Of a stretch of 64,000 nucleotides of DNA, positions 1 through 64,000 are shown one piece after another. Position numbers and translations under genes: made by a program. The notes beneath the pieces were generated by a model. The model did no database searches, was not told the DNA's origin, and saw nothing but the letters and a program-made list of their open reading frames with translations. Each line of letters starts with the position of its first letter. Positions within the stretch are counted from its first letter, which is position 1. The stretch is from a virus (lineage: Duplodnaviria; Caudoviricetes), in IMG/VR virus record IMGVR_UViG_3300046461_000123, positions 706-64,705 of that record. One strand, written 5' to 3'.

Positions 1-6
1 CCGCCC

Positions 7-759
7 ATGACCCTTTTCAACCATCTTCTGCAGCCGGAGTTCAATGTCTTCGATGAAGACACACCACACTCTCGTGAAATCCCCGTTCCGGACGCCGCGA
101 GCGCAGCGGCATCACTCTCCATCGATGCCGCTTCTCCGCACGCGCTCATGAACGCGCAGGCCACCACCGTCTCGTGGCTCGATCAGGTCGGCGCACACAC
201 CGAGGACGCGGCCGACCCGAGCCTCGAGCAAGCGGCCAGGGACGCCGCGCGCAACGCCTTCTGCTCCGTCACCGACCCCTACCGCGATCCCATGCAGGCC
301 AAGGCCGCGCTCATGGCCCTGTCCGCGCCGCCCGCGGTGCGCCATCTCGCCGGCATGCTCACCCAGTACGACTGGGAGTTCGTCAAGCAGGCCAAGGAGA
401 TCCGCGGCTTCATCGTCGCGCGTCTCATCGAGCACAGCCGCTCACCCGATCCCAAGACTTCCCTGCCCGCGCTGAAGGCCCTTGGCACCGTGACCGAGAT
501 CGGCGCCTTCACGGAGCGCGTGGAGATCACCCGGCCCCCTTCCGACAACACCGCCGACGCCATCGTCGAGCGCCTGCGCGAGCGCCTCACCAAGCTCCTG
601 CCCAGGTCCGCTCCCCTGCCGGCAGACGACGAGGTGGAGGACGCCGTGATCACGGCAACTCAACCCCCTGCACCCCCCGCATCGGACGCACACTTCACAC
701 CGCCGCCCCCCGAGCCGGACACAACTCCTGCACCCCCTGCACCCCCTGCACGTCCATGA
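7..759 (+). CDS. Putative terminase small subunit
   Basis: 250 aa directly upstream of TerL; helical core (LPALKALGTVTEIGAFTERVEI) and Pro-rich tail; positional call. Confidence 0.55.
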   Translation: MTLFNHLLQPEFNVFDEDTPHSREIPVPDAASAAASLSIDAASPHALMNAQATTVSWLDQVGAHTEDAADPSLEQAARDAARNAFCSVTDPYRDPMQAKAALMALSAPPAVRHLAGMLTQYDWEFVKQAKEIRGFIVARLIEHSRSPDPKTSLPALKALGTVTEIGAFTERVEITRPPSDNTADAIVERLRERLTKLLPRSAPLPADDEVEDAVITATQPPAPPASDAHFTPPPPEPDTTPAPPAPPARP

Positions 760-765
760 ACGTCC

Positions 766-2337
766 ATGATTGACTTCCGTACTTTCGCAGACGCGGCCGC
801 GCATCCCCTCATGCCCCCGGAGGAAGTCAAGCGCCTCATCGACTCCCTCGCATCGCTCAGCGAGTCTGACGCCCTCGCCGTGCTCGCCGACCTCGACGCC
901 CTCGACCAAGCACAACAGTCCGAGCTTGCGAGGACTTCCTTTTTGCACTTCTGCGCGCGCATGTACCCCGGCTTCAAGCAAGGTCCCCACCATAGATTTC
1001 TGGAGCCGTTACTTCACAACGTCGCCTCCGGCGCCGAACTCCGTCTCACAGTATCGATGGCGCCGCGCTTCGGCAAGTCCATCACCATCGCCTTCCTGTT
1101 CGTGGCGTGGTATCTCGGGCATCACCCGGACCACCACGTCATGATGGTCACGCACACGTCCGACTTGTCCGCCAGCTTCGGCCGGCAGGTGCGCAACCTG
1201 TTGGCCACGCCCGATTACCTCGAGGTATTTCCCAGCACGGTCGTGAGCCGCGACAAGAGCGCAGCGGACGACTGGACGACCACGGTCGGGGGCAAGTACC
1301 TCGCGTTGGGGGTTGGCGGCTCGGCCGCGGGCTACGGCGCCCACCTCTTGATTGCAGACGACCTCGTGTCCGAGCAAGCGGTCCTGTCCAACCCCGACGC
1401 CGCCTTCGAGAACGCCTGGACCTACATGCAGGTTGGACCCCTGCAGCGCCTGATGCCCAGCGGGGCGATCATCATGATCGGCACCCGGTGGGGCAAGAAG
1501 GACCCGATCGGGCGCGCGCTGACGTGGGCCAGGGAGAACGCCGACAGCCTGCCCTGGAACGAGGTGCGCTTCCCCGCCATCCTGCCCTCCGGCAAGAGCC
1601 TGTGGCCCGAGCAGTGGCCCATCGACCAGCTGCTGGCCAAGAAGGCAGGCATGCAGCCGCAGTACTGGGCCGCGCAGTACGTGCAGGAGCCCCACCACGA
1701 GGAGGGCGCCATACTCAAGCGCGACTGGTGGCAGATATGGCCCAAGGACAAGCCGCCGGCCGTCACCTTCATCATCAGCTCCTGGGACACGGCGCACGAC
1801 ACCAAGTCGAGCAACGACTACAGCGCGTGCACCACCTGGGGCGTGTGGTTCAACGAGACCACCGGCCGCGACGAGCTGATCCTGCTGGACGCGTTCAAGG
1901 GGCGCTGGGAGTTCCCCCAGCTCAAGGCCAAGGCATGGGAGACCTACCGTGCGTGGGAGCCCGACGCGCTGCTGATCGAGAAGAAGGCGGCAGGAGCCCC
2001 GCTCATTCAGGAGATGCGCCAGGGCGGCATACCCGTGACCGAGGTCAACCCGAGCCGGGGCAAGGCCGGCATGTCCAACGACAAGCGCGCCCGTGGCAAC
2101 GCCGTGGCGCCTATCCTGTCCGACAAGATGGTCTGGGCTCCGGACCGGCGCTGGGCCTTCGAGGTGATCGAGGAGTGCGCGCAGTTCCCCTCGGGCGACA
2201 ACGACGACTTGTACGACACCGTGACGCAGGCGCTGCAGCGCTTCCGGGCCGGCGGGTTCCTGCGCATGAGCGGCGACCCGAGGGATGACGACGAGGAGTA
2301 CGCCACACGTCGCCGCCGGCACGCCGCGTACTATTGA
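766..2337 (+). CDS. terL: Terminase large subunit
   Basis: Walker A MAPRFGKS, Walker B LLIADD, GTRW coupling motif, nuclease motifs SWDTA and DDLYDTVTQAL. Confidence 0.96.
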   Translation: MIDFRTFADAAAHPLMPPEEVKRLIDSLASLSESDALAVLADLDALDQAQQSELARTSFLHFCARMYPGFKQGPHHRFLEPLLHNVASGAELRLTVSMAPRFGKSITIAFLFVAWYLGHHPDHHVMMVTHTSDLSASFGRQVRNLLATPDYLEVFPSTVVSRDKSAADDWTTTVGGKYLALGVGGSAAGYGAHLLIADDLVSEQAVLSNPDAAFENAWTYMQVGPLQRLMPSGAIIMIGTRWGKKDPIGRALTWARENADSLPWNEVRFPAILPSGKSLWPEQWPIDQLLAKKAGMQPQYWAAQYVQEPHHEEGAILKRDWWQIWPKDKPPAVTFIISSWDTAHDTKSSNDYSACTTWGVWFNETTGRDELILLDAFKGRWEFPQLKAKAWETYRAWEPDALLIEKKAAGAPLIQEMRQGGIPVTEVNPSRGKAGMSNDKRARGNAVAPILSDKMVWAPDRRWAFEVIEECAQFPSGDNDDLYDTVTQALQRFRAGGFLRMSGDPRDDDEEYATRRRRHAAYY

Positions 2338-2340
2338 CAA

Positions 2341-2403
2341 ACGCACGCTCGTCATACTTCGCGTGCACCTGCTACGCATGCTCGTCATACTTCGCGTGCA
2401 CTT
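2341..2403 (+). repeat. 33-bp tandem direct repeat (2 copies) between TerL and portal
   Basis: acgcacgctcgtcatacttcgcgtgcac at 2341 and acgcatgctcgtcatacttcgcgtgcac at 2374. Confidence 0.9.
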
Positions 2404-2418
2404 CGGGAGTCCATCATC

Positions 2419-5109
2419 ATGAATGTCGTCAAGTCGCTCGTCCCCGCGCCGCTGGGCCTGACTTCGCTTGCCAGCCCCGACGATGCGGCCAACGACATCG
2501 AGATCGAGCTCGTTGGCGACGGGGAGTCCGACGATCCTGAAGGCGACGCGCTGGCCGCGGCAGCCGCAGCGCTGCTGCCGCCGCCGGCCTTTGGCGACAA
2601 CCTGCTCGACATGGCCGACGAGCAGGAGATCAGCCGCCTCAACGGCGACATCGACCAGTGGGTGGACGAGGACAAGCGCAGCCGGCGCGACTGGGAGGAG
2701 ACCTACCGCGACGGGCTCGAGCTGCTGGGGCTCAAGTACGAGGAGCGCACCGAGCCGTGGCAGGGCGCCTGCGGCGTGACGCACCCCATGATCACGGAGG
2801 CGGTGGTGCGCTTCCAGTCCGAGACCATCATGGAGGTCTTCCCGGCGAGCGGCCCGGTCAACACCAAGATCATCGGCGAGGAGACGCAGGACAAGAAGGC
2901 TGCGGCGATGCGCGTCAAGGCCGAGATGAACTACCAGCTCACCGAGCGCATGCTCGAGTTCCGCAGCGAGCACGAGAAGATGCTGTGGAACCTGAGCCCC
3001 GTGGGCTGTGCGTTCAAGAAGATCAACGACGATCCGCTCCTTGGCCGGCAGGTGAGCCTGTTCGTGCCGGCCGAGTGCATCGTGATGCCCTACAGCGCGG
3101 CGAATGTGTATTCGTCCGAGCGCGTCACGCACGTCATGCGCAAGAGCGAGATGGAGATCCAGAGCCTGCAGGCGAGCGGGGTCTACAGCGCCGACGCCGT
3201 GCTGGGCACGCCCTACCGCGAACTCGACGATATACAGGACGCCAAGGACGAAGCCACCGGCTTCAGCGACATCAACGACGAGGGCTACACCCTCTACGAG
3301 ATGCAGGTCAGCATGGTCCTCAAGGGCTGCGAGTGCGACGGTGACTTGAAGCGGCCAAGGCCCTACGTCATCACCAAGATCAAGGGCGGCGCCATGCTGT
3401 CGATCCGGCGCAACTGGATCGAGAACGATCCGCTGTACCTGCGCCGCCAGCACATCGTCCAGTACGACTACATCCCCGGCTTCGGCCCTTATGGCTATGG
3501 CTTGTTCCACCTCATCGGGGGATATGCCAAGGCTGCCACATCGATCCTGCGTCAACTCGTCGATGCCGGAACCCTCTCGAACCTCCCAGGAGGTTTGAAG
3601 ACCAAGGGGTTGCGCATCAAGGGCGACGACACGCCGATCAGCCCTGGTGAATGGCGCGACGTGGACGTGATGTCCGGCGTGCTGCGAGACAACCTCCTGC
3701 CGCTCCCGTACAAGGAACCGAGTCTTGTTCTCGCAGGGCTGCTGGACAAGATCATTGAGGACGGCCGGCGGCTGCCGGGCACGGCCGACATGAAGATCAG
3801 CGACATGAGCGCGCAGACGCCGGTAGGGACCACGCTGGCCCTTCTCGAACGGCAGCTCAAGGTGATGTCCGCGGTGCAGGCGCGCACGCACAACTCCTTC
3901 AAGCAGGAGCTGAAGCTGCTGAAGCAGGTGATCGCGGACAGCGGCGACGACAGCTACACCTACCAGACCACCGCACCGCAGCCGGGCTCCAAGCAGCAAG
4001 ACTTCTCGATGGTCGATGTCATCCCGGTGAGCGACCCGAGCGCGGCCACGATGAGTCAGCGCGTCGTGCAGTACCAAGCCGTGATCCAGCTGTCGCAGCA
4101 GGCGCCCCAGGTCTACGACTTGGCGCAGTTGCACCGCAACATGCTGGAGGTGCTGGGCATCAAGGATCCGGTCAAGCTGGTGCCGATGCCCGACGAAGCG
4201 ATGCCCGCCGATCCGGTGACGGAGAACATGAACGTGCTGATGGGCAAGCCGATCAAGGCGTTCGTGGCGCAGAACCATGCCGCGCACTTGCAGACGCACC
4301 AAGCGATGCTGAACGACCCGGTTGTCATGCAGTCGATCGGCCAGAACCCGAAGGCGCCCATGATGACGGCCGCGATGCAGGCGCACATCGCCGAGCACAC
4401 GGCGTACCAGTACCGCCAGAGTGTCGAGCAGGCGCTCGGACAGCCGCTGCCGGATCCGGGCAAGCCGATGGCGCCGGAACAGGAGCAGCAGCTTGCACAG
4501 GCGCTTGCGCAGGCAGCCGCTCAGGTGCAGCAGACCAACCAGCAGCAGGCGAAGGCCGCGCAGGCTGCGCAGCAGGCGCAGGATCCCATGATGCAGCTGC
4601 AAGTGCGCGCGCTCGATCAGCGCGATCGCGAACTCGGCATCAAGGAGCGCGAGCTGCAGGTCAAGGCGAGCGATCTGGCCGACAAGAACGATCTGTCCGA
4701 GAAGAAGTTCCTGACCGACGCTGCGGACAAGGCCGACAAGCTCGATCTGCAGGAGAAGAAGCTGATGCAGCAAGGCGAGCTGGGCGAGCAGCAGATCGAG
4801 GTCAAGGCGCTGCAGGTCGGCATGATGGGCCGTGCACAGGATCAGGCGCTGCTGGCGCAGGACCGGGCCGATGCACAGGCCAACGTCGATCGGTTGTCGG
4901 CCGAGCACGCCACCAACGAGATCGGCGAGAGCGCTCCGCCAAAGCCGGCGCAGCCGCCGCAGGCGGCTCAGCAGGCAGCGTCCCAGCCACCACCATCGGC
5001 AGCGATATTGGCAGCGGCACAGGCCCCGCAGGCGGCCCCGCAGGGGGCTGCGCAGGCAGGGTCGGCGCCGCAGCAGCTGCCCCCGATTGAACCGAAGGGA
5101 CCGGCATGA
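2419..5109 (+). CDS. Portal protein with long Gln/Ala/Pro-rich C-terminal extension
   Basis: 896 aa after TerL; motifs PWQGACGVTHP, YGYGLFHLIGG, LVDAGTLSNLPGG typical of podovirus-type portals. Confidence 0.88.
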   Translation: MNVVKSLVPAPLGLTSLASPDDAANDIEIELVGDGESDDPEGDALAAAAAALLPPPAFGDNLLDMADEQEISRLNGDIDQWVDEDKRSRRDWEETYRDGLELLGLKYEERTEPWQGACGVTHPMITEAVVRFQSETIMEVFPASGPVNTKIIGEETQDKKAAAMRVKAEMNYQLTERMLEFRSEHEKMLWNLSPVGCAFKKINDDPLLGRQVSLFVPAECIVMPYSAANVYSSERVTHVMRKSEMEIQSLQASGVYSADAVLGTPYRELDDIQDAKDEATGFSDINDEGYTLYEMQVSMVLKGCECDGDLKRPRPYVITKIKGGAMLSIRRNWIENDPLYLRRQHIVQYDYIPGFGPYGYGLFHLIGGYAKAATSILRQLVDAGTLSNLPGGLKTKGLRIKGDDTPISPGEWRDVDVMSGVLRDNLLPLPYKEPSLVLAGLLDKIIEDGRRLPGTADMKISDMSAQTPVGTTLALLERQLKVMSAVQARTHNSFKQELKLLKQVIADSGDDSYTYQTTAPQPGSKQQDFSMVDVIPVSDPSAATMSQRVVQYQAVIQLSQQAPQVYDLAQLHRNMLEVLGIKDPVKLVPMPDEAMPADPVTENMNVLMGKPIKAFVAQNHAAHLQTHQAMLNDPVVMQSIGQNPKAPMMTAAMQAHIAEHTAYQYRQSVEQALGQPLPDPGKPMAPEQEQQLAQALAQAAAQVQQTNQQQAKAAQAAQQAQDPMMQLQVRALDQRDRELGIKERELQVKASDLADKNDLSEKKFLTDAADKADKLDLQEKKLMQQGELGEQQIEVKALQVGMMGRAQDQALLAQDRADAQANVDRLSAEHATNEIGESAPPKPAQPPQAAQQAASQPPPSAAILAAAQAPQAAPQGAAQAGSAPQQLPPIEPKGPA

Positions 5110-5318
5110 AGGCGGATAAGCTCCGTACGGCCGACGACCTTCTGGGGAGGTTGCGTGAAGAGATCCGGCTGCGCGTGACGGCGCTCGCGAGCGGCACGCC
5201 GCGCAGCTATGAGGAGTACCAAAATCTCGTCGGTGTGATAACTGGTCTGCGCACTGCCGAGCAACTGCTGAGTGACCTGCTGGAAAGTAGCGCCCATGAC
5301 TTTGACGACCCGCCCTGA
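5106..5318 (+). CDS. Conserved small phage protein
   Basis: 70 aa, ATGA-coupled to portal; YEEYQNLVGVITGL motif. Confidence 0.7.
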   Translation: MKADKLRTADDLLGRLREEIRLRVTALASGTPRSYEEYQNLVGVITGLRTAEQLLSDLLESSAHDFDDPP

Positions 5319-5739
5319 TGAGCTGATCCTGCCGCCTGGGATTCAACGTATCGACGAGCCGGACGAACCCGACGGACCCACTGCGGCGGATAGCGGTACG
5401 GGGGCCATGCTGCCTATGCCGACCGGCTTTCACCTGCTGTGCGCGGCGCCGGAGTCGAGCGAGTCCTTCGATGACTCGGTGCTGGTCAAGACGCGCAAGC
5501 TGCAGCAGGACGAAGAGGCAGGCACCAACGTGCTGTTCGTGCTTGCTGTCGGTCCCGATGCCTACAAGGACCCGGTGCGCTTCCCTAGCGGGGCGTGGTG
5601 CAAGGAAGGCGACTGGGTTGTTGTACGCACCTATGCGGGCACGAAGTTCAAGCTGTTCGGGAAGGAGTTCCGGCTGCTGAACGACGATCAGGTGGAAGCC
5701 ACCGTGTCCGATCCCCGCGGCCTTAGTCGCGCGTATTGA
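5296..5739 (+). CDS. groES: GroES/Cpn10-like co-chaperonin
   Basis: PMPTGFHLL, VLAVGPDAY, WCKEGDWVVVRTYAGT, FRLLNDDQVEA; start taken at ATG 5296. Confidence 0.88.
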   Translation: MTLTTRPDELILPPGIQRIDEPDEPDGPTAADSGTGAMLPMPTGFHLLCAAPESSESFDDSVLVKTRKLQQDEEAGTNVLFVLAVGPDAYKDPVRFPSGAWCKEGDWVVVRTYAGTKFKLFGKEFRLLNDDQVEATVSDPRGLSRAY

Positions 5740-5750
5740 AGGAGAGCAGC

Positions 5751-6719
5751 ATGGCAACGAAACCCAATGACGACGACGAAGAAGTCGTCAGTATCAACGG
5801 CGCCAATGGCGCGGTACGTGCGAGTGGCGCGGATGACGAGATCGAGATCGTTGACGACATGCCGGCGGCCGACCGGGGCCGCAAGCCGCTAGCGCACGAG
5901 GTCAAGGATCCGGACGACGAGGAGCTGGCCACCTACTCGGCCGGCGTCAAGGCGCGCATGGCCGAGCTGACCCATGCCCGGCACGATGAGCGCCGGGCGC
6001 GTGAGGCGGCGGAGCGCGAGCGTGACGAGGCGGTACGCGCGTCGCAGTCGCTGCTGCAGCACAACCGCACGCTGGCGCAGCGCACGACCAACGGCGAGAC
6101 GCACCTGCTGGCGGCGTCGAAGGCCAATGTCGAGGCGGTGCTGGATGCGGCACGCAAGGAGCTGAAGGCAGCCAAGGAAGCGTTCGATCCCGACGCCGAG
6201 ATGGCGGCGCAGGAGAAGCTGCTCGAAGCCAAGATCCAGCTGCGCGAGATCGCGAATTTCAGGCCCGTCCCTGTTCAAGCCGCGGAGGAAGTGGTTACAC
6301 TCCCCGCCGTAGGTGCCGAGAACGCTCCGGTTGACCAGAAAACACTGCGCTGGCAGGCTCGAAACCAGTGGTTCGGAGCGGACGGCAACGAGGAAATGAC
6401 CAGCTTTGCGCTGGGGCTTCACCAGAAGCTCGTGAAGCAGGGCGTTGATCCTCGCTCAGACGAGTATTTTCAGAAAGTCGATGGCCGGCTCCACGAGGTC
6501 TTCACCGATTTCTTCGGCGAAGCTCGAGCGGATGCCGATCCCGACGCTCGCTCACAGCAGCGCACGACCACGCGTACCAGCCCGGTAACTTCCGCGGCTC
6601 GCACCAGCAACGGTCCCACCAAAGTCCGGCTTACTCCGACGCAGCTCGCGCTGGCGAAGAAGTTCGGGCTGACCCCGCAGCAATATGCACAGGAAGTTGT
6701 GCGTCTGGAGCAGAAATGA
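5751..6719 (+). CDS. Putative capsid scaffolding protein
   Basis: Acidic N-terminus, coiled coil, C-terminal LAKKFGLTPQQYA; GGAG RBS before ATG 5751; lies between portal and capsid genes. Confidence 0.7.
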   Translation: MATKPNDDDEEVVSINGANGAVRASGADDEIEIVDDMPAADRGRKPLAHEVKDPDDEELATYSAGVKARMAELTHARHDERRAREAAERERDEAVRASQSLLQHNRTLAQRTTNGETHLLAASKANVEAVLDAARKELKAAKEAFDPDAEMAAQEKLLEAKIQLREIANFRPVPVQAAEEVVTLPAVGAENAPVDQKTLRWQARNQWFGADGNEEMTSFALGLHQKLVKQGVDPRSDEYFQKVDGRLHEVFTDFFGEARADADPDARSQQRTTTRTSPVTSAARTSNGPTKVRLTPTQLALAKKFGLTPQQYAQEVVRLEQK

Positions 6720-7168
6720 CTGAAGTCCGTCGCCCTCGCGAGAATGACTCGCGCGCAGAAACCGTTCGTGAGGAGTACGTCCCTCCGAGCACCTTGCCTG
6801 TCCCGAATGCCGTCGAAGGATTCAGCTTTCACTGGGTCTCTACGCAGGTGCTGGGGATTGCCGATCCCACCAACGTCAGCAAGAAGATGCGCGAAGGTTG
6901 GGTGCCGGTCAAGGCAGCGGACCATCCCGAGCTGATGCTGCCTGCCACTGCGGCCGGCAATGTGGAAGTCGGTGGCCTGATGCTGTGCAAGATGCCCACG
7001 GCGCGGCTGCGTGCGCGCAATGCGTACTACGCCGATCAGGCGCGCAAGCAGATGCAGTCTGTGGATACCGCTCTCATGCGCAACAACGACCCTCGCATGC
7101 CGCTGTTCGTGGAACGCAAGTCCAAGACGGTGCGCGGCGATTCTTATTCTTTTGGCAATGGAACCTGA
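6716..7168 (+). CDS. Conserved head-module protein
   Basis: 150 aa, REGWVPVKA...GGLMLCKMP; coupled to upstream stop. Confidence 0.7.
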   Translation: MTEVRRPRENDSRAETVREEYVPPSTLPVPNAVEGFSFHWVSTQVLGIADPTNVSKKMREGWVPVKAADHPELMLPATAAGNVEVGGLMLCKMPTARLRARNAYYADQARKQMQSVDTALMRNNDPRMPLFVERKSKTVRGDSYSFGNGT

Positions 7169-7179
7169 AGGAACCAATC

Positions 7180-7785
7180 ATGTCCCTTACCGCAACTCCC
7201 TACGGGCTGCGCCCCGTAAAGCGCATGGACGGGCTGCCGTATGCCGGCGCCGTCAGCGAGTTTGAAATCAATCCGGCGGGCATCGCCACCAACCTCTTCT
7301 TCGGCTCGATCGTCGCGCTCGACACCAACGGCTACATCGTGCTGGTGACGGCCACTGGTGCGGACGGCACGACCAATGCTCTCCCGGCAGGCACGATGGG
7401 CATCTTCGTCGGCTGCGAGTTCATCAACGCGCTGGGGCAGCAGCAGTTCTCCCAGTACTATCCGGCGAACTACGTCGCGCCGGCCGGCACGAAGATCAAG
7501 GCCAAGGTGGTCGCCGATCCCGATGTGCTGTTCCAGGGCCAGCTGAACGGACCGGCCCTGCAAGCCATGCTGGGGGCGAATACGTTCCTGGCGGCAGTGC
7601 AGAGCACCTCCACCGGCAGCACGCGCACCGGCAACTCCACGTCGGCACTCTCGACGACCGTGCAAACGGCTGCCGCAGCGTTCCGTGTCGTGGCGATCGT
7701 CTCGCCTCTCACGGATAGCTTCGGCGACGTGTTGGTGAAGTTCAACCCTGGCCAGCACAGCTATCTCAACGCTGTCGGCATCTGA
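7180..7785 (+). CDS. Putative capsid decoration/cement protein
   Basis: MSLTATPYGLRPVK start after AAGGA RBS; 201 aa, beta-rich, directly before the capsid gene. Confidence 0.6.
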   Translation: MSLTATPYGLRPVKRMDGLPYAGAVSEFEINPAGIATNLFFGSIVALDTNGYIVLVTATGADGTTNALPAGTMGIFVGCEFINALGQQQFSQYYPANYVAPAGTKIKAKVVADPDVLFQGQLNGPALQAMLGANTFLAAVQSTSTGSTRTGNSTSALSTTVQTAAAAFRVVAIVSPLTDSFGDVLVKFNPGQHSYLNAVGI

Positions 7786-7797
7786 GGAGTAATCAAC

Positions 7798-8730
7798 ATG
7801 GCCATCTCTCGTGCACAACTGATGAAGGAGCTTCTGCCGGGGCTCAATGCGCTGTTCGGACTGGAGTACAAGCAGTACGCCGAAGAGCACAAGGACATCT
7901 TCGACACCGAGTCTTCGGAGCGCTCGTTCGAGGAAGAAACCAAGCTGGCGGGCTTTGGTGCCGCGCCGGTCAAGGCCGAAGGCGACGCGATCGCGTACGA
8001 CAACGCACAGGAGGCGTTCACCTCGCGCTACGTCCACGAGACCATTGCGCTTGGGTTCAGCGTCACCGAGGAAGCGGTCGAGGACAATCTCTACGACTCG
8101 CTCTCGGCGCGCTACACCAAGGCGCTGGCTCGTGCGATGGCGTACACCAAGCAGGTCAAGGGTGCGGCCGTGCTCAACAACGGCTTCAGCCAGAACTTCC
8201 TGGGTGGTGACGGCGTGTCGTTGTTCGGTATCAACTCGGGCGGTACGCGCACCGGGCATCCGCTGGTCGGCGGTGGGTTCAACTTCAACAATCCCGCTGT
8301 CGGCGTGGATCTGAACGAGACCTCGCTCGAGGCGGCGATCATTCAGGTCGCAGCGTGGACCGATGAGCGCGGCCTGTTGATCGCAGCCAAGCCGAAGAAG
8401 CTGGTGGTGCCGCCGTCGCTGATGTTCGTCTGCGTGCGGCTGTTGCAGTCGGAGGGGCGTGTTTCGACCGCCGACAACGACATCAACGCGATTCGCAACA
8501 TGTCGGCAGTTCCGGGCGGCTATACGGTCAACCACTTCCTGACCGACACGAACGCATGGTTCCTGAAGACGGACGTGCCGAACGGCTTGAAGTACTTCGA
8601 TCGCGTAGCGCTCAAGACGAGCATGGATGAGGACTTCGACACCGGCAACTGCCGGTACAAGGCCCGCGAACGCTACAGCTTCGGCTACAGCGATGCGCTG
8701 GGCATGTGGGGTAGCGCCGGCTCGACTTGA
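7798..8730 (+). CDS. Major capsid protein (HK97 fold, Mu gpT-like)
   Basis: 310 aa with strong GAGGAG RBS and downstream terminator; motifs ETIALGFSVTEEA, PKKLVVP, AWFL, YKARERYSFG. Confidence 0.9.
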   Translation: MAISRAQLMKELLPGLNALFGLEYKQYAEEHKDIFDTESSERSFEEETKLAGFGAAPVKAEGDAIAYDNAQEAFTSRYVHETIALGFSVTEEAVEDNLYDSLSARYTKALARAMAYTKQVKGAAVLNNGFSQNFLGGDGVSLFGINSGGTRTGHPLVGGGFNFNNPAVGVDLNETSLEAAIIQVAAWTDERGLLIAAKPKKLVVPPSLMFVCVRLLQSEGRVSTADNDINAIRNMSAVPGGYTVNHFLTDTNAWFLKTDVPNGLKYFDRVALKTSMDEDFDTGNCRYKARERYSFGYSDALGMWGSAGST

Positions 8731-8750
8731 ATCGGGGTTGCGGCACTGGC

Positions 8751-8783
8751 AAAGGCCCCTGCGGGGGCCTTTTCTTTTGTTTT
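8751..8783 (+). terminator. Rho-independent terminator after capsid gene
   Basis: aaaggcccc-tgcg-ggggccttt hairpin followed by T-rich tail. Confidence 0.9.
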
Positions 8784-8889
8784 GAGCAGCGTACACTGCG
8801 CTCGTTCCGGGACTTCAATCCATCGCGCCACGACTGGCCCGGCAGACGACATGCAGACGTGGCACGCATCACTCGCATGTGAGGAACCT

Positions 8890-9141
8890 ATGGCACGTAC
8901 CACTTTCTCTGGTCCGGTCGCTTCTGACAATGGCTTCATCGGTACGCTCCTGCCACCTGCAGGTGTGGGCTACGGCATTCTCTTCACGCCGATCGCCAGC
9001 GCGTCGCTGCCGGCGCCTGCCGCGTCGATCATGGGTGCCGTGGGGCTGGTCAACGACAACGGCGTGGGCAACAACGAATGGTGCCTCGTGATCTGCACGG
9101 GTGCCGCGTGGGTCACTTGCACGGGGCAGGCGCTGACGTAA
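8890..9141 (+). CDS. Small virion protein
   Basis: GAGGA RBS then MARTTFSGPVASDNGF, 83 aa. Confidence 0.65.
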   Translation: MARTTFSGPVASDNGFIGTLLPPAGVGYGILFTPIASASLPAPAASIMGAVGLVNDNGVGNNEWCLVICTGAAWVTCTGQALT

Positions 9142-9151
9142 GGAGTCGGAC

Positions 9152-9409
9152 ATGGGACAGAAAACTAATCCCAGCCCGACGTACCCGACGTTCCCTGGTG
9201 GTGCCGTTGCTGTTGTTCCAAGCGACACGGTGCTGCTGGCAAACCCCTCCGTGATCTACGTGGGGGGTGCGGGCAACGTCAGCGTGCTGACGGAGCAGGG
9301 TGACACCGTGACGTTCACGGCGGTGCCTGTGGGCTCGGTGATTCCGGTGCGCGTGATGCGCGTGAATGCAGCGGTCACGTCAGCGACACTGATGATCGCC
9401 ATCTACTAG
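9152..9409 (+). CDS. Head-spike base protein (RcGTA Rcc01079/GhsA-like)
   Basis: 85 aa; AVAVVPSDT...IYVGGAGNVSV...GDTVTFTAVPVGSVIPVRVMRV...ATLMIAIY matches the remembered family pattern. Confidence 0.8.
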   Translation: MGQKTNPSPTYPTFPGGAVAVVPSDTVLLANPSVIYVGGAGNVSVLTEQGDTVTFTAVPVGSVIPVRVMRVNAAVTSATLMIAIY

Positions 9410-9415
9410 GCATGC

Positions 9416-10201
9416 ATGAGCACCGCGTTCGGTCTCGGCTTCGGGACGCCGGCATACGGTCATGCGAGTGCGGCTGCACCGCCGTTCAATCCTGTGGACC
9501 TGTTCGGGGCCACGGGTGGGGCGCTCTACGACTTCACTGATCCGACGACCCTGTTCACCGACACGACGCGCACTACCCTCGCGTCGTTGGACGGCAAGGT
9601 GCAGGGCGTTTCCGACATTTCGGGCAAGGCGCGGCATCTGAGCAGCGCAAGCACGACCGGTATCGTCCGTCGCACTTCGGGGTTGGAGTTCCAGCCTGCT
9701 GCGAATCTGACGCTTGTCACCGGTACGGCCCTGACCGGTAGCGGTGCCAACGGCTGGACGGCATGCATGGCGATCAAGCCCGATGCCGCGTTGGGCGCCT
9801 ACTCGTGGATGGACGCGGAGCTTGCGAGCTTTTTGGTTGGCCGCATGCTCAGGACCGATACCGTCTACTCGGCGCGTGCGTATGTCTTGGCAGTCAACTA
9901 TGACGCGAGCGGTGGCACGGTCGCAGCGGTGGCGCAGGTAGTGACTGTCAAGGCGGTCCAGTCGGTGATGATCATTCGCGTGAATGGCGTGCAGGTTGCC
10001 ACGGTGGCTTTGGGTGCGGGTGCCCTGGCGGCGCAGGCATCGGGACGCATTTGCATTGGTGCCGCTTACAACAGCTCGTCGAATGCGAACGCTGCGAAGG
10101 CTGTCGGGTTCATGTATGCAGCCCTGCAGATCAATCGAGGGCTGACGACGACCGAGATGGTCAGTTTGGAAGCCTGGATGGCAGCCAAGGCGGGTTTGTA
10201 A
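9416..10201 (+). CDS. Head fibre protein 1 (N-terminus MSTAFGLGFG)
   Basis: GLGFG N-terminal peptide; YDFTDPTTLFTD...DISGKARHL and C-terminal LEAWMAAKAGL; beta-sandwich-like. Confidence 0.7.
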   Translation: MSTAFGLGFGTPAYGHASAAAPPFNPVDLFGATGGALYDFTDPTTLFTDTTRTTLASLDGKVQGVSDISGKARHLSSASTTGIVRRTSGLEFQPAANLTLVTGTALTGSGANGWTACMAIKPDAALGAYSWMDAELASFLVGRMLRTDTVYSARAYVLAVNYDASGGTVAAVAQVVTVKAVQSVMIIRVNGVQVATVALGAGALAAQASGRICIGAAYNSSSNANAAKAVGFMYAALQINRGLTTTEMVSLEAWMAAKAGL

Positions 10202-11004
10202 TGAGCACCGCATTCGGTCTTGGCTTTGGGATGTCGGAGCATGTCATTGCGAGTGGGGGTCCTTCCCCTGGTGTTGCCATCAAGGCGTCGGTGACGGGGT
10301 GGTGGACGCAGGACCAGTCGGCGGCCAATGCGACGGTGCCGGCTGCTGTTGGCCCCATCATGACCGGCACGGTGAACGGCAGCGTCAACTTCCACGCCGG
10401 GCACCTCGGTCTCGGCTACAACGGGTATCCCAGCGGTGCGGGCTTCTGCACTGTGATCATAGGGAGCATGGCCCCGTTCAGAATGAACGGATCTACCAGT
10501 TTCTCCTGGGGAGGCTGGGTCATGCCTGTAGCCTTTAACGAGGTCGGTGGTGGGAACTTGAGTCAGGCCATCGGCCGGATGACAAACGGGACATCACAGT
10601 CGGGCTATGGCATCTTGGTGACGCGCGACAGTACCAACCGGCAGTGGCTTTGCCAGCTGAGCAGCACGGGTGCCAATGTCGCGGCTTCGGTGCAGCAGCC
10701 TTATGCTCTGACAGACCAGGGCGTCTGGCAGTTCGTGGTCGGCATCTTCGACAAAGTGGCTGGCGAGCTTCGTTTCTGGCTCAACGCGACCAAGGTTTCG
10801 ACGCCTTATGCCGGGGCCATCTTCGACAGTACGACGGCCAATTTTGCTTCGTTCATCGGGGTGAACAGCAACAACGCACAAGATCCGTCGCGGTTCTTCC
10901 CGCAGTACCAAGACGAGGTGTTCTTCATGAACAAGGCGCTTACCGATGCAGAGGTGGCCTACCTCTACAACGGCGGTGTTGGCCGCGCTTATTCGGAGCT
11001 TTGA
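10201..11004 (+). CDS. Head fibre protein 2 (MSTAFGLGFG; LamG/ConA-like)
   Basis: ATG overlaps upstream stop; FSWGGWV, WQFVVG, DEVFFMNKALTDAEVAYLYN LamG-like motifs. Confidence 0.72.
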   Translation: MSTAFGLGFGMSEHVIASGGPSPGVAIKASVTGWWTQDQSAANATVPAAVGPIMTGTVNGSVNFHAGHLGLGYNGYPSGAGFCTVIIGSMAPFRMNGSTSFSWGGWVMPVAFNEVGGGNLSQAIGRMTNGTSQSGYGILVTRDSTNRQWLCQLSSTGANVAASVQQPYALTDQGVWQFVVGIFDKVAGELRFWLNATKVSTPYAGAIFDSTTANFASFIGVNSNNAQDPSRFFPQYQDEVFFMNKALTDAEVAYLYNGGVGRAYSEL

Positions 11005-11029
11005 TCATGATTACTGCAGGCAGGCTCAC

Positions 11030-11767
11030 ATGAGCACCGCATTCGGTCTTGGCTTTGGGATGCCGCACGTTGCCAAAAACGCTGGGGCTGCAGTCGCGCC
11101 AACCGACCCCTACATCGCCAATGTTGTCTTTGGCTCTAGTTTTGAGGGGGCCAATGCAGGTACTACGTTCATTGATTGGTCTACTTATGGGCGCGCTATT
11201 TCAATAACTGGTTCTGGCGTAACAACTTCTACAACAAATCCCAAATTTGGGGCTTCTGCTGCTAATTTTACTAATGCTGGTGGTTTAGTTGTCAGTAATG
11301 CTGATAACGTACTTAACCTTGGTACTGGCGATTTCACGATAGAAGGATGGTTCTACAAAGCTACCGGCGGCGGCGGCACAGATTACGCTCTTTACTGGGG
11401 GCCATCAAGCAATGTGTCCTGGCTTTACGTTCGCCCTTGGGGTGGTAATGCTGTCGCTCTTGCTGCAAAAACTGACACTGGTCTATCTGGGAGCAACACG
11501 ATAAACAGCATAGCTGATAATGCATGGCATAGCTTTGCAATTACTCGAACTGGAAACAGTGTTTACTTCTTCATCGATGGTGTTCTAGTTCTGACCACCG
11601 GTGCAAGTACCGGCAACTTTAATCCAGGCCCGAATTTCACCCTCGGTTGCAACGTCACAGGTGGGTCGCTACTGACGGGGCAAATAGACGAAATCAGAGT
11701 CACTAAAGGTGTAGCGAGGTACACATCTAATTACACGCCGCCGGTTGCTGCATTCCCTCGGAGTTAA
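11030..11767 (+). CDS. Head fibre protein 3 (MSTAFGLGFG; LamG/ConA-like; lower GC)
   Basis: GDFTIEGWF, WHSFAITR, FFIDG, GQIDEIRVTKGVARY; visibly AT-richer codon usage. Confidence 0.8.
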   Translation: MSTAFGLGFGMPHVAKNAGAAVAPTDPYIANVVFGSSFEGANAGTTFIDWSTYGRAISITGSGVTTSTTNPKFGASAANFTNAGGLVVSNADNVLNLGTGDFTIEGWFYKATGGGGTDYALYWGPSSNVSWLYVRPWGGNAVALAAKTDTGLSGSNTINSIADNAWHSFAITRTGNSVYFFIDGVLVLTTGASTGNFNPGPNFTLGCNVTGGSLLTGQIDEIRVTKGVARYTSNYTPPVAAFPRS

Positions 11768-11773
11768 TTTGCG

Positions 11774-11914
11774 ATGCTCACCGCAGGCGTTCTCAAGTTC
11801 GATGCCCAGGGCCGGATCATCCTGTCGGCTGAAGCCCCGATTGCGTTCAACGGGGGCATGCGAACACCACTTATGTTGTTCCATCACCTGATCATGCGGG
11901 TAGTACTTTTGTAA
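11774..11914 (+). CDS. Short ORF, possibly a truncated gene (MLTAGVLKFDAQGRIILS...)
   Basis: 46 codons read by hand; its start resembles the 8-codon remnant at 11007-11033. Confidence 0.35.
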   Translation: MLTAGVLKFDAQGRIILSAEAPIAFNGGMRTPLMLFHHLIMRVVLL

Positions 11915-11924
11915 AGGATTAATC

Positions 11925-12749
11925 ATGCGCAGGAACGATTACTACGCCAAGGGCGGCACGGTGTCAGATGCAGATGCCAAGAAGGAGCTGTCCTTCATGA
12001 AGGCCAAGGGTGCTCCCGCGAGCATGATCAAGGCCGAGAAGAAGGAGCACAACTTCGCCAAGGGCGGCATGGTGGCAGATGCAGATGCCAAGCAGGAGTT
12101 GTCCTTCATGAAGGCCAAGGGTGCGCCTGCGGGCATGATCAAGGCCGAGAAGAAGGAGCGCGGCTTTGCCGATGGCGGCATGGTGCAGGGCCGCGGTGCC
12201 TTCAGGCGTGGGCCGGTGCAGCCGGTGCCGGCGGGTCCGCAGGCACCGGTAGGTCCACAGGTGGCGCAGGCACCGGGGATGCAAGGTGCACGTCAGCCGC
12301 CGCCCCAGTGGCTCGCTGCCAGAGCTGCGCAGGAGCGGATGCTGGCGTCGCCGCAGGGTCAAGCCATGATGGCGCAGCGTGCGCAGCTGGCCCAGCAGCA
12401 GGTCGCGCGTGCGCAGGATCCCACGATGCAGGCCGCGCGTGCGCCGCGAGGTATGCTGCAGCAAGCTCCGGGCATGATGCAGCAGGGTCCGGGCATGATG
12501 CCGCAGCAGGGTCCGGGCATGATGGCTGGAGCTCAAGTGGATCCGAACTCACAGCCCGGTCAAGTGGCTCCTGGCACGCAGTCGGGTGGCGGGGCGCTGC
12601 CACCGGCAGTGTTGGCGCAGATGCAGGCGCAGGATCAGGCGCGCAGTCAGGTGCGCGATCAGGCCAATGCACGGCCACCGGGCATGGCCAAGGGCGGCAG
12701 CGTCGATGGCTGTGCAGCGCGGGGTCGGACCAAAGGTACGATGCGGTGA
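11925..12749 (+). CDS. Low-complexity protein with repeated AxGG motifs
   Basis: 274 aa; duplicated 37-aa unit, Q/M/P-rich middle, C-terminal DGCAARGRTKG. Confidence 0.7.
   Translation: MRRNDYYAKGGTVSDADAKKELSFMKAKGAPASMIKAEKKEHNFAKGGMVADADAKQELSFMKAKGAPAGMIKAEKKERGFADGGMVQGRGAFRRGPVQPVPAGPQAPVGPQVAQAPGMQGARQPPPQWLAARAAQERMLASPQGQAMMAQRAQLAQQQVARAQDPTMQAARAPRGMLQQAPGMMQQGPGMMPQQGPGMMAGAQVDPNSQPGQVAPGTQSGGGALPPAVLAQMQAQDQARSQVRDQANARPPGMAKGGSVDGCAARGRTKGTMR
11945..12160 (+). repeat. 111-bp in-frame tandem duplication
   Basis: cgccaagggcggca...gcatgatcaaggccgagaagaaggagc at 11945 and 12056. Confidence 0.9.
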
Positions 12750-12752
12750 TTC

Positions 12753-13430
12753 ATGGCTACCTCCGGCACCACGATATACAACTTGGAGTTGATCGACCTC
12801 ATTGAAGAGGCGGGGGAGCGCTGCGGCATCGAAATTCGTGCGGGACATCAGGTCCGCACGGCACGGCGCAGTCTGAATCTGCTGTTGGCGGAGTGGGCCA
12901 ATCGCGGTATCAACCTGTGGACGATCGATCAGCTCGAGATCCCCTTGGTCGATGGCCAGGAAATCTACTTGCTGCCGCCTGACACGGTGGACGTGTTCGA
13001 GGTGGCGGTGCGCACGGGCACGGGAAGCATGCAGACCGACTTGATGCTCAACCGCATCAGCACGTCTGTCTACACGACGATCCCGAACAAGCTGTCGTCT
13101 GGGCGGCCGTACCAGATGCTGGTCAACCGGCGTGCGGCCACGCCATCGCTGACCTTGTGGCCTGTGCCGAACAGCAGCACGCTCTACACGATGGTTGTGT
13201 GGCGCTTGCGTCGGCTGGAGGATGCTGGCAATGGCCTGAACACGCAGGACATTCCGTTCAGGTTTCTGAACGCGCTGACGGCGGGGCTGGCCTACCAGCT
13301 CGCGATGAAGATTCCCGAGGCACTGCCCCGCTTGACGGCGTTGAAGGCGCAGTATGACGAGGCGTGGATGCTCGCGGCCGACGAGGATCGCGAGAAGGCA
13401 CCCGTGCGTTTTGTTCCAAGGATGTTCTGA
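12753..13430 (+). CDS. Putative head-tail adaptor/connector protein
   Basis: 225 aa; ARRSLNLLLAEWANRGINLW, LWPVP, IPFRFLNALTAGLAYQLA. Confidence 0.7.
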   Translation: MATSGTTIYNLELIDLIEEAGERCGIEIRAGHQVRTARRSLNLLLAEWANRGINLWTIDQLEIPLVDGQEIYLLPPDTVDVFEVAVRTGTGSMQTDLMLNRISTSVYTTIPNKLSSGRPYQMLVNRRAATPSLTLWPVPNSSTLYTMVVWRLRRLEDAGNGLNTQDIPFRFLNALTAGLAYQLAMKIPEALPRLTALKAQYDEAWMLAADEDREKAPVRFVPRMF

Positions 13431-13726
13431 TGAGCACGCCCTACGCATCAGGCAAGCGGTCATGGGGGTTCTGCGACCGCTGCAACTTCCGCTATCGGCT
13501 GCGCACGTTGCGCACGGAGACGGTTGCGGGGCGCGAGAACAACCTGCTCGTGTGCCGCGCTTGCTGGGATCCTGATCATCCGCAGAACTGGCAAGGGCGC
13601 TACCCGGTGTTCGATCCCCAGGCATTGCGCGACCCGCGGCCTGACCCGTCGATGGCTGCGTCGCGTGTACTCAATCCGGATCCGGTGCCAAACCCGATCC
13701 CGATACCAACCATTCCACCGTCCTAA
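13430..13726 (+). CDS. Small Cys4 protein
   Basis: CDRC...CRAC followed by DHPQ and DPRPD; ATG overlaps upstream stop. Confidence 0.7.
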   Translation: MSTPYASGKRSWGFCDRCNFRYRLRTLRTETVAGRENNLLVCRACWDPDHPQNWQGRYPVFDPQALRDPRPDPSMAASRVLNPDPVPNPIPIPTIPPS

Positions 13727-13734
13727 AGGAGACC

Positions 13735-14088
13735 ATGATGGCTATGTCACGCAGTCGGCCCAAGGAAATGATGCCGTTCGGCAAGGGCAATACCAAGCCG
13801 TTCGGTGCCAAGGGCAAGGCAACGCCGTTCGGCGCCAAGGGCAGGTCAACGCCATTCGCTGAGGCCCCGACGCCTACGATCCCGCCCACGCCCAAGAAGG
13901 GCAAGAACCCGTTCGCCTTTGCTGGGGGCGGCAGTGTCGCGAACGCGAGCCCGACGCACAAAGCGGGGCCAGCGTCGAACCCGCCGTCGTCATTCAGTGC
14001 GCTCGATGACGGGCAGCCATCGGGTGGTGGCCAGATACGGGGTACGCGTCTGGCGACGCGCGGCAAGAAGTTCCAGGGTGTCTTCTGA
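13735..14088 (+). CDS. Basic low-complexity protein (PFGAKG repeats, FAGGG motif)
   Basis: 117 aa, AAGGAG RBS. Confidence 0.65.
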   Translation: MMAMSRSRPKEMMPFGKGNTKPFGAKGKATPFGAKGRSTPFAEAPTPTIPPTPKKGKNPFAFAGGGSVANASPTHKAGPASNPPSSFSALDDGQPSGGGQIRGTRLATRGKKFQGVF

Positions 14089-14091
14089 ATC

Positions 14092-14724
14092 ATGGACTAC
14101 ACGGCTCTCAGTGCTGCGGTTGTCAGCTCGATCGGCAACACGTTCGATCCGGCGGACATAGCTCGTTTTGCTCAGCTCACTGAGCAGAAAATCTATAACG
14201 CGGTACAGATCCCTGCGCTGCGCAAGAACCAGACGAGCAACATGTCGGTTGGCAATGCCTACCTGACGCTGCCGGCGGACTACCTGTACGCGTACTCGCT
14301 GGCGGCGATGGAGCCGGTCACGGGCGCGTACGTGTACCTGCTCAACAAGGACGTGAACTACGTCCGTGAGATGTTTCCCGAGCCGGCGGTGCAAGCGATC
14401 CCGCGGTGCTACGCACAGTTCGATGAGAACACGCTGCTCCTGGCACCGGTGCCGGATCAGGCGTACGCGATCGAGCTTCACTACGGCTACTACCCGGAGT
14501 CGGTCGTCACGGCGGGCACGACGTGGCTCAGTGCCAATTTCGACTCGGCGTTGCTCAACGGGATGCTGGTCGAGGCAGCACGCTTCATCAAGGAAGAACA
14601 GGATGTCGTGGCGCTGTACGACAAGCTGTTCATGGACGCGATGTCACTGCTCAAGCAACTGGGCGATGGCAAGCTGCGGCAGGACACCTACCGCACGCCA
14701 CAAGTGAAGGACAGCGTGCGATGA
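14092..14724 (+). CDS. Second adaptor-like virion protein
   Basis: 210 aa; YLTLPADYL, LLAPVPDQAYAIELHY, TTWLS...LLNGMLVEAA. Confidence 0.65.
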   Translation: MDYTALSAAVVSSIGNTFDPADIARFAQLTEQKIYNAVQIPALRKNQTSNMSVGNAYLTLPADYLYAYSLAAMEPVTGAYVYLLNKDVNYVREMFPEPAVQAIPRCYAQFDENTLLLAPVPDQAYAIELHYGYYPESVVTAGTTWLSANFDSALLNGMLVEAARFIKEEQDVVALYDKLFMDAMSLLKQLGDGKLRQDTYRTPQVKDSVR

Positions 14725-15059
14725 GCGGTGCCGTCACATGGCGTGCTGCCGTGATCGAAGCTGCAGCAGGTCATGACGGCAACTTCGCGGTCCGCATCAT
14801 TGAAATGGTGCAGGCGCTGGAAGAATTGAAAAGGGGCGTGGCCTATTTCTTTCTGGTGCCCGAAGGCGCCAGTGCAGCGGAGCTAGTGGGGCCGCGTGCG
14901 GCTTATGTCGTACTGGTGCCGGAGAGCGTTAGCAACGAGGTCGTGAGCGGCCTCGTGAGCGGCACATGGGTGCCGGTTGACGATGCGCAGAGCGGCACAT
15001 GGGTGCCGGTCGATGATGGGCAGAGCGGCACATGGACGCCAGTGCCGACAATACCTTGA
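14721..15059 (+). CDS. Hypothetical protein with C-terminal SGTW(V/T)PV repeats
   Basis: ATGA-coupled at 14721; three copies of an 11-aa unit, the last partial. Confidence 0.55.
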   Translation: MSGAVTWRAAVIEAAAGHDGNFAVRIIEMVQALEELKRGVAYFFLVPEGASAAELVGPRAAYVVLVPESVSNEVVSGLVSGTWVPVDDAQSGTWVPVDDGQSGTWTPVPTIP

Positions 15060-15075
15060 ACTTTGAGGAGTAGAC

Positions 15076-16902
15076 ATGCCCAGTAGCTACACCCCACTCC
15101 TGCGCTTGACGCTGCCGGCTGACGGTGAGCTTGTTGGCACCTGGGGGCAGACGGTCAACACCGGCATCACGACGCTGGAAGAGGCGGCTGTCGCCGGTAC
15201 GGTTGCTGTCGCGATGGCGGATGCCAACCAGACGCTGACCGTGGCCAACGGTGCGACGGATCAAGCGCGGTACAACACGATCCGGCTCACTGGCGTGCTC
15301 ACGGCGCAGCGCAATGTCATCTGTCCTTCGAGCAGCAAGAACTACTTCGTGCGCAACGCCACCACGGGTGGTTTCGGCATCAACTTCAAGACCGCTGCAG
15401 GCACCGGCATTGTCGTGCCGGCGGGGACAGCAGCGGTGCTGTACTGCGATGGCACGAACGTCCTCTCAGCGGTCAATAGCTTCGCTGATGTGACGGAGTT
15501 CAATGCGGCTGAAGCCATCCGCTTGTCCGCGTCTGGTGCGGCCATCGTGTGGCGACTGAATGATGCTGAAGAACCTCCTGGCTTGGTCATCTCACGCAAC
15601 GCTGCATCGCAGATCATGATCTTGCGCGGCCGGGGCGGCGTGTCGATCGAGGACAGCACAACGGCGGTTCAGTTTTTTTCCGCCATGTTGGTGCCGCAAA
15701 CTGACAAGGGTGTGGATCTTGGAGCCGTAGCGCAGCGTTGGGCTAATGCGTACATCGGTGGTGTTGCCGTGTTCAGTGGCGGTGACAGCGCGCCGATCAT
15801 ATTGAGCGGCACCAATGCAGCCATTGTTTGGAACAAGGGCGGGCCGAACCTTGCAGTCATCAACTACGTGGACACCATGTCGCAGTTCGGGCTCACCACG
15901 ACTGGGGCTAATGGCATCTACTTTGAGACCGATCGTGGCTTGCGGTTCGTGACCACGCGCTTCGGTCCCGACGTTGACAGGGCCATCGACCTGGGCACGA
16001 CGGCGCTGCGGTGGAATAACGCGTACATCGGCAGCATCATCGACTACAGCACGCTGACCATGCAGTCCGACACTTCTGGCGCCGTCGTTTGGAAGAATGC
16101 CGATGGCTTGCAGCGGGGCTACATCAGCAACGATCAAGCCACTGGCATTGGCTACTGGGTTGGCGGTACTGCACTGGTCTTGGCGAACAGCGCGGCTACG
16201 CTGCAGTTTTATGGCACGGCTTTGCGAGGAGCGGTCACTGACACCATCTCGATTGGCGAGCCCGGCAATCAGTTCGCTGCTTGCTACGCGGGGAGGTTTC
16301 AGGCTTACGTCACGCCTAGCGGTGGAAGCTTCGGATTGCAGGTCAACTGCGAGGTTCCGAATGTTGGCGGCAACGCGCCCGTATGGCGTGCTTCGCCGGC
16401 CGCTTCGGAGCCGTCAACCTACAACAGTGGGTTTGTCGCCACCATGAAGTCCCAGCCGGGTTTCCCGATTTTCAGGTACGACTTCTCGCTGGCGCAGTAC
16501 TCGGGCTACAACGGCTATTCATGCTCGGTCCATGCGGATACGGGCCAGTGGGCCTTTTCGGTGGCCATCAGCAACCCGTCGAGCAGCCGCTTGAAGTCGA
16601 ACTGGATGTATGAGATGGGTGCGGTGGTGGACGGGCTGGCAGACATCACCGAGGTAGGCAGTTTCGACTTCACCATCGGCACTTATCCGAAGGACTTCCC
16701 GGTCGCAGCGAAGCGGGGTTTGCCGATCACGATACGGCAGGTTGGTGTCAGCGCCGAGCAGCTGCGGCGGGTCATGCCTGATGCGGTGTCGGAACCTAAC
16801 GGTGATGGCGTGCTGAACGTGACTTACGGTAATGCGGCGCTGGTTGCCGCTGTCGCGCTGGCCAAACGCATCAAAGCCATTGAGACATTAATGGGCATCT
16901 AG
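15076..16902 (+). CDS. Tail fibre with C-terminal intramolecular chaperone (S74-like)
   Basis: GTWGQTVN N-terminal anchor; DLGxxxxRWxNAY repeats; SSSRLKSN, VGVSAEQL, VTYGN and terminal coiled coil. Confidence 0.85.
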   Translation: MPSSYTPLLRLTLPADGELVGTWGQTVNTGITTLEEAAVAGTVAVAMADANQTLTVANGATDQARYNTIRLTGVLTAQRNVICPSSSKNYFVRNATTGGFGINFKTAAGTGIVVPAGTAAVLYCDGTNVLSAVNSFADVTEFNAAEAIRLSASGAAIVWRLNDAEEPPGLVISRNAASQIMILRGRGGVSIEDSTTAVQFFSAMLVPQTDKGVDLGAVAQRWANAYIGGVAVFSGGDSAPIILSGTNAAIVWNKGGPNLAVINYVDTMSQFGLTTTGANGIYFETDRGLRFVTTRFGPDVDRAIDLGTTALRWNNAYIGSIIDYSTLTMQSDTSGAVVWKNADGLQRGYISNDQATGIGYWVGGTALVLANSAATLQFYGTALRGAVTDTISIGEPGNQFAACYAGRFQAYVTPSGGSFGLQVNCEVPNVGGNAPVWRASPAASEPSTYNSGFVATMKSQPGFPIFRYDFSLAQYSGYNGYSCSVHADTGQWAFSVAISNPSSSRLKSNWMYEMGAVVDGLADITEVGSFDFTIGTYPKDFPVAAKRGLPITIRQVGVSAEQLRRVMPDAVSEPNGDGVLNVTYGNAALVAAVALAKRIKAIETLMGI

Positions 16903-17118
16903 ATGTGGTGCCTGCTTGTGATCATGACTGCGCTTGTTGCATTGCTCGGCTGCGCGATGGCCATAGGCGAGGGATCTGCGGCGTGTGTTGATCTCGACAC
17001 GAGGTCGGCCCTGGTAGTTGATTCGTCGGCATCGAGTCCGAGCAAGACGGTCAGGCGCGCGGATGAACCGGCAGGGGTTTCCTGTCAAGGCGGCGGTAGT
17101 ACAGGAGTCAAACCATGA
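16903..17118 (+). CDS. Hypothetical protein with hydrophobic N-terminus (lipoprotein-like)
   Basis: 71 aa, LVALLGC lipobox-like segment. Confidence 0.4.
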   Translation: MWCLLVIMTALVALLGCAMAIGEGSAACVDLDTRSALVVDSSASSPSKTVRRADEPAGVSCQGGGSTGVKP

Positions 17119-17312
17119 ACCTCGTCAGCTTGCTCATCACGGTCCTCATCCTCGGGCTCATCTTTGGCATCGTCTGGTGGGGCATACAGCAGATCTCGAT
17201 GCCGCCGCCGTTCAAGAATGTGGCGATCGGCATCTTCGTGCTCATCGTGGTGCTCGTGCTAGTCGGCCTGTTGATGGGCGACGGCAACGTGCCCATGATT
17301 CGTTTGAGGTGA
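17115..17312 (+). CDS. Small two-TM membrane protein (holin candidate)
   Basis: 65 aa, two hydrophobic helices around MPPPFKN; AGGAG RBS. Confidence 0.6.
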   Translation: MNLVSLLITVLILGLIFGIVWWGIQQISMPPPFKNVAIGIFVLIVVLVLVGLLMGDGNVPMIRLR

Positions 17313-17316
17313 TGAC

Positions 17317-17481
17317 ATGCCAGCCAAATCGCAAGCCCAGGCCAAGCTGATGCGTGCGGTAGCGCACAACCCGGCTTTCGCCAAGAAGGTCGGCATCCCG
17401 CCGAAAGTCGGCAAGGAGTTCTCCAAGACGGTGGTTAACGCACCGAAACGCGTGCAGAAACGTACACAGAAGCGAGGGTGA
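17317..17481 (+). CDS. Small basic conserved phage protein
   Basis: MPAKSQAQAKLMRAVAHNPAFAKKVGIPPKVGKEF, 54 aa, GAGG RBS; below the ORF-track cutoff. Confidence 0.7.
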   Translation: MPAKSQAQAKLMRAVAHNPAFAKKVGIPPKVGKEFSKTVVNAPKRVQKRTQKRG

Positions 17482-17482
17482 C

Positions 17483-17755
17483 ATGGCAACTATTTTTGAC
17501 CGGTACAACGACAAGGTAGAGACTGCGATCGACGATGCGGTCAGCGGAAAGCAGGCCGCGGCGGCGCCGCCGCCACCAGCGGCACCGGCACCGGGTTCGG
17601 CGACGCTGAGCAAAGGCGTTCCGCTGACCGATGCGGAGAAGCGCAAGTGGATCGAAGGTCGCGACAAGATCTTGAAAGCGCGCGGCTTCAGCAAGGGCGG
17701 CGGCATCGACGGCGCGGCACAGCGGGGCAAGACGCGGGCGCAGCGCAGTCGTTGA
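17483..17755 (+). CDS. Hypothetical protein ending FSKGGGIDGAAQRGKTRA
   Basis: 90 aa; C-terminal motif shared with 11925-12749. Confidence 0.7.
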   Translation: MATIFDRYNDKVETAIDDAVSGKQAAAAPPPPAAPAPGSATLSKGVPLTDAEKRKWIEGRDKILKARGFSKGGGIDGAAQRGKTRAQRSR

Positions 17756-17789
17756 AAATAGCTGCTCTCAAATCCAACTGGAGTATCAG

Positions 17790-17990
17790 ATGCAGCAGCT
17801 CAACATCACGCTCAATGGCCAGCAGTTCGAGCAGGTCATGAACGCGCTTGGTCAGCAGCCGTTCATGCAGGTCGCGGGCCTGATCAACGAACTGCTGCGG
17901 CAGGCGCAGGCCCAGAGTCCTGAGCCGCCGGCCGTGTCCAATGGCGCGCACAGCAGTTCGCTGGCTGTTGGCGCTGCCGGTACGCAGTAA
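17790..17990 (+). CDS. Hypothetical protein
   Basis: 66 aa, GGAG RBS. Confidence 0.6.
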   Translation: MQQLNITLNGQQFEQVMNALGQQPFMQVAGLINELLRQAQAQSPEPPAVSNGAHSSSLAVGAAGTQ

Positions 17991-18011
17991 GAGCACACGC
18001 CTTGCCTGATC

Positions 18012-19940
18012 ATGCCGCTACAAGACATCAAGCTGCGTCCTGGGATCAACCGTGAAGGCACAGCCACGGCTGCGGAAGGGACGTGGTATGCGGGGAACAA
18101 CGTCAGGTTTCGTAGTGGACTGCCGGAGAAGATCGGTGGATGGAAGTCCGATGCATCGCACGTCGATCCGAACACGCCGCCCCCTTTCGGCAGCTTCTGG
18201 GGCATCTGCAGGCATCTCTTCAACTGGCTGACGCTGGCTCGCTCCAACATGCTGGGCATCGGCACCAGCATGAAGTACTACGTCCAGAACGGCATCGGCG
18301 GGATCATTTATGACGTGACGCCGATCAGTTCGACAACGCTGGCGGGGGACGTGACGTTCGCAGCGGTGAACGGGTCTGCGGTGCTGACCGTGACGGACAT
18401 GTCGAACGGCGCCTTTGCCGGCGACTTTGTGGTCTTCAGTGGCGCGGTGAGTCTGGGCGGCGCCATCACGGCTGCGGTGCTCAACCGCGAGTACCAGATT
18501 GTGACCATCATTAACCCGGACACCTACACGGTGGTGGCGTCGGTGCCGGCGAATGCGCTCGATGTGGGCAACGGGGGCGCTGCAGTCGTGGCTACGTATC
18601 TGCTGCCCATTGGCGATGACATCTTCACGCCAGGGCTGGGATGGGGCGCAGGCGGTTGGGGCGGCAGCACATACGGCACGCTGACTGGCTGGGGTGCATC
18701 AGCAGTGATGCCTTCATCCGTCGGGTTGCAGCCACGACTGTGGTCGGCATCGAATTTCGGTGAGCAGTTGCTGGTCAATCCGCGTGGCGAAGGCATCTAT
18801 CTGTGGGTGCCGAATGTCGATCCGAGCATCGTCGATCGGCTTGTGTTGCTGACTGGTGGCGACACGCCGATCGTGTGCAACCTGCTGCTTGTGTCGGACG
18901 CGTCGCGTTTCGTGCTCACCTTCGGCGTCAATGACTATGGCGAGACGGAGAAGGATCCGTTGCTTGTGCGCTGGTCCGATCAAGAGTCATACACGGAGTG
19001 GACGCCGAGTGCGACGAACCAAGCAGGCAGCTATCGGCTGAGCCAGGGCTCGGTCATTCTCGCTGCGGTGCAGACACGACAGGAAGTCCTCGTGTGGACC
19101 GATGCCGCGCTCTACTCGATGCAGTACCAGGGGCCGCCTTATGTGTGGAGCACGAACATTCTGGCGGACAACATCTCGCTGCTCGGTCCCAACGCGGTCT
19201 ACTCGTTCAACAACATCACCTACTGGATGGGAACGGACAAGTTCTATGTTTACAACGGTCGCGTGGAGCCGTTGCCATGCACGCTGCTGCGCTTCGTCTT
19301 CAGTGACATCAATGTCGAACAGGGGTTCCAGGCCCACGCCGGCCACAACGAGGCGTTCAACGAGGTGTGGTGGTTCTACTGCTCGGCTGACAGCACGGCG
19401 ATCGATCGCTATGTCATCTACAACTATCTCGAGAACGTCTGGAGTTATGGGGCGATGGTGCGCACGGCATGGCTTGACAGCCGGTTGCGTCCGCAGCCCA
19501 TCGGGGCTACGGGCGGGAACAAGCTCGTGTATCACGAGCTGGGTGCGGACAATGGGGAAATCGATCCAGCGGTTCCGGTGACGGCGTTCATCTCTTCGGC
19601 GCCAGTGGACATCGATTCAGGCCAGCGGTTCTCGTTCATTCGCCGCCTGCAGCCGGATGTGTCCTTCACGGGATCGACCGTGAATCAACCGGCCGTGACG
19701 CTGGGTCTTGCTGCGCGTCCGTTTGCTGGTGCGCCATACGGGGTTCGCCAGGACAATCAAGCGGCGAGTGCACAGGACTACAGCGCCGGGCAACGGTATC
19801 GGGTGCAGGAGTTCACGCAGGAGATCTATCCGCGGCTGCGTGGACAACAGGTCCAGTTCACCATCGAGTCGGCTGCGATCGGCGTGGCATGGCAGCTGGG
19901 CGTGATTCGTGTTGACGTGCGCCAGGATGGGCGGAAGTAG
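18012..19940 (+). CDS. Tail nozzle/head-stabilisation protein (P22 gp10/T7 gp12-like)
   Basis: 642 aa, beta-rich; NVRFRSGLPEKIGGW, VRWSDQE, EVWWFYCS, RTAWLD. Confidence 0.75.
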   Translation: MPLQDIKLRPGINREGTATAAEGTWYAGNNVRFRSGLPEKIGGWKSDASHVDPNTPPPFGSFWGICRHLFNWLTLARSNMLGIGTSMKYYVQNGIGGIIYDVTPISSTTLAGDVTFAAVNGSAVLTVTDMSNGAFAGDFVVFSGAVSLGGAITAAVLNREYQIVTIINPDTYTVVASVPANALDVGNGGAAVVATYLLPIGDDIFTPGLGWGAGGWGGSTYGTLTGWGASAVMPSSVGLQPRLWSASNFGEQLLVNPRGEGIYLWVPNVDPSIVDRLVLLTGGDTPIVCNLLLVSDASRFVLTFGVNDYGETEKDPLLVRWSDQESYTEWTPSATNQAGSYRLSQGSVILAAVQTRQEVLVWTDAALYSMQYQGPPYVWSTNILADNISLLGPNAVYSFNNITYWMGTDKFYVYNGRVEPLPCTLLRFVFSDINVEQGFQAHAGHNEAFNEVWWFYCSADSTAIDRYVIYNYLENVWSYGAMVRTAWLDSRLRPQPIGATGGNKLVYHELGADNGEIDPAVPVTAFISSAPVDIDSGQRFSFIRRLQPDVSFTGSTVNQPAVTLGLAARPFAGAPYGVRQDNQAASAQDYSAGQRYRVQEFTQEIYPRLRGQQVQFTIESAAIGVAWQLGVIRVDVRQDGRK

Positions 19941-19946
19941 GCAGCG

Positions 19947-20624
19947 GTGAGCTTCCTGCGCATCCCCACGCCGCCGCGCCTGCCGGATCCGGAGACCGAC
20001 AGCCCGCGATCCTTCACGGCACTGCTGTATGTGCTGCGGCTGTACTTCGCGCAGCTTGATGGCGTCATGCAGGCGTTGCTCGGGCGCAATGGCGGACAGT
20101 TCCTTGAGGTGCCATCGGCGAGCTACAACAACCCCAGCGATCAAGCCACGCTTGCTGGCACTGCGTTGGCCGTGCGCATACCGGACTTCACGCATGAGCA
20201 AGGTTTCACCAAGCCGACAGTTTCAAAGATTCAGCCGGACCATGCGGGCACGTACTACATGCAGTGCACGCTCAACTTCATCAACTCGGGTGGTTCGGAT
20301 CGACTCGTGAGCGCATGGCTGCGCAAGAGCGGCGTTGACGTGCCAACGTCGCGGGTGGATTCGACGATCCCCAGCAACGACATAAACAGCCTATCGATCG
20401 CCTACCTGGGTGACTTGCTGCCGACTGACACGCTTGAAGTGATGATGCTCTCACCCAACGTGGCTGCATTTCTGTACGCGGCGCCTGCGATTGGCGCCTT
20501 GCCGACGGGTGCGTCAGTGCGACTTAACATCCACTATGTCTCGAACGACAGCACAGTGCAAACCACGTCGTTATTGCACCGGGTAAAGAAGCGCACTGAC
20601 GGACATTCCGAGGAGTTCCCATGA
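19947..20624 (+). CDS. Putative virion protein
   Basis: 225 aa, GTG start; LRLYFAQLD N-terminus then beta-rich domain. Confidence 0.6.
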   Translation: MSFLRIPTPPRLPDPETDSPRSFTALLYVLRLYFAQLDGVMQALLGRNGGQFLEVPSASYNNPSDQATLAGTALAVRIPDFTHEQGFTKPTVSKIQPDHAGTYYMQCTLNFINSGGSDRLVSAWLRKSGVDVPTSRVDSTIPSNDINSLSIAYLGDLLPTDTLEVMMLSPNVAAFLYAAPAIGALPTGASVRLNIHYVSNDSTVQTTSLLHRVKKRTDGHSEEFP

Positions 20625-22858
20625 GTCTGCATCAACTAGCCCAGCAGGTTCGCGACAAGGGTCGTGGCGACGACACGGAGCTTGTGCACTTCACCAAGGG
20701 CGAGCTTGGCGGGTTGAACGCGCTGGCGCGTGCGATGTACGGCAGTGACTTGCCGCGCAACCCGTACACCGGGCTGCCGGAAGCGAGCTGGTTGAAGAAT
20801 CTCCTGCCGACCCTCGTGGGTGCGGCAACCACGTACTTCACCGGCAGTGATGTGGCCGGCGCTGCGGCGGGTGCAGCCGTTGGCGGGTATCAAGCCAACC
20901 GTGCCGGCGGCGACACGCTGGCAGGAGCGCTTGCAGGCGGTCTCGGCGGTTATGGCGGGGGTCAGCTGGCCTCGGGCCTCAACGCAGCGGGTGCGTCGGT
21001 GGATACGCCTGCTGCAGCTCCTGTCGCGGGACCTGCAGAGGGCGTCGATGCGACAGGCGGTCCGGAGACCGCTACGAACTACAAGGGCGCACCTGTACTG
21101 AAGCCACCGGGTACTCCGGAGTTTTCCTGGGAGCACATGAAGGCCGGTATCGGTGCGCTGGGTACGGCGGACGGCAGGACGGCTTTCGTCGGTACGGCTG
21201 CTGAGAAGGGGAAGCCGGCGACGGGCGCAGGCGGAGCACCGTATGCGGCACTGCTCAAGGCTGCGACGCCTTTGCTGGCGCCGCCAGCGGCCAGCTCCAG
21301 TTCGGGCGCTCCGCCGAAACGCGAGGCGCAGAAGTACGAGGGTCAGTGGGTGATGCGCGACGGGCAACCGTTTTTCGAGACGAAGAATGTCACGCACGGG
21401 CATGCCGAAGGCGGTGCAGTCAATACCTCGAAGGGTGTCACAAGCCAGAACGTGTTCGACTACCTCATGGGGGACGCCTCGTTGTTCAAGCCCCAGGTCA
21501 CGCCGCAAGCAATACCGGCAGCGCGAACGACGGTTGGTGGCGTTGGCGTGCCGCTCAACAGTGCTGGTGACGCCAGCACGGGCACGGGCAGCACGGGTGG
21601 TGGCGACACAGGTCCAGGCGGCGCTGGTGGTTCCGGCGGCACGAGCACTTCAGCAGGTGACACGGGTGCGCCGTCAGGAGTGTCTTCAGCCGTAGGTCAA
21701 GGTATCGGCGCGGCTGTTGGCACGGTCGCTGGTATAGGCCCGACCGCTGGTGCAGCAATCGGAGGTGGGCTGGCTGGTTTGTCACAGGATGCTGCGGCAA
21801 ATGCACCTAACTCGGCTGTCAATTCCCCGACAGCGGGTATCGCAGTTGCGCCTGCCGATGCCGCAGCGGCAGCTAACGCTCCATCCGGTGTTGCGCCTGT
21901 AAGCCCCGAAGCGCAGGCGTCGATAGAAGGCATGATCAGCGCGGATGCTGCTGCGTCTGCGGCTGATTCAGGCGATGCCGCAGCTGCAGGAGATGCTGCA
22001 GCGGGTGCCGGTGGCGGTTCAGGCGCAGATGCGGGTGGTACGGGCGCACCAGGGACCGGTAGCAGCTCTGGAGACTCGGCTACATCCGGTGATACCGGTA
22101 GTGGCGGTGGTGGCGGCGGGGGTGGCGGTTGCTATGTGACGGAAGCCATGTCCCGTGCAGGCAAGAGCGACAACGCGGTTGAGCTCGGTGTCATGCGTGA
22201 TTTCCGCGACAACGTGATGCTGAAGGACCCGAAGCTGGCCAAGCTCGTGCAGAAGTACTACGAGACGGCACCGAGCGTTGTGGCGACGATCAATCAGCGT
22301 GAAGACGCACCGGAAATCTATGACCTGATGCGCGAGCGCTACCTCAAGCCCGGTGTGCAGCAGGTGATGGATGGCGACACCAAGGGTGCGCTCAAGACCT
22401 ATGCGGACATGCTGTCGTTCATGGCGCCGCTCGCACGCACGCCGGTTGGCGACAAGCTCGCGACAGGAGCTGAAAAGGTCAGCGATACGTTGGGGCAGAA
22501 GGGCTCCGTGGCGTTGCAGAGTGGCGGCTTCGTCTTCCCGGCTGACGTGGTGTCGGCTGTTGGCGCCGGCAGCAGCAATGCGGGGCTCGAGGCGCTGGCC
22601 AAGCACTATGGCGCGCAGCCGATTGCTGGCCAGGGTCACGGCCAGAGCGACGACATTCCTGCGACGATCGATGGCCAGCAACCAGCGCGTGTGGCCCGCG
22701 ACGAAGCGGTGCTCGATGCGGATCAGGTGGCGCGCATCGGCGGTGGTGACAGCAAGCGGGGCGCCAAGAAGCTGTACGACGTGATGGCGCGTGTGCGCAA
22801 GCAATCGATGGGTACGACTAGGCAGATGCGGCCGGTCAACCTGAAGGAACTGGCATGA
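20621..22858 (+). CDS. Internal virion/ejection protein with CFI-box-like domain
   Basis: GRGDDTELVH...NPYTGLPE N-terminus, Gly/Ala-rich hydrophobic segments, GGGCYVTEA...MRDFRD...YYETAP, GHGQSDDIPA. Confidence 0.7.
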   Translation: MSLHQLAQQVRDKGRGDDTELVHFTKGELGGLNALARAMYGSDLPRNPYTGLPEASWLKNLLPTLVGAATTYFTGSDVAGAAAGAAVGGYQANRAGGDTLAGALAGGLGGYGGGQLASGLNAAGASVDTPAAAPVAGPAEGVDATGGPETATNYKGAPVLKPPGTPEFSWEHMKAGIGALGTADGRTAFVGTAAEKGKPATGAGGAPYAALLKAATPLLAPPAASSSSGAPPKREAQKYEGQWVMRDGQPFFETKNVTHGHAEGGAVNTSKGVTSQNVFDYLMGDASLFKPQVTPQAIPAARTTVGGVGVPLNSAGDASTGTGSTGGGDTGPGGAGGSGGTSTSAGDTGAPSGVSSAVGQGIGAAVGTVAGIGPTAGAAIGGGLAGLSQDAAANAPNSAVNSPTAGIAVAPADAAAAANAPSGVAPVSPEAQASIEGMISADAAASAADSGDAAAAGDAAAGAGGGSGADAGGTGAPGTGSSSGDSATSGDTGSGGGGGGGGGCYVTEAMSRAGKSDNAVELGVMRDFRDNVMLKDPKLAKLVQKYYETAPSVVATINQREDAPEIYDLMRERYLKPGVQQVMDGDTKGALKTYADMLSFMAPLARTPVGDKLATGAEKVSDTLGQKGSVALQSGGFVFPADVVSAVGAGSSNAGLEALAKHYGAQPIAGQGHGQSDDIPATIDGQQPARVARDEAVLDADQVARIGGGDSKRGAKKLYDVMARVRKQSMGTTRQMRPVNLKELA

Positions 22859-25638
22859 AGGCAACTCACACGACGAAGACGGTCAAGCCGTTGCGCTATG
22901 CCGGTGGCGGGATCACGGCGCTGATGCCGAAGATACAGAAGAGCACGAAGAAGCCGCGGTTGCGCTACGCCGATGGCGGGACTACCTCGACGCAGTACAT
23001 CAGCAATGTTCCGGCTGGCGGCGAGGAAGCCTACGGACGGCTTGTCGGGCGTGTGGAAGACCTGACGAGTGCGAACCAGCAGCCACCGCAGTATCAAGGC
23101 GAGCGGCTCGCGCAGTTCACGCCTCTGCAGAAGCAGGGCTTCAGCACGCTTGCCGGGGTCACTCCGAGCGCGGACACGCAGGCCGCTGGCGATCTCGCTC
23201 AACAGGCGACGCAGCAGGCGCTTGGCACGAGCTATGACCCACGCACGTTCAGTGCGGGTCCGGGACCGCAGCAAGTCACCTCACAGAACTTCACGCAGCC
23301 GGGCACTGCGCAGGAGTACATGAACCCGTACATGCAGAACGTGGTGGACATCCAGAAGCGCGAAGCGACGCGTGCGGATGACATCGCGCGGACGAAGCGC
23401 AATGCTGCAGCGGTGAACGCGGGTGCGTATGGCGGCAGCCGCCAAGCCATTGTCGAGTCAGAAGCGGGACGCAACCTCGCACAGCAGCAGAACGACATCC
23501 AGGCACAGGGTGCGAACGCTGCGTTCCAGCAGGCCCAGCAGCAGTTCAATGCCGATCAGGGACGCAGCGTCACGGCACAGACGGCCAACCAGAACGCGGG
23601 ATTGATGTACGGCAATCAAGACCTCGAGGCGCAACGCTTGGGCGAGGCGTCGAATCAGTTCGGCGCGACGCTCGGACTGCAGGGTACGCAAGCGGGCATC
23701 CAAGGCGCTGCCACGCTGGCCGGTGTTGGCAACACGGAGTTCACGCAAGGGCTGCAGGGCGCGCAGTCGCAGATCACGGGCGGCACGCAGCAGCAACAGA
23801 ACGTCCAGCAGGGGCTGGATCAAGCGTACGGGACGTTTCAAGACGAGAAGAATCTGCCCTATCAGCAGATTGGTTTCCTGTCGGACATCTTGCGCGGTAC
23901 GCAAGGCTCGACGCGCTCCATGTACACGACGCCAGCAGCGCCGTCCACCTTGCAAACGCTGGCGGGACTGGCGCCGCTTCTTGGCGGTCTGTCGCAGAAG
24001 AACAGCATCTTCGGCGCGCGGGGCGGAGCCATCAAGTCCGATGCCATCGGTCGCGGGCTTGCGCGCATTGCGCCGGACAGTGTGGGTGATTTCGCTCAAG
24101 GCGGGATCATCGGTTTTGCCGAAGGCGGCACGGCGGACTGGGCGGACTTCGACCGTCCACCGCCTTCACGCAGCGTAGGTCCGCAGCAGCCGCGCCGGTT
24201 GCCGTTCTCATCGGCGACAAAGGCTGCGGCTGCAGAAGATGCGGCAGCAAGGGCCGCTGCTGTAGAAGGCGCGGCTGCAAGGGCCGCTGCTGCAGAAGGG
24301 GCGACTGCAGAGCTGGCACCTGGGGTGGCGCGAGCGGTCATCGGCAGGGCGGGCTTGCCACTGGCGCTGGGTACTACAGCCTTGCAGCTGTACAACGCCA
24401 ACCAAGACGCCTACGACGAAACGGGTGCGGCCAAGATCACGGACACGGATGCTGGTGCACGGTTCGCGATGAACGGGGGCTTCACCGGAGAGGTGGAACC
24501 TCCGCCGCCGCCAAAGCCCGAAAAGCCTGCAGCAGCGCCAGCGGCGCCGACTGGGATCGATACGGGCGAAGTCGAGCCCAAGTCACCGGCAACCGCTGCC
24601 GGAGCGGGGATCGGCGCTACGGGTGTCGCGCAGATCAAGGCACCGCAGATCGACATGCCTACTGGCGTGGGCAGTGGCCCGCCTCCACAGACGATTGCCC
24701 AGATGCTTGCATCGCAGAAGGCTGCCGGCGTCGATTACGACAAGCTGGGAACGGAAGGGCAGGCCGGCATCGATCGTGTTGGTGCGCTCGACGTGAAGTC
24801 TGCTAAGGAGGAAGCGGCGGGGATCGCGGCGCTGCACGAGAAGATGGGGCAGGCGTCGTTGAAGCGCGAGGAGCGGCTCAAGGAGCAAGGCACGACGATG
24901 GGTGGTGATGCGTTGATTCGTACGGGTCTGGCGATCCTCACGGCAGATCCGCAACATGGCTGGGTCAACGCAGTGGCGTCTGGCGCCAAGATCGGGTTCG
25001 AGGACTACACGGACCGCAAGGCGAAGCTGGATGCGTCGCTGGATACGTTGCTCGAAGCGCGTGAACAGCGTGATTTCGCCAAGGGCAAGGACATACTCGC
25101 GGCCAACAAGGCAGTGCGTACAGCCGAGCGCGACTGGCAGAGTGCGAAGGTCACTTTCGGCAACGCCCTTGGCCTGAAGAAGACCGAGAACGCCGAAGCG
25201 GTGTTCAAGTCCTACGAGGATCACGTCGAGAAGGCGGCGGATCGTGCGAACACATCGGGCAACGCATTGTTGGCTGCGCGGACGCAGGTGCAGATTCACA
25301 ACGCTGCCAACGCGCTCGCGGCCGACACGCACAACGCCGAGATCGAGGGCCGGCTTCAGTACGGTCGCGAGATCTATGGCGCAGGCGGACGCGGCGGTGG
25401 CGCTGCCAACAAGCAGCTGGTGCCGGGGACCGCTGCATTCGAGACAGCGGTGCGCGGCGCCGTCGCGCAGTTGCTGAAGGCAGGCCCGGTGCGTGATGCG
25501 CACGGCAACCCGATACTGGATCCGAAGCTGCAGGTGCAGGAAGCGCGCCGGCAGGCGATCGCGAACATACAGGCTGGTGGTGCACCAGCGGTCGATGCGA
25601 CTGGTTGGGGCACGCCTGTCAAGCAGCCCGATCAATAG
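22855..25638 (+). CDS. Internal virion/DNA-ejection protein
   Basis: 927 aa, Gln/Ala-rich; YMNPYMQNVV, AGAYGGSRQA, PYQQIGFLSDILRG. Confidence 0.7.
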   Translation: MKATHTTKTVKPLRYAGGGITALMPKIQKSTKKPRLRYADGGTTSTQYISNVPAGGEEAYGRLVGRVEDLTSANQQPPQYQGERLAQFTPLQKQGFSTLAGVTPSADTQAAGDLAQQATQQALGTSYDPRTFSAGPGPQQVTSQNFTQPGTAQEYMNPYMQNVVDIQKREATRADDIARTKRNAAAVNAGAYGGSRQAIVESEAGRNLAQQQNDIQAQGANAAFQQAQQQFNADQGRSVTAQTANQNAGLMYGNQDLEAQRLGEASNQFGATLGLQGTQAGIQGAATLAGVGNTEFTQGLQGAQSQITGGTQQQQNVQQGLDQAYGTFQDEKNLPYQQIGFLSDILRGTQGSTRSMYTTPAAPSTLQTLAGLAPLLGGLSQKNSIFGARGGAIKSDAIGRGLARIAPDSVGDFAQGGIIGFAEGGTADWADFDRPPPSRSVGPQQPRRLPFSSATKAAAAEDAAARAAAVEGAAARAAAAEGATAELAPGVARAVIGRAGLPLALGTTALQLYNANQDAYDETGAAKITDTDAGARFAMNGGFTGEVEPPPPPKPEKPAAAPAAPTGIDTGEVEPKSPATAAGAGIGATGVAQIKAPQIDMPTGVGSGPPPQTIAQMLASQKAAGVDYDKLGTEGQAGIDRVGALDVKSAKEEAAGIAALHEKMGQASLKREERLKEQGTTMGGDALIRTGLAILTADPQHGWVNAVASGAKIGFEDYTDRKAKLDASLDTLLEAREQRDFAKGKDILAANKAVRTAERDWQSAKVTFGNALGLKKTENAEAVFKSYEDHVEKAADRANTSGNALLAARTQVQIHNAANALAADTHNAEIEGRLQYGREIYGAGGRGGGAANKQLVPGTAAFETAVRGAVAQLLKAGPVRDAHGNPILDPKLQVQEARRQAIANIQAGGAPAVDATGWGTPVKQPDQ

Positions 25639-25647
25639 GACACGTAC

Positions 25648-28600
25648 ATGCCTACCTACAGCATCACTGCGCCCAACGGGCGCACGTACCGGATGACGGG
25701 GCCGGACGGGCTGGAGCAGGCCGACTTGATCGCGCACGTCATGGAGTTCGATCCAGACGCGGGCATACCACCTCCGCCGCCAAAGACGGGTGTTGGCGCT
25801 GCGTTCGCGTCGGGGCTCGAGAACATGTACACGTCGGGTCGGACTGCCCTAAAGGGCGCTTTCGGCGATCCGGTGGCAGCGGCGCAGGAAGGGCTGGCAG
25901 CACAGCAGGCCCAGGAGCAGGAGTACGACCCGCAGGTTGGGACGCAGCGGGTCCGCGAAGCATGGAACAAGGATGGCCTGCTGGGGGCTGCCGGTGAAGT
26001 CGTTAAGCAGGCGCCGCGTGCGATCGCACAGTCGCTTCCCGAGATGGGCGCGATGTTCACTGGTGCCCGGCTTGGTGCGATGGCCGGCAGTGCGATCGCA
26101 CCCGGTCTCGGCACGATCGTCGGTGGCGTTGGCGGCGGCATCCTGGGTGGGCTGTTGCCGCAGGCTGGCCGGAACATGGTCACGCAGCAGGAGACGCATC
26201 CGGGTGATGTCAGTGTCGGCAAAGCGTACGGCGCTGGTGCGGCACAGGCCGCACTCGAGGAGGTGACGCCGCTGGCGCTCATGGGCACACGCGTTGCCAG
26301 CAAGGTGTTCGGCAGGGATATGCCGGGGCTCATTGCACGCCTCGGTCCCGAGGCTGCCGAAGAAGTCGCGCAGGCGAGCCTGAAGTCAACGCTCGCAAAG
26401 GGCGCGCTGCACGGGGCTGTCGGTGAAGGCACTACCGAGGTGATGCAGGAAGCGCTGGGTCGGTTGCAGGCCGGGCAGTCGCTGACCGATGCCGACGCGA
26501 TGCAGGCGTACGGTGAAGCTGCCTACGGTGGAGTGATTGCCGGCACGCCAATGGGCGCTGCTGGTCACGCTTACGAACGTAGCGGGGCCAAGCAGGAGGT
26601 AGCGGCCGGGCAAGCGGCGGCAGCGCAGCAAGAGGCGCAGCGCGCGGCTGAAGCGCGGGCAGCTGCGGAGCAAGCCGCAACGGCAGCCGATGCGCAGCGC
26701 AAGGCGGATCCGCAATATGCCGCGCAGGTGGAAGAGCAGTACCTCGCGCATGAGGCGAAGACGAAAGAGCTGCTGGCGCGCAAGGCGGCATACAGGGCCG
26801 AGAAGACGCAGGCCGGCTTCGCCGCGATGAAGGACATCGACGAGGAACTCAAGGCCCACATCGCTGGCGGCAAGGATCTCGTTGACGCGTACAACGCCAC
26901 CCGACCGATACGGGAAGCGGCAGCTGCCGCCAATGCAGCCACTGCCGCTGCCCAGGCCGCTCCGCCGGAACCGGGCACACCCGTGGCGCCTGAAGGGGCG
27001 CTGTTCGGCGGCTACGAGGATGCCAAGGCGCAGGAGCGCATAGACGCGCTGCAAATGCAGATCACCGAACGTGGGCAAGACCTGACCACGGCAAACGAGC
27101 AGGTGATGGGCATCATGCGCTCGGGCACCAGTGCCCAGATCGCGCAAGCGCGGATCGGCCTGAAGCAGCGTGAGACGGAGCTGCAGGCGGCGCGGGACGA
27201 GCTTGACAAGCTGGCGCCAGGGCTGCGCGCGAAGCAGGAAGCCGACGCGGCTGCCGCGGATGCGGCGGCGATCGAGCGGATGAACTTCAATCCCGAGGTG
27301 GCGCAGCAGAAGATCGTCGCGCTGACGGACAAGCTCCAGCAGGTCAACGACCCGAGCGAAGCCAGGAAGGCCGAAGGCTGGGCACGCGAACGTGAGCACT
27401 TGCAGACATTGCTGGCGGAACATGCCGCCGACACCGGGCCGGGCGCGACCGAGACGGAGCCGACCTACGGCGAGGACTTGTTCCAGCTCGGACACCGGGT
27501 CCGGGCCGAAGAAAAGCTGTCGGGCATGCGCCAGCTTGCCCAGCAGCGGGGTCTAGAGGCGCTAGGACGCGGCGAAGCGACCCAGGCGTGGCCAGACCTT
27601 GATCCGCGCTCCCACGAGCCGCCAGGGACGCCCTACGGCGACACGGCGGAGAACTTGGCGCGGGAAACGGACGACGCGTTCAACCGGGCTTTCGCTTCCA
27701 AGCAGCGCATGGCCGCGCTCGATGCGCTGGCAACGTCCGGTGACGAGGACGCGCGCTTCGTGCAGATCGCCATGCGCAGCCCGATCACGGGTGAAGGCGG
27801 CGCGATCGTCGAGCATCTGGCCAGCCTGCCGGCGGACGAGCGCATGAACGCGGCCCGCTCGCTGCAGGACTTCGGCAAGACGATCAAGCAGCGCCTGCAT
27901 GAAGGGCTGAAGACGGCGCGTGCCGGCGGCGATCGCATTCGCGCCGAGAGCTTCATCGATGCGATCCGGTCCATAACGGCGACGGAGCAGCAGACGAAGG
28001 GGCGTGCGCACTACACGGCCGACTTCTACAACACGGCTGCCCGGTTGGTTCCAGGCGTGTACCAGGGTGCGCGCGAAGCGGTGGGGATGAGTGCTGCCGC
28101 GACGACGCCCGAGCAGCAGGCGCGTGCCAGCGCCGGGCGGCACTTTCAGGTGCTGGACGATCTGCAGAAGCGCATGCAGGGCGTGGCCGATCCGCGGGCC
28201 ACGGCGGCGATGCAGGCGGTGGCCGACGAAGGCGAAGCCGATGTCGCGCCCCCGCAGCGGCGCGCTCGCGAGGATGTCACTGGCCAAGCCATGCTGTTCG
28301 AGCCAGCGGCCGGGCCGGCGCCAACCGCGGACACGCCCCGTCAGCTGGTGCGCCAGCGCATCGACAAGCTGCTCGCCACGCCCGGTCTGTCCGGTCAGGC
28401 GCGGGCGACGTTGCGCCGTGCGGCGGACGTGGTGGGTGGTGCGGCCGAAGGTGCCGGCCATGTTCCCGTACGTGTTCTGGAGAACATCACCGAGATGGTC
28501 ACGCGGGCCGAGCGGGGCGTCGGTGCCAAGACGGCCGAAGTGCGCCGTCCGCTGGAACCGTCAGCGCCGCGCGAGGTGCAGGGCACGGGCGTGCTTGTCG

Positions 28601-31600
28601 GCAACGAGGGCGAGCTGTTCCCGAGCCAGCCGACCGCCGCCGTCCGCCAGGGCCATGTCGTCGCGAAGGAGTCGAAGCCGAAACTGCAGCGTCTCGAGAC
28701 CGAGCAGATCGGCAGTGCCGGCCGGGACGAAAGCCAGCAGGGCGACATGTTCGATGCGCTGCACGTCGGCCGCGCCACGGCTGCCAATTTCCAACGAGCA
28801 CTAGACACCGGAGCGTTGCCGTCCAAGCGGGGCGAGCAGGAAGTCGGCAAGCACGTCCAGGGGCTGCGCTTGGCTGACGCACTGCTGCAGCTGAAGGTCC
28901 GGGGGCTGAAGGCGCGTCTCACCGATTCGACCAGGGCGCGCACGCGGCTGGAGGGCATCAGCGAGCAACTGGCCAGCATGCCGGCGAAAGCCCGCAAGGC
29001 AGCGGCCGACGAGTTGCACGCGAGCATGATGAAGGCCACGGACGCGGCGCTCAAGGCCAACGACACCCTGCAGGAGCTGCGGGTGGCACGCGGCGAGGGC
29101 GAGACGGTCGAGGAGCTGGACGACCGGATGCAGCGCGCTGAACGTGCGCAGCAGGCGGTCGAGTTCCAGACGGCACGGGTGGACTTCCTGAAGACGCTGC
29201 ACAAGGCGCTGACGGAAGCGGACGCTGTACCGGCGCTGGAGCGCTCGGCTGCGCGGCACAAGGAGCTGGTCAAGCAGCTGGCGGCAGCCGAAGCGGACGT
29301 TGCCGCGAACGCGGCCGACCTGAAGGTGCGGCAGGCCGAGATGCAGGGCAAGCAGCGCAAGGCAGCCAAGGCCGGCGCCGTCACCGGGCCGAGCATCGAG
29401 CGCACGCAGCCGCGTCTGCTGCCGCAGCAGCCCAAGCCCGTGAAGGCCCATGTACCGACCGAGGCGCAGCGGCAGGCGACGGCGATCGCCGCCAGTGCCG
29501 CCGACTACGCAGCGCGCACTGGCGAGCGCGTCACGCGCGTTGAAGCCCGTCAAGCCGAAGGCGGCATCGATGTCACGTCCGATGCGGTGAACGAAGCCGT
29601 CTCGACGGCTATGGCTGTTCCGGGTGTCACCCAGGCGGCGCTGCAGAAGGCGTTCGATCGCGTGCGCACCAAGGTGCTGCCCAAGGCGTTCACGACACGC
29701 CAGGGTGAGATCGCCACCGAGCTGGGCCGGGTCGATGCGGAGATGAAGCGGCTGCGGGCGGCGAACGACGGCGGCGTGCTGCCCCCGGCGCTGGCCAAGC
29801 GTCACACCAGCGCGGTGCTGTCGGTCCCGCTGCTGGAGCAGCAGATCAAGGCTGCCAAGAGCGCGGATGCACGAGCGCAGCTGATCGATCAGCTCGATCG
29901 CGTCGAATCGCGCATCAAGGACTTCGACGCACAGCGCACGCCGCTTGTGGACAACCCGCAGTACCGCGAGCTGCAGCGGCAGGCCGCACTACTGGATTTC
30001 GAGAGCACGGTGCTCGATATGCAGGAGTCGGCCGTGCATGCGGCGGCTGGGTACAAGTCTGTGGGCAAGGATGTGGTGACGCCGCGCGCGGCGCGTGCGG
30101 AGCAGCGTGCGTCGAGGGGCGTGGTCGAGCCCGCGGTGCAGCTGGCGGGCAAAGCCGTCACGCGCATGGACGCGGCGCAGATCGCCAGGGAGAAGTCGAA
30201 GTACGGGTACAAGGGCCGTGCCTTCGCACCGACCGAAGCGCAGACGGAGGAAGCCGTTGCGCACAGGGCTGGGGCCATCGCCACGGATGCGGCAATCATC
30301 GCCGCGCGCGACGCGAAGGAAGCCAAGGGCAAGCCGCGCGCCTTGACGCCGCTGCAGGCCCTGAAAGTCATGCAGGCAGTTGCTGCGAAGCGCGCTGCCG
30401 AGCAGACGCCGCAGACGGCCAAGGAGCGCAAGGCAGCGGCGAAATCGGAAGGGGTGCCCAAGATCATCTCGGATTCCTACGAGGCGCTCGATCAGACGGC
30501 GCTGTCGCAGCAGAACATGGAGCATGCGCATGACGGGCAGCTCGACAAGATCCTTGAGTCGCTGACGAAGACGGGCTCGACGCCGCAGACGCGCGAGCTG
30601 GCCGGCAAGCTGGGAGCGCTGCTGAAGGACACCAAGCTGCGCGTCGATGCCGACGTGAAGGCCCACGGTGCGTCCGTGTCGGCGCTGTACGACGCCCCGA
30701 CGAACACGCTCACGCTGCACCCGATGGCGCTCACCGAGGAAAACCTGCTGCACGAGGGCGTGCACGGCGCCACGTTGCGCGCGCTGGTCGCACCGGCTAG
30801 CCAGATGACGCGTGCGCAGCTCAATGCACGCAGCGAGCTGACGCGCTTGCTGACACGCATCCAGAAGGATCCGGCGTTCGCGCGCGAGTACGGCCGCGAG
30901 AACCTTGCCGAGCTGGCGGCGGAGGTGATGTCGAACAAGGATCTGCGCGCCAAGATCGATGCGCAGTACCCGCCAGGGTTCTGGCGCCAGTTGTGGAATG
31001 CGGCGCTGCAGATGCTCGGCATCACGCCACGCACGGCCAGCGAGCGGGCGATGGGCAGTGTCGAGAAGTTGTTCCAGCCGGCGCGCACGTTCACGGCCGC
31101 TGAGACATCAGTGATGTATGACATGCTGGGCGCCACATCCGCGCCGGCTGCTGCACGCGCTGCACGCGCTGCGCCAGCGAGTGCGCTCGATGCGTTCAGC
31201 AGCATGATCACGGCCGAGCCGGCGCCGCAGGGCGTGCGCGCCTTCATGAAGGACTCCAATGCAGGACTTGCTGCGGAGATGGCGCTGGTAGACCAGCGCG
31301 CGCCGATCCTGAAGGCGCTGTCCAAGGGCGATAAGGCCGCGTTCGAGCAGGCCCAGTACAACCTGCGCAAGTCCGACGCGCGCATGGCCCAGGTCTACGC
31401 GGTGCTGCAGCGCGGCCCGGCGCAGCTCAAGCGCGATGCCAGGGGCAACCACATCGTCGAGGCAGGCAACGGGCCATCGGCCAAGCAGATCTTCGAGGCG
31501 ATCGGCAAGCTGCCCGGCACCACGCCGGAGAAGCAGTTCTCCACTGCGCAGGCGTACATGGTTGCGCAGCGCGCGGCCAACAAGGGCTGGGACAAACTGG

Positions 31601-33783
31601 GCTTCGAGACGAGCGAGGAGTTCCGTGCTGCCGGCGAGGCGGCACTGGCGCAGGCCAAGGCCGACCCGGCGCTGCAGGCCAAGCTCGATGTCGTGCGTGG
31701 CATGTACAACGACTACAACAAGGGCATGGTGCAGTTCCTTGCCGACACGGGCGCGATCCCGAAGGCCACGGCGCACAAGCTCATCAAGGACGGGGACTAC
31801 GTGCCGTTCTACCGTGTCGATAGCGCAGGTGGTGCGGCTGAACTCGTGATGGGTGAAGGCACGAACATCCGCGTGGGCGATGTGCGCAAGCAGCCGTACC
31901 TGCATCAGCTCAAGGGCGACAGCGGCAAGCTGCTGCCGCTCAACGAAGCGATCATGCGCAACACCATGTTGCTGACGGACATGGGCCTGTCGAACATGGC
32001 GACGAAGAGCGTCGCCTACGCGCTGCAGGACATGAGCCAGGAGACGCGCGGCGTCAACCGGATCCGGGACACGCCCGCACCGACCGGCGCCGACATCATC
32101 AAGTTCAACCAAGAGCCCGACCCCAACAAGGCGGGCGACACGGGCGAGCGCTGGATGCGCGTGCAGTCCGAAGGCACGCCGTTCGAGGGCATCCCTGCCG
32201 AGATGCTGGTGCAGTCGCTGGAAGGCTCGCACCATGTGATGACGGGCATGGCCAAGCTCGCCGGCCGCTTCGGCGACATCCTGCGCGCGGGCGTCACGCG
32301 CTCGCCGATGTACATGATCCGGCAGTTGGTCCGCGATCCGATGTCGGCTGCGTTCACGGCAGGCACGACGCGCGGGCCGGTGCGCGCCATGTTCGAGACC
32401 ATGCGCGAGTTCACGGCGCAGTCGATGGGCAGTACCGAGGGTGGCGAGATGCTGCTGCGCAAGGGCGTGGCCCAAAGCGGCATCTTCACTGGCGACGCCG
32501 ACGATCTGAGCAAGTTCGCGCTGCAGTTGGCGCACGGCAACCAGAGCGCGATCACGCGCCTGATCAGCATGGCCGATCGCGCGGCGATGCGTGCCGATGC
32601 GGCGACGCGCACGCAGGTCTACAACGACACGCTGAAGAAGACCGGCTCCGAGATGCAGGCCGAGCTGGCGGCGATGGAGATGATGAACTTCAGCAAGCGC
32701 GGCAGCAGCCCGACGGTGCAGCATGCATCTCGCATGATCCCGTTCCTGAACGCGCAGATTCAGTCGCTCAACGTGCTGGCCAAGGCGTTTCGCGGCAACA
32801 TGCCGCTGGAAGATCAGCTGCAGATCCGCAGCAAGTTCCTGAAGAACGCGGGCGCGCTGACTGCCTTCTCGCTCATCTACGCGATGGGCATGGAAGACAA
32901 CGACGACTACAAGAACGCGACGGCGCAGGAGCGCTTCAACAACTTCTTCGTACCGACACCGATGGGCACGCTCAAGGTGCCGATCCCCTACGAGGTGGGC
33001 CTGCTGTTCAAGGCGCTGCCCGAGGCGGCGGCGCGGGCCATGAGCCAGGGGCTCGACGCGACAGACTGGAAGGCGCTGCGCGACGCGGCGCTGAACACGA
33101 TCCCTGGTGGCGGCAACTACGCCGTGATCCCGCAAGCCGTCAAGCCACTCGTCGAGCTGGGCCTGAACCGCAACATGTACACCGGACGTGCCATCGAATC
33201 CGAGACGCAGCAGAAGCTCGATCCCGAGGAGCGTTACGGCGAGAACACGACCGAGCTGGCCAAGACGATCTCGAGCCTGCTCCCGGCAGCGCTGGGCGTC
33301 AGTCCGTTGAAGATCGAGCATGTGGTGCGCGGCTATCTGGGCGGGCTGCCGATCGCTGCAGCATCGCTGGCCAATGAGATGCTGTCGGATGCGTCCATGC
33401 CGGAGCGCAAGGGCTCGCAGACGCCGCTGCTGGGCGGAATGGTCGCCGACTCGATCGGCCAGGGTCCGCTCGATCGCGCCTACGCGAAGTCAAGTGCCAT
33501 CGAGCAGGCCGGCAACACGTACGACAAGCTCATCAAGGATGGCAAGCTGGCAGCCGCGATGAAGTACCGCGAGGACAACCTTAGCGTGCTGCAGTCCGAT
33601 CAGCTGAACCAGCGCTTCAAGGCCGACATGCAGAAGGCCAAGGAGGCGCGTACGCGGGTGATGCAGGCGGAGAAGATGCCGTCCGACGAGAAGCGCAAGT
33701 GGCTCGATCAGATCGAGACGATGCGCAACAAGCAGGCCGACATCTTCACGCAAGCAGTCAAGTCGGTGGCCACTGCACATTGA
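25648..33783 (+). CDS. Giant internal virion (large polyvalent-type) protein with HExxH and LPD38-like C-terminus
   Basis: 2711 aa; LLHEGVH zincin motif with downstream ELAAE; C-terminal IPFLNAQIQ, IPIPYEVG, SPLKIEHVVRGYLG. Confidence 0.8.
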   Translation: MPTYSITAPNGRTYRMTGPDGLEQADLIAHVMEFDPDAGIPPPPPKTGVGAAFASGLENMYTSGRTALKGAFGDPVAAAQEGLAAQQAQEQEYDPQVGTQRVREAWNKDGLLGAAGEVVKQAPRAIAQSLPEMGAMFTGARLGAMAGSAIAPGLGTIVGGVGGGILGGLLPQAGRNMVTQQETHPGDVSVGKAYGAGAAQAALEEVTPLALMGTRVASKVFGRDMPGLIARLGPEAAEEVAQASLKSTLAKGALHGAVGEGTTEVMQEALGRLQAGQSLTDADAMQAYGEAAYGGVIAGTPMGAAGHAYERSGAKQEVAAGQAAAAQQEAQRAAEARAAAEQAATAADAQRKADPQYAAQVEEQYLAHEAKTKELLARKAAYRAEKTQAGFAAMKDIDEELKAHIAGGKDLVDAYNATRPIREAAAAANAATAAAQAAPPEPGTPVAPEGALFGGYEDAKAQERIDALQMQITERGQDLTTANEQVMGIMRSGTSAQIAQARIGLKQRETELQAARDELDKLAPGLRAKQEADAAAADAAAIERMNFNPEVAQQKIVALTDKLQQVNDPSEARKAEGWAREREHLQTLLAEHAADTGPGATETEPTYGEDLFQLGHRVRAEEKLSGMRQLAQQRGLEALGRGEATQAWPDLDPRSHEPPGTPYGDTAENLARETDDAFNRAFASKQRMAALDALATSGDEDARFVQIAMRSPITGEGGAIVEHLASLPADERMNAARSLQDFGKTIKQRLHEGLKTARAGGDRIRAESFIDAIRSITATEQQTKGRAHYTADFYNTAARLVPGVYQGAREAVGMSAAATTPEQQARASAGRHFQVLDDLQKRMQGVADPRATAAMQAVADEGEADVAPPQRRAREDVTGQAMLFEPAAGPAPTADTPRQLVRQRIDKLLATPGLSGQARATLRRAADVVGGAAEGAGHVPVRVLENITEMVTRAERGVGAKTAEVRRPLEPSAPREVQGTGVLVGNEGELFPSQPTAAVRQGHVVAKESKPKLQRLETEQIGSAGRDESQQGDMFDALHVGRATAANFQRALDTGALPSKRGEQEVGKHVQGLRLADALLQLKVRGLKARLTDSTRARTRLEGISEQLASMPAKARKAAADELHASMMKATDAALKANDTLQELRVARGEGETVEELDDRMQRAERAQQAVEFQTARVDFLKTLHKALTEADAVPALERSAARHKELVKQLAAAEADVAANAADLKVRQAEMQGKQRKAAKAGAVTGPSIERTQPRLLPQQPKPVKAHVPTEAQRQATAIAASAADYAARTGERVTRVEARQAEGGIDVTSDAVNEAVSTAMAVPGVTQAALQKAFDRVRTKVLPKAFTTRQGEIATELGRVDAEMKRLRAANDGGVLPPALAKRHTSAVLSVPLLEQQIKAAKSADARAQLIDQLDRVESRIKDFDAQRTPLVDNPQYRELQRQAALLDFESTVLDMQESAVHAAAGYKSVGKDVVTPRAARAEQRASRGVVEPAVQLAGKAVTRMDAAQIAREKSKYGYKGRAFAPTEAQTEEAVAHRAGAIATDAAIIAARDAKEAKGKPRALTPLQALKVMQAVAAKRAAEQTPQTAKERKAAAKSEGVPKIISDSYEALDQTALSQQNMEHAHDGQLDKILESLTKTGSTPQTRELAGKLGALLKDTKLRVDADVKAHGASVSALYDAPTNTLTLHPMALTEENLLHEGVHGATLRALVAPASQMTRAQLNARSELTRLLTRIQKDPAFAREYGRENLAELAAEVMSNKDLRAKIDAQYPPGFWRQLWNAALQMLGITPRTASERAMGSVEKLFQPARTFTAAETSVMYDMLGATSAPAAARAARAAPASALDAFSSMITAEPAPQGVRAFMKDSNAGLAAEMALVDQRAPILKALSKGDKAAFEQAQYNLRKSDARMAQVYAVLQRGPAQLKRDARGNHIVEAGNGPSAKQIFEAIGKLPGTTPEKQFSTAQAYMVAQRAANKGWDKLGFETSEEFRAAGEAALAQAKADPALQAKLDVVRGMYNDYNKGMVQFLADTGAIPKATAHKLIKDGDYVPFYRVDSAGGAAELVMGEGTNIRVGDVRKQPYLHQLKGDSGKLLPLNEAIMRNTMLLTDMGLSNMATKSVAYALQDMSQETRGVNRIRDTPAPTGADIIKFNQEPDPNKAGDTGERWMRVQSEGTPFEGIPAEMLVQSLEGSHHVMTGMAKLAGRFGDILRAGVTRSPMYMIRQLVRDPMSAAFTAGTTRGPVRAMFETMREFTAQSMGSTEGGEMLLRKGVAQSGIFTGDADDLSKFALQLAHGNQSAITRLISMADRAAMRADAATRTQVYNDTLKKTGSEMQAELAAMEMMNFSKRGSSPTVQHASRMIPFLNAQIQSLNVLAKAFRGNMPLEDQLQIRSKFLKNAGALTAFSLIYAMGMEDNDDYKNATAQERFNNFFVPTPMGTLKVPIPYEVGLLFKALPEAAARAMSQGLDATDWKALRDAALNTIPGGGNYAVIPQAVKPLVELGLNRNMYTGRAIESETQQKLDPEERYGENTTELAKTISSLLPAALGVSPLKIEHVVRGYLGGLPIAAASLANEMLSDASMPERKGSQTPLLGGMVADSIGQGPLDRAYAKSSAIEQAGNTYDKLIKDGKLAAAMKYREDNLSVLQSDQLNQRFKADMQKAKEARTRVMQAEKMPSDEKRKWLDQIETMRNKQADIFTQAVKSVATAH

Positions 33784-33955
33784 AGATCACGCCGAGCATG
33801 CCCTTGTAGATGCATGCTCGCGCCTTCACGGAGATGCGCGTGCCGCACGCCTCGCGGGCCGTGCGCATCCCCTCCGTCATGAGCACGTAGGGCGCCAGGG
33901 TCGGGACGAAGAACGCGCCGGCCGGGCGCGTGGCCCAATGCCAGTCGTGTGTCAT
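33758..33955 (-). CDS. Hypothetical protein
   Basis: 65 aa MTHDWHW...FFVPTL; last gene of the - arm. Confidence 0.55.
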   Translation of the reverse strand: MTHDWHWATRPAGAFFVPTLAPYVLMTEGMRTAREACGTRISVKARACIYKGMLGVIFNVQWPPT

Positions 33956-33959
33956 GGTG

Positions 33960-36848
33960 TCAGGCGGTATTGCCCGGAGCGTTGGAGATGGCATAGGACA
34001 GGTACAGGCAGCGCGTCGAGCTGCTGCTCATCGTTGTTCCTTTGAACAGGTCCATCACCTTCTCGCTCACGATCGCGTAGCGCGACAGGTCTTCCTTGAG
34101 CGCGACATAGCTCCAGTTGCGCAGACTGCAGAATTTCTTCAGCGTCGTCATGTCGATGTACGTGTTGACCAGTCCCGGACTCACTTCGTACTCGATGCGG
34201 CCGACGACTCTGCCGCGCGCCGAGTCGGGCAGCGTGACGGTCAAGGTGCTGGTGCTGTTGCCGAGCGCATTGACGATCTGGCCAGCACGGCTGAGCTTGA
34301 CGAACATGCCGTTGTGCTCGCGCAGGAAGGCAGCGATCAGATCGTTGGCATCGGTGACGTTGGCGGTGATCAGGCGGCGAGTGTTTAGAACGAGCCCTTG
34401 CAGGAAGTCCATCACGCGCTTGGCGTTGATGGTGCAGATGTTGGCGTGCTGCGGGCCGAGCAGGACCGCGGCCGTGATGATCGCTGCGCCGCCTGCCACC
34501 CAGTAGCGCTCGGTGTCGGTTGCGTCCAGCTGCTTGCGCCAGCCTTCCATCACGGTGGCGAACACCTGCTTGGCAACGGCGAGGTTGTTCACCAGCCATG
34601 TGGCGAACTGCGGGCCGGCATGACCGTAGTTCTCGTTGAGCAGCTGCAGCGTGTCGCGTTCGGTGTTCGAGAAGTTGATGGGCACCTCGCAGCGCCACTC
34701 GAGGAAGCGCTGCACTTCACCGTTGCTCGACGTGTCGCGGGCACCGAGCATGTGCTCCAGCACGGGGCTGTTGCTCGTGATGAGGGCGAGCCCGTTCCAC
34801 ATCATGTTGTCGCTGAGTTCGGCGTTGGCGCTGTGGGATCCCTTGAGCTTGTGCTGACCCTGCGAGTAGTCGAAGATGAACTTCGGCACCCACTCCATCT
34901 CGGACATGCGGTTCTTGGCCGTCACCTCGTCAACGAGCAGCGGCAGTCCGCCCAACAGGCCGGCGCGCTGCAGCATCGTGTTCTCGCTTGTGGTCGGCAC
35001 GACGATGAAGCGCTTGCCGCCCCACACGCTGCGTGCCAGCCCGAGCGCAAGGGACTTGCCTACACCGGACTCGCGCCCGCATGCATGGATCACCATCGCG
35101 TCGGCGCCGTTGTTGCTCCACTTCATCAGCGGCGAGGCGAAGCCGATCAGCATCAGCGACACGATGTCATAGCAGCCCTTGGCACACAGCATTGCCACGA
35201 TGCGCTGCCACGTAGACATGCTGCCGTGCGGCACCATGCCTTCGATCAGGTTGCCCAGGCGATCGGAGATGAAGCTGTATTCGCCTGTCGCTGCAACGAC
35301 GCGATCGCCAAACGCGAAGCTGTCGTCAGGCTGCCAGCCGTACTTCGGCGGAACGCGCAGCGATTTGTTGCCGACGCTGGCCGCTTGCACGCATGCACGC
35401 AGGTAGGCGAACAGGTTCAGATCTTGGCCTTTCACGGGGAAGATGTTCTGGCCTGCCAGCGTCTTGAGCGCGTCGTCCTTGCGGGCCAGGGTGTGCATGG
35501 GCACAGCCGTGAAGATCAGCGTGTCGGCATCCACGACGCGACAAAAGCGTGCGCAGTAGCTGTCCCCCTCCTGCATCACGCTGTGCAGGAAGAAGACGTA
35601 TGGCAGGATCACCGTTGCTTCGCCGTGGGTGACGCGGCTCGTGTGGTTGTTGGCGAAAGTGAACTCATCGGGCGGTGCGGGCAGTGCCGGTGCTGCCGAT
35701 GTCGCCGGCACCACTTGCGGCGCATAGGCATACCCGAGCGGCAGCGGGTTGGTGATCTTGCCGGCGTGTGGGCAACCGGCACAGCCGCCAGGGTTCAGCT
35801 CTTCGATCTTGTTGCAGCTGTACGGTCCCTGCAGCGCATTCCACTTCGCCTGCAGACGCTCTTCGGAGTACGGGTGCATGGCAGCCAGTTTCCGGCCTGC
35901 ATCGAGCCCTTCTGTCGTGCACTTTGCCAGCGAGAGCATGCTGCGCCACATCGGCTCCATGCCGTCTTCATCGGCGTGCTCCACATAGAACCGGACCTGA
36001 GCGCAGCCATTACCGGCCATCGAGCGATCCAGAATCTGCGTGAAGCTGCTGTCGATGTGCGGCACCAGCGCCGCGCCCACCGTTGTCGTGCGGACCGGGC
36101 GTTGACCGGGGATACCGTTCACGATGGTGATCCCCGGCAACGTGGGACGTGTGCCGGGAATGTTGATGGCAGGCTCGGTCAGCGCGAGCGTTCGACCGTT
36201 GACTGGCGCCAGCGCTCCCAGCATCTCGAGTGTGGGCAGCAGACTGTCGATGTCCGCAAGCGTGAACGCATAGCCCGTCTGCTTGATCGCAGATGGACGC
36301 GGCGGGTCGTACTTGAAGTTCAGCGTGCCCGGCATGCGCAGCACGCGTGCTGCGTCGGCGGTGACAGCCTTGTCGATGTGCAGCTGATGCGCGACCGCCG
36401 TGCGCTTCAGTCGCTCGGCGACGGGCTGCCAGTCGGCGATCAGAACGTCGGCGGACAGCGGCCAGTAGACATGCACGCCGCCACCGGAATCAACGAGCCA
36501 CGGATCTCCCAGAGTGGCGAGGCCGGTGGCTTCCATGAACGCGTGCAGCGCGATCACGGCTTCTTTCTTGCTGCGGTATTTGCCCCCTTTACCTGCAGGA
36601 TCGATGTCGATGTCAAAGAAGAAGCTGCGCATGTGATGCGCATTGATGGCTTCGCGGCTGCCACGCTGATTGAAGCTGGCAAGCGCGAAGTACGTGTTCA
36701 GGCCCCCGGCTGCAAAACGCTCAGCATCGGCCACTGCAGCAGCAACGCTATCGACGTAGCGGTGCTGGCGAAACTTGGTGGTCAGTTCGCATATGCAGTA
36801 GATGCCGGTGCGGGGTAGTACAGCCGTGAGGAAGTCAGTTGCGTCCAT
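33960..36848 (-). CDS. Primase-helicase (RepB/AEP-like primase + DUF927-type P-loop)
   Basis: FFDID, DSGGGVHVYW, ARVLRMPGTLN; Cys cluster CNK...CAGC; Walker A ESGVGKS, Walker B LLVDE. Confidence 0.88.
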   Translation of the reverse strand: MDATDFLTAVLPRTGIYCICELTTKFRQHRYVDSVAAAVADAERFAAGGLNTYFALASFNQRGSREAINAHHMRSFFFDIDIDPAGKGGKYRSKKEAVIALHAFMEATGLATLGDPWLVDSGGGVHVYWPLSADVLIADWQPVAERLKRTAVAHQLHIDKAVTADAARVLRMPGTLNFKYDPPRPSAIKQTGYAFTLADIDSLLPTLEMLGALAPVNGRTLALTEPAINIPGTRPTLPGITIVNGIPGQRPVRTTTVGAALVPHIDSSFTQILDRSMAGNGCAQVRFYVEHADEDGMEPMWRSMLSLAKCTTEGLDAGRKLAAMHPYSEERLQAKWNALQGPYSCNKIEELNPGGCAGCPHAGKITNPLPLGYAYAPQVVPATSAAPALPAPPDEFTFANNHTSRVTHGEATVILPYVFFLHSVMQEGDSYCARFCRVVDADTLIFTAVPMHTLARKDDALKTLAGQNIFPVKGQDLNLFAYLRACVQAASVGNKSLRVPPKYGWQPDDSFAFGDRVVAATGEYSFISDRLGNLIEGMVPHGSMSTWQRIVAMLCAKGCYDIVSLMLIGFASPLMKWSNNGADAMVIHACGRESGVGKSLALGLARSVWGGKRFIVVPTTSENTMLQRAGLLGGLPLLVDEVTAKNRMSEMEWVPKFIFDYSQGQHKLKGSHSANAELSDNMMWNGLALITSNSPVLEHMLGARDTSSNGEVQRFLEWRCEVPINFSNTERDTLQLLNENYGHAGPQFATWLVNNLAVAKQVFATVMEGWRKQLDATDTERYWVAGGAAIITAAVLLGPQHANICTINAKRVMDFLQGLVLNTRRLITANVTDANDLIAAFLREHNGMFVKLSRAGQIVNALGNSTSTLTVTLPDSARGRVVGRIEYEVSPGLVNTYIDMTTLKKFCSLRNWSYVALKEDLSRYAIVSEKVMDLFKGTTMSSSSTRCLYLSYAISNAPGNTA

Positions 36849-37038
36849 TGTCGGTAGGCCCGCGAGCGGCTACCGGCCGGGAAGGTGAATGGAAGCGCTG
36901 GCGATCCGTGTACGCGCGCAGCCGCGCGACGGCGCTTTCCTGCCATGCAACAGGCAGCGCGTCAGTCAGGAGATGCATGTCCGCTAACCGGACGAACTCT
37001 GCGTCGGTGAGTGTTCTTGGATATGGAAGGCTCGGCAT
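36835..37038 (-). CDS. Hypothetical protein
   Basis: 67 aa overlapping neighbours in operon. Confidence 0.5.
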   Translation of the reverse strand: MPSLPYPRTLTDAEFVRLADMHLLTDALPVAWQESAVARLRAYTDRQRFHSPSRPVAARGPTDNGRN

Positions 37039-37289
37039 GCTTTGCTCCAGGCGACGGCGGCGGTGGGCGCGTCACTCAATATGGATGTCAGGGTGCTCAC
37101 AGCGCTGCGATAAGCGTTGGATACTTGATTGCCGTAGAACCAGCTGTAGACCGTGGCCCGCGTGGCGCCCGTCGCGGTTGCGATGCGCGTCACTGGAAAG
37201 CCCAGGCGCACCGCAGCGCGCCCGAGTTGCGGGCCGAGTGAATCTCCGCCAGTCTGCACGGCGTCGTGGACGTGTTTGCGATAGCTCAT
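36984..37289 (-). CDS. Small HTH DNA-binding protein
   Basis: PVTRIATATGATRATVYSWFYG helix-turn-helix pattern. Confidence 0.75.
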   Translation of the reverse strand: MSYRKHVHDAVQTGGDSLGPQLGRAAVRLGFPVTRIATATGATRATVYSWFYGNQVSNAYRSAVSTLTSILSDAPTAAVAWSKACRAFHIQEHSPTQSSSG

Positions 37290-37303
37290 AGGAATGGCTC
37301 CGT

Positions 37304-37336
37304 GGAAGCACCCGCACGCAAGGTGCGGGTGCTTCC
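37304..37336. terminator. 14-bp stem hairpin (terminator or processing site)
   Basis: ggaagcacccgcac-gcaag-gtgcgggtgcttcc; no clear U-tract. Confidence 0.6.
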
Positions 37337-37343
37337 GTCGGGC

Positions 37344-38408
37344 CTAGTCGTCCCAGGCGTCGAGGATGTCGGCCAGCGCCCCCGTAGCGACCGCAGGGGG
37401 CGCTGCCGGGGTGCCGCTGATCACCACGGGCTCCACTTCGACTGCGGGCGCTGCAGGCGCTTGTACAGGCGCCGCAGCGGCACCGTTGGCTGCAGCAGCC
37501 GGCGTCCGGGGCTTGCGCTGCCGGGGCGGCGGTGCCGGCGGCTCGACTTCTTCGGCAGGTGCAGGCGCTGCCGCACGAGTACGCGGCGGCGGTGCCGGCG
37601 GCTCGGGGGGCTCGACAGCCGGTGCAGGCGCTGCCGGCTTTGTGGTCACGGGCGGCGTGCCGGGCACGCTCACGGGTGCCGCTCCCACGCCGTCCATCTG
37701 CGCCGGGTTCATCATGAGCGCCTTCTGCGCGTCGGGAGTGGTGCCGGCTGCGCGGCACAGATCGAACTCGTCCTGCTCGAGCCAGCGCATCGCCTTGAAA
37801 AACAGCTTCGGCGACTCCGACTTCGTGTCGAACTTCAGGCGCGTCACCAGCATCGTCGGGTCGATGCCTTGCGCGGTCAGCCAGCGTGCGTACTCCTGCA
37901 GCGGACGGTTCTCGCCCTCGGCCTTGCCGAACAGGCTCAGCGCGGGCAGGCTCAGCTGCATCACGTCACCCTCGATGTCGTTGGCCAGCACCACGGCAAT
38001 GCGTTGCGAGTAGCGGCAGGCGCGGCTGTCGCCCTGACCCGAGCCCTTGACGTTCTGCGGGCAGGCAGCGCAGCTGGCGGCTTGTCTGTTCTTCGACGTG
38101 ATGTCGGGCACGTCGCCGTTCTGGCTCCAGCAGTCGGGCATCGCGGGCTTGTCCGCGTCGTACGGCAACAGGTAGAACGTGCGGCTGACTTTCGGTGCAG
38201 CGGCCACGATCACGATGTCGAGGTAGCGCTCATCGACGGCAGCGATTTCCTTGCCGTCCACGATGAGACGGAACACGCCGCCCTTGATCGACAGGCGATT
38301 GCCCGTCTGCCCGCCGCCAGCCAGTGCTCGCGCGGTGTCCGAGATGCCGACCGAACGCAGGTGCGCAGGAAGTTGGCCAGGATTGAAAACTGCTACTTGA
38401 GTGTTCAC
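37344..38408 (-). CDS. Putative ssDNA-binding protein
   Basis: RLSIKGGVFR, PDCWS...CAACPQN...RAC, Pro/Ala linker, acidic-aromatic end ILDAWDD. Confidence 0.65.
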   Translation of the reverse strand: MNTQVAVFNPGQLPAHLRSVGISDTARALAGGGQTGNRLSIKGGVFRLIVDGKEIAAVDERYLDIVIVAAAPKVSRTFYLLPYDADKPAMPDCWSQNGDVPDITSKNRQAASCAACPQNVKGSGQGDSRACRYSQRIAVVLANDIEGDVMQLSLPALSLFGKAEGENRPLQEYARWLTAQGIDPTMLVTRLKFDTKSESPKLFFKAMRWLEQDEFDLCRAAGTTPDAQKALMMNPAQMDGVGAAPVSVPGTPPVTTKPAAPAPAVEPPEPPAPPPRTRAAAPAPAEEVEPPAPPPRQRKPRTPAAAANGAAAAPVQAPAAPAVEVEPVVISGTPAAPPAVATGALADILDAWDD

Positions 38409-38443
38409 TTACTAGTTCTCCAGGGTTGGTTGCTGCGTCAGTT

Positions 38444-38869
38444 CTAGTTTGCAGCGGGTTTGCGAACGGTCACGGCGATCTCCGACACGGAGCTGAGTCC
38501 GGGCGGCGCCGCATTGGGATGCGCTTCAAGGTAGATCGCCATGTTGCTCTGCGCAACACGTCTCTCCAACAGGCTCACGTCGCCTGTCGAGATCACGAAC
38601 GCGCCGAAGGCATCCCAATCCTGCGCGTAGTATCGTGTCTTGGTGGTCAGCATGATCGTCCCCTCGGTGGTTTTCACCGAGTTGATACCGTCACCCAGCG
38701 CACGTACGCGATCCTTCATCGCATGGGCTACGGTGTCTTGCTGCAGCTTGATGTCCTCGACAGCGCTTTCGTAAGCGCGCGTCAGTTCCTGCACCTTGTC
38801 GCGCATGCGGATGTACATCTTCGCAAGGCGGTCCAAGGGAATCGTTTCGGCGGCTTGTGCTTCAGGCAT
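38444..38869 (-). CDS. Conserved phage replication-region protein
   Basis: 141 aa; YIRMRD...SVKTTEGT...DWDAF...LLERRVAQ...PPGL. Confidence 0.7.
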   Translation of the reverse strand: MPEAQAAETIPLDRLAKMYIRMRDKVQELTRAYESAVEDIKLQQDTVAHAMKDRVRALGDGINSVKTTEGTIMLTTKTRYYAQDWDAFGAFVISTGDVSLLERRVAQSNMAIYLEAHPNAAPPGLSSVSEIAVTVRKPAAN

Positions 38870-38892
38870 TTCAGGGTGTCCTTTCTACGTTG

Positions 38893-38929
38893 TGTATAAC
38901 ATTATACATTGCTAGGCGGAGTGAGTCAA
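38893..38929 (-). promoter_or_regulatory. sigma70-type promoter overlapped by a 16-bp palindromic operator
   Basis: Minus strand TTGACT (38929-38924), 17 bp, TATAAT (38906-38901); TGTATAA-CA-TTATACA at 38893-38908. Confidence 0.85.
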
Positions 38930-38944
38930 CAACGAGTGTGCTCT

Positions 38945-40504
38945 TCAGGCAGCCAGCACCTCATCGAACATGCCCGAGAGTAGTTCACTCTCCGATACAC
39001 GTCCGGCAAGGCGTTGAAAAGCCAACCGTTCAGCCGGGCTGTTCTGGATGTGCGTCACCGTCACCTTGTCCGCCGTCTGTCCCTTGCGATCAGCGCGAGC
39101 GATGCCCTGAATGTACTGCTCCACGCTGTTCACCGGGCCGTAGAAGATCACCGCATCGGCGCGCGTCAGCGTCAGCCCGTGTGCCGTGGCCTTCGGCTGC
39201 ATCACCAGTCCGTCCAGCTCGTCGGTGTGCTGGAAGCGATTGATGATGTCGCCGCGCTTGGACATGGGCACATGGCCGTCGATGGTTTCAACGCGGAAGC
39301 CGTGCTTGTTCAGGAACTCGTGCAGGCGCACGATCGACGCCGTGAAAGTGGTGAAGATGATGAACTTGTTGCTCGTCTCCTGCACAACTTCCAGCAGCAC
39401 GTTCAGGCGCGGCGCAGCGTCGAACTCGATGACATCGCCATCGTCAGTGCGGCAGGAACCGGCGCTGATCTGCAGCAGCTTGCCGACCATGACGCCCTTG
39501 TTGACGGCACTGATGCGCTCGCCCGCAGCCATTGCCAGCATCTGCTCCTTGATGAGCTTGTAGTACTTGTGCTGCTGCGCTGTCATGGGCACGTCGCGCG
39601 TCTGCACGACAACAGGCGGCAGGTCCAGGCACTGCGCTTTCGAGAAACGGATCGCAGGCTGCAGCGCAGCGAACACGATGGTTTTCGCATCGGGTCGCGG
39701 CACCCACTTGAACGTGCTGACCTTGAGCATCACCTTGTCGCGCCACGCGCTCTTGTAGAGCGGCACGCTGGCAGGGTTCACCAGCTTGGCCAGCCCGTAG
39801 GCGTGCTCGGGAGATTGCGCGGCCGGCGTGCCCGTCATCAACCACAGCAGCGTGTTGGGCGTGAGCAGCGAGTTCAACGCCTTCCACCGCCGTGTCGATG
39901 AGTTGCCGTAGTTCGTCGCTTCGTCAACGATGATCAGGTCGAAGCGCTTGTCGCTGCGCACGGCGTGGCCGATGATCTCCAAGCCGTCGTAGTTCACGAT
40001 GACGAACTCGTAATCCTGCTTCACCGCTTCGACACGGCGCTTGGGATCGGAGTGATGCGCCACCACTGCGCTACGGTGGATGACGCTCTGGTTGATGTCC
40101 GCTATCCACGCGGCTTCCATGATCGACTTGGGGCACACGACGAGCACGCGCCGCACGCGCCCGATCGACATCAGGTAGTCGGCAGCCCACAGTGCGCTGA
40201 GCGTCTTGCCCGTACCGGCATCGTTGAGGATGAAGCAGCGTCGGTTGATCGTGCTGAAGTCCGCCGTCTCGCGCTGGTGCGCCATTGGCTTGTAGCGCCC
40301 TGGCCAGCTGTACTTCTTGCGGATCGGCGAGGGCGCGTTGGTGATGCCGAGATTGCGCAGGACGCGCACCTCGTCCAGACCCCACTTGACGTACACGTTG
40401 AAGCCGCCGCCAGGGATGGGCGTGATGTGCTTGTGAGGCAGGACGGCGAACTTGTCGGCGTTGCGCACCCGCAGGTGCAGCGCCTTGTTGTCTACGATTT
40501 CCAT
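38945..40504 (-). CDS. SNF2-like superfamily 2 helicase
   Basis: DAGTGKT, IIVDEA, MTGTP, HGLTLT, QGIARADRKGQ. Confidence 0.92.
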   Translation of the reverse strand: MEIVDNKALHLRVRNADKFAVLPHKHITPIPGGGFNVYVKWGLDEVRVLRNLGITNAPSPIRKKYSWPGRYKPMAHQRETADFSTINRRCFILNDAGTGKTLSALWAADYLMSIGRVRRVLVVCPKSIMEAAWIADINQSVIHRSAVVAHHSDPKRRVEAVKQDYEFVIVNYDGLEIIGHAVRSDKRFDLIIVDEATNYGNSSTRRWKALNSLLTPNTLLWLMTGTPAAQSPEHAYGLAKLVNPASVPLYKSAWRDKVMLKVSTFKWVPRPDAKTIVFAALQPAIRFSKAQCLDLPPVVVQTRDVPMTAQQHKYYKLIKEQMLAMAAGERISAVNKGVMVGKLLQISAGSCRTDDGDVIEFDAAPRLNVLLEVVQETSNKFIIFTTFTASIVRLHEFLNKHGFRVETIDGHVPMSKRGDIINRFQHTDELDGLVMQPKATAHGLTLTRADAVIFYGPVNSVEQYIQGIARADRKGQTADKVTVTHIQNSPAERLAFQRLAGRVSESELLSGMFDEVLAA

Positions 40505-40505
40505 G

Positions 40506-40949
40506 TCAGGAATCCCGTGTTGTTATGTCGAATGCGTTGATGCGCTCACCCAGGACGCGGCTGTAGTCCATCATGATCGCTGCCTGTTCGCGCAAGCGGT
40601 CTTGCTCGGCTGCATAGACGCCGTTGAAACCGGGGGATGCGATGAACGTGAGCAGCTTCAGTCGTCGCGTGTCCACCTCAACCAGCTCAGCTACAACGCG
40701 TTGCTGGTACGGTTGCAGGTGGACCACATCGCCGATGTCGATGTAGGCTGCCTCGAACACATCCTTGGGCGACCACGAGATGTAGCCGCTGTGGCGCGCG
40801 TCGTTCGGCGCACCACCATCGGTGTACTCCACAAGGTAGCCGGCGTCGTTGGTTTCCGCGGCGATCGTAGGCCAGCCCCGGTATTCGTTGTACGCAGCAC
40901 GGCTCAATGGCTTCGCTTTGACGAGCTTGGTTCCGGTGTAGGTTTTCAT
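40506..40949 (-). CDS. Two-domain phage protein (GYISWSPKDVFEAAY domain + crAss001_48-like helical domain)
   Basis: MKTYTGTKLVKAKP...WSPKDVFEAAY then YQQRVVAE...YSRVLGERI. Confidence 0.7.
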   Translation of the reverse strand: MKTYTGTKLVKAKPLSRAAYNEYRGWPTIAAETNDAGYLVEYTDGGAPNDARHSGYISWSPKDVFEAAYIDIGDVVHLQPYQQRVVAELVEVDTRRLKLLTFIASPGFNGVYAAEQDRLREQAAIMMDYSRVLGERINAFDITTRDS

Positions 40950-41269
40950 TGCTGTTTCTCAAGTGGTGGGGTTGCCGCATCACCAAACGCGACTACCATC
41001 AGGTTATGACCCTGCTGCTGCTGCTGCAGCTGCTGCTGCTGCTGCTGCTGGGCCACCTTGTAGGCGACGAAAGTCCACTTCAGCTCCAGCATGATGTGCT
41101 CGTACGGAGCGTACGCGTAGGTCTTGCAGCAGTACGGGTAGTTGGTGAGCTTCACGCTGAGCTCGTCTCGCAGCGCAACCATATCGACACCGCCGAGTGT
41201 CTTTTGCCACGCACGATAGTCTGCCAACATCTGCGGGAAGAACGCATCGGTTTCTGAGTAGTGGTTCAT
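40946..41269 (-). CDS. Hypothetical protein with poly-Gln tract
   Basis: 107 aa, QQQQQQQLQQQQQ; GAGGAG RBS. Confidence 0.55.
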   Translation of the reverse strand: MNHYSETDAFFPQMLADYRAWQKTLGGVDMVALRDELSVKLTNYPYCCKTYAYAPYEHIMLELKWTFVAYKVAQQQQQQQLQQQQQGHNLMVVAFGDAATPPLEKQQ

Positions 41270-41278
41270 CGCTGCTCC

Positions 41279-41569
41279 TCAGAACGTCGTGGGTTGCGCG
41301 ATGCCGCGGATCACGGCCATGAATCCTTGCTGCAGTTGCGTGGCGCCGATGCTGACCCAGCGCTGGTCGAGCGGATGCGGGAAGTTACCGGTGTCTGGCC
41401 TGTTGGCGTCGGGGTGCATCCGCAGCTTCTCGATGTACGCGCCGCAGGCTTCGGCCAGCGCCTTGCCCTCGTTCATCAGTGCAACTTCTGCCTCACTGAG
41501 CTGGCGATAGCCGGTGATCTTGGGCTGCAGGAAGTGTGTCTCCTGCGTGTCGTTCTGACTGTTAGTCAT
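41279..41569 (-). CDS. acb2: Anti-CBASS cyclic-oligonucleotide sponge Acb2
   Basis: KITGYRQLSEAEVALMNEGK...RWVSIGATQLQQGFMAVIRGIAQPTTF closely follows the Acb2 pattern. Confidence 0.9.
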   Translation of the reverse strand: MTNSQNDTQETHFLQPKITGYRQLSEAEVALMNEGKALAEACGAYIEKLRMHPDANRPDTGNFPHPLDQRWVSIGATQLQQGFMAVIRGIAQPTTF

Positions 41570-41678
41570 TGCTGTTCCTTTGTGTAGGTCACGGTGTTAC
41601 GATTTCCGATGGGGCTTCTGGGCCTCACTCGGGCGCTGCGTACCGTTCTAACGCAGTATCAAATCAGGAGTCTCTTTC

Positions 41679-42245
41679 ATGACACCTTTCAAGGCTTGGA
41701 TCATTCCCGTGGAGGATGGGGCAACCCCACCGCCACCACTCGGCATCTGGGGTCCTGGCGATCCGCGCCCTACGAACCCAATCGCTGGCTGGAATCCCGG
41801 TACGGGCACATTCCCGCAACCGCAGCCGCCACTCGGCTTCTGGGGTCCGAATGACCCCCGTCCGTCGAACCCCATCGCTGAACCCCCGTGGGGCTGGGGT
41901 CGCCCCGAGCCCCGTCCTCCGCATATCTGGGGTCCGAATGACCCGCGTCCATCGAACCCCATCGCGGAACCCCCGTGGGGCTGGGGCCGTCCGAATCCGC
42001 CTCCGGGTTGGGTTCCGCCCGGAGTGCCGGTAGAGCCTGCGCATCCAATTGTGCTGCCGCCAATGCCGCCGGGTGCTCCTGCGGGTACTGGGGTAGTTAT
42101 TCCGCTGCCGCCCTCAACGCCGCCGGTAGAACCGCCGGCTGGTGTGCCCGCCGGCTCGAGCCGCGCAGTTGTGTGGTTCGGTCCGGGCACGCTGCCGACC
42201 GTTGCGTGGATTCCGCCCTACGCGGCGACAAACCCGACGCCATAA
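41679..42245 (+). CDS. Pro/Gly/Trp-rich repeat protein
   Basis: 188 aa, AGGAG RBS; WGPxDPRPxNPIA three times; only convincing + strand gene in the - arm. Confidence 0.7.
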   Translation: MTPFKAWIIPVEDGATPPPPLGIWGPGDPRPTNPIAGWNPGTGTFPQPQPPLGFWGPNDPRPSNPIAEPPWGWGRPEPRPPHIWGPNDPRPSNPIAEPPWGWGRPNPPPGWVPPGVPVEPAHPIVLPPMPPGAPAGTGVVIPLPPSTPPVEPPAGVPAGSSRAVVWFGPGTLPTVAWIPPYAATNPTP

Positions 42246-42256
42246 GCAAAATGGCA

Positions 42257-42290
42257 AGGCCGGCAGCGCCAGTGATGACGCTGCCGGCCT
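42257..42290. terminator. Hairpin between convergent genes (likely bidirectional terminator)
   Basis: aggccggcagcg-N10-cgctgccggcct, perfect 12-bp stem. Confidence 0.7.
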
Positions 42291-42299
42291 AATGACACC

Positions 42300-43115
42300 T
42301 CAAACGCGCTTGTAGCGCAGCGCGCCCAGCGCAACCAGCGCAAGACCTACCAGTGCCAGCGATCCGGGCTCGGGCACATTGGTCGTGCCGGGGCCGTTGC
42401 CGGCCAGATACGCCCACTCCTCGTAACCGTCAGCGGTGGTCGCCGACCCGCCGGCCCCGCCATAGGTCACGCCGAAGATGATCCGGCTGTCGAGCGCCAC
42501 GTTGGCGAAGTCCATGACCGGGATCAGCATGGACAAGTCATAGCCCAGGCCGCTGCCATTGAACAGCGTACCGTCCATCACGATGTCGTTGCCCGGACCC
42601 ATCGCATAGATCAGCGATGAGAACAGGTTGTCGATGTCGCTGAACTGCGTGACGTTGGCGTTGGTGAGCAGCTGCAGCGCGGCCGACTTGGCATCCCAGA
42701 TGCGGATGGTGTCGATCGAGATCTGCTTGTCCTGCGCGCTGCTCGGCTCGTTGGTGTCGAGGAAGAACTGGTAGTACTGCACGCCACCAATGGTCCGGAC
42801 GCCTAGCTGGTTCTGGGTGAACGTCGTGGTGAACGTGTTGACGTTATCGCGCTTGTCCTGCAGCGGCAACGTGTTCACGATCGGCGAGTCGGTCGTCACT
42901 CCGCCCTCGGTCCCGTTCTGCTGCGAAGTCAGGAAGGGGTTGATCGTCCCCGATCCGATGTTCGACAGGTTCGTCGGGTTCGAGTAGATCACCGTGCCCC
43001 CGCTGGTGTCGGTCGCGAACGAGCAGGTGCCATCCTTCGCGAACAGCGTGCAGACACCTGCCTGTGCAACGCCCATGACAGCCAACAAGGCTGCCGCCAA
43101 TAGCGATTTCTTCAT
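42300..43115 (-). CDS. PEP-CTERM sorting-domain surface protein
   Basis: Signal peptide MKKSLLAAALLAVMGVAQA; C-terminal VPEPGSLALVGLALVALGALRYKRV. Confidence 0.93.
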   Translation of the reverse strand: MKKSLLAAALLAVMGVAQAGVCTLFAKDGTCSFATDTSGGTVIYSNPTNLSNIGSGTINPFLTSQQNGTEGGVTTDSPIVNTLPLQDKRDNVNTFTTTFTQNQLGVRTIGGVQYYQFFLDTNEPSSAQDKQISIDTIRIWDAKSAALQLLTNANVTQFSDIDNLFSSLIYAMGPGNDIVMDGTLFNGSGLGYDLSMLIPVMDFANVALDSRIIFGVTYGGAGGSATTADGYEEWAYLAGNGPGTTNVPEPGSLALVGLALVALGALRYKRV

Positions 43116-43142
43116 TTGTTTCTCCTGAGAAGTTGAGAAGTA

Positions 43143-43757
43143 CTACGCCGATGCGTTCTGCTTCAGCTTGTACGCCCCGAGTACCAGCAGACCGATGCTC
43201 ATGAACGCCAATGAGCTTGGTTCGGGAATCGGCGACACGGGGGATACCTGCAGGTTGCCCACATACGATGCCGGCTGACCTGCTACCAAGTCAGAGATCG
43301 TGCCAGTCACATCGAAGGCGTATGTACCAGCGCCCAATGCGATGCCCTCGCTCACCACAGCAAAGCCCGGCGCCGTGGTTCCATCAGTAATCAAGGAACC
43401 AAGCGTCACTCCTGCACAAGCTCCCCCCGCAGAGCCTGAATTCGGATTGCACGTCGAACTCACGACGTTGTATACCTTCACGTCGAAGTTGCTGATGTTC
43501 TCCGTTGGCAGGAAGATCATATCGAGAGACGCCAACCCGAGCGTGTTGGTGCTGAACACCCACAGGTTGTTGAAGTTACCGTTCTGCCCCGCCGAGGCGC
43601 TGCTGAACGTGCTGTTGTCGAAAGTCGCCGGGGCGTGTACCCCGAGGTTGGTTGCAACCGCTGCGCTAATGTAATTGCAGCTATCGCAAACAACCACCGC
43701 TTGTGCCTGGGCCATGACACCAAGCAAGGCAGCTACCGCTAGCAGAGATTTCTTCAT
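43143..43757 (-). CDS. PEP-CTERM sorting-domain surface protein
   Basis: Signal peptide MKKSLLAVAALLGVMAQAQA; C-terminal IPEPSSLAFMSIGLLVLGAYKLK. Confidence 0.92.
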   Translation of the reverse strand: MKKSLLAVAALLGVMAQAQAVVVCDSCNYISAAVATNLGVHAPATFDNSTFSSASAGQNGNFNNLWVFSTNTLGLASLDMIFLPTENISNFDVKVYNVVSSTCNPNSGSAGGACAGVTLGSLITDGTTAPGFAVVSEGIALGAGTYAFDVTGTISDLVAGQPASYVGNLQVSPVSPIPEPSSLAFMSIGLLVLGAYKLKQNASA

Positions 43758-43805
43758 TCATACACTCCAGGGAAAATACGGGGAAAGCCCCCGCTGGCTT
43801 GATAA

Positions 43806-43879
43806 AGCAATGTGCACGCCACTTATAGAAATCAATGAGTTAGCGCAACGCGGACTGCGCTGCGTAAAGAAAGCCGACA
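43806..43879 (-). promoter_or_regulatory. sigma54 promoter + IHF site + putative PrsR-type enhancer
   Basis: Minus strand TGGCGTGCACATTGCT (GG-N10-GC) 43821-43806; AATCAATGAGTTA 43830-43842; CGT-N11-ACA 43863-43879. Confidence 0.8.
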
Positions 43880-43880
43880 G

Positions 43881-44150
43881 CTACTTATCGGGAACCGTGT
43901 AGCCCTTCATGCCCTTGCGCCACGCGCGGTTCCTGCCGGGCGCTTGCACCGACGTGTTGCCGGGAGTGTTGCCACCGCCATTGTCCAGCGCGGTCTTGTG
44001 TGCAACGTCTTTGCCGTCGCCGATGGGCGAGGCGCCGGACTTGATCGCAGCGCGCTGCGCAGCCTTGCGCTTCGTCTGCACGGCCACCTGCTTGGGTGTG
44101 TTGTTGTATACCTTCTGGTAAGCGAGCTTGGCAGGCGTTGACTTGGGCAT
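43881..44150 (-). CDS. Small HNH-like protein, possibly degenerate
   Basis: GDGKDVAHKTALDNGGGN...N...NRA; GGAG RBS. Confidence 0.65.
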   Translation of the reverse strand: MPKSTPAKLAYQKVYNNTPKQVAVQTKRKAAQRAAIKSGASPIGDGKDVAHKTALDNGGGNTPGNTSVQAPGRNRAWRKGMKGYTVPDK

Positions 44151-44161
44151 GGGTGTCTCCT

Positions 44162-44425
44162 TCAGTCTATCTTCGCAGGTGCTGTGATGCTCGACGCAGT
44201 TTCTTTGCGCAACGCGCCGCGCGACGTGGGGGGCAGCGGATCGATGCTGTAGCCACCCTCGGTGCCGACGAACTCTCGCGCGGCCACAAGCTCCTGGGTG
44301 CACGCAATGCAGCGGTAGCGATTCGAGATGGATAGGTAGTCCCACCCGCTCGCCTCGATGTCGTCAGCCAGCCACTTGCGCCCGCAGCCCACAGCGCAAC
44401 CGATGGTGGGTTGGGCATCAGCCAT
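44162..44425 (-). CDS. Hypothetical Cys-containing protein
   Basis: 87 aa, CAVGC...CIAC. Confidence 0.5.
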   Translation of the reverse strand: MADAQPTIGCAVGCGRKWLADDIEASGWDYLSISNRYRCIACTQELVAAREFVGTEGGYSIDPLPPTSRGALRKETASSITAPAKID

Positions 44426-45084
44426 CACCGCACTCCATGAAATTCGCAGGTGCTCACTGGGCAGTACTTCTTGCACAGGCCCGACTGTTTCGGTGGCCAC
44501 TGGCCGCTTGCGTAGGCTGCGTCGATGCCAGCCACGCGCTCGCGCCAGCGCCACCACAAGGGCTCGATCTGCGCCCGCGTGACGCGGTGCTTCGCCACCG
44601 TCCCTTTGAGGACGAAGAGTAGTCCGCCAGTGACGCTCTGGATAGTGGGGAAGTGCTGGAAGAGCATCAGCGCCATGAGCATCAACTGGTCCGTGTCCGG
44701 GTAGCGATCGTTGCCCGACTTGTAGTCGAAGCAGCGCGCCGTGGTCATGTCCGGCGCGACCACCACCAAGTCGGCGATGCCGCGCACCCAGTACTTCGGA
44801 TCCTTGAAGTCGCAGGGCTCTAAGTTCTCGCGCAAGCCCATCTCCAGCTCGCAGTATTTGGTGCCCTCCATGTTCTTGATTGCTTCCATCACAGGTGTCA
44901 GGAACGCGAAGTCCGGGTCGAGCGGCTTGCCCTCCTTGATGAACTGCTCGGCTTGCTTGTGCAGGTTCGTTCCGTACAACGTCTGCACAGTGTCTTGCCG
45001 TGTGTAATTCTTCAGTACCTTGATCTCGTGGAAGCGGCGCTTGCACGTCTCGAAGTCCTTGACACCTGAGTACGACCACTTCAT
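44425..45084 (-). CDS. PD-(D/E)xK exonuclease (Cas4/RecB-like)
   Basis: WSYS...C, GTNLH, RGIADL, DYKSG, QLMLMA, C-terminal CKKYCPVSTC. Confidence 0.88.
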   Translation of the reverse strand: MKWSYSGVKDFETCKRRFHEIKVLKNYTRQDTVQTLYGTNLHKQAEQFIKEGKPLDPDFAFLTPVMEAIKNMEGTKYCELEMGLRENLEPCDFKDPKYWVRGIADLVVVAPDMTTARCFDYKSGNDRYPDTDQLMLMALMLFQHFPTIQSVTGGLLFVLKGTVAKHRVTRAQIEPLWWRWRERVAGIDAAYASGQWPPKQSGLCKKYCPVSTCEFHGVR

Positions 45085-45296
45085 TGCTTCTCTCCCAGTG
45101 CCGCAAAGCACGTAGCAGCCCTCAGTCGATTGGCTCGCGCCTGGGCATCGCCATCGGGCGTGCCCTTGGCGGCGTGCAGCTCGGCGTAATACTCGAAGGT
45201 CGCGATGGCCATGCGCAGTGCTGCTTGCGCTATGCCGAGCTGTACGTGTGCCTCGCATTGGCCGCAACCAGGGCAGCGGCAGTGTGCCTCGATCAT
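45081..45296 (-). CDS. Hypothetical protein
   Basis: 71 aa, HCRCPGCGQC; coupled to neighbours. Confidence 0.45.
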   Translation of the reverse strand: MIEAHCRCPGCGQCEAHVQLGIAQAALRMAIATFEYYAELHAAKGTPDGDAQARANRLRAATCFAALGEKQ

Positions 45297-45730
45297 GGCA
45301 TCCTCCGTAGCTGCAGCGTGTCTATCCCGTTACCGCAGTCGGACTGGAAGTGGCACGCCACTTCGATTGCCTTGTACGCGTCCCGGCCCAAGTACATCGC
45401 TGCTTCGGCGAAGTCGCGGCCCGCGCCCCACGCGCAACATCTGGCTTCGATCCACATCGGGTACGGACCGCGGCAGTAGTGACGGATGCCATCGGCGCCG
45501 ATCACGATGAACGTGGCCTTGTCCTCCAGCGCAATCTTCGGGAACTTCTCTGGCTCGGCGCCGGCCTTGAACCACTCACGCACCTCAGCGCCGATGTCCC
45601 AATCACCGCTGATGCCGAGGAGCATGTCCTTGTAAGGCCAGATTTTTGTGCAGGTGCGGGAGATGCCCCCGCCACTCACTGCGCGTTTGTCAGCGGCCAG
45701 CGTGGTGCCGTCCCAGGCGATGACAGTCAT
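45293..45730 (-). CDS. Ntn-hydrolase/HslV-proteasome-like peptidase
   Basis: N-terminal Thr (MTVIA), LAADKR, WGAGRDFAEAAM. Confidence 0.75.
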   Translation of the reverse strand: MTVIAWDGTTLAADKRAVSGGGISRTCTKIWPYKDMLLGISGDWDIGAEVREWFKAGAEPEKFPKIALEDKATFIVIGADGIRHYCRGPYPMWIEARCCAWGAGRDFAEAAMYLGRDAYKAIEVACHFQSDCGNGIDTLQLRRMP

Positions 45731-46092
45731 GATTGCACCTCCAGTCGATCAGGGAATCCGACGCGCTCTGATACCTCGTTGAACTTCGTCACCGCCGCTC
45801 GCCCAAGGTCCACCCCAAGCACTTCAGCGAGAAGATCTAGGTACGTGAGCACGTCAGCTAGTTCGTCGGCAATCTGTTTCTGCGTCGGCGAAAACTTGTT
45901 CCCCGGCAGACCGTCGCGCTCTCGGTTGCGCATCTTGAGCAGCGATGCGAGTTCGCCGAGTTCTCCCGTCACGGCCACAAGCCAATCAGACGGAGACCAT
46001 GAATCGATCCCTGCCGGGTGCCACTTCACGCAGCGCGCCACATTGGCCGCTCTGAACGCATCGAACGTAAGCGCCGTTTTGGTGATCCTCAT
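45727..46092 (-). CDS. MazG-like nucleotide pyrophosphohydrolase
   Basis: GELGEL...ELADVLTYLDLLA...KFN. Confidence 0.85.
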   Translation of the reverse strand: MRITKTALTFDAFRAANVARCVKWHPAGIDSWSPSDWLVAVTGELGELASLLKMRNRERDGLPGNKFSPTQKQIADELADVLTYLDLLAEVLGVDLGRAAVTKFNEVSERVGFPDRLEVQS

Positions 46093-46415
46093 CCTTCGTT
46101 CCCCTCGAAACGCGCCGTGCGAACCAGCTCCTCCAGCAGCAGGCCGAACTGGGTGACGAAGCGTTCGTCGCGCGCCAGCTTGTGCTGCATCGTCATCAGT
46201 ACGGCATGGGTGGACTCATGCCAGAACGTCTTCTGCTGCTCGTGCGGCGTGCGCAGCCGGTTGCGCGCCGCGTCGTAGATGACGATGCGCTTGCTCGTCG
46301 GGTACGCGTGCCCGCCAAAGATCGGCGGCTTGCCTTTCGGTTCCCGCAGCACGTCCCACTTGCGGCGTCGCAAGCGGAACGATGAGGGGATCGGGTGGGT
46401 TTTCAGCTCTTTCAT
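46089..46415 (-). CDS. Small HExxH metallopeptidase-like protein
   Basis: TFWHESTHAVL...DERFV. Confidence 0.7.
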   Translation of the reverse strand: MKELKTHPIPSSFRLRRRKWDVLREPKGKPPIFGGHAYPTSKRIVIYDAARNRLRTPHEQQKTFWHESTHAVLMTMQHKLARDERFVTQFGLLLEELVRTARFEGNEG

Positions 46416-46425
46416 TTCTACTCCT

Positions 46426-46560
46426 TTAGTGCTGCGTGTCGTCGAGGGTCACTTCCTCATCGTCCTGCTTGTGCAAGACATACCACGCACCGACGACGAT
46501 GCCGCAGTTGAAGACGCCCACGCACAGGGCGATGATGAGGAAGATGTCGCCGATGGTCAT
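46426..46560 (-). CDS. Small membrane protein
   Basis: 44 aa MTIGDIFLIIALCVGVFNCGIVVGAWYVL; GGAG RBS. Confidence 0.45.
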   Translation of the reverse strand: MTIGDIFLIIALCVGVFNCGIVVGAWYVLHKQDDEEVTLDDTQH

Positions 46561-46581
46561 TTGTTTAACTCCGCGTCAGGG

Positions 46582-46818
46582 TCAGTTGTCATCGGATTTG
46601 TCCCGGTAGCCCAGGGCGAGGAGCAGGTTATCGCCCTCGAAGCCTTCGATGAGGTACGTGCCCACCATGCCATCCAGATCGGCCTGGGTGATCACGGCAT
46701 GCTCGACGCCCAGGCGGCGCAGCAGGATGCTGATGATGCAGCGACACATCAGGGCCTCGCCGGGCCTGAACACCCTAAAGCCGGGGTGAGCCCGGTCAAC
46801 CGGCAGCTTGATCTTCAT
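46582..46818 (-). CDS. Hypothetical protein
   Basis: 78 aa, coupled to polymerase stop. Confidence 0.5.
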   Translation of the reverse strand: MKIKLPVDRAHPGFRVFRPGEALMCRCIISILLRRLGVEHAVITQADLDGMVGTYLIEGFEGDNLLLALGYRDKSDDN

Positions 46819-48806
46819 TGCTTCGCCTCCCCGTATCGCTCATGCACACCACCCTCTGCTGCCAGCGGGATACCGGGCATGTAGGGCGGTTCCTTCGTCA
46901 TCTGCCGCAGCACCCACGGCAGCGCCTTCGCACCATCTTCCTTGCGTGCCATCGCGGCCAGCTCGTCGTGCACGGTCAACACGACGGGCAGCCGGGTCTG
47001 CACGCGCAGCATGCCGTCAGACATCACGACACGCGCCAGCCCTTGCGTGACGTTGTTGGCCAGCACGCCAGGGTGCAGCGTCGTGCGCTTCTTGCCCTTC
47101 AGGTAGGTGTACTGGATACGGCCGCGCTCGTCCCTGCCCTGCTCCAGCGCGGGATACAGGATGCGCATGCCGTTGGGCAGGGTGATCGCTTCCTTGCTGA
47201 AGGTCAGGCACTTGTAGCTCACGGTCTCGCCACCGTACAGGCAGCGCGTGAGCATGTCGCCCAGGAACTTCCAGAACCTGACGACGGGCTCGGCCGTCTC
47301 GCGGTAGCGCTCGATGATCTCCTTGGCCACGATGCAATGGATCAGCAGCTCGTCGCGCGTGCAGGTGTGTGCGATGGTCGCTGCCCGCAGCATGTGCCAC
47401 TCGTTGCCGAGAAACTTCTGCGCCTTGGCCGCGCTGATGCCGAGCTGCTTGGCATCGACCATCGTGTAGCGCTTCGGTGGCGCCCCCAGGAAGCCCACCA
47501 GCAGCTGCGCAGCGAACGAAAGCCAGCCCAGCATGTACCCAGCCCCCAGCAGCGCACTCTTGGCGCTCTGGCGCAGCACCGGGTGCGTCTCCTTCGTCAT
47601 GCCCGGCACACCGAACATCTCCGCACCGAACACAGCGTAGACATCCGCGCCGGAGCGGAAGATGTCGAGCAGCGCTTTGTAATCGGCGAGGTAGGCCAGT
47701 ACGCGCGGCTCGATCTGCGACAGGTCGCCGACCACCACGACATACCCGTCAGGCGCCATGATTGCCTTGCGCAGCCGGCTGCCGCGCTTCATGTTCTGCA
47801 TGTTGATGTTCGAGCCCTTCGCTGCCTGCCAGCGTCCCGGCCCGGCGCCCCAGTAGTTCAACGGGATCGGCAGCAGCCCGCGCGAAGCGATGTCGATAAA
47901 GCGTTGCGCCCGCGTCCTGCCCTGCGTGGACTTGACGCGCAGCCGCGCCTCGCACAGCAGCGCCACGTTCTCGTTGTCGCCATTGAGCATCTGCTGGAAC
48001 AGCGCATCGTTCTTGGCGAAGGCATAGATCATGTTCGCCTTGTTGGCCGGCGAAGGCTTTGTCGGCGGATCCACGGCAAGCAGGCGCAGCACATCGGCGA
48101 ACGTGTCGTTGCTGGCCAGCTCCGACTCGGTGCGGCCGACCAGTGCCAGCGCCGCTGCAAGCGCATCGGTGTCGTCTTTCAGCGCCTCTTGCAGCAGCGT
48201 CACATCCAGCGTCAGCCAGGGCTTCGTGTACATGCGCACCGTCATGTCGATGAGCTTGAGCTCCGATGCAGGGAACGCCGGCAGCATGCGCAGGAGCAGC
48301 TCGATGCACAGCCACGTATCGTGCCGGCAGTAATCCGCCAGTGTTTGCTCCACAGCAAAGGGCAGCTCGTCGATGATGTTCTCGGACGGCGACAAGCCCT
48401 CCAGCTTCGGCGGCAGTTCATAGCGCTCGGCCAGTGTCTTCAGGCTGTTGCCTGCTTCCACGCCGTGCAGCGCGCGGCCCATGCTCAGTGTGTCGAACAC
48501 GAAGCATGGGTGCACACCGTGGTGCCAGAAGATCGCCGCCACGTCGAACGCCGCGTTCTGTGCAACGACTGCCGTCTTGCTCCAGTCGAAACGGGCGAAG
48601 AAGGCAGCCAGCTCCTTCGCGCGTACCCACACCTCGTGGTGCTCGCCCGTCTGCAGATCAACGACTGCCCACGACAGTCCCCACAGCTTGAAGCGTGGGT
48701 CGCGGATGTACTCCTCCATCGTCTGACTTGAAAAGCCCAAGCCGATAGCCCGGCCCCAGCTCGACTCAATATCCAAGCCAATGAGGGTTTCAAAAGGGCG
48801 GGCCAC
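46815..48806 (-). CDS. polA: Family A DNA polymerase with 3'-5' exonuclease
   Basis: Exo motifs LDIES, QNAAFD, YCRHD; motif A DLSQIEPR, motif B RQSAKSALLGAGY, motif C TVHDE. Confidence 0.95.
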   Translation of the reverse strand: MARPFETLIGLDIESSWGRAIGLGFSSQTMEEYIRDPRFKLWGLSWAVVDLQTGEHHEVWVRAKELAAFFARFDWSKTAVVAQNAAFDVAAIFWHHGVHPCFVFDTLSMGRALHGVEAGNSLKTLAERYELPPKLEGLSPSENIIDELPFAVEQTLADYCRHDTWLCIELLLRMLPAFPASELKLIDMTVRMYTKPWLTLDVTLLQEALKDDTDALAAALALVGRTESELASNDTFADVLRLLAVDPPTKPSPANKANMIYAFAKNDALFQQMLNGDNENVALLCEARLRVKSTQGRTRAQRFIDIASRGLLPIPLNYWGAGPGRWQAAKGSNINMQNMKRGSRLRKAIMAPDGYVVVVGDLSQIEPRVLAYLADYKALLDIFRSGADVYAVFGAEMFGVPGMTKETHPVLRQSAKSALLGAGYMLGWLSFAAQLLVGFLGAPPKRYTMVDAKQLGISAAKAQKFLGNEWHMLRAATIAHTCTRDELLIHCIVAKEIIERYRETAEPVVRFWKFLGDMLTRCLYGGETVSYKCLTFSKEAITLPNGMRILYPALEQGRDERGRIQYTYLKGKKRTTLHPGVLANNVTQGLARVVMSDGMLRVQTRLPVVLTVHDELAAMARKEDGAKALPWVLRQMTKEPPYMPGIPLAAEGGVHERYGEAKQ

Positions 48807-48808
48807 GG

Positions 48809-49096
48809 TCAGTGCCTCACTTCATCGGGTTGCGGCATGGCCGCGCTTATGACTGCCGCATGTGCCGCCAGGAAGCCCATCAGCATGTGGTGCGCATCGT
48901 GGGGGTTGGCGCACAGGCAGTGCGCCGTGACCACGGCGAACGCATCCGTGGCGCTGCTCGGCAAGACGCGCACCAGCACCGCGGGCAGCTGCGGCTGCTC
49001 GATGATCGTGATCACTTCCTCGATCACGCTGCGCATCAGCAGCTGCTGCTCGGGTGACAGCGCAGCGATGCGTGTGTTGAACTCATCAGCGTTCAT
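48809..49096 (-). CDS. Hypothetical protein
   Basis: 95 aa, AAGGAG RBS. Confidence 0.55.
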   Translation of the reverse strand: MNADEFNTRIAALSPEQQLLMRSVIEEVITIIEQPQLPAVLVRVLPSSATDAFAVVTAHCLCANPHDAHHMLMGFLAAHAAVISAAMPQPDEVRH

Positions 49097-49142
49097 GGTG
49101 ATTTACTCCTTTGCTCATCGCTCGGTAGGGTGACGCGAGTAT

Positions 49143-49544
49143 TCATGCGGGGATTCCTTTCTTTCGCAATGTAGGTGGCGCTATGTTGTCGGGGCTTTCT
49201 GCGCGTTGTGCCGGCCAGCAGTTCAACACTTTCCTGCCATTGCGCAGATTGATGATCGCGCGGGCAACGAGGTGCGTGTTGTCCTTGTGGATGAGCAGCA
49301 CCGCGCCGCCCGCGCGCATCACCGCTTCCGCGTGGTCGGTCTGCAGCGCGGTCGGTGGTTCCTTGTCGTCGCGCTTCGCCTCGATGCCCAGGTAGGCACC
49401 TGCAACGCAGCAGACGAAATCGAAGTTGCCCGACTTGCCATAGCCGTGGGTGGCGGGCATGTCGTACTGCACGTTGTGTGCAAGCAATACCTCCTTGATC
49501 CGATCTTTCACGGGTGCTTCAGTTGTGCGTATTGCTCTCATCAC
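49143..49544 (-). CDS. VRR-NUC nuclease/putative resolvase
   Basis: EAPVK, GYGKSGNFDF, GIEAKR, PTALQ, AGGAVLLI. Confidence 0.85.
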   Translation of the reverse strand: MMRAIRTTEAPVKDRIKEVLLAHNVQYDMPATHGYGKSGNFDFVCCVAGAYLGIEAKRDDKEPPTALQTDHAEAVMRAGGAVLLIHKDNTHLVARAIINLRNGRKVLNCWPAQRAESPDNIAPPTLRKKGIPA

Positions 49545-49825
49545 TGTTCCCTGAGTGCGCGCTTGATGTCGTGGAAAGCATTGTCTAGTGCTCGATGGTC
49601 GGACGGTGAGATGCCCATGAAATAGCGCACCGTCGTCCGTCCATGCTTGCAGTCCAACGCCAAGCTGTTGCTCCGCTGCTCCGTCTTCGTGACGGTGATT
49701 CCGGCGGCGCGAAGCCGCCGGATGAACTCCTTGTGCCAGCGGTTCACGAGTGGCTCAAGCGCGGCCAGTAGAACACGCTGCGCATGCCCAGCGCGTCCTC
49801 GCGGACGCTTTGAAGAGCGCGACAA
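49541..49825 (-). CDS. Hypothetical protein
   Basis: SPSDHRALDN motif; true start uncertain. Confidence 0.45.
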   Translation of the reverse strand: MSRSSKRPRGRAGHAQRVLLAALEPLVNRWHKEFIRRLRAAGITVTKTEQRSNSLALDCKHGRTTVRYFMGISPSDHRALDNAFHDIKRALREQ

Positions 49826-50049
49826 ACATCGTCGGCCAGCGTGAGGTCGGCAGCCGTAGCGCTATCCAGCCACTCGCGGAACTGCATACCCAGGTCGAAC
49901 ATCAGCGTAGTCAACGACGAGTCGCTGTTCTTGATGCTGACGCACTGCTCACCGCACATGCCACGTCCGCTGTACGCGTCGATGGTGTCGCCGTTGTTCT
50001 CGCAGTTCGCGATGAGAAGCTCGCGGGCAATCTGTTGTGCCTTGTCCAT
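49744..50049 (-). CDS. Hypothetical protein
   Basis: YSGRGMCGEQC...DALG...FYWP; GGAGG RBS. Confidence 0.65.
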   Translation of the reverse strand: MDKAQQIARELLIANCENNGDTIDAYSGRGMCGEQCVSIKNSDSSLTTLMFDLGMQFREWLDSATAADLTLADDVCRALQSVREDALGMRSVFYWPRLSHS

Positions 50050-50058
50050 GACACCTCC

Positions 50059-50928
50059 TCAGAACGAGAACTGGTCACGCAGATCGGAGACTTGCTTGCG
50101 CACCGCCTCGCGCTTGATCGGGTCGTCCCGCAGCGCCTGTGCCGTGGTGCCGTTCAGCGCCTTTTCCAGCGCGCTCGCCGCCTTGTCGATCTCGTGCCCG
50201 GCCAGCGCCGGCAGCGACTTGACCAGCGCGCACAGGTCGAACGCATTCGTCACCAGCGTGTCGTGGAAGCGGCGCTGCTTCAGCTCGCCGGTCTTCGCGT
50301 CCGTGTCGGACACGAGTCGATCCGCCATGCGCTCGAGATGCTCGCCGATGCGCTTGCTGATGTCGGCCAGCATCGCCTTCTCACGCGAGTTGTTGGTCGT
50401 CATCAAGCTCTTCTGCAGCTCGGCCATTGCCTCGTTGCCAACGTCTACCCGGAAGTCACCCGCGGCCGGCACCGGCTCGATGTCCAGCGTGACGCTGAAC
50501 TTCTCGGCGATCTGCGCAGCGCTCGGGTATTCCTCGCGCTTGAACATGTCGCCCAGAGCCATCGCCTGCGCGGTGATCAGGTGCGGGTAGGTGTCGATGA
50601 ACGAGGCGACAGCCGCGGTGAACTCGGCCATGTGGCCGCGCACTGCCTTGTCGAAGTCCACCAGCTTGAGCGTCGGCAACAGTCGCTGGCCGGAGTCGGT
50701 CCAGGGGAACGTGTTGTCGTACACGTAGTTGCGCATGCGCGTGGCGATCTGCGCGATGCCTTCCAGCTCGGGTCTGCCAGCCAGCAGGTTCTTGTTGACG
50801 CGCGCTGCGCCCTTGGACTTGGCGCCCTTGGACGCCTCGACTTCATCGGACACGCCGCGGTCGAGCTTGCGGGCCGTCCACTGCGAGACGGAGAGGGTGA
50901 CGATAACGGAGCATGAGTTCAGGTTCAT
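50059..50928 (-). CDS. Conserved phage protein (DUF3150-like)
   Basis: 289 aa; WTARKLD, TFPW...G..LLP, LGDMFKREEYPS. Confidence 0.65.
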   Translation of the reverse strand: MNLNSCSVIVTLSVSQWTARKLDRGVSDEVEASKGAKSKGAARVNKNLLAGRPELEGIAQIATRMRNYVYDNTFPWTDSGQRLLPTLKLVDFDKAVRGHMAEFTAAVASFIDTYPHLITAQAMALGDMFKREEYPSAAQIAEKFSVTLDIEPVPAAGDFRVDVGNEAMAELQKSLMTTNNSREKAMLADISKRIGEHLERMADRLVSDTDAKTGELKQRRFHDTLVTNAFDLCALVKSLPALAGHEIDKAASALEKALNGTTAQALRDDPIKREAVRKQVSDLRDQFSF

Positions 50929-50999
50929 GGTTCTCTTTCAAAGAATGCCGGCTTTGCCGGCGGGTGGGGAAACGGGTGTTGTTAGTATAACATTATACA

Positions 51000-51518
51000 T
51001 CATCGCACAAGCGGTTTTCCGGGAATTACGCTGGTTGGTGGATCTCCTCCAGGGGTTACTAGAATGGGTTCATCCGTGCGATGCATGTTGATCATGTGCA
51101 TGAACGCCTGTGCAGTGTGTTCTGCATCGGCGATGAGCGCCGGATCCGCGAGATCGCCCGTCACCGCCATGTGCGCCACGAACACGACACGGAACGTATC
51201 CGCCTCGCCGACGCGCAGCATGTGGCCCAGTTGCAGGATGAAGTGCTTGCTGCCGAACATGCTGCCAAGGACACGTACGGCAGTCAGCGCCTGTCCGCGC
51301 CACGGTCCGTCAAGCACACGGTTCGTGGCCACGCGTATCGGCACGAGTTCCTGCAGCTTGGTCACGCTGTTCATCTCCGTCGCCCGCGCCGGGTCGGGGA
51401 TGAGCGCCGTCATGGGGCGTGCCATGCGCGGGAGCTGCACCGTCTGTCGCCCTTGACGTGCAGCCATCGCCTCCTGCATTACCTGCATCGCGGTCTTGCC
51501 GCCGGTTGGTACGGTCAT
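51000..51518 (-). CDS. Hypothetical protein
   Basis: 172 aa, GGAGG RBS; NRVLDGPWRG resembles NRVLAGGWKG of the next gene. Confidence 0.55.
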   Translation of the reverse strand: MTVPTGGKTAMQVMQEAMAARQGRQTVQLPRMARPMTALIPDPARATEMNSVTKLQELVPIRVATNRVLDGPWRGQALTAVRVLGSMFGSKHFILQLGHMLRVGEADTFRVVFVAHMAVTGDLADPALIADAEHTAQAFMHMINMHRTDEPILVTPGGDPPTSVIPGKPLVR

Positions 51519-51823
51519 GCTGCCTCCTTCAAACGACACGCGTTGAGCATGTGCAGGTAGTTCGTGGCCACGGCATGCACCTCGTTCACCACGCGCGGAT
51601 TGCGCCCGTCCTCCGTCAGCGGGATGGAGTAGTACACGACGAACCACAGCTTCTCCATGCTACGGAACGAGATGTAGAAACCATTGCCCGTGTCCGGATC
51701 GAGCGCAAGATCGTAGTGAGTCAGCTGGGAGCCTTTCCAGCCCCCGGCAAGCACACGGTTCGAGACCGCGTGCACGGGCTGGAGTGGATAGGCCCGCGCC
51801 ACGGCTCTTAGCGGGATGCTCAC
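51515..51823 (-). CDS. Hypothetical protein
   Basis: GTG start coupled to VWA gene stop. Confidence 0.5.
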   Translation of the reverse strand: MSIPLRAVARAYPLQPVHAVSNRVLAGGWKGSQLTHYDLALDPDTGNGFYISFRSMEKLWFVVYYSIPLTEDGRNPRVVNEVHAVATNYLHMLNACRLKEAA

Positions 51824-53010
51824 AACAGCGACTCCTTGCCGATGCGCAGCAACTGCCCGCGCAGCGGCCGGAACCGCGCGTTGCCGACCACGCCCCATAG
51901 CAGCGGCCCTGCCGGGCACTCGTACTCCGACTCGATCTCGCCATCCGTGAGGATGATCGTGGCCTGCGGTGTGATGCCGTGCTTGCGCATGTACTGCGCA
52001 ACACAGCTCACCGTGGTGCCACCACCGCCCTTGGCGTCCAGCTTGTCCTTCAGCTGCGGGTAGTCCACCGGGAAGAAAGTCTGCACGCCGGCCACCCTGG
52101 TATCCCACCAGATGACCTTCACCTCGCGCGGCTGCACCTGCTCGCATACACGCCCGATCTCGCCGAAGATGCGTGCGTAGTAGCTGCGCATCGATCCCGA
52201 CGTGTCGCACGCCACCACCAGCTCGCCCGCGGTCTCGGTGTAGTGCGACGGCAGCAGGATGCCCAGCGGACGGAACAACTTGTTCGGCGGGCACCAGCGC
52301 GACTGCTCGTCGCCCTCCATCACGTCCTGCATGAACTGGCGCAAGGGCTCGCGCCAGTCCGTCTCGGTGCGCTCGAACCCCTTGAGCGATGCCGCGCCCG
52401 CCCCCTCGCCGCGCAGGCGCGAACTGGTGATCTCGCCCTGCACGCGCGCGTCGTCGATCATCTGCTCTTCGGCTGCCGCTGCCGCCGCATCGCCATCGCC
52501 CGGCTGGCGCTGCGTGTGCTCGTCCATAGGCTTGCCGTTGCCGCCACCTCCCGGTGGCTTGTTGCGGATCAGATCCGCGAGCACTTCAAGGCAGGACATG
52601 TCCCGGTATTTCTCATCGAGCAGCGGCGGGTAATCGGTCGGTCGCTGCACGAAGCCCCGTCCCTTGTCCATGTCCTCAACCATGAGGTTGACAACGTAGT
52701 CAACCGCTTGCCCCGACTCGTCAGGGTGCTGCTTGAACGCTGCGTTGTACAACGTGCAGTGCATGAGCATCTTGTGCATCTGCTCGTGCGTCACGACATA
52801 GCGCAGCTGCTCGCGCGTCATGCTCATGATCCAGCGCTCGTTGTACCAGCAGTCCAGCCCGTCTGTCCTGGCTGTCGGGCATTCGGGACCGGCAATGCGC
52901 GCGATGCCGAGCTGCGTCGTGGGGCCTACCCGGCTGTACTCCGGGTCGCGCATCAGGTCCAGATGAACGGCACTGATGCGCTCGCTTGGTGTCAGGTCTT
53001 TGTATGCCAT
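51820..53010 (-). CDS. HExxH metallopeptidase + VWA domain protein (DUF2201-like)
   Basis: TARTDG, THEQMH, MIDAS DTSGSM, GGGGT, ILTDG. Confidence 0.88.
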   Translation of the reverse strand: MAYKDLTPSERISAVHLDLMRDPEYSRVGPTTQLGIARIAGPECPTARTDGLDCWYNERWIMSMTREQLRYVVTHEQMHKMLMHCTLYNAAFKQHPDESGQAVDYVVNLMVEDMDKGRGFVQRPTDYPPLLDEKYRDMSCLEVLADLIRNKPPGGGGNGKPMDEHTQRQPGDGDAAAAAAEEQMIDDARVQGEITSSRLRGEGAGAASLKGFERTETDWREPLRQFMQDVMEGDEQSRWCPPNKLFRPLGILLPSHYTETAGELVVACDTSGSMRSYYARIFGEIGRVCEQVQPREVKVIWWDTRVAGVQTFFPVDYPQLKDKLDAKGGGGTTVSCVAQYMRKHGITPQATIILTDGEIESEYECPAGPLLWGVVGNARFRPLRGQLLRIGKESLL

Positions 53011-53018
53011 GTTCCCTC

Positions 53019-54140
53019 CTACGCGTTGAGGATGTTGAGGTTCTTGGTCAGCATCGCCGTGAACGTACCGCTGCGCGAGAACAAGCCCATCTTCTTGGCG
53101 TTGTGCGACACGTTGCTCGTGAACAGCAGCCCCGCCTCGCCCGGCATGCGCTTGATGTACTTCGACACCGCATCCGCCTCGCTCGTGCTCGTCGTCTGCG
53201 TGATGAGCTTGAAGCACAGCATCACCAGCGCGCCAGGGTTCTGCGGCACCACCGTGCCCTGCGGGTCGTTGCAGATGGCGCCGAACGCCGGCAACGACTT
53301 GCCGAAGCGCACGTAGGTCATCATCAACGCCGCGAAGGCGCGGCCGATCGTGCCGGCCAGCGTGGTCTCGAGCGTGTACTCGTCCAAGTTGCCGCCCTTG
53401 TTGAGCACGTCGCTGGTCGCATGCAGGCTGCGCCCTGTCACCCACTTGTCCTGCGTTGCCCGCGGGTTGAAGATGTACGGGTTGTTGCGCGACAGGTCCG
53501 AGCCGTGCTTCGGCCCGCCCTGCTCGTAGTCCATGAAGGACTCGAACACCTGCGGGTACTCCTGCACGCACGCAATGACGGCAGCATGCAGCCCCTTCGG
53601 GAGCGCGAAGTTCTCCGTCCACTCCTTCGCGGTCGGCTTGCGCAGCGTCACGTCAATCACCCGGTCGCGCAGGTGCGCCTGCATCGTGTCGCCGAGCCCC
53701 TCCGCGCTCAGGTTCGTGCACGCGAAGACGATGCTACCCGCCGGCATGTGGTAGTCACCGATGCGTCGCTCGTAGATGATCGGCGCCAGCGTGTCCTTGA
53801 TGGATTGCCGCGCCTTCGCGATCTCATCCAGGCAGATCAACACCGGACGGCTGCCGTCGATGCCCTTGCGATTCAGGTTGCTGACACCGAAGCGCTCGTT
53901 CGGCAGCTCGCGCGACACGCCCGCCTCGCGGTCGATGTCCGGCACCCACACCGAGCCATCGCTCAACTGCGTGCAGTCGATCGGGTTGACGACGTGGTAG
54001 TTCGCGAAGGCCGGGTCCGCCGCCATCGCATAGAGGATGGACGTTTTGCCCAGGCCCGCCTCGCCGCGCACGAGAACGGTACGGTCGGCGCCGACGGCGC
54101 TGATCAGATCAAAGACTTGCTTGTGGTTCAGGGTGTTCAT
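53019..54140 (-). CDS. MoxR-like AAA+ ATPase
   Basis: GEAGLGKT, ICLDE, ACTN, LRDR; adjacent to VWA gene. Confidence 0.88.
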   Translation of the reverse strand: MNTLNHKQVFDLISAVGADRTVLVRGEAGLGKTSILYAMAADPAFANYHVVNPIDCTQLSDGSVWVPDIDREAGVSRELPNERFGVSNLNRKGIDGSRPVLICLDEIAKARQSIKDTLAPIIYERRIGDYHMPAGSIVFACTNLSAEGLGDTMQAHLRDRVIDVTLRKPTAKEWTENFALPKGLHAAVIACVQEYPQVFESFMDYEQGGPKHGSDLSRNNPYIFNPRATQDKWVTGRSLHATSDVLNKGGNLDEYTLETTLAGTIGRAFAALMMTYVRFGKSLPAFGAICNDPQGTVVPQNPGALVMLCFKLITQTTSTSEADAVSKYIKRMPGEAGLLFTSNVSHNAKKMGLFSRSGTFTAMLTKNLNILNA

Positions 54141-54387
54141 GGTTCAGCTTTCTTTCGTTGTGTTGGCCGACAGTTGCAGGCCGAGGTAGTCAGCGCTGAT
54201 GCGCAGGAAACGAGCGATGGTTTCGCTCACGAGTAGATCCTCCAGAAGATGATGCACAGCACGATGAGTGCCAGCAACAGGACGAAAAACCCGCCGAGGC
54301 GGCGGGGGCGAGAGTAGTGCGTGGCAAGCCCTTGCCAGATACGCACTTTGGACTTGCGCGAGAAGCGCTTGGCTGCAGGAGTTTGCT

Positions 54388-54891
54388 TCACTTGGACTTC
54401 TTCTCTTGCAGGGTCAGCGCATCCATTCGTGTACGAACGGCTACGCCGAAGTCATGGTAGTAGCGGTCGGTCATGTACTCGGGGCTCGTCGTCAGCAGTT
54501 GCAGCAACTGCAGCGCACTCATGCGCGAGATCGACACTTGTAACGCAGCATCAGTCGTGGCGACTCGCTTCTTCCGGTGCGCATACCAGCCTTCGTGCGG
54601 GCCGGTGTCGTACCATTCGCCGTGCTCCAGCAGGTAGTCGTTCATCGCTTCGCTGAGCACAGCGATGTCCGCGTTCTTGGCGCCTTCGTCGGCCACTATC
54701 TTGAACGGCTCGACGGGCGAGCGTGACACCTTGCCGGTGTCACGCCACTCCACATCGCAGTCGAACCACCAGCCATCGAGCGAGCGCCCGGCGCGTGCAC
54801 GGCACTGCTGGTGCGTGATGCCGTGCACCAGCTTGATGACGCCGCCCCACTTGTGGAACAGGTTGGTCGTCGGGGTGTACGGGAACTTCAT
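54388..54891 (-). CDS. Hypothetical protein
   Basis: 167 aa from MKFPYTP. Confidence 0.5.
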   Translation of the reverse strand: MKFPYTPTTNLFHKWGGVIKLVHGITHQQCRARAGRSLDGWWFDCDVEWRDTGKVSRSPVEPFKIVADEGAKNADIAVLSEAMNDYLLEHGEWYDTGPHEGWYAHRKKRVATTDAALQVSISRMSALQLLQLLTTSPEYMTDRYYHDFGVAVRTRMDALTLQEKKSK

Positions 54892-55409
54892 GGACGCCTC
54901 ACTTTCAGCGCCTTGATCCCGGCCTCGTTGATGGTGTACTTGTGATCCCCCTTGTCCACGAGGCAGCGCTGCACCAGCGAATCGAGAATGCGCTGCGTGC
55001 CGCTGACGTTGTTCCACACCCAGCCGCAGCCGTTGTCGTGCCAGCCCTTGTGCTCAACCAGTCCACGCAGCACGCTGCGCTGCGTCAGGCCGAGTACTCG
55101 CTTGCTCGGCTTGGGCTTTGGTTTCGGCTTGGGCACTGCCGGCGCGATGCCCATGCGCTTTTGCGCGTCTGCATTGGGGATGCTGCGGGAGCTGACGTAT
55201 TGCACCACGCCCATCTCGCGCCCTTCGTCAACGTGCTTGAACTCCACGTCGCTCTCGATGAGACGTTCCAGCAAGCGCGCGCGTGCGTGCCCCGCGGACT
55301 CGCCGACAACGAGATACTGGTTCACCCAGTGACGTGCGCGATACCCCTTGAGCACCACGTCGAATTGGTATAGCTGCGCGTTGAATTGCCGTATCTGTAC
55401 GCTGTTCAT
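54888..55409 (-). CDS. Hypothetical protein with winged-helix-like C-terminus
   Basis: RILDSLVQRCLVDK...YTINEAGIKAL; PKPKPKP linker. Confidence 0.55.
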   Translation of the reverse strand: MNSVQIRQFNAQLYQFDVVLKGYRARHWVNQYLVVGESAGHARARLLERLIESDVEFKHVDEGREMGVVQYVSSRSIPNADAQKRMGIAPAVPKPKPKPKPSKRVLGLTQRSVLRGLVEHKGWHDNGCGWVWNNVSGTQRILDSLVQRCLVDKGDHKYTINEAGIKALKVRRP

Positions 55410-55425
55410 GCCTGCACTCCTTTGG

Positions 55426-55620
55426 TCAGGCTTGGCTGTTGCGCACGTTGTTGATGGCATGCATCAACCGGGGCGTGTCGAACTGCGTGCCGTCGTAACG
55501 GGCCAGCTCGCGCAGCAGGAATGCTGCGCTGCGCAGGTTGTCCCGCACGCCGGTGCTCAGCAGGTGCAGGTCTGCCAATGTCTCGGCGTTGTTGGCAATC
55601 TCTTGTAGTCGATCAGGCAT
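55426..55620 (-). CDS. Hypothetical protein
   Basis: 64 aa, AAGGA RBS. Confidence 0.5.
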   Translation of the reverse strand: MPDRLQEIANNAETLADLHLLSTGVRDNLRSAAFLLRELARYDGTQFDTPRLMHAINNVRNSQA

Positions 55621-55655
55621 GGTTCTTTCCTTTTTGCTTCGGTGAATGTGTAGCA

Positions 55656-56024
55656 TTATACATCACTATTATGAGGCAGCAACTCCACAGGTATGTCTAC
55701 CACGTCGCCTCTCTGGCTGGCGGCATAGCAGCGCATCGCCGCGATGAGCGGGGTGCGTCCGCGATACGCATGGTGGCGCTGTGTGAAGTTGGACTCGTCT
55801 GCCCTGGCAGCACGCCACACCGGATCGAACGGCTCGATGCAGATGCGCTCCCGCGCAATGATCGGACCGCCGTCAGCCCAGTTGCTCGAGAAGGCGGGGA
55901 TGGCGCGCGTCGCAGGGTTCGGGTTCGTCAGCTGACGCCGCAGCCAGTCGATCTCGTAGCCCTCGCATTGCGCCACCGCCCAGTCAAGGGCGGCGCCGCT
56001 CAGTGTACCGATCGAGACCTTCAT
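55656..56024 (-). CDS. NinX/DUF2591-family phage protein
   Basis: LSGAALDWAVA...WADGGPIIARERI...GRTPLIAAMRC. Confidence 0.8.
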   Translation of the reverse strand: MKVSIGTLSGAALDWAVAQCEGYEIDWLRRQLTNPNPATRAIPAFSSNWADGGPIIARERICIEPFDPVWRAARADESNFTQRHHAYRGRTPLIAAMRCYAASQRGDVVDIPVELLPHNSDV

Positions 56025-56278
56025 GAGTGGAACTCGAAGTCAGCGCCACGCTCGCGCTGGATCATGCCGATGGTGATGCGGTGCTCGCCCAGCGCGTTGC
56101 GGATGACGATCAGCCACTCGATCCAGCCCGTCTGCGGGTTGCGTTCGGACGGGATCACCTCCGCAGTGGTCGTGGTGAATTCCTCGGACTCGCTCAGCAT
56201 GCGCAGGACGCGCAGGTTCGCTGCGGCATAGGCCGCGATTTCGCCCTTGGGCGGTTCGGACAGGTAGTGGATTTTCAT
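56021..56278 (-). CDS. Hypothetical protein
   Basis: 85 aa, coupled. Confidence 0.55.
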   Translation of the reverse strand: MKIHYLSEPPKGEIAAYAAANLRVLRMLSESEEFTTTTAEVIPSERNPQTGWIEWLIVIRNALGEHRITIGMIQRERGADFEFHS

Positions 56279-56478
56279 GATGCTGATGATGCGTTGAGCT
56301 TCTTGCAGAGGGTGTTGATCTCGTGCGTGTCCAGGGGCGCCTCGCCCGTGTCGGCGGCGATGGCGAGGATGTCGTCGGGGATCGACGTGCCCGTGACGAG
56401 CATGGACTCGTACAGGCGCAGCGCAGCGAGCACGGTGTCCCGGCTGCGCATGTCAAGGGTGATGGTTCTGAACTTCAT
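56275..56478 (-). CDS. Hypothetical protein
   Basis: 67 aa, AAGGAG RBS. Confidence 0.6.
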   Translation of the reverse strand: MKFRTITLDMRSRDTVLAALRLYESMLVTGTSIPDDILAIAADTGEAPLDTHEINTLCKKLNASSAS

Positions 56479-56523
56479 CTCGGTTCTCCTTCGGTTGTGG
56501 TTGACGGGATGTCAACCGGGTTG

Positions 56524-57522
56524 CTAGTTCAGCGTGGTGTCGAACGACATGTCGGCGAGCATGTAGAGCACGTCCTCCCACGAACTCGTGCCCATCGCTA
56601 CCGTGTAGACCTCCGCGGGCAGGAACGCTTCTTCATCGAGCCGGGCAGGCGCCACACCGATCAGCTTGGCGACCTCACGCATCAGGGCACGCGGATCCTT
56701 GTCTAGTGCTGCTTGCCAAGCATCGGCCGTGATCTGGTCGTCGGTGCTGCGGATGGGCGGCAGCTCGTCCACGTTGTCCGGATCGCGCTCGGTGGGCAGC
56801 GCGTCCCAGTCGATGCGCACGATCGCGTCGCCCAGCTCGCACAGGTACACGCTGTCCTGCGTCTCGTGCTTGCCATGCTGGCACTCGTAGCCCACGCTGA
56901 TGTTCGTGCACTCGGGAATGATGTCGATGAAGTTCGCCGTGTCGGTGAACACACCCCCATCGCTCGGCATGTACAGCAGGCCCTGGTCGTTCAGCTCGTC
57001 CACCAGCGCTGCAGCGAACTCGTCCGATGCGCATCGACCGCCCATCTGGTGCGTGATCACGTCGCTGAAACCTGCGCGGTCGAACGCAATGGCGCGGTCG
57101 AACTCGCTCAGCAGGCTCGAATGCTCCTTGGCCAAGTACATCGAGCCGATGCCGCCGCACTCCTCCCCTCTACAGAAGATGTAGTAGCCGGGCACGTTGT
57201 TGTCCATCAGGTGCCCGAGCAGCGCGATGCCGGCGCCATCGTCCGCACCGAGCGTGTCCTCCTTCACGCTGTACACGCCCTCCTTGTCCACGATCCACGG
57301 GTTGACGATCCCCTTGCCGTGGGAGATCGTATCGGTATGGGCCACGAAGAGGGTGCGCGATCGACTGTTGCCGCGTCGATCGAAGTGGAGATTGCCCACG
57401 CCGTCGATCATGGTGACGCCGAACACATGCGCCAGATGCGCGACGAACTGCGCCTCGCCGATGGAGTCGGCCGCACGCTTGGTGCTGATGGCACGGATGA
57501 AGAGTTTCAAGGTCATGTTCAC
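56524..57522 (-). CDS. M28/M20-like zinc peptidase
   Basis: AHTDT, LGADDGAG, GEECGGIGS, FDR, FTD, NISVGY..QH. Confidence 0.88.
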   Translation of the reverse strand: MNMTLKLFIRAISTKRAADSIGEAQFVAHLAHVFGVTMIDGVGNLHFDRRGNSRSRTLFVAHTDTISHGKGIVNPWIVDKEGVYSVKEDTLGADDGAGIALLGHLMDNNVPGYYIFCRGEECGGIGSMYLAKEHSSLLSEFDRAIAFDRAGFSDVITHQMGGRCASDEFAAALVDELNDQGLLYMPSDGGVFTDTANFIDIIPECTNISVGYECQHGKHETQDSVYLCELGDAIVRIDWDALPTERDPDNVDELPPIRSTDDQITADAWQAALDKDPRALMREVAKLIGVAPARLDEEAFLPAEVYTVAMGTSSWEDVLYMLADMSFDTTLN

Positions 57523-57525
57523 GGT

Positions 57526-57749
57526 TCATTCCTTTTCAATTACGGTCCAGCCGAGCGCCCTGAGCACCTTGGTGATGGCCGGGTCGGGCATGAGCCCGGT
57601 GCGGGTGACGGTCTTGTTGGCGTGGTCTATGCAGTAGGTGGATGCCACCCGCGGCACGAACCAGATGCCACCCTGGCGGATGCGCTCGAGATGCGCGTGT
57701 GTCCACGCCATCGCGAGCACCATGCCTTGCGGCGTGTCGATGTCCCAGT

Positions 57750-57753
<4 letters not shown>
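57526..57753 (-). CDS. Hypothetical protein
   Basis: 75 aa, GGIWFVPR. Confidence 0.55.
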
Positions 57754-59216
<1,463 letters not shown>

Positions 59217-59311
59217 TTTCCATTTTCCTTTTGATGGGTTGACTGTATGTCAACTGAATGTGTACTTCTATACATTAACAGGGCGCCGTTGGCCCCGGCG
59301 AACTGCTCCTT

Positions 59312-59614
59312 TCAGTGCTTGCGGTTGAAGAGCTTGCGGACAAGCCGCCAGATGTAGCGCACGAACGTGATGTGCGGGATCTCGAACAAGTCGGTCTCCT
59401 CGTCCTGCACCAGCGAGTAGCGGTTGCCCGCCGTGAACACGTCGCCGCCCCTGCGCAGGTGATACAGCGAGGCGCGATCCAGCGTGTGCCGCGCGCACCT
59501 GCGCCCCGGCAGGCTCGGGTGATCGACGTAGAAGATCAGCAAGTCCAGATCCGTCGCGCGGTGCGGCGTCCCGTTGATGTAGATGGTGGTCTTGAACTCG
59601 TCCGTCGTGTTCAC
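59312..59614 (-). CDS. Hypothetical protein
   Basis: 100 aa. Confidence 0.5.
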   Translation of the reverse strand: MNTTDEFKTTIYINGTPHRATDLDLLIFYVDHPSLPGRRCARHTLDRASLYHLRRGGDVFTAGNRYSLVQDEETDLFEIPHITFVRYIWRLVRKLFNRKH

Positions 59615-60045
59615 AGGATTGCCTTGTGTTGAAGTTGGATCGACTCGATCAGGGCGGCATGCCCGTAGGACCCGTTCTGCTCGTTGTATGCAGTGAACTG
59701 GAGCGTGCCTCTGTCGGTCTCGAGGTTCACGAACATCGTGGCCACTATCTCGTCGTCATCGTGGACTTGCGGCTCCTTCATGCGCATCTGCAGCGTGCGC
59801 ACGTTCAGGCTCGTGTCCACCAGCCTGACCGCGAGCAGCCGCGCACCGATGAACGCTCGCGTGTCGTCGTTGGTCATGAAGTAGCCCCAGTTCTCGCAGC
59901 AGTCCTGCTGCGAGGCGATGCCCATGCGCAGCGTCTGCGCCGTCGTGCTGATGGCAAACCCCTCGATGTCGATGCGCACACCGCGCTCGCTCGTGTCGGT
60001 CCAGCTGATGTGCTGGATGGCAGTGATGGTCTCGTGCAGGTTCAC
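59611..60045 (-). CDS. Conserved phage protein
   Basis: QDCCENWGY...YNEQNGSYGH motif; GTG start. Confidence 0.65.
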   Translation of the reverse strand: MNLHETITAIQHISWTDTSERGVRIDIEGFAISTTAQTLRMGIASQQDCCENWGYFMTNDDTRAFIGARLLAVRLVDTSLNVRTLQMRMKEPQVHDDDEIVATMFVNLETDRGTLQFTAYNEQNGSYGHAALIESIQLQHKAIL

Positions 60046-60239
60046 AGGGGTTGCTCCGGGTAGTAGCGGACATAGGCGACGCGCGCATAGCGTGCGTCGG
60101 GGGACTCGTTGGGGAAGCGCACGCGCGCTGCCATCTCGGCGGCGAGCTTGCTGGGGTAGCGCACGCCCGGCATGCCGAGCACGCGCCACAGCGTGACACA
60201 GCCGGCCTCGACAGGAATCGTTGCATCAGCGAGTTGCAT
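60042..60239 (-). CDS. Hypothetical protein
   Basis: 65 aa from MQLADAT. Confidence 0.45.
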   Translation of the reverse strand: MQLADATIPVEAGCVTLWRVLGMPGVRYPSKLAAEMAARVRFPNESPDARYARVAYVRYYPEQPL

Positions 60240-60250
60240 GGTGGTTGCTT

Positions 60251-60943
60251 TCACAGGTTGTGGAGGTGGACCGAGTTCTCCCGCGCCAACTGGCGGCAGG
60301 CGTCGATCCACTCTGCTATGGACGGGTGCGTGTGCAGGCCAGCGCTCTCGTCCGAAGCGCCCGCCGTGGTCGTGACCCACCATGCGGTCACGCGCTCGAG
60401 CCGCTGCGCGATGGCGTCCATGTCGTCCAGCGCCTCGGTCAGCGCTGTAGGCGCGTCGTCCGGCACGGCCGCGCGCAGCGCAGCATGGGCAGCGCGCACG
60501 CGCTCGATGGCTGGCGCCGCTATCGGAGCCCGGTGCTCCTCGCCGGTCTGCGCGTTCCAGTAACGCTTCATGCGCGTGCCGTACGCGCGCAGCGCATCCG
60601 TCAGGCTGGCGATGCGGGTCTTGAACTGGTATGCGGCGTTGGCACGCTCGCGCTTGCGCTCGCGCTCGTCCCTGTGCTCGGCTGCCATGCTCGGGCGCCC
60701 CTGTCGTCTGCGGGGCAGCCGGGCCTGGATCAACTGGGCCAGCGCGTCGGTCAGCTCGACCGCGAAGGCGGCGCAGGTATCTGGTGGGAACAGATACGGG
60801 GTTGACGTTGTGTCAACTGGCACCCGCAGCGCGTGGATGAGCGCCTTGGCAGCGCGCAGCACGGCAGTGTCGGTGGGGGTGAGACAGCCGGGCGGCAGCT
60901 GCGCGAGCAGCTCAGGGATGGAGGAACGGGGCTTCAGCTTCAC
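60251..60943 (-). CDS. Hypothetical protein with AT-hook-like RQGRPS and basic helix
   Basis: 230 aa; possible DNA binder. Confidence 0.5.
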   Translation of the reverse strand: MKLKPRSSIPELLAQLPPGCLTPTDTAVLRAAKALIHALRVPVDTTSTPYLFPPDTCAAFAVELTDALAQLIQARLPRRRQGRPSMAAEHRDERERKRERANAAYQFKTRIASLTDALRAYGTRMKRYWNAQTGEEHRAPIAAPAIERVRAAHAALRAAVPDDAPTALTEALDDMDAIAQRLERVTAWWVTTTAGASDESAGLHTHPSIAEWIDACRQLARENSVHLHNL

Positions 60944-61019
60944 GGAAGGGACCTTTCAAGGGGTAGGGCAGGGGTGGGCACGCAAAGGGCGTGTAGCGCG
61001 TTCTAGGGCGGGCGCGTGT

Positions 61020-62027
61020 CTAGTGCTGGGCGTGGTGGGGCGGGCTGACCCCGAGGCTGTCGAGTTCCGCCGCGGTCAGCGCCCACGGGTTGAACATGAT
61101 GCGGGGGTTGTATTGCGCAGCGAGCGCGCGCTGGTTGCACCCGCACAGGTAATCGAAGCGAGCGACCAGGGCGTCGTGGTACTTCTGAGCCAGGTAGGTG
61201 CGCACGTTCACGTTGAGCGCGTGCCAGATGGAATCCTTGAAGGCCGGGTTGCGCGGGCCACGGCGTGCAGCGCACTGCTCACGGATCGCTTCCTCGATGG
61301 CCTGCTGCGCGAGACTGGACTTGAGCTCCTCCTGAAAGGCGAGGAGCGGGCGCACGGCGTCGGGGTAAGGGGCAGCGTCGGCTTGGATACTGTGCATGGC
61401 GTCGTGGAAGGCGCCGCGCCACTCGCGCATCATCTTCAGCTCGGCAGCGGCGCCGCGCTTGCGCCCGTTGGTGGCGTAGGGCTGCCACATCGGACCGGTC
61501 TTGGAGTTGTGCTCGGCATAGGCGGCGAAGATGGCACCGATGCGGCGCACGATGTCCGGGTCTTCCCACTGCACCCAGCTGAGCGTGCCCGCGCAGCGGC
61601 CCGCCGCGCGCTCGTTGGCCACGACGACGCGCAAGGGCTGCGCATCGGCGAGCTTGTCCGGCAGGCACCAGTGCCCCTCGCGCTGCAGCGCGCTGTCCAG
61701 GCGCAGGAGGATCTCGTTGATGCGGCTTGCGTAGTGGCTGTGCAGTTGACTGATGTCAACCACGGGTTTGCCGGGCAGGGCCAGGGTGCGATCGTTGAAC
61801 TGGCGGCGCCGGAGTTGTTCGCGCACGGTGTGCTGCTCGCGCAGCAGGGGCACGCGCAGCAGGGTGGCTGCAGGGGTCCAGCGGTAGCGGCCGGCTGCGT
61901 GTTGTGCGACGGCAGGCACGAGCGCGCACCAGAGGGCATGGCACTGGCTGGGGGTCAGGGCGTCGGGCGTGCCGGTGAGGGCGGCGCAGGCGGCGTCGAA
62001 GGTGGGGCGGGTAAACATTGTCGTCAT
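61020..62027 (-). CDS. Hypothetical early protein
   Basis: 335 aa open frame with GC-rich third positions. Confidence 0.55.
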   Translation of the reverse strand: MTTMFTRPTFDAACAALTGTPDALTPSQCHALWCALVPAVAQHAAGRYRWTPAATLLRVPLLREQHTVREQLRRRQFNDRTLALPGKPVVDISQLHSHYASRINEILLRLDSALQREGHWCLPDKLADAQPLRVVVANERAAGRCAGTLSWVQWEDPDIVRRIGAIFAAYAEHNSKTGPMWQPYATNGRKRGAAAELKMMREWRGAFHDAMHSIQADAAPYPDAVRPLLAFQEELKSSLAQQAIEEAIREQCAARRGPRNPAFKDSIWHALNVNVRTYLAQKYHDALVARFDYLCGCNQRALAAQYNPRIMFNPWALTAAELDSLGVSPPHHAQH

Positions 62028-62202
62028 GAGGGCAGGATTTAGCTGTTTCCGGAAAAACACCACCCCCCAAATGGGAGGGTGTGATGGCTGTTGTTCTTGT
62101 ATTTTGTGTGTGTGTTTTATTTCTATGTCTACATCTATTCCTAATGGGGTGTAGATATATATAAGTACATTGGGTGGACTGCGCGGCGGTGGCTGCGCCG
62201 CG

Positions 62203-62215
62203 AATCAATGACTTA
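62203..62215 (+). promoter_or_regulatory. IHF consensus site
   Basis: AATCAATGACTTA matches WATCAANNNNTTR, next to an AT-rich tract. Confidence 0.6.
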
Positions 62216-62311
62216 CGTTAGGGGTTGGCGCAGTGTAAGGCCGCATAGTGCATCTCGTTACACTCCGGTGACGACCATGTGCGCCGTCACAATTACCGAC
62301 CGACGAAGACG

Positions 62312-62371
62312 ACTTCTCCGCTGAGTGGTTGTACGTAGATCACTTCTCAGTGGAGTGGTTGTACGTAGATC
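62312..62371 (+). repeat. 30-bp tandem direct repeat (2 copies)
   Basis: acttctccgctgagtggttgtacgtagatc / acttctcagtggagtggttgtacgtagatc. Confidence 0.9.
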
Positions 62372-62501
62372 GAGCGTGCTCGGCAGGCGCTAAGCACTTG
62401 TGCTGAGCCAATCACAATTGCGGATTGGCTGCGCGCGGTGCCGTTTGCGTAGCCGGCGAGATTGGGAACCCCTCTCCGGTGCGTACCCAGTTGACAGGCT
62501 G

Positions 62502-62864
62502 TCAACTGGGTTGCGGCGGGTTGAAATAGCTGCCGCAAAGGTACTGGCCGATGCTGTCGCCGAGCGTGACCGACTGGTTGCGCAGCGTGAAGCTGCTCCA
62601 TCGGCGCGGGTCGGTGCCGTCGAGGCGTGTCGTCTGCATGACACCGTAGCCACGGTCGCAGTCGTGGGCACGTACACGCAGGAGCCTGCGCTCCCAGGCA
62701 CCGCTCTTGGTCTTGAGCTGCATGATGGTCGTGGTGCCTTGCTGCGAGATCATCAGGGCGGAGTCGATCTGTAGCGAGGGACTGGCCTCGAGCCAGTCTG
62801 CGCGCGCGTTGAACGCTGCTGATGCGAGGGCGATGGCCAGCGTGATGAGGATGCGTGTGTACAA
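62502..62864 (-). CDS. Putative secreted protein
   Basis: TTG start after AGGAG; signal peptide ILITLAIALASAAFNARA; two Cys. Confidence 0.55.
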   Translation of the reverse strand: MYTRILITLAIALASAAFNARADWLEASPSLQIDSALMISQQGTTTIMQLKTKSGAWERRLLRVRAHDCDRGYGVMQTTRLDGTDPRRWSSFTLRNQSVTLGDSIGQYLCGSYFNPPQPS

Positions 62865-62881
62865 GGTAGTTCTCCTAAGAG

Positions 62882-63226
62882 TTAGTGGCGGGTTACGCCG
62901 AGGACAACGAGAAGCAGACAGAACAGAGCGCCGACAGGCATCGAGGCCACGGGCATGGCAGCGAGGCTCCAAAGGCCACAGATGAGCGAGATGACGCCAA
63001 AGAGCATGGCGGCACACAGGAGCAGGTATAGCGGGGCCATTACCGCAACCTTCAGGCCATCGAGGAAAGCCTGGGGGTTGGCGGCGATGGCCACCAGGGC
63101 GAACCAGAGACCGACGACAAACCATAGCCAGCCGACGACCAGCAGGCCGGGCAGGCCGAAGGTGAAGGCCGCCACGGTCAGCGAGAAGCAGCAGGCAAAG
63201 TAGAGTATTTCGCGGCGAGTGATCAT
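62882..63226 (-). CDS. Multi-TM membrane protein
   Basis: 114 aa, about four hydrophobic segments. Confidence 0.6.
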   Translation of the reverse strand: MITRREILYFACCFSLTVAAFTFGLPGLLVVGWLWFVVGLWFALVAIAANPQAFLDGLKVAVMAPLYLLLCAAMLFGVISLICGLWSLAAMPVASMPVGALFCLLLVVLGVTRH

Positions 63227-63269
63227 GGTGAATCCAGTAGTGAGTGGATGGGTTGCAGTTGACAGCGTG

Positions 63270-63449
63270 TCAACGCGGAGCGCGGAAGTCTTCCAGCAAC
63301 GCGCCGCCGTACCAGACGGTCAGACTGTGCAGCGGGTACGCAGCACGCATGGCAGTGAACAGGAGGTAGGCTCCCTCGCGCGTGTCGGTGTTGAAACGCA
63401 GGACGGCGCCTTGATGCTCGAGACGAATGTTATACATGTGTAACTCCAT
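63270..63449 (-). CDS. Hypothetical protein
   Basis: MELHMYNIRLEHQG...; start uncertain. Confidence 0.4.
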   Translation of the reverse strand: MELHMYNIRLEHQGAVLRFNTDTREGAYLLFTAMRAAYPLHSLTVWYGGALLEDFRAPR

Positions 63450-63484
63450 ACAAAGGAAAGCAGACGGCCCGCCGAAGCGGGCCG
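63450..63484 (-). terminator. UUCG-loop hairpin terminator
   Basis: Minus strand cggcccgc-TTCG-gcgggccg followed by tctgctttcctttg. Confidence 0.65.
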
Positions 63485-63511
63485 GGTTCAGTTGACAGCG
63501 TGTCAACCGGT

Positions 63512-64000
63512 TCAGGCGGCGAACGCACGCGCCACGGCGGCGAGGATCTCCTTACGCTCGAAGCCTTCGGCCTTCAGCGCATCGATCGCGGCTTGCAAGT
63601 CCTTCGCAACGCGCACCTTAGCCTTGACCTTTTGCGCTGCCGGCGCATCGCCGCCCACGACGGCGCGAGCGATGCGCGAGAGTCTCTGCGACACGGCGTT
63701 ATAGACAGCAAGCGCCTTCTCTTCGGTCGGCTTGCTCATGACTTCGGCATAGCCGGCATCGGCCCACACCGGGGCGCGCAGCGTGTCGCGCACGGCTTTC
63801 GCGTCGTCCACGTTGACCTTTTGCGACTTCAGGATGGTACGCAGGCCGAGCGCCACGGCGGTTGACGACGCGTCAACCGCACGACGCACCAGCTCGCCTT
63901 CGCGCCACGCCACGAGCAGCTGCGCCACGTTGGGCGCACCTTGCACGACAGCGGTGTACGCAGCCTTGGCCACATGCGCGGGTGCCGCGTCAGCGACGAT
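63512..64000 (-). CDS. Hypothetical Ala-rich early protein (5' end may lie outside window)
   Basis: Open frame runs to the window edge. Confidence 0.55.
   Translation of the reverse strand: MVADAAPAHVAKAAYTAVVQGAPNVAQLLVAWREGELVRRAVDASSTAVALGLRTILKSQKVNVDDAKAVRDTLRAPVWADAGYAEVMSKPTEEKALAVYNAVSQRLSRIARAVVGGDAPAAQKVKAKVRVAKDLQAAIDALKAEGFERKEILAAVARAFAA

What the first reader, a model, noticed from the sequence alone, without database searches (positions are those of the whole stretch)
9152..11767. Modular head-spike system: one GTA-type spike base, three alternative fibres sharing an identical docking peptide
Seen: an 85-aa gene followed by three tandem genes (9416, 10201, 11030) that all begin MSTAFGLGFG and then diverge into different beta-sandwich bodies, two of them clearly LamG/ConA-like. 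Established (recalled): in the Rhodobacter capsulatus gene transfer agent, Rcc01079 forms a pentamer on capsid vertices and holds one Rcc01080 fibre by a short GLGLG-type N-terminal peptide, and the spike binds capsular polysaccharide. Inference: the three fibres compete for the same socket, so each virion, or the population, displays a mixed set of glycan binders. This would be a plug-in adhesin system for several EPS/capsule types, separate from the tail fibre.
Basis: partly seen in the sequence, partly recalled or inferred. Interest (0 to 1): 0.88.

Follow-up and report, generated by a model that had tools for sequence, protein, structure and literature searches.

The report
Capsid spike with three plug-in fibres
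A soil phage encodes a small capsid-vertex socket protein like that of the Rhodobacter gene transfer agent, followed by three unrelated lectin-like fibres that all start with the same ten-residue plug, so one socket probably carries interchangeable sugar binders.

Summary
Gene 9152-9409 (85 aa) is followed by three genes (9416, 10201, 11030) that all begin MSTAFGLGFG and are otherwise unrelated.

The 85-aa protein is a true homologue of the RcGTA head-spike base Rcc01079 and of the Carin-1 phage spike base. The family profile scores E 3.7e-13 and 1.8e-9. The model scores TM 0.73 and 0.77, and these are the only two PDB folds with E <= 0.001.

The shared peptide alternates hydrophobic and glycine residues, like the RcGTA fibre peptide that lies as a five-point star on the base pentamer. 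Fibres 2 and 3 are Pfam Laminin_G_3. Fibre 1 belongs to a divergent family of the same fold.

The closest relative has one fibre in the same slot. Homology breaks just after the plug codons and resumes after fibre 3, which has foreign codon usage (GC3 0.42 against 0.74-0.84).

None of 232 stored related loci has two genes sharing a start peptide. The three-gene array stands letter-perfect in independent metagenome runs.

Docking, competition and mixed display remain inferred. This is a new variant of a known kind.

The parts
7798..8730 (+). Major capsid protein, the presumed platform whose pentons carry the spike
   Evidence: Pfam PF25209 Phage_capsid_4 at 38.2 bits; phrog_371 major head protein; 86% identical in the closest relative L003. 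A terminator-like hairpin follows at 8751-8772.
9152..9409 (+). Head-spike base protein (85 aa), homologue of RcGTA Rcc01079 and the Carin-1 spike base
   Evidence: phmmer against PDB: 6tb9_E3, E 6.6e-5. Profile of 39 homologues: Rcc01079 E 3.7e-13, 8cjz_h E 1.8e-9. AF2 model pLDDT 83.2 with six strands. Foldseek: 6tb9_A1 TM 0.73, rmsd 1.5 A; 8cjz_h TM 0.77. phrog_12296, E 2.2e-15.
9416..9448 (+). Docking-peptide codons 1-11 of fibre 1 (MSTAFGLGFG + Thr)
   Evidence: Three synonymous differences from the other two copies point to selection on the peptide. Homology with relative L003 runs up to about window 9453 and then stops.
9416..10201 (+). Head fibre 1 (261 aa): plug, Ala/Pro/Gly linker, divergent ConA-like body
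   Evidence: No Pfam hit of its own. 248 remote homologues at E <= 1e-3. 6 of 40 aligned homologues hit PF13385. The ESM Atlas's own model (pTM 0.80) matches Laminin_G_3 clusters at TM 0.70-0.83.
10201..10233 (+). Docking-peptide codons 1-11 of fibre 2 (33 nt identical to the fibre 3 copy)
   Evidence: In run X1 this 33-mer is a separate contig node at depth 33, against about 21 for the flanking pieces.
10201..11004 (+). Head fibre 2 (267 aa), Laminin_G_3 body
   Evidence: PF13385, E 4.8e-11, 43.4 bits, residues 96-253.
11030..11062 (+). Docking-peptide codons 1-11 of fibre 3
11030..11767 (+). Head fibre 3 (245 aa), Laminin_G_3 body of foreign composition
   Evidence: PF13385, E 2.9e-13, 50.7 bits. 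phrog_3545 E 1.1e-32 and phrog_24074 E 1.3e-31, matching inner parts of proteins of about 900-1100 aa. GC 0.49 and GC3 0.42, against GC3 0.74-0.84 in the seven neighbouring genes. Best non-self homologues are only 30-39% identical.
9454..11908 (+). Variable cassette: no DNA homology to the closest relative, which holds one 245-aa fibre body here
   Evidence: blastn of window 7000-14000 against L003: 82% identity over window 7006-9453, resuming at window 11909.

Best explanation
The region encodes a capsid-vertex head spike of the RcGTA/Carin-1 type with an expanded fibre set. SHOWN: the 85-aa protein is a jellyroll homologue of the head-spike base. Three co-oriented, tightly packed genes behind it encode ConA-like/LamG proteins that share only an N-terminal decapeptide of alternating hydrophobic and glycine residues. 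The variable cassette begins right after that peptide's codons. INFERRED by analogy with the RcGTA structure: five base subunits sit on each capsid penton. One fibre N-terminus lies across the pentamer as a star, with its alternating side chains (Thr3, Phe5, Leu7, Phe9, Met or Thr11) in the five hydrophobic pockets. The rest of the fibre then hangs free on a flexible Ala/Pro/Gly linker. Because one peptide fills all five pockets, the three fibres exclude each other at a vertex and are drawn at random onto the eleven non-portal vertices, which gives mosaic virions. Each lectin-fold body would bind a different surface polysaccharide, for reversible first contact that is independent of the tail fibre. 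The set grew from one to three genes by recombination at the conserved plug codons. Fibre 3 is a recent import from a lower-GC source.
For: Base homology: E 3.7e-13 to Rcc01079, positions 9-80 of 84; the two spike bases are the only PDB folds with E <= 0.001. The RcGTA mechanism is in print (PMC7296036 passages, PMC10218006 passages: the fibre is anchored by residues 2-10 and binds the capsule). The peptide class recurs just downstream of base genes elsewhere. By regex, 27 of 107 loci have it; by eye, 22 of those 27 are convincing glycine-alternating starts within 60 nt of the base stop. 6 of the 107 loci were too short to judge. It also occurs in the isolated Verrucomicrobia phage P8625, as gp23 plus a ConA-like gp24. 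The peptide is under selection: 3 synonymous changes in copy 1. Lectin fold. Cassette boundary at the plug, and foreign GC3 of fibre 3. No promoter-like site, and no terminator-like sites above the shuffle expectation, between the four genes, which fits co-expression. Gene position lies between the capsid/cement genes and the head-tail adaptor. A separate tail-fibre-like gene exists. The array is present with equal contig depth for all three segments in run X1 (21.1 / 20.2 / 21.8), and letter-perfect in X4, X5 and X6.
Against: There is no direct evidence of assembly: no virion proteomics, no host, no structure. The plug has three strongly hydrophobic positions plus Thr and Met/Thr, where RcGTA has five Ile/Leu; fibre 1 has Thr at position 11 where the others have Met. 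Glu12 of Rcc01079, which helps hold the RcGTA base on its capsid, aligns with Pro12 here. The capsid protein shows no sequence match to any solved capsid protein, RcGTA's included, so the footprint on the capsid must differ. PHROGs and RefSeq label the base family 'tail fiber protein', and in P8625 the pair lies behind tail genes. No other locus of the 232 scanned has more than one such fibre, so the array could be a transient state. The fibre bodies show no sequence match to the deposited Rcc01080 chain.
Confidence: 0.68

Rival explanations
1. A head spike as above, but only one of the three fibres is used in virions. The others are recently captured or decaying cassettes, or are made under other conditions, so there is no mixed display.
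For: In all other loci with a recognisable plug gene there is exactly one. Fibre 3 has unadapted codon usage (GC3 0.42). Fibre 1 differs at plug position 11. The 33-nt identity of copies 2 and 3 could simply reflect a very recent insertion.
Against: All three frames are intact at full length. Copy 1 of the plug keeps the peptide through three synonymous changes. The genes are tightly packed, with one start overlapping the previous stop and no terminator-like site above the shuffle expectation. The three segments have equal contig depth and are identical in four runs.
Confidence: 0.17
2. The base and its fibres sit on the tail or neck, not on capsid pentons, as side fibres with exchangeable tips.
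For: phrog_12296 and RefSeq records call the base family 'tail fiber protein'. In siphovirus P8625 the pair follows a tail-fibre gene. In T7-like RSJ5 the base ORF lies after the lysis genes.
Against: Both solved homologues are on capsids: the 6tb9 entry title is 'Capsid of native GTA particle', and the 8cjz title is 'Carin1 bacteriophage mature capsid'. Five-fold pentamers do not match six- or twelve-fold neck symmetry (my own reasoning). Here the genes lie between the capsid/cement genes and the adaptor. The 'tail fiber' labels are annotation by similarity, not experiment (PMC5026251 passages).
Confidence: 0.07
3. The shared start is not a docking peptide but a DNA or RNA element, for example a recombination site, a translation-initiation element, or a sorting signal.
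For: 33 nt are identical in two copies. The cassette boundary coincides with it.
Against: Copy 1 varies at synonymous sites only within the first ten codons. Relatives keep the peptide class with different codons and residues (Phe-Gly or Leu/Ile-Gly repeats). The peptide has no charged n-region or long hydrophobic core like a signal peptide (seen directly in the sequence). A recombination role is compatible with, and not an alternative to, docking.
Confidence: 0.04
4. The tandem array is an assembly chimera of strain variants that each carry one fibre.
For: The k-mer graph breaks at the 33-nt repeat in Logan contigs. No laid contig bridges the fibre 2 / fibre 3 repeat completely.
Against: A contig in run X5 bridges fibre 1, through the repeat, into the fibre 2 body (9904-10377). 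Contigs in X1 and X4 carry the end of fibre 2, the 25-nt spacer and the start of the next plug (to 11059). Segment depths are equal. The exact base and fibre proteins were seen on 4 contigs.
Confidence: 0.02

Closest known systems
RcGTA head spike (Rcc01079/GhsA base and Rcc01080/GhsB fibre) of Rhodobacter capsulatus; PDB 6TB9 and related entries
   Same: The base is about 85 aa, homologous in sequence and fold. The gene order is base then fibre. The fibre N-terminus alternates hydrophobic residues with Gly. The fibre body has a lectin-like beta fold. The published role is binding capsular polysaccharide.
   Different: Here there are three fibre genes instead of one. The plug is Phe/Leu-Gly with Thr/Met ends rather than five Ile/Leu. 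The bodies are Laminin_G_3-type, with no sequence match to the Rcc01080 chain in the PDB. The carrier is a 64.7-kb phage with a short-tail-type (SU10/Pam1-like) adaptor, not an HK97-like GTA. Glu12 is not conserved.
Cobetia marina phage Carin-1 capsid 'Spike Base Protein' (PDB 8CJZ chain h)
   Same: A phage, and a podovirus according to PMC13317679 (passages), with a homologous base on its mature capsid. Profile E 1.8e-9, TM 0.77.
   Different: I could not read the Carin-1 cryo-EM paper (not held), so I do not know whether a fibre or several fibres are described there.
Base-plus-one-fibre pairs in other phages and prophages: Verrucomicrobia phage P8625 gp23/gp24, IMG/VR contigs, and genomes of the family of G001
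   Same: A downstream gene starts with an alternating hydrophobic/Gly peptide.
   Different: Always one plug-bearing gene per locus in what I scanned. The closest relative, L003 (base 79% identical), has a single 245-aa fibre.
Tailspike and tail-fibre systems with several receptor-binding proteins on a shared adaptor (K1-5, CBA120, G7C, T7-like gp17 N-domains): recalled, not checked here
   Same: The same logic: a conserved N-terminal attachment module on exchangeable receptor-binding bodies, with recombination at the module boundary.
   Different: Those use folded N-terminal domains of tens to hundreds of residues on the tail. Here the module would be a ten-residue linear peptide, the site would be the capsid vertex, and the fibres would compete rather than each having its own site.
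Other capsid fibres and decorations (phi29 gp8.5 head fibres, T4 Hoc): recalled
   Same: Non-essential capsid appendages thought to aid adsorption.
   Different: Unrelated folds and attachment modes, and no alternative cargo set.

Membership tests
Rcc01079-type head-spike base (GhsA / Carin-1 spike base) | Sequence homology to Rcc01079 over the jellyroll | tested here: met
   phmmer E 6.6e-5, residues 20-80 on 20-80. Profile E 3.7e-13, positions 9-80 on 9-80 of 84. 8cjz_h E 1.8e-9.
Rcc01079-type head-spike base (GhsA / Carin-1 spike base) | Small single-domain six-stranded jellyroll of about 85 aa | tested here: met
   AF2 model pLDDT 83.2 with six strands. Foldseek TM 0.73 (rmsd 1.5 A, 72 columns) to 6tb9_A1 and TM 0.77 to 8cjz_h. 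The next hits have E >= 0.088.
Rcc01079-type head-spike base (GhsA / Carin-1 spike base) | Forms a pentamer on capsid pentons | not testable with these tools
There are no virion data.
Rcc01079-type head-spike base (GhsA / Carin-1 spike base) | N-terminal arm with an acidic residue (Glu12 in RcGTA) that coordinates a cation with the capsid protein | tested here: not met
   Position 12 is Pro here, and there is no acidic residue in residues 1-24. This is a detail of RcGTA and not clearly family-defining.
Rcc01079-type head-spike base (GhsA / Carin-1 spike base) | Followed by a fibre gene whose N-terminus alternates hydrophobic residues with Gly | tested here: met
   Three such genes. The RcGTA peptide is given in PMC7296036.
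Rcc01080-type head fibre (GhsB) | N-terminal peptide of about 9-10 residues that docks in the base pentamer | tested here: inconclusive
   The peptide class is present and conserved. Docking itself is not shown.
Rcc01080-type head fibre (GhsB) | Body homologous to Rcc01080 | tested here: not met
   None of the three fibres hits an Rcc01080 chain in the PDB sequence search at E <= 1 (fibres 2 and 3) or E <= 10 (fibre 1). Caveat: I did not verify that the deposited chain holds the full 325 residues.
Laminin_G_3 / ConA-like lectin superfamily (PF13385) | Score above Pfam's gathering cut-off (27.6 bits) | tested here: met
   Fibre 2 scores 43.4 bits and fibre 3 scores 50.7 bits.
Laminin_G_3 / ConA-like lectin superfamily (PF13385) | The same for fibre 1 | tested here: inconclusive
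   Fibre 1 has no Pfam hit of its own. 6 of 40 homologues hit PF13385, best E 1e-11. The ESM Atlas model matches Laminin_G_3 clusters at TM 0.70-0.74, with the aligned part named. My own single-sequence AF2 model failed (pLDDT 31.7).
Laminin_G_3 / ConA-like lectin superfamily (PF13385) | Carbohydrate binding | not testable with these tools
   Inferred from the fold and from RcGTA only.

The most novel reading that the evidence does not exclude
A ten-residue linear 'plug' is a general, transferable address tag for phage capsid vertices. Any lectin body that acquires it by recombination at the plug codons is displayed. A phage can therefore carry a small library of competing cargos and produce mosaic virions that bet-hedge across host glycan types. 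The wider hint is that small phage LamG proteins of two unrelated body families carry the same few kinds of short N-terminal peptide: hydrophobic-Gly repeats, a Pro/Ser-Tyr-Arg-Phe type, and a Gln-x-Leu-Leu type. This would make 'short peptide address x lectin body' a combinatorial system across phages, and a ready-made natural capsid-display tag.
Probability: 0.4. Interest if true: 0.75.

Novelty: new variant of a known kind. Interest (0 to 1): 0.6.

Why it matters
Head spikes of the RcGTA type are known from two structures, with one fibre described (for RcGTA). This locus suggests that the socket is generic and that the ten-residue plug is enough to address different cargos to it. That claim is directly testable by pull-down with the recombinant base pentamer, or by a reporter fused to the plug.

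If true, three things follow:
- Phages would have a second, capsid-borne layer of host-glycan recognition that evolves by cassette exchange.
- A family now annotated as 'tail fiber protein' or left unannotated in isolated phages (for example RSJ5) would need re-labelling.
- A minimal peptide tag for decorating capsids would be available.

It matters less if only one fibre is ever mounted.

Tried and rejected
Complex prediction. I wanted five base copies plus a fibre N-terminus. Four copies plus fibre 2 residues 1-40 gave 'no answer' (score 0.00). This is neither support nor evidence against.

AF2 of fibre 1 without an alignment failed (pLDDT 31.7), so I did not search with that model.

The word-index homologue search for fibre 1 found only itself among 7326 candidates. 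The exhaustive HMMER search then found 248 relatives, so fibre 1 is not an orphan.

hhalign of the fibre 1 family against fibres 2 and 3 gave probabilities of 4.4% and 0.7%, so no relation between the bodies is detectable by sequence.

Searching IMG/VR for the exact plug found 0 stretches.

The near/distant DNA search of the phage collection found only the capsid gene, in 6 records. The relatives Pag-Yong1 and DSL-LC04 have no spike module in the same slot.

The weak match of the base to Ralstonia-type fucose-binding lectin repeats (E 1.8e-6, with no single stretch significant) drops to E 0.29 with the family profile. I treat it as not meaningful.

RNA evidence: no RNA holder was listed.

Deletion variants between the 33-nt repeats: no joints were listed, but contigs cannot show rare variants.

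Literature. Searches for 'head spike'/Rcc01079 (56 papers, 20 listed), 8CJZ (2 irrelevant papers), Carin-1/'head fiber'/'spike base' (487 papers, 25 listed) and GhsA/GhsB/'head spike fiber' (933 papers, 20 listed) showed no description of several fibres sharing one plug. I saw listings and passages only. The Carin-1 cryo-EM paper was not held, and supplements were not opened.

One possible precedent remains unchecked. Hynes et al. 2016 (PMC5026251, passages) list prophage genes rcc02905 (base homologue) and rcc02899 and rcc02903 (fibre homologues) in R. capsulatus SB1003. I did not obtain that genome.

A planned look at co-variation between base residues and plug type was stopped (see below).
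Full report
WHAT IS THERE. The window is almost the whole of a complete 64,705-bp virus record with direct terminal repeats. Its left part reads as follows:
- large terminase, 766-2337
- portal, 2419-5109
- major capsid protein, 7798-8730, followed by a strong terminator-like hairpin at 8751-8772
- an 84-aa protein at 8887-9141, whose start resembles that of the annotated 'cement protein' of phage DSL-LC04 (comparison by eye)
- the 85-aa gene, 9152-9409
- the three genes at 9416, 10201 and 11030
- a Lys/Gly-rich repeat protein, 11925-12749
- two SU10-type adaptor paralogues, 12753-13430 and 14092-14724
- a tail-fibre-like gene, 15076-16902
- large virion and ejection-type proteins

So the finding lies at the end of the head module of a phage with a short-tail-type neck.

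THE OBSERVATION. All three genes begin MSTAFGLGFG. The back-translated pattern occurs three times, against none in each of 100 shuffles, and nowhere else in the genome. BLASTP between the three proteins aligns only residues 1-11 to 1-27, with nothing significant beyond. The first 33 nt of genes 2 and 3 are identical. Gene 1 keeps the ten residues through three synonymous differences and has Thr for Met at codon 11. The genes are packed: a 6-nt gap, then a start overlapping the previous stop, then a 25-nt gap. There is no promoter-like site among them, and terminator-like sites do not exceed the shuffle expectation (6 found against 4.7 +/- 2.6 for the whole 6.5 kb).

THE BASE.
- Against PDB sequences, the 85-aa protein hits 'Head spike base Rcc01079' (6tb9_E3, E 6.6e-5) and 'Spike Base Protein' (8cjz_h, E 0.0033).
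- The protein database returned 69 homologues of 72-107 aa at E <= 1e-3, among 89 candidates.
- A profile of 39 of those 69 raises the PDB matches to E 3.7e-13 (positions 9-80 of 84) and E 1.8e-9.
- The AlphaFold model built on that alignment (pLDDT 83.2, six strands) finds exactly two PDB folds at E <= 0.001: 6tb9_A1 (TM 0.73, rmsd 1.5 A) and 8cjz_h, 'Carin1 bacteriophage mature capsid' (TM 0.77). The next hits are cupins at E 0.088 and TM about 0.46.

PHROGs calls the family 'tail fiber protein' (phrog_12296), and so do some RefSeq records. According to Hynes et al. 2016 that label came from similarity, not experiment (passages).

THE PLUG. Bardy et al. 2020 (PMC7296036, passages read) report eleven spikes per RcGTA head. 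Each is a pentamer of Rcc01079 with a single Rcc01080. [quoted passage not shown]

The peptide here has the same period of two: Thr3, Phe5, Leu7, Phe9 and Met11 (Thr11 in fibre 1), separated by Ala/Gly. The same class of start follows base genes elsewhere. Of 107 related loci (80 from IMG/VR, 27 from GTDB genomes), 6 were too short to judge and 24 had no ORF of 100 aa starting within 150 nt. A regex found an alternating start in 27. I judge 22 of those 27 convincing: Phe-Gly or Leu/Ile-Gly repeats starting 3-60 nt after the base stop. The remaining 50 had other starts. Some of those 50 are near-variants of the same theme, and others are clearly different, for example a Tyr-Trp-x-Gly-Gly type. 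The isolated Verrucomicrobia phage P8625 has the pair too: gp23, and gp24 annotated ConA-like, whose start alternates Ile/Leu.

THE BODIES.
- Fibres 2 and 3 pass Pfam's cut-off for Laminin_G_3.
- Fibre 3 also matches inner segments of very large phage structural proteins in PHROGs. It has 281 homologues at E <= 1e-5, none above 39% identity among the 120 listed.
- Fibre 1 has no Pfam hit, but it has 248 remote relatives (38 at E <= 1e-10), most about 250-270 aa and aligned from about residue 20 to the end.
- 6 of 40 aligned relatives of fibre 1 hit Laminin_G_3.
- The ESM Atlas's own model of fibre 1 (pTM 0.80) matches viral clusters and named Laminin_G_3 clusters at TM 0.70-0.83.

So all three are most likely ConA-like sandwiches, from three families with no detectable mutual sequence relation. 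None matches an Rcc01080 chain in the PDB sequence set.

HOW THE ARRAY AROSE. The closest relative in IMG/VR (L003; base 79%, capsid 86%, adaptor 88% identical) is colinear at 82% DNA identity from window 7006 to 9453, which is through the base gene and the first ~38 nt of fibre 1. It is colinear again from 11909. Between these points it has one 245-aa fibre, 26% identical to fibre 3, where the window has three genes. The left edge of the variable cassette thus coincides with the end of the plug codons. Fibre 3 has GC 0.49 and GC3 0.42, against GC3 0.74-0.84 for the seven neighbouring genes. The composition profile shows the dip at 11-12 kb. This points to a recent import from a lower-GC donor, spliced behind a resident plug.

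HOW UNUSUAL.
- Pattern scan: 54 IMG/VR stretches match a Met-Ser-Phe-Gly-Phe-Gly-Phe-Gly start, each exactly once.
- Motif scan: among 133 loci, 6 had two regex hits, none of them a same-strand pair of similar peptides.
- Motif-free test: any two ORFs of >= 120 aa on one strand sharing >= 9 of their first 11 residues. This flags the three fibres in the window and 0 of 232 stored loci. At >= 7 of 11 it returns only chance pairs in GC-rich frames.

The 232 loci overlap in part. Several contigs were fetched twice, so they represent roughly 190 distinct places, and many have short downstream flanks. They are the best 80 of more than 516 IMG/VR relatives, 53 pattern hits, 27 GTDB hits, and 40 of the 118 places found in one bacterial family. 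So this is 'not found in those searched', not 'unique'.

IS IT REAL. The exact base, fibre 1 and fibre 3 proteins are on record from 4 contigs. Ten public runs from soil, rhizosphere and root metagenomes hold words of the stretch, five of them half or more. Contigs of X1 (a possible source) and of X4, X5 and X6 lie on 8700-12300 with 0 other letters in the fibre genes. Logan's k-mer contigs break at the 33-nt repeat, which forms its own node at depth 33 against about 21 for the flanks in X1. X5 record 19 spans 9904-10377 across the first junction. X1 record 4 and X4 record 13 run from the fibre 2 body through the spacer into the next plug. The three segments have equal depth (21.1 / 20.2 / 21.8 in X1). 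No joints were reported.

MECHANISM AND ITS STATUS. Shown: homology of the base, conservation of the plug class next to base genes, the lectin fold of the bodies, and the cassette structure. Inferred: pentamer on pentons, one plug per pentamer, and hence mutual exclusion and mosaic virions with up to eleven fibres drawn from three kinds, plus glycan binding. The main weak points are these:
- The plug's hydrophobic set is weaker than RcGTA's.
- The RcGTA capsid-anchoring Glu12 is lacking.
- The capsid protein is unrelated in sequence to any solved one.
- No virion or binding data exist.

I put 0.68 on the full reading, about 0.95 on 'head-spike base homologue', and about 0.5 on all three fibres being mounted.

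COMPARISON AND NOVELTY. The kind of system (base pentamer plus peptide-anchored lectin fibre) is known from RcGTA, and a homologous base is known from the Carin-1 capsid structure. New here is the set of three alternative cargos for one plug, with the recombination boundary at the plug. I found no description of this in the four literature searches. The Carin-1 structure paper and an R. capsulatus prophage with one base and two fibre homologues remain unchecked. Verdict: a new variant of a known kind, with interest about 0.6.

Noticed in passing
window 11768-11908: The spacer between fibre 3 and the next gene has no counterpart in the closest relative and returns to higher GC. An 86-nt piece (11773-11858) also lies, with 7 other letters, on an otherwise unlike 3,405-nt contig in run X1, and similar contigs occur in X4 and X5 (tables 7 and 8). 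It overlaps a 46-aa ORF (11774-11914). It may be a remnant of a former cassette end or a shared mobile boundary.
   Followed up: no
homologues of fibre 1 (P0075-P0223) and of fibre 3 (P0225-P0343): Small (200-320 aa) relatives of the two unrelated bodies carry the same few kinds of short N-terminal peptide. Hydrophobic-Gly repeats: 15 of 113 and 1 of 99. A Pro/Ser-Tyr-Arg-Phe type: 4 of 113 and 5 of 99. A Gln-x-Leu-Leu type: 6 of 113 and 3 of 99. This hints that short address peptides and lectin bodies are shuffled widely among phages.
   Followed up: partly
L083 (Ralstonia phage RSJ5, NC_029007.1 record 43132-43380): A clear base homologue (50% identity, E 2e-12; an 81-aa ORF) lies in an unannotated stretch after the spanin gene of this T7-like phage. 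No fibre gene follows before the record's end. Elsewhere the family is labelled 'tail fiber protein' or hypothetical.
   Followed up: partly
genomes of the family of G001 (handles G001-G300): The base-family profile matches 105 of 301 sampled genomes of one bacterial family, 13 of them with two matches. The head-spike base is therefore common in (pro)phage or GTA-like regions there.
   Followed up: partly
window 11925-12749: A 274-aa Lys/Gly/Gln/Pro-rich protein with an internal repeat of about 40 aa near its start (seen in the translation). It has no Pfam or PHROG family. Similarly composed proteins sit in the same slot in Pag-Yong1 and L003.
   Followed up: no
window 12753-13430 and 14092-14724: Two paralogous SU10-type adaptor genes (PF24175, E 9.5e-11 and E 3.3e-19) lie 660 nt apart.
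   Followed up: no
window 25648-33783: One 2,711-aa ORF in the most GC-rich part of the genome (up to 0.71) has no PHROG family at E <= 1e-5. It follows a 927-aa protein with a weak 'DNA ejection protein' match (phrog_4287).
   Followed up: no
window 42300-43115 and 43143-43757, minus strand: Two adjacent genes (271 and 204 aa) share 9 of their first 11 residues, in a signal-peptide-like start (Met-Lys-Lys-Ser-Leu-Leu-Ala...).
   Followed up: no
window 9152-9409: The single-sequence search gives a whole-sequence E of 1.8e-6 to triplicated Ralstonia-type fucose-binding lectin chains, summed over three weak repeat matches. With the family profile this falls to E 0.29, so it is probably compositional.
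   Followed up: yes
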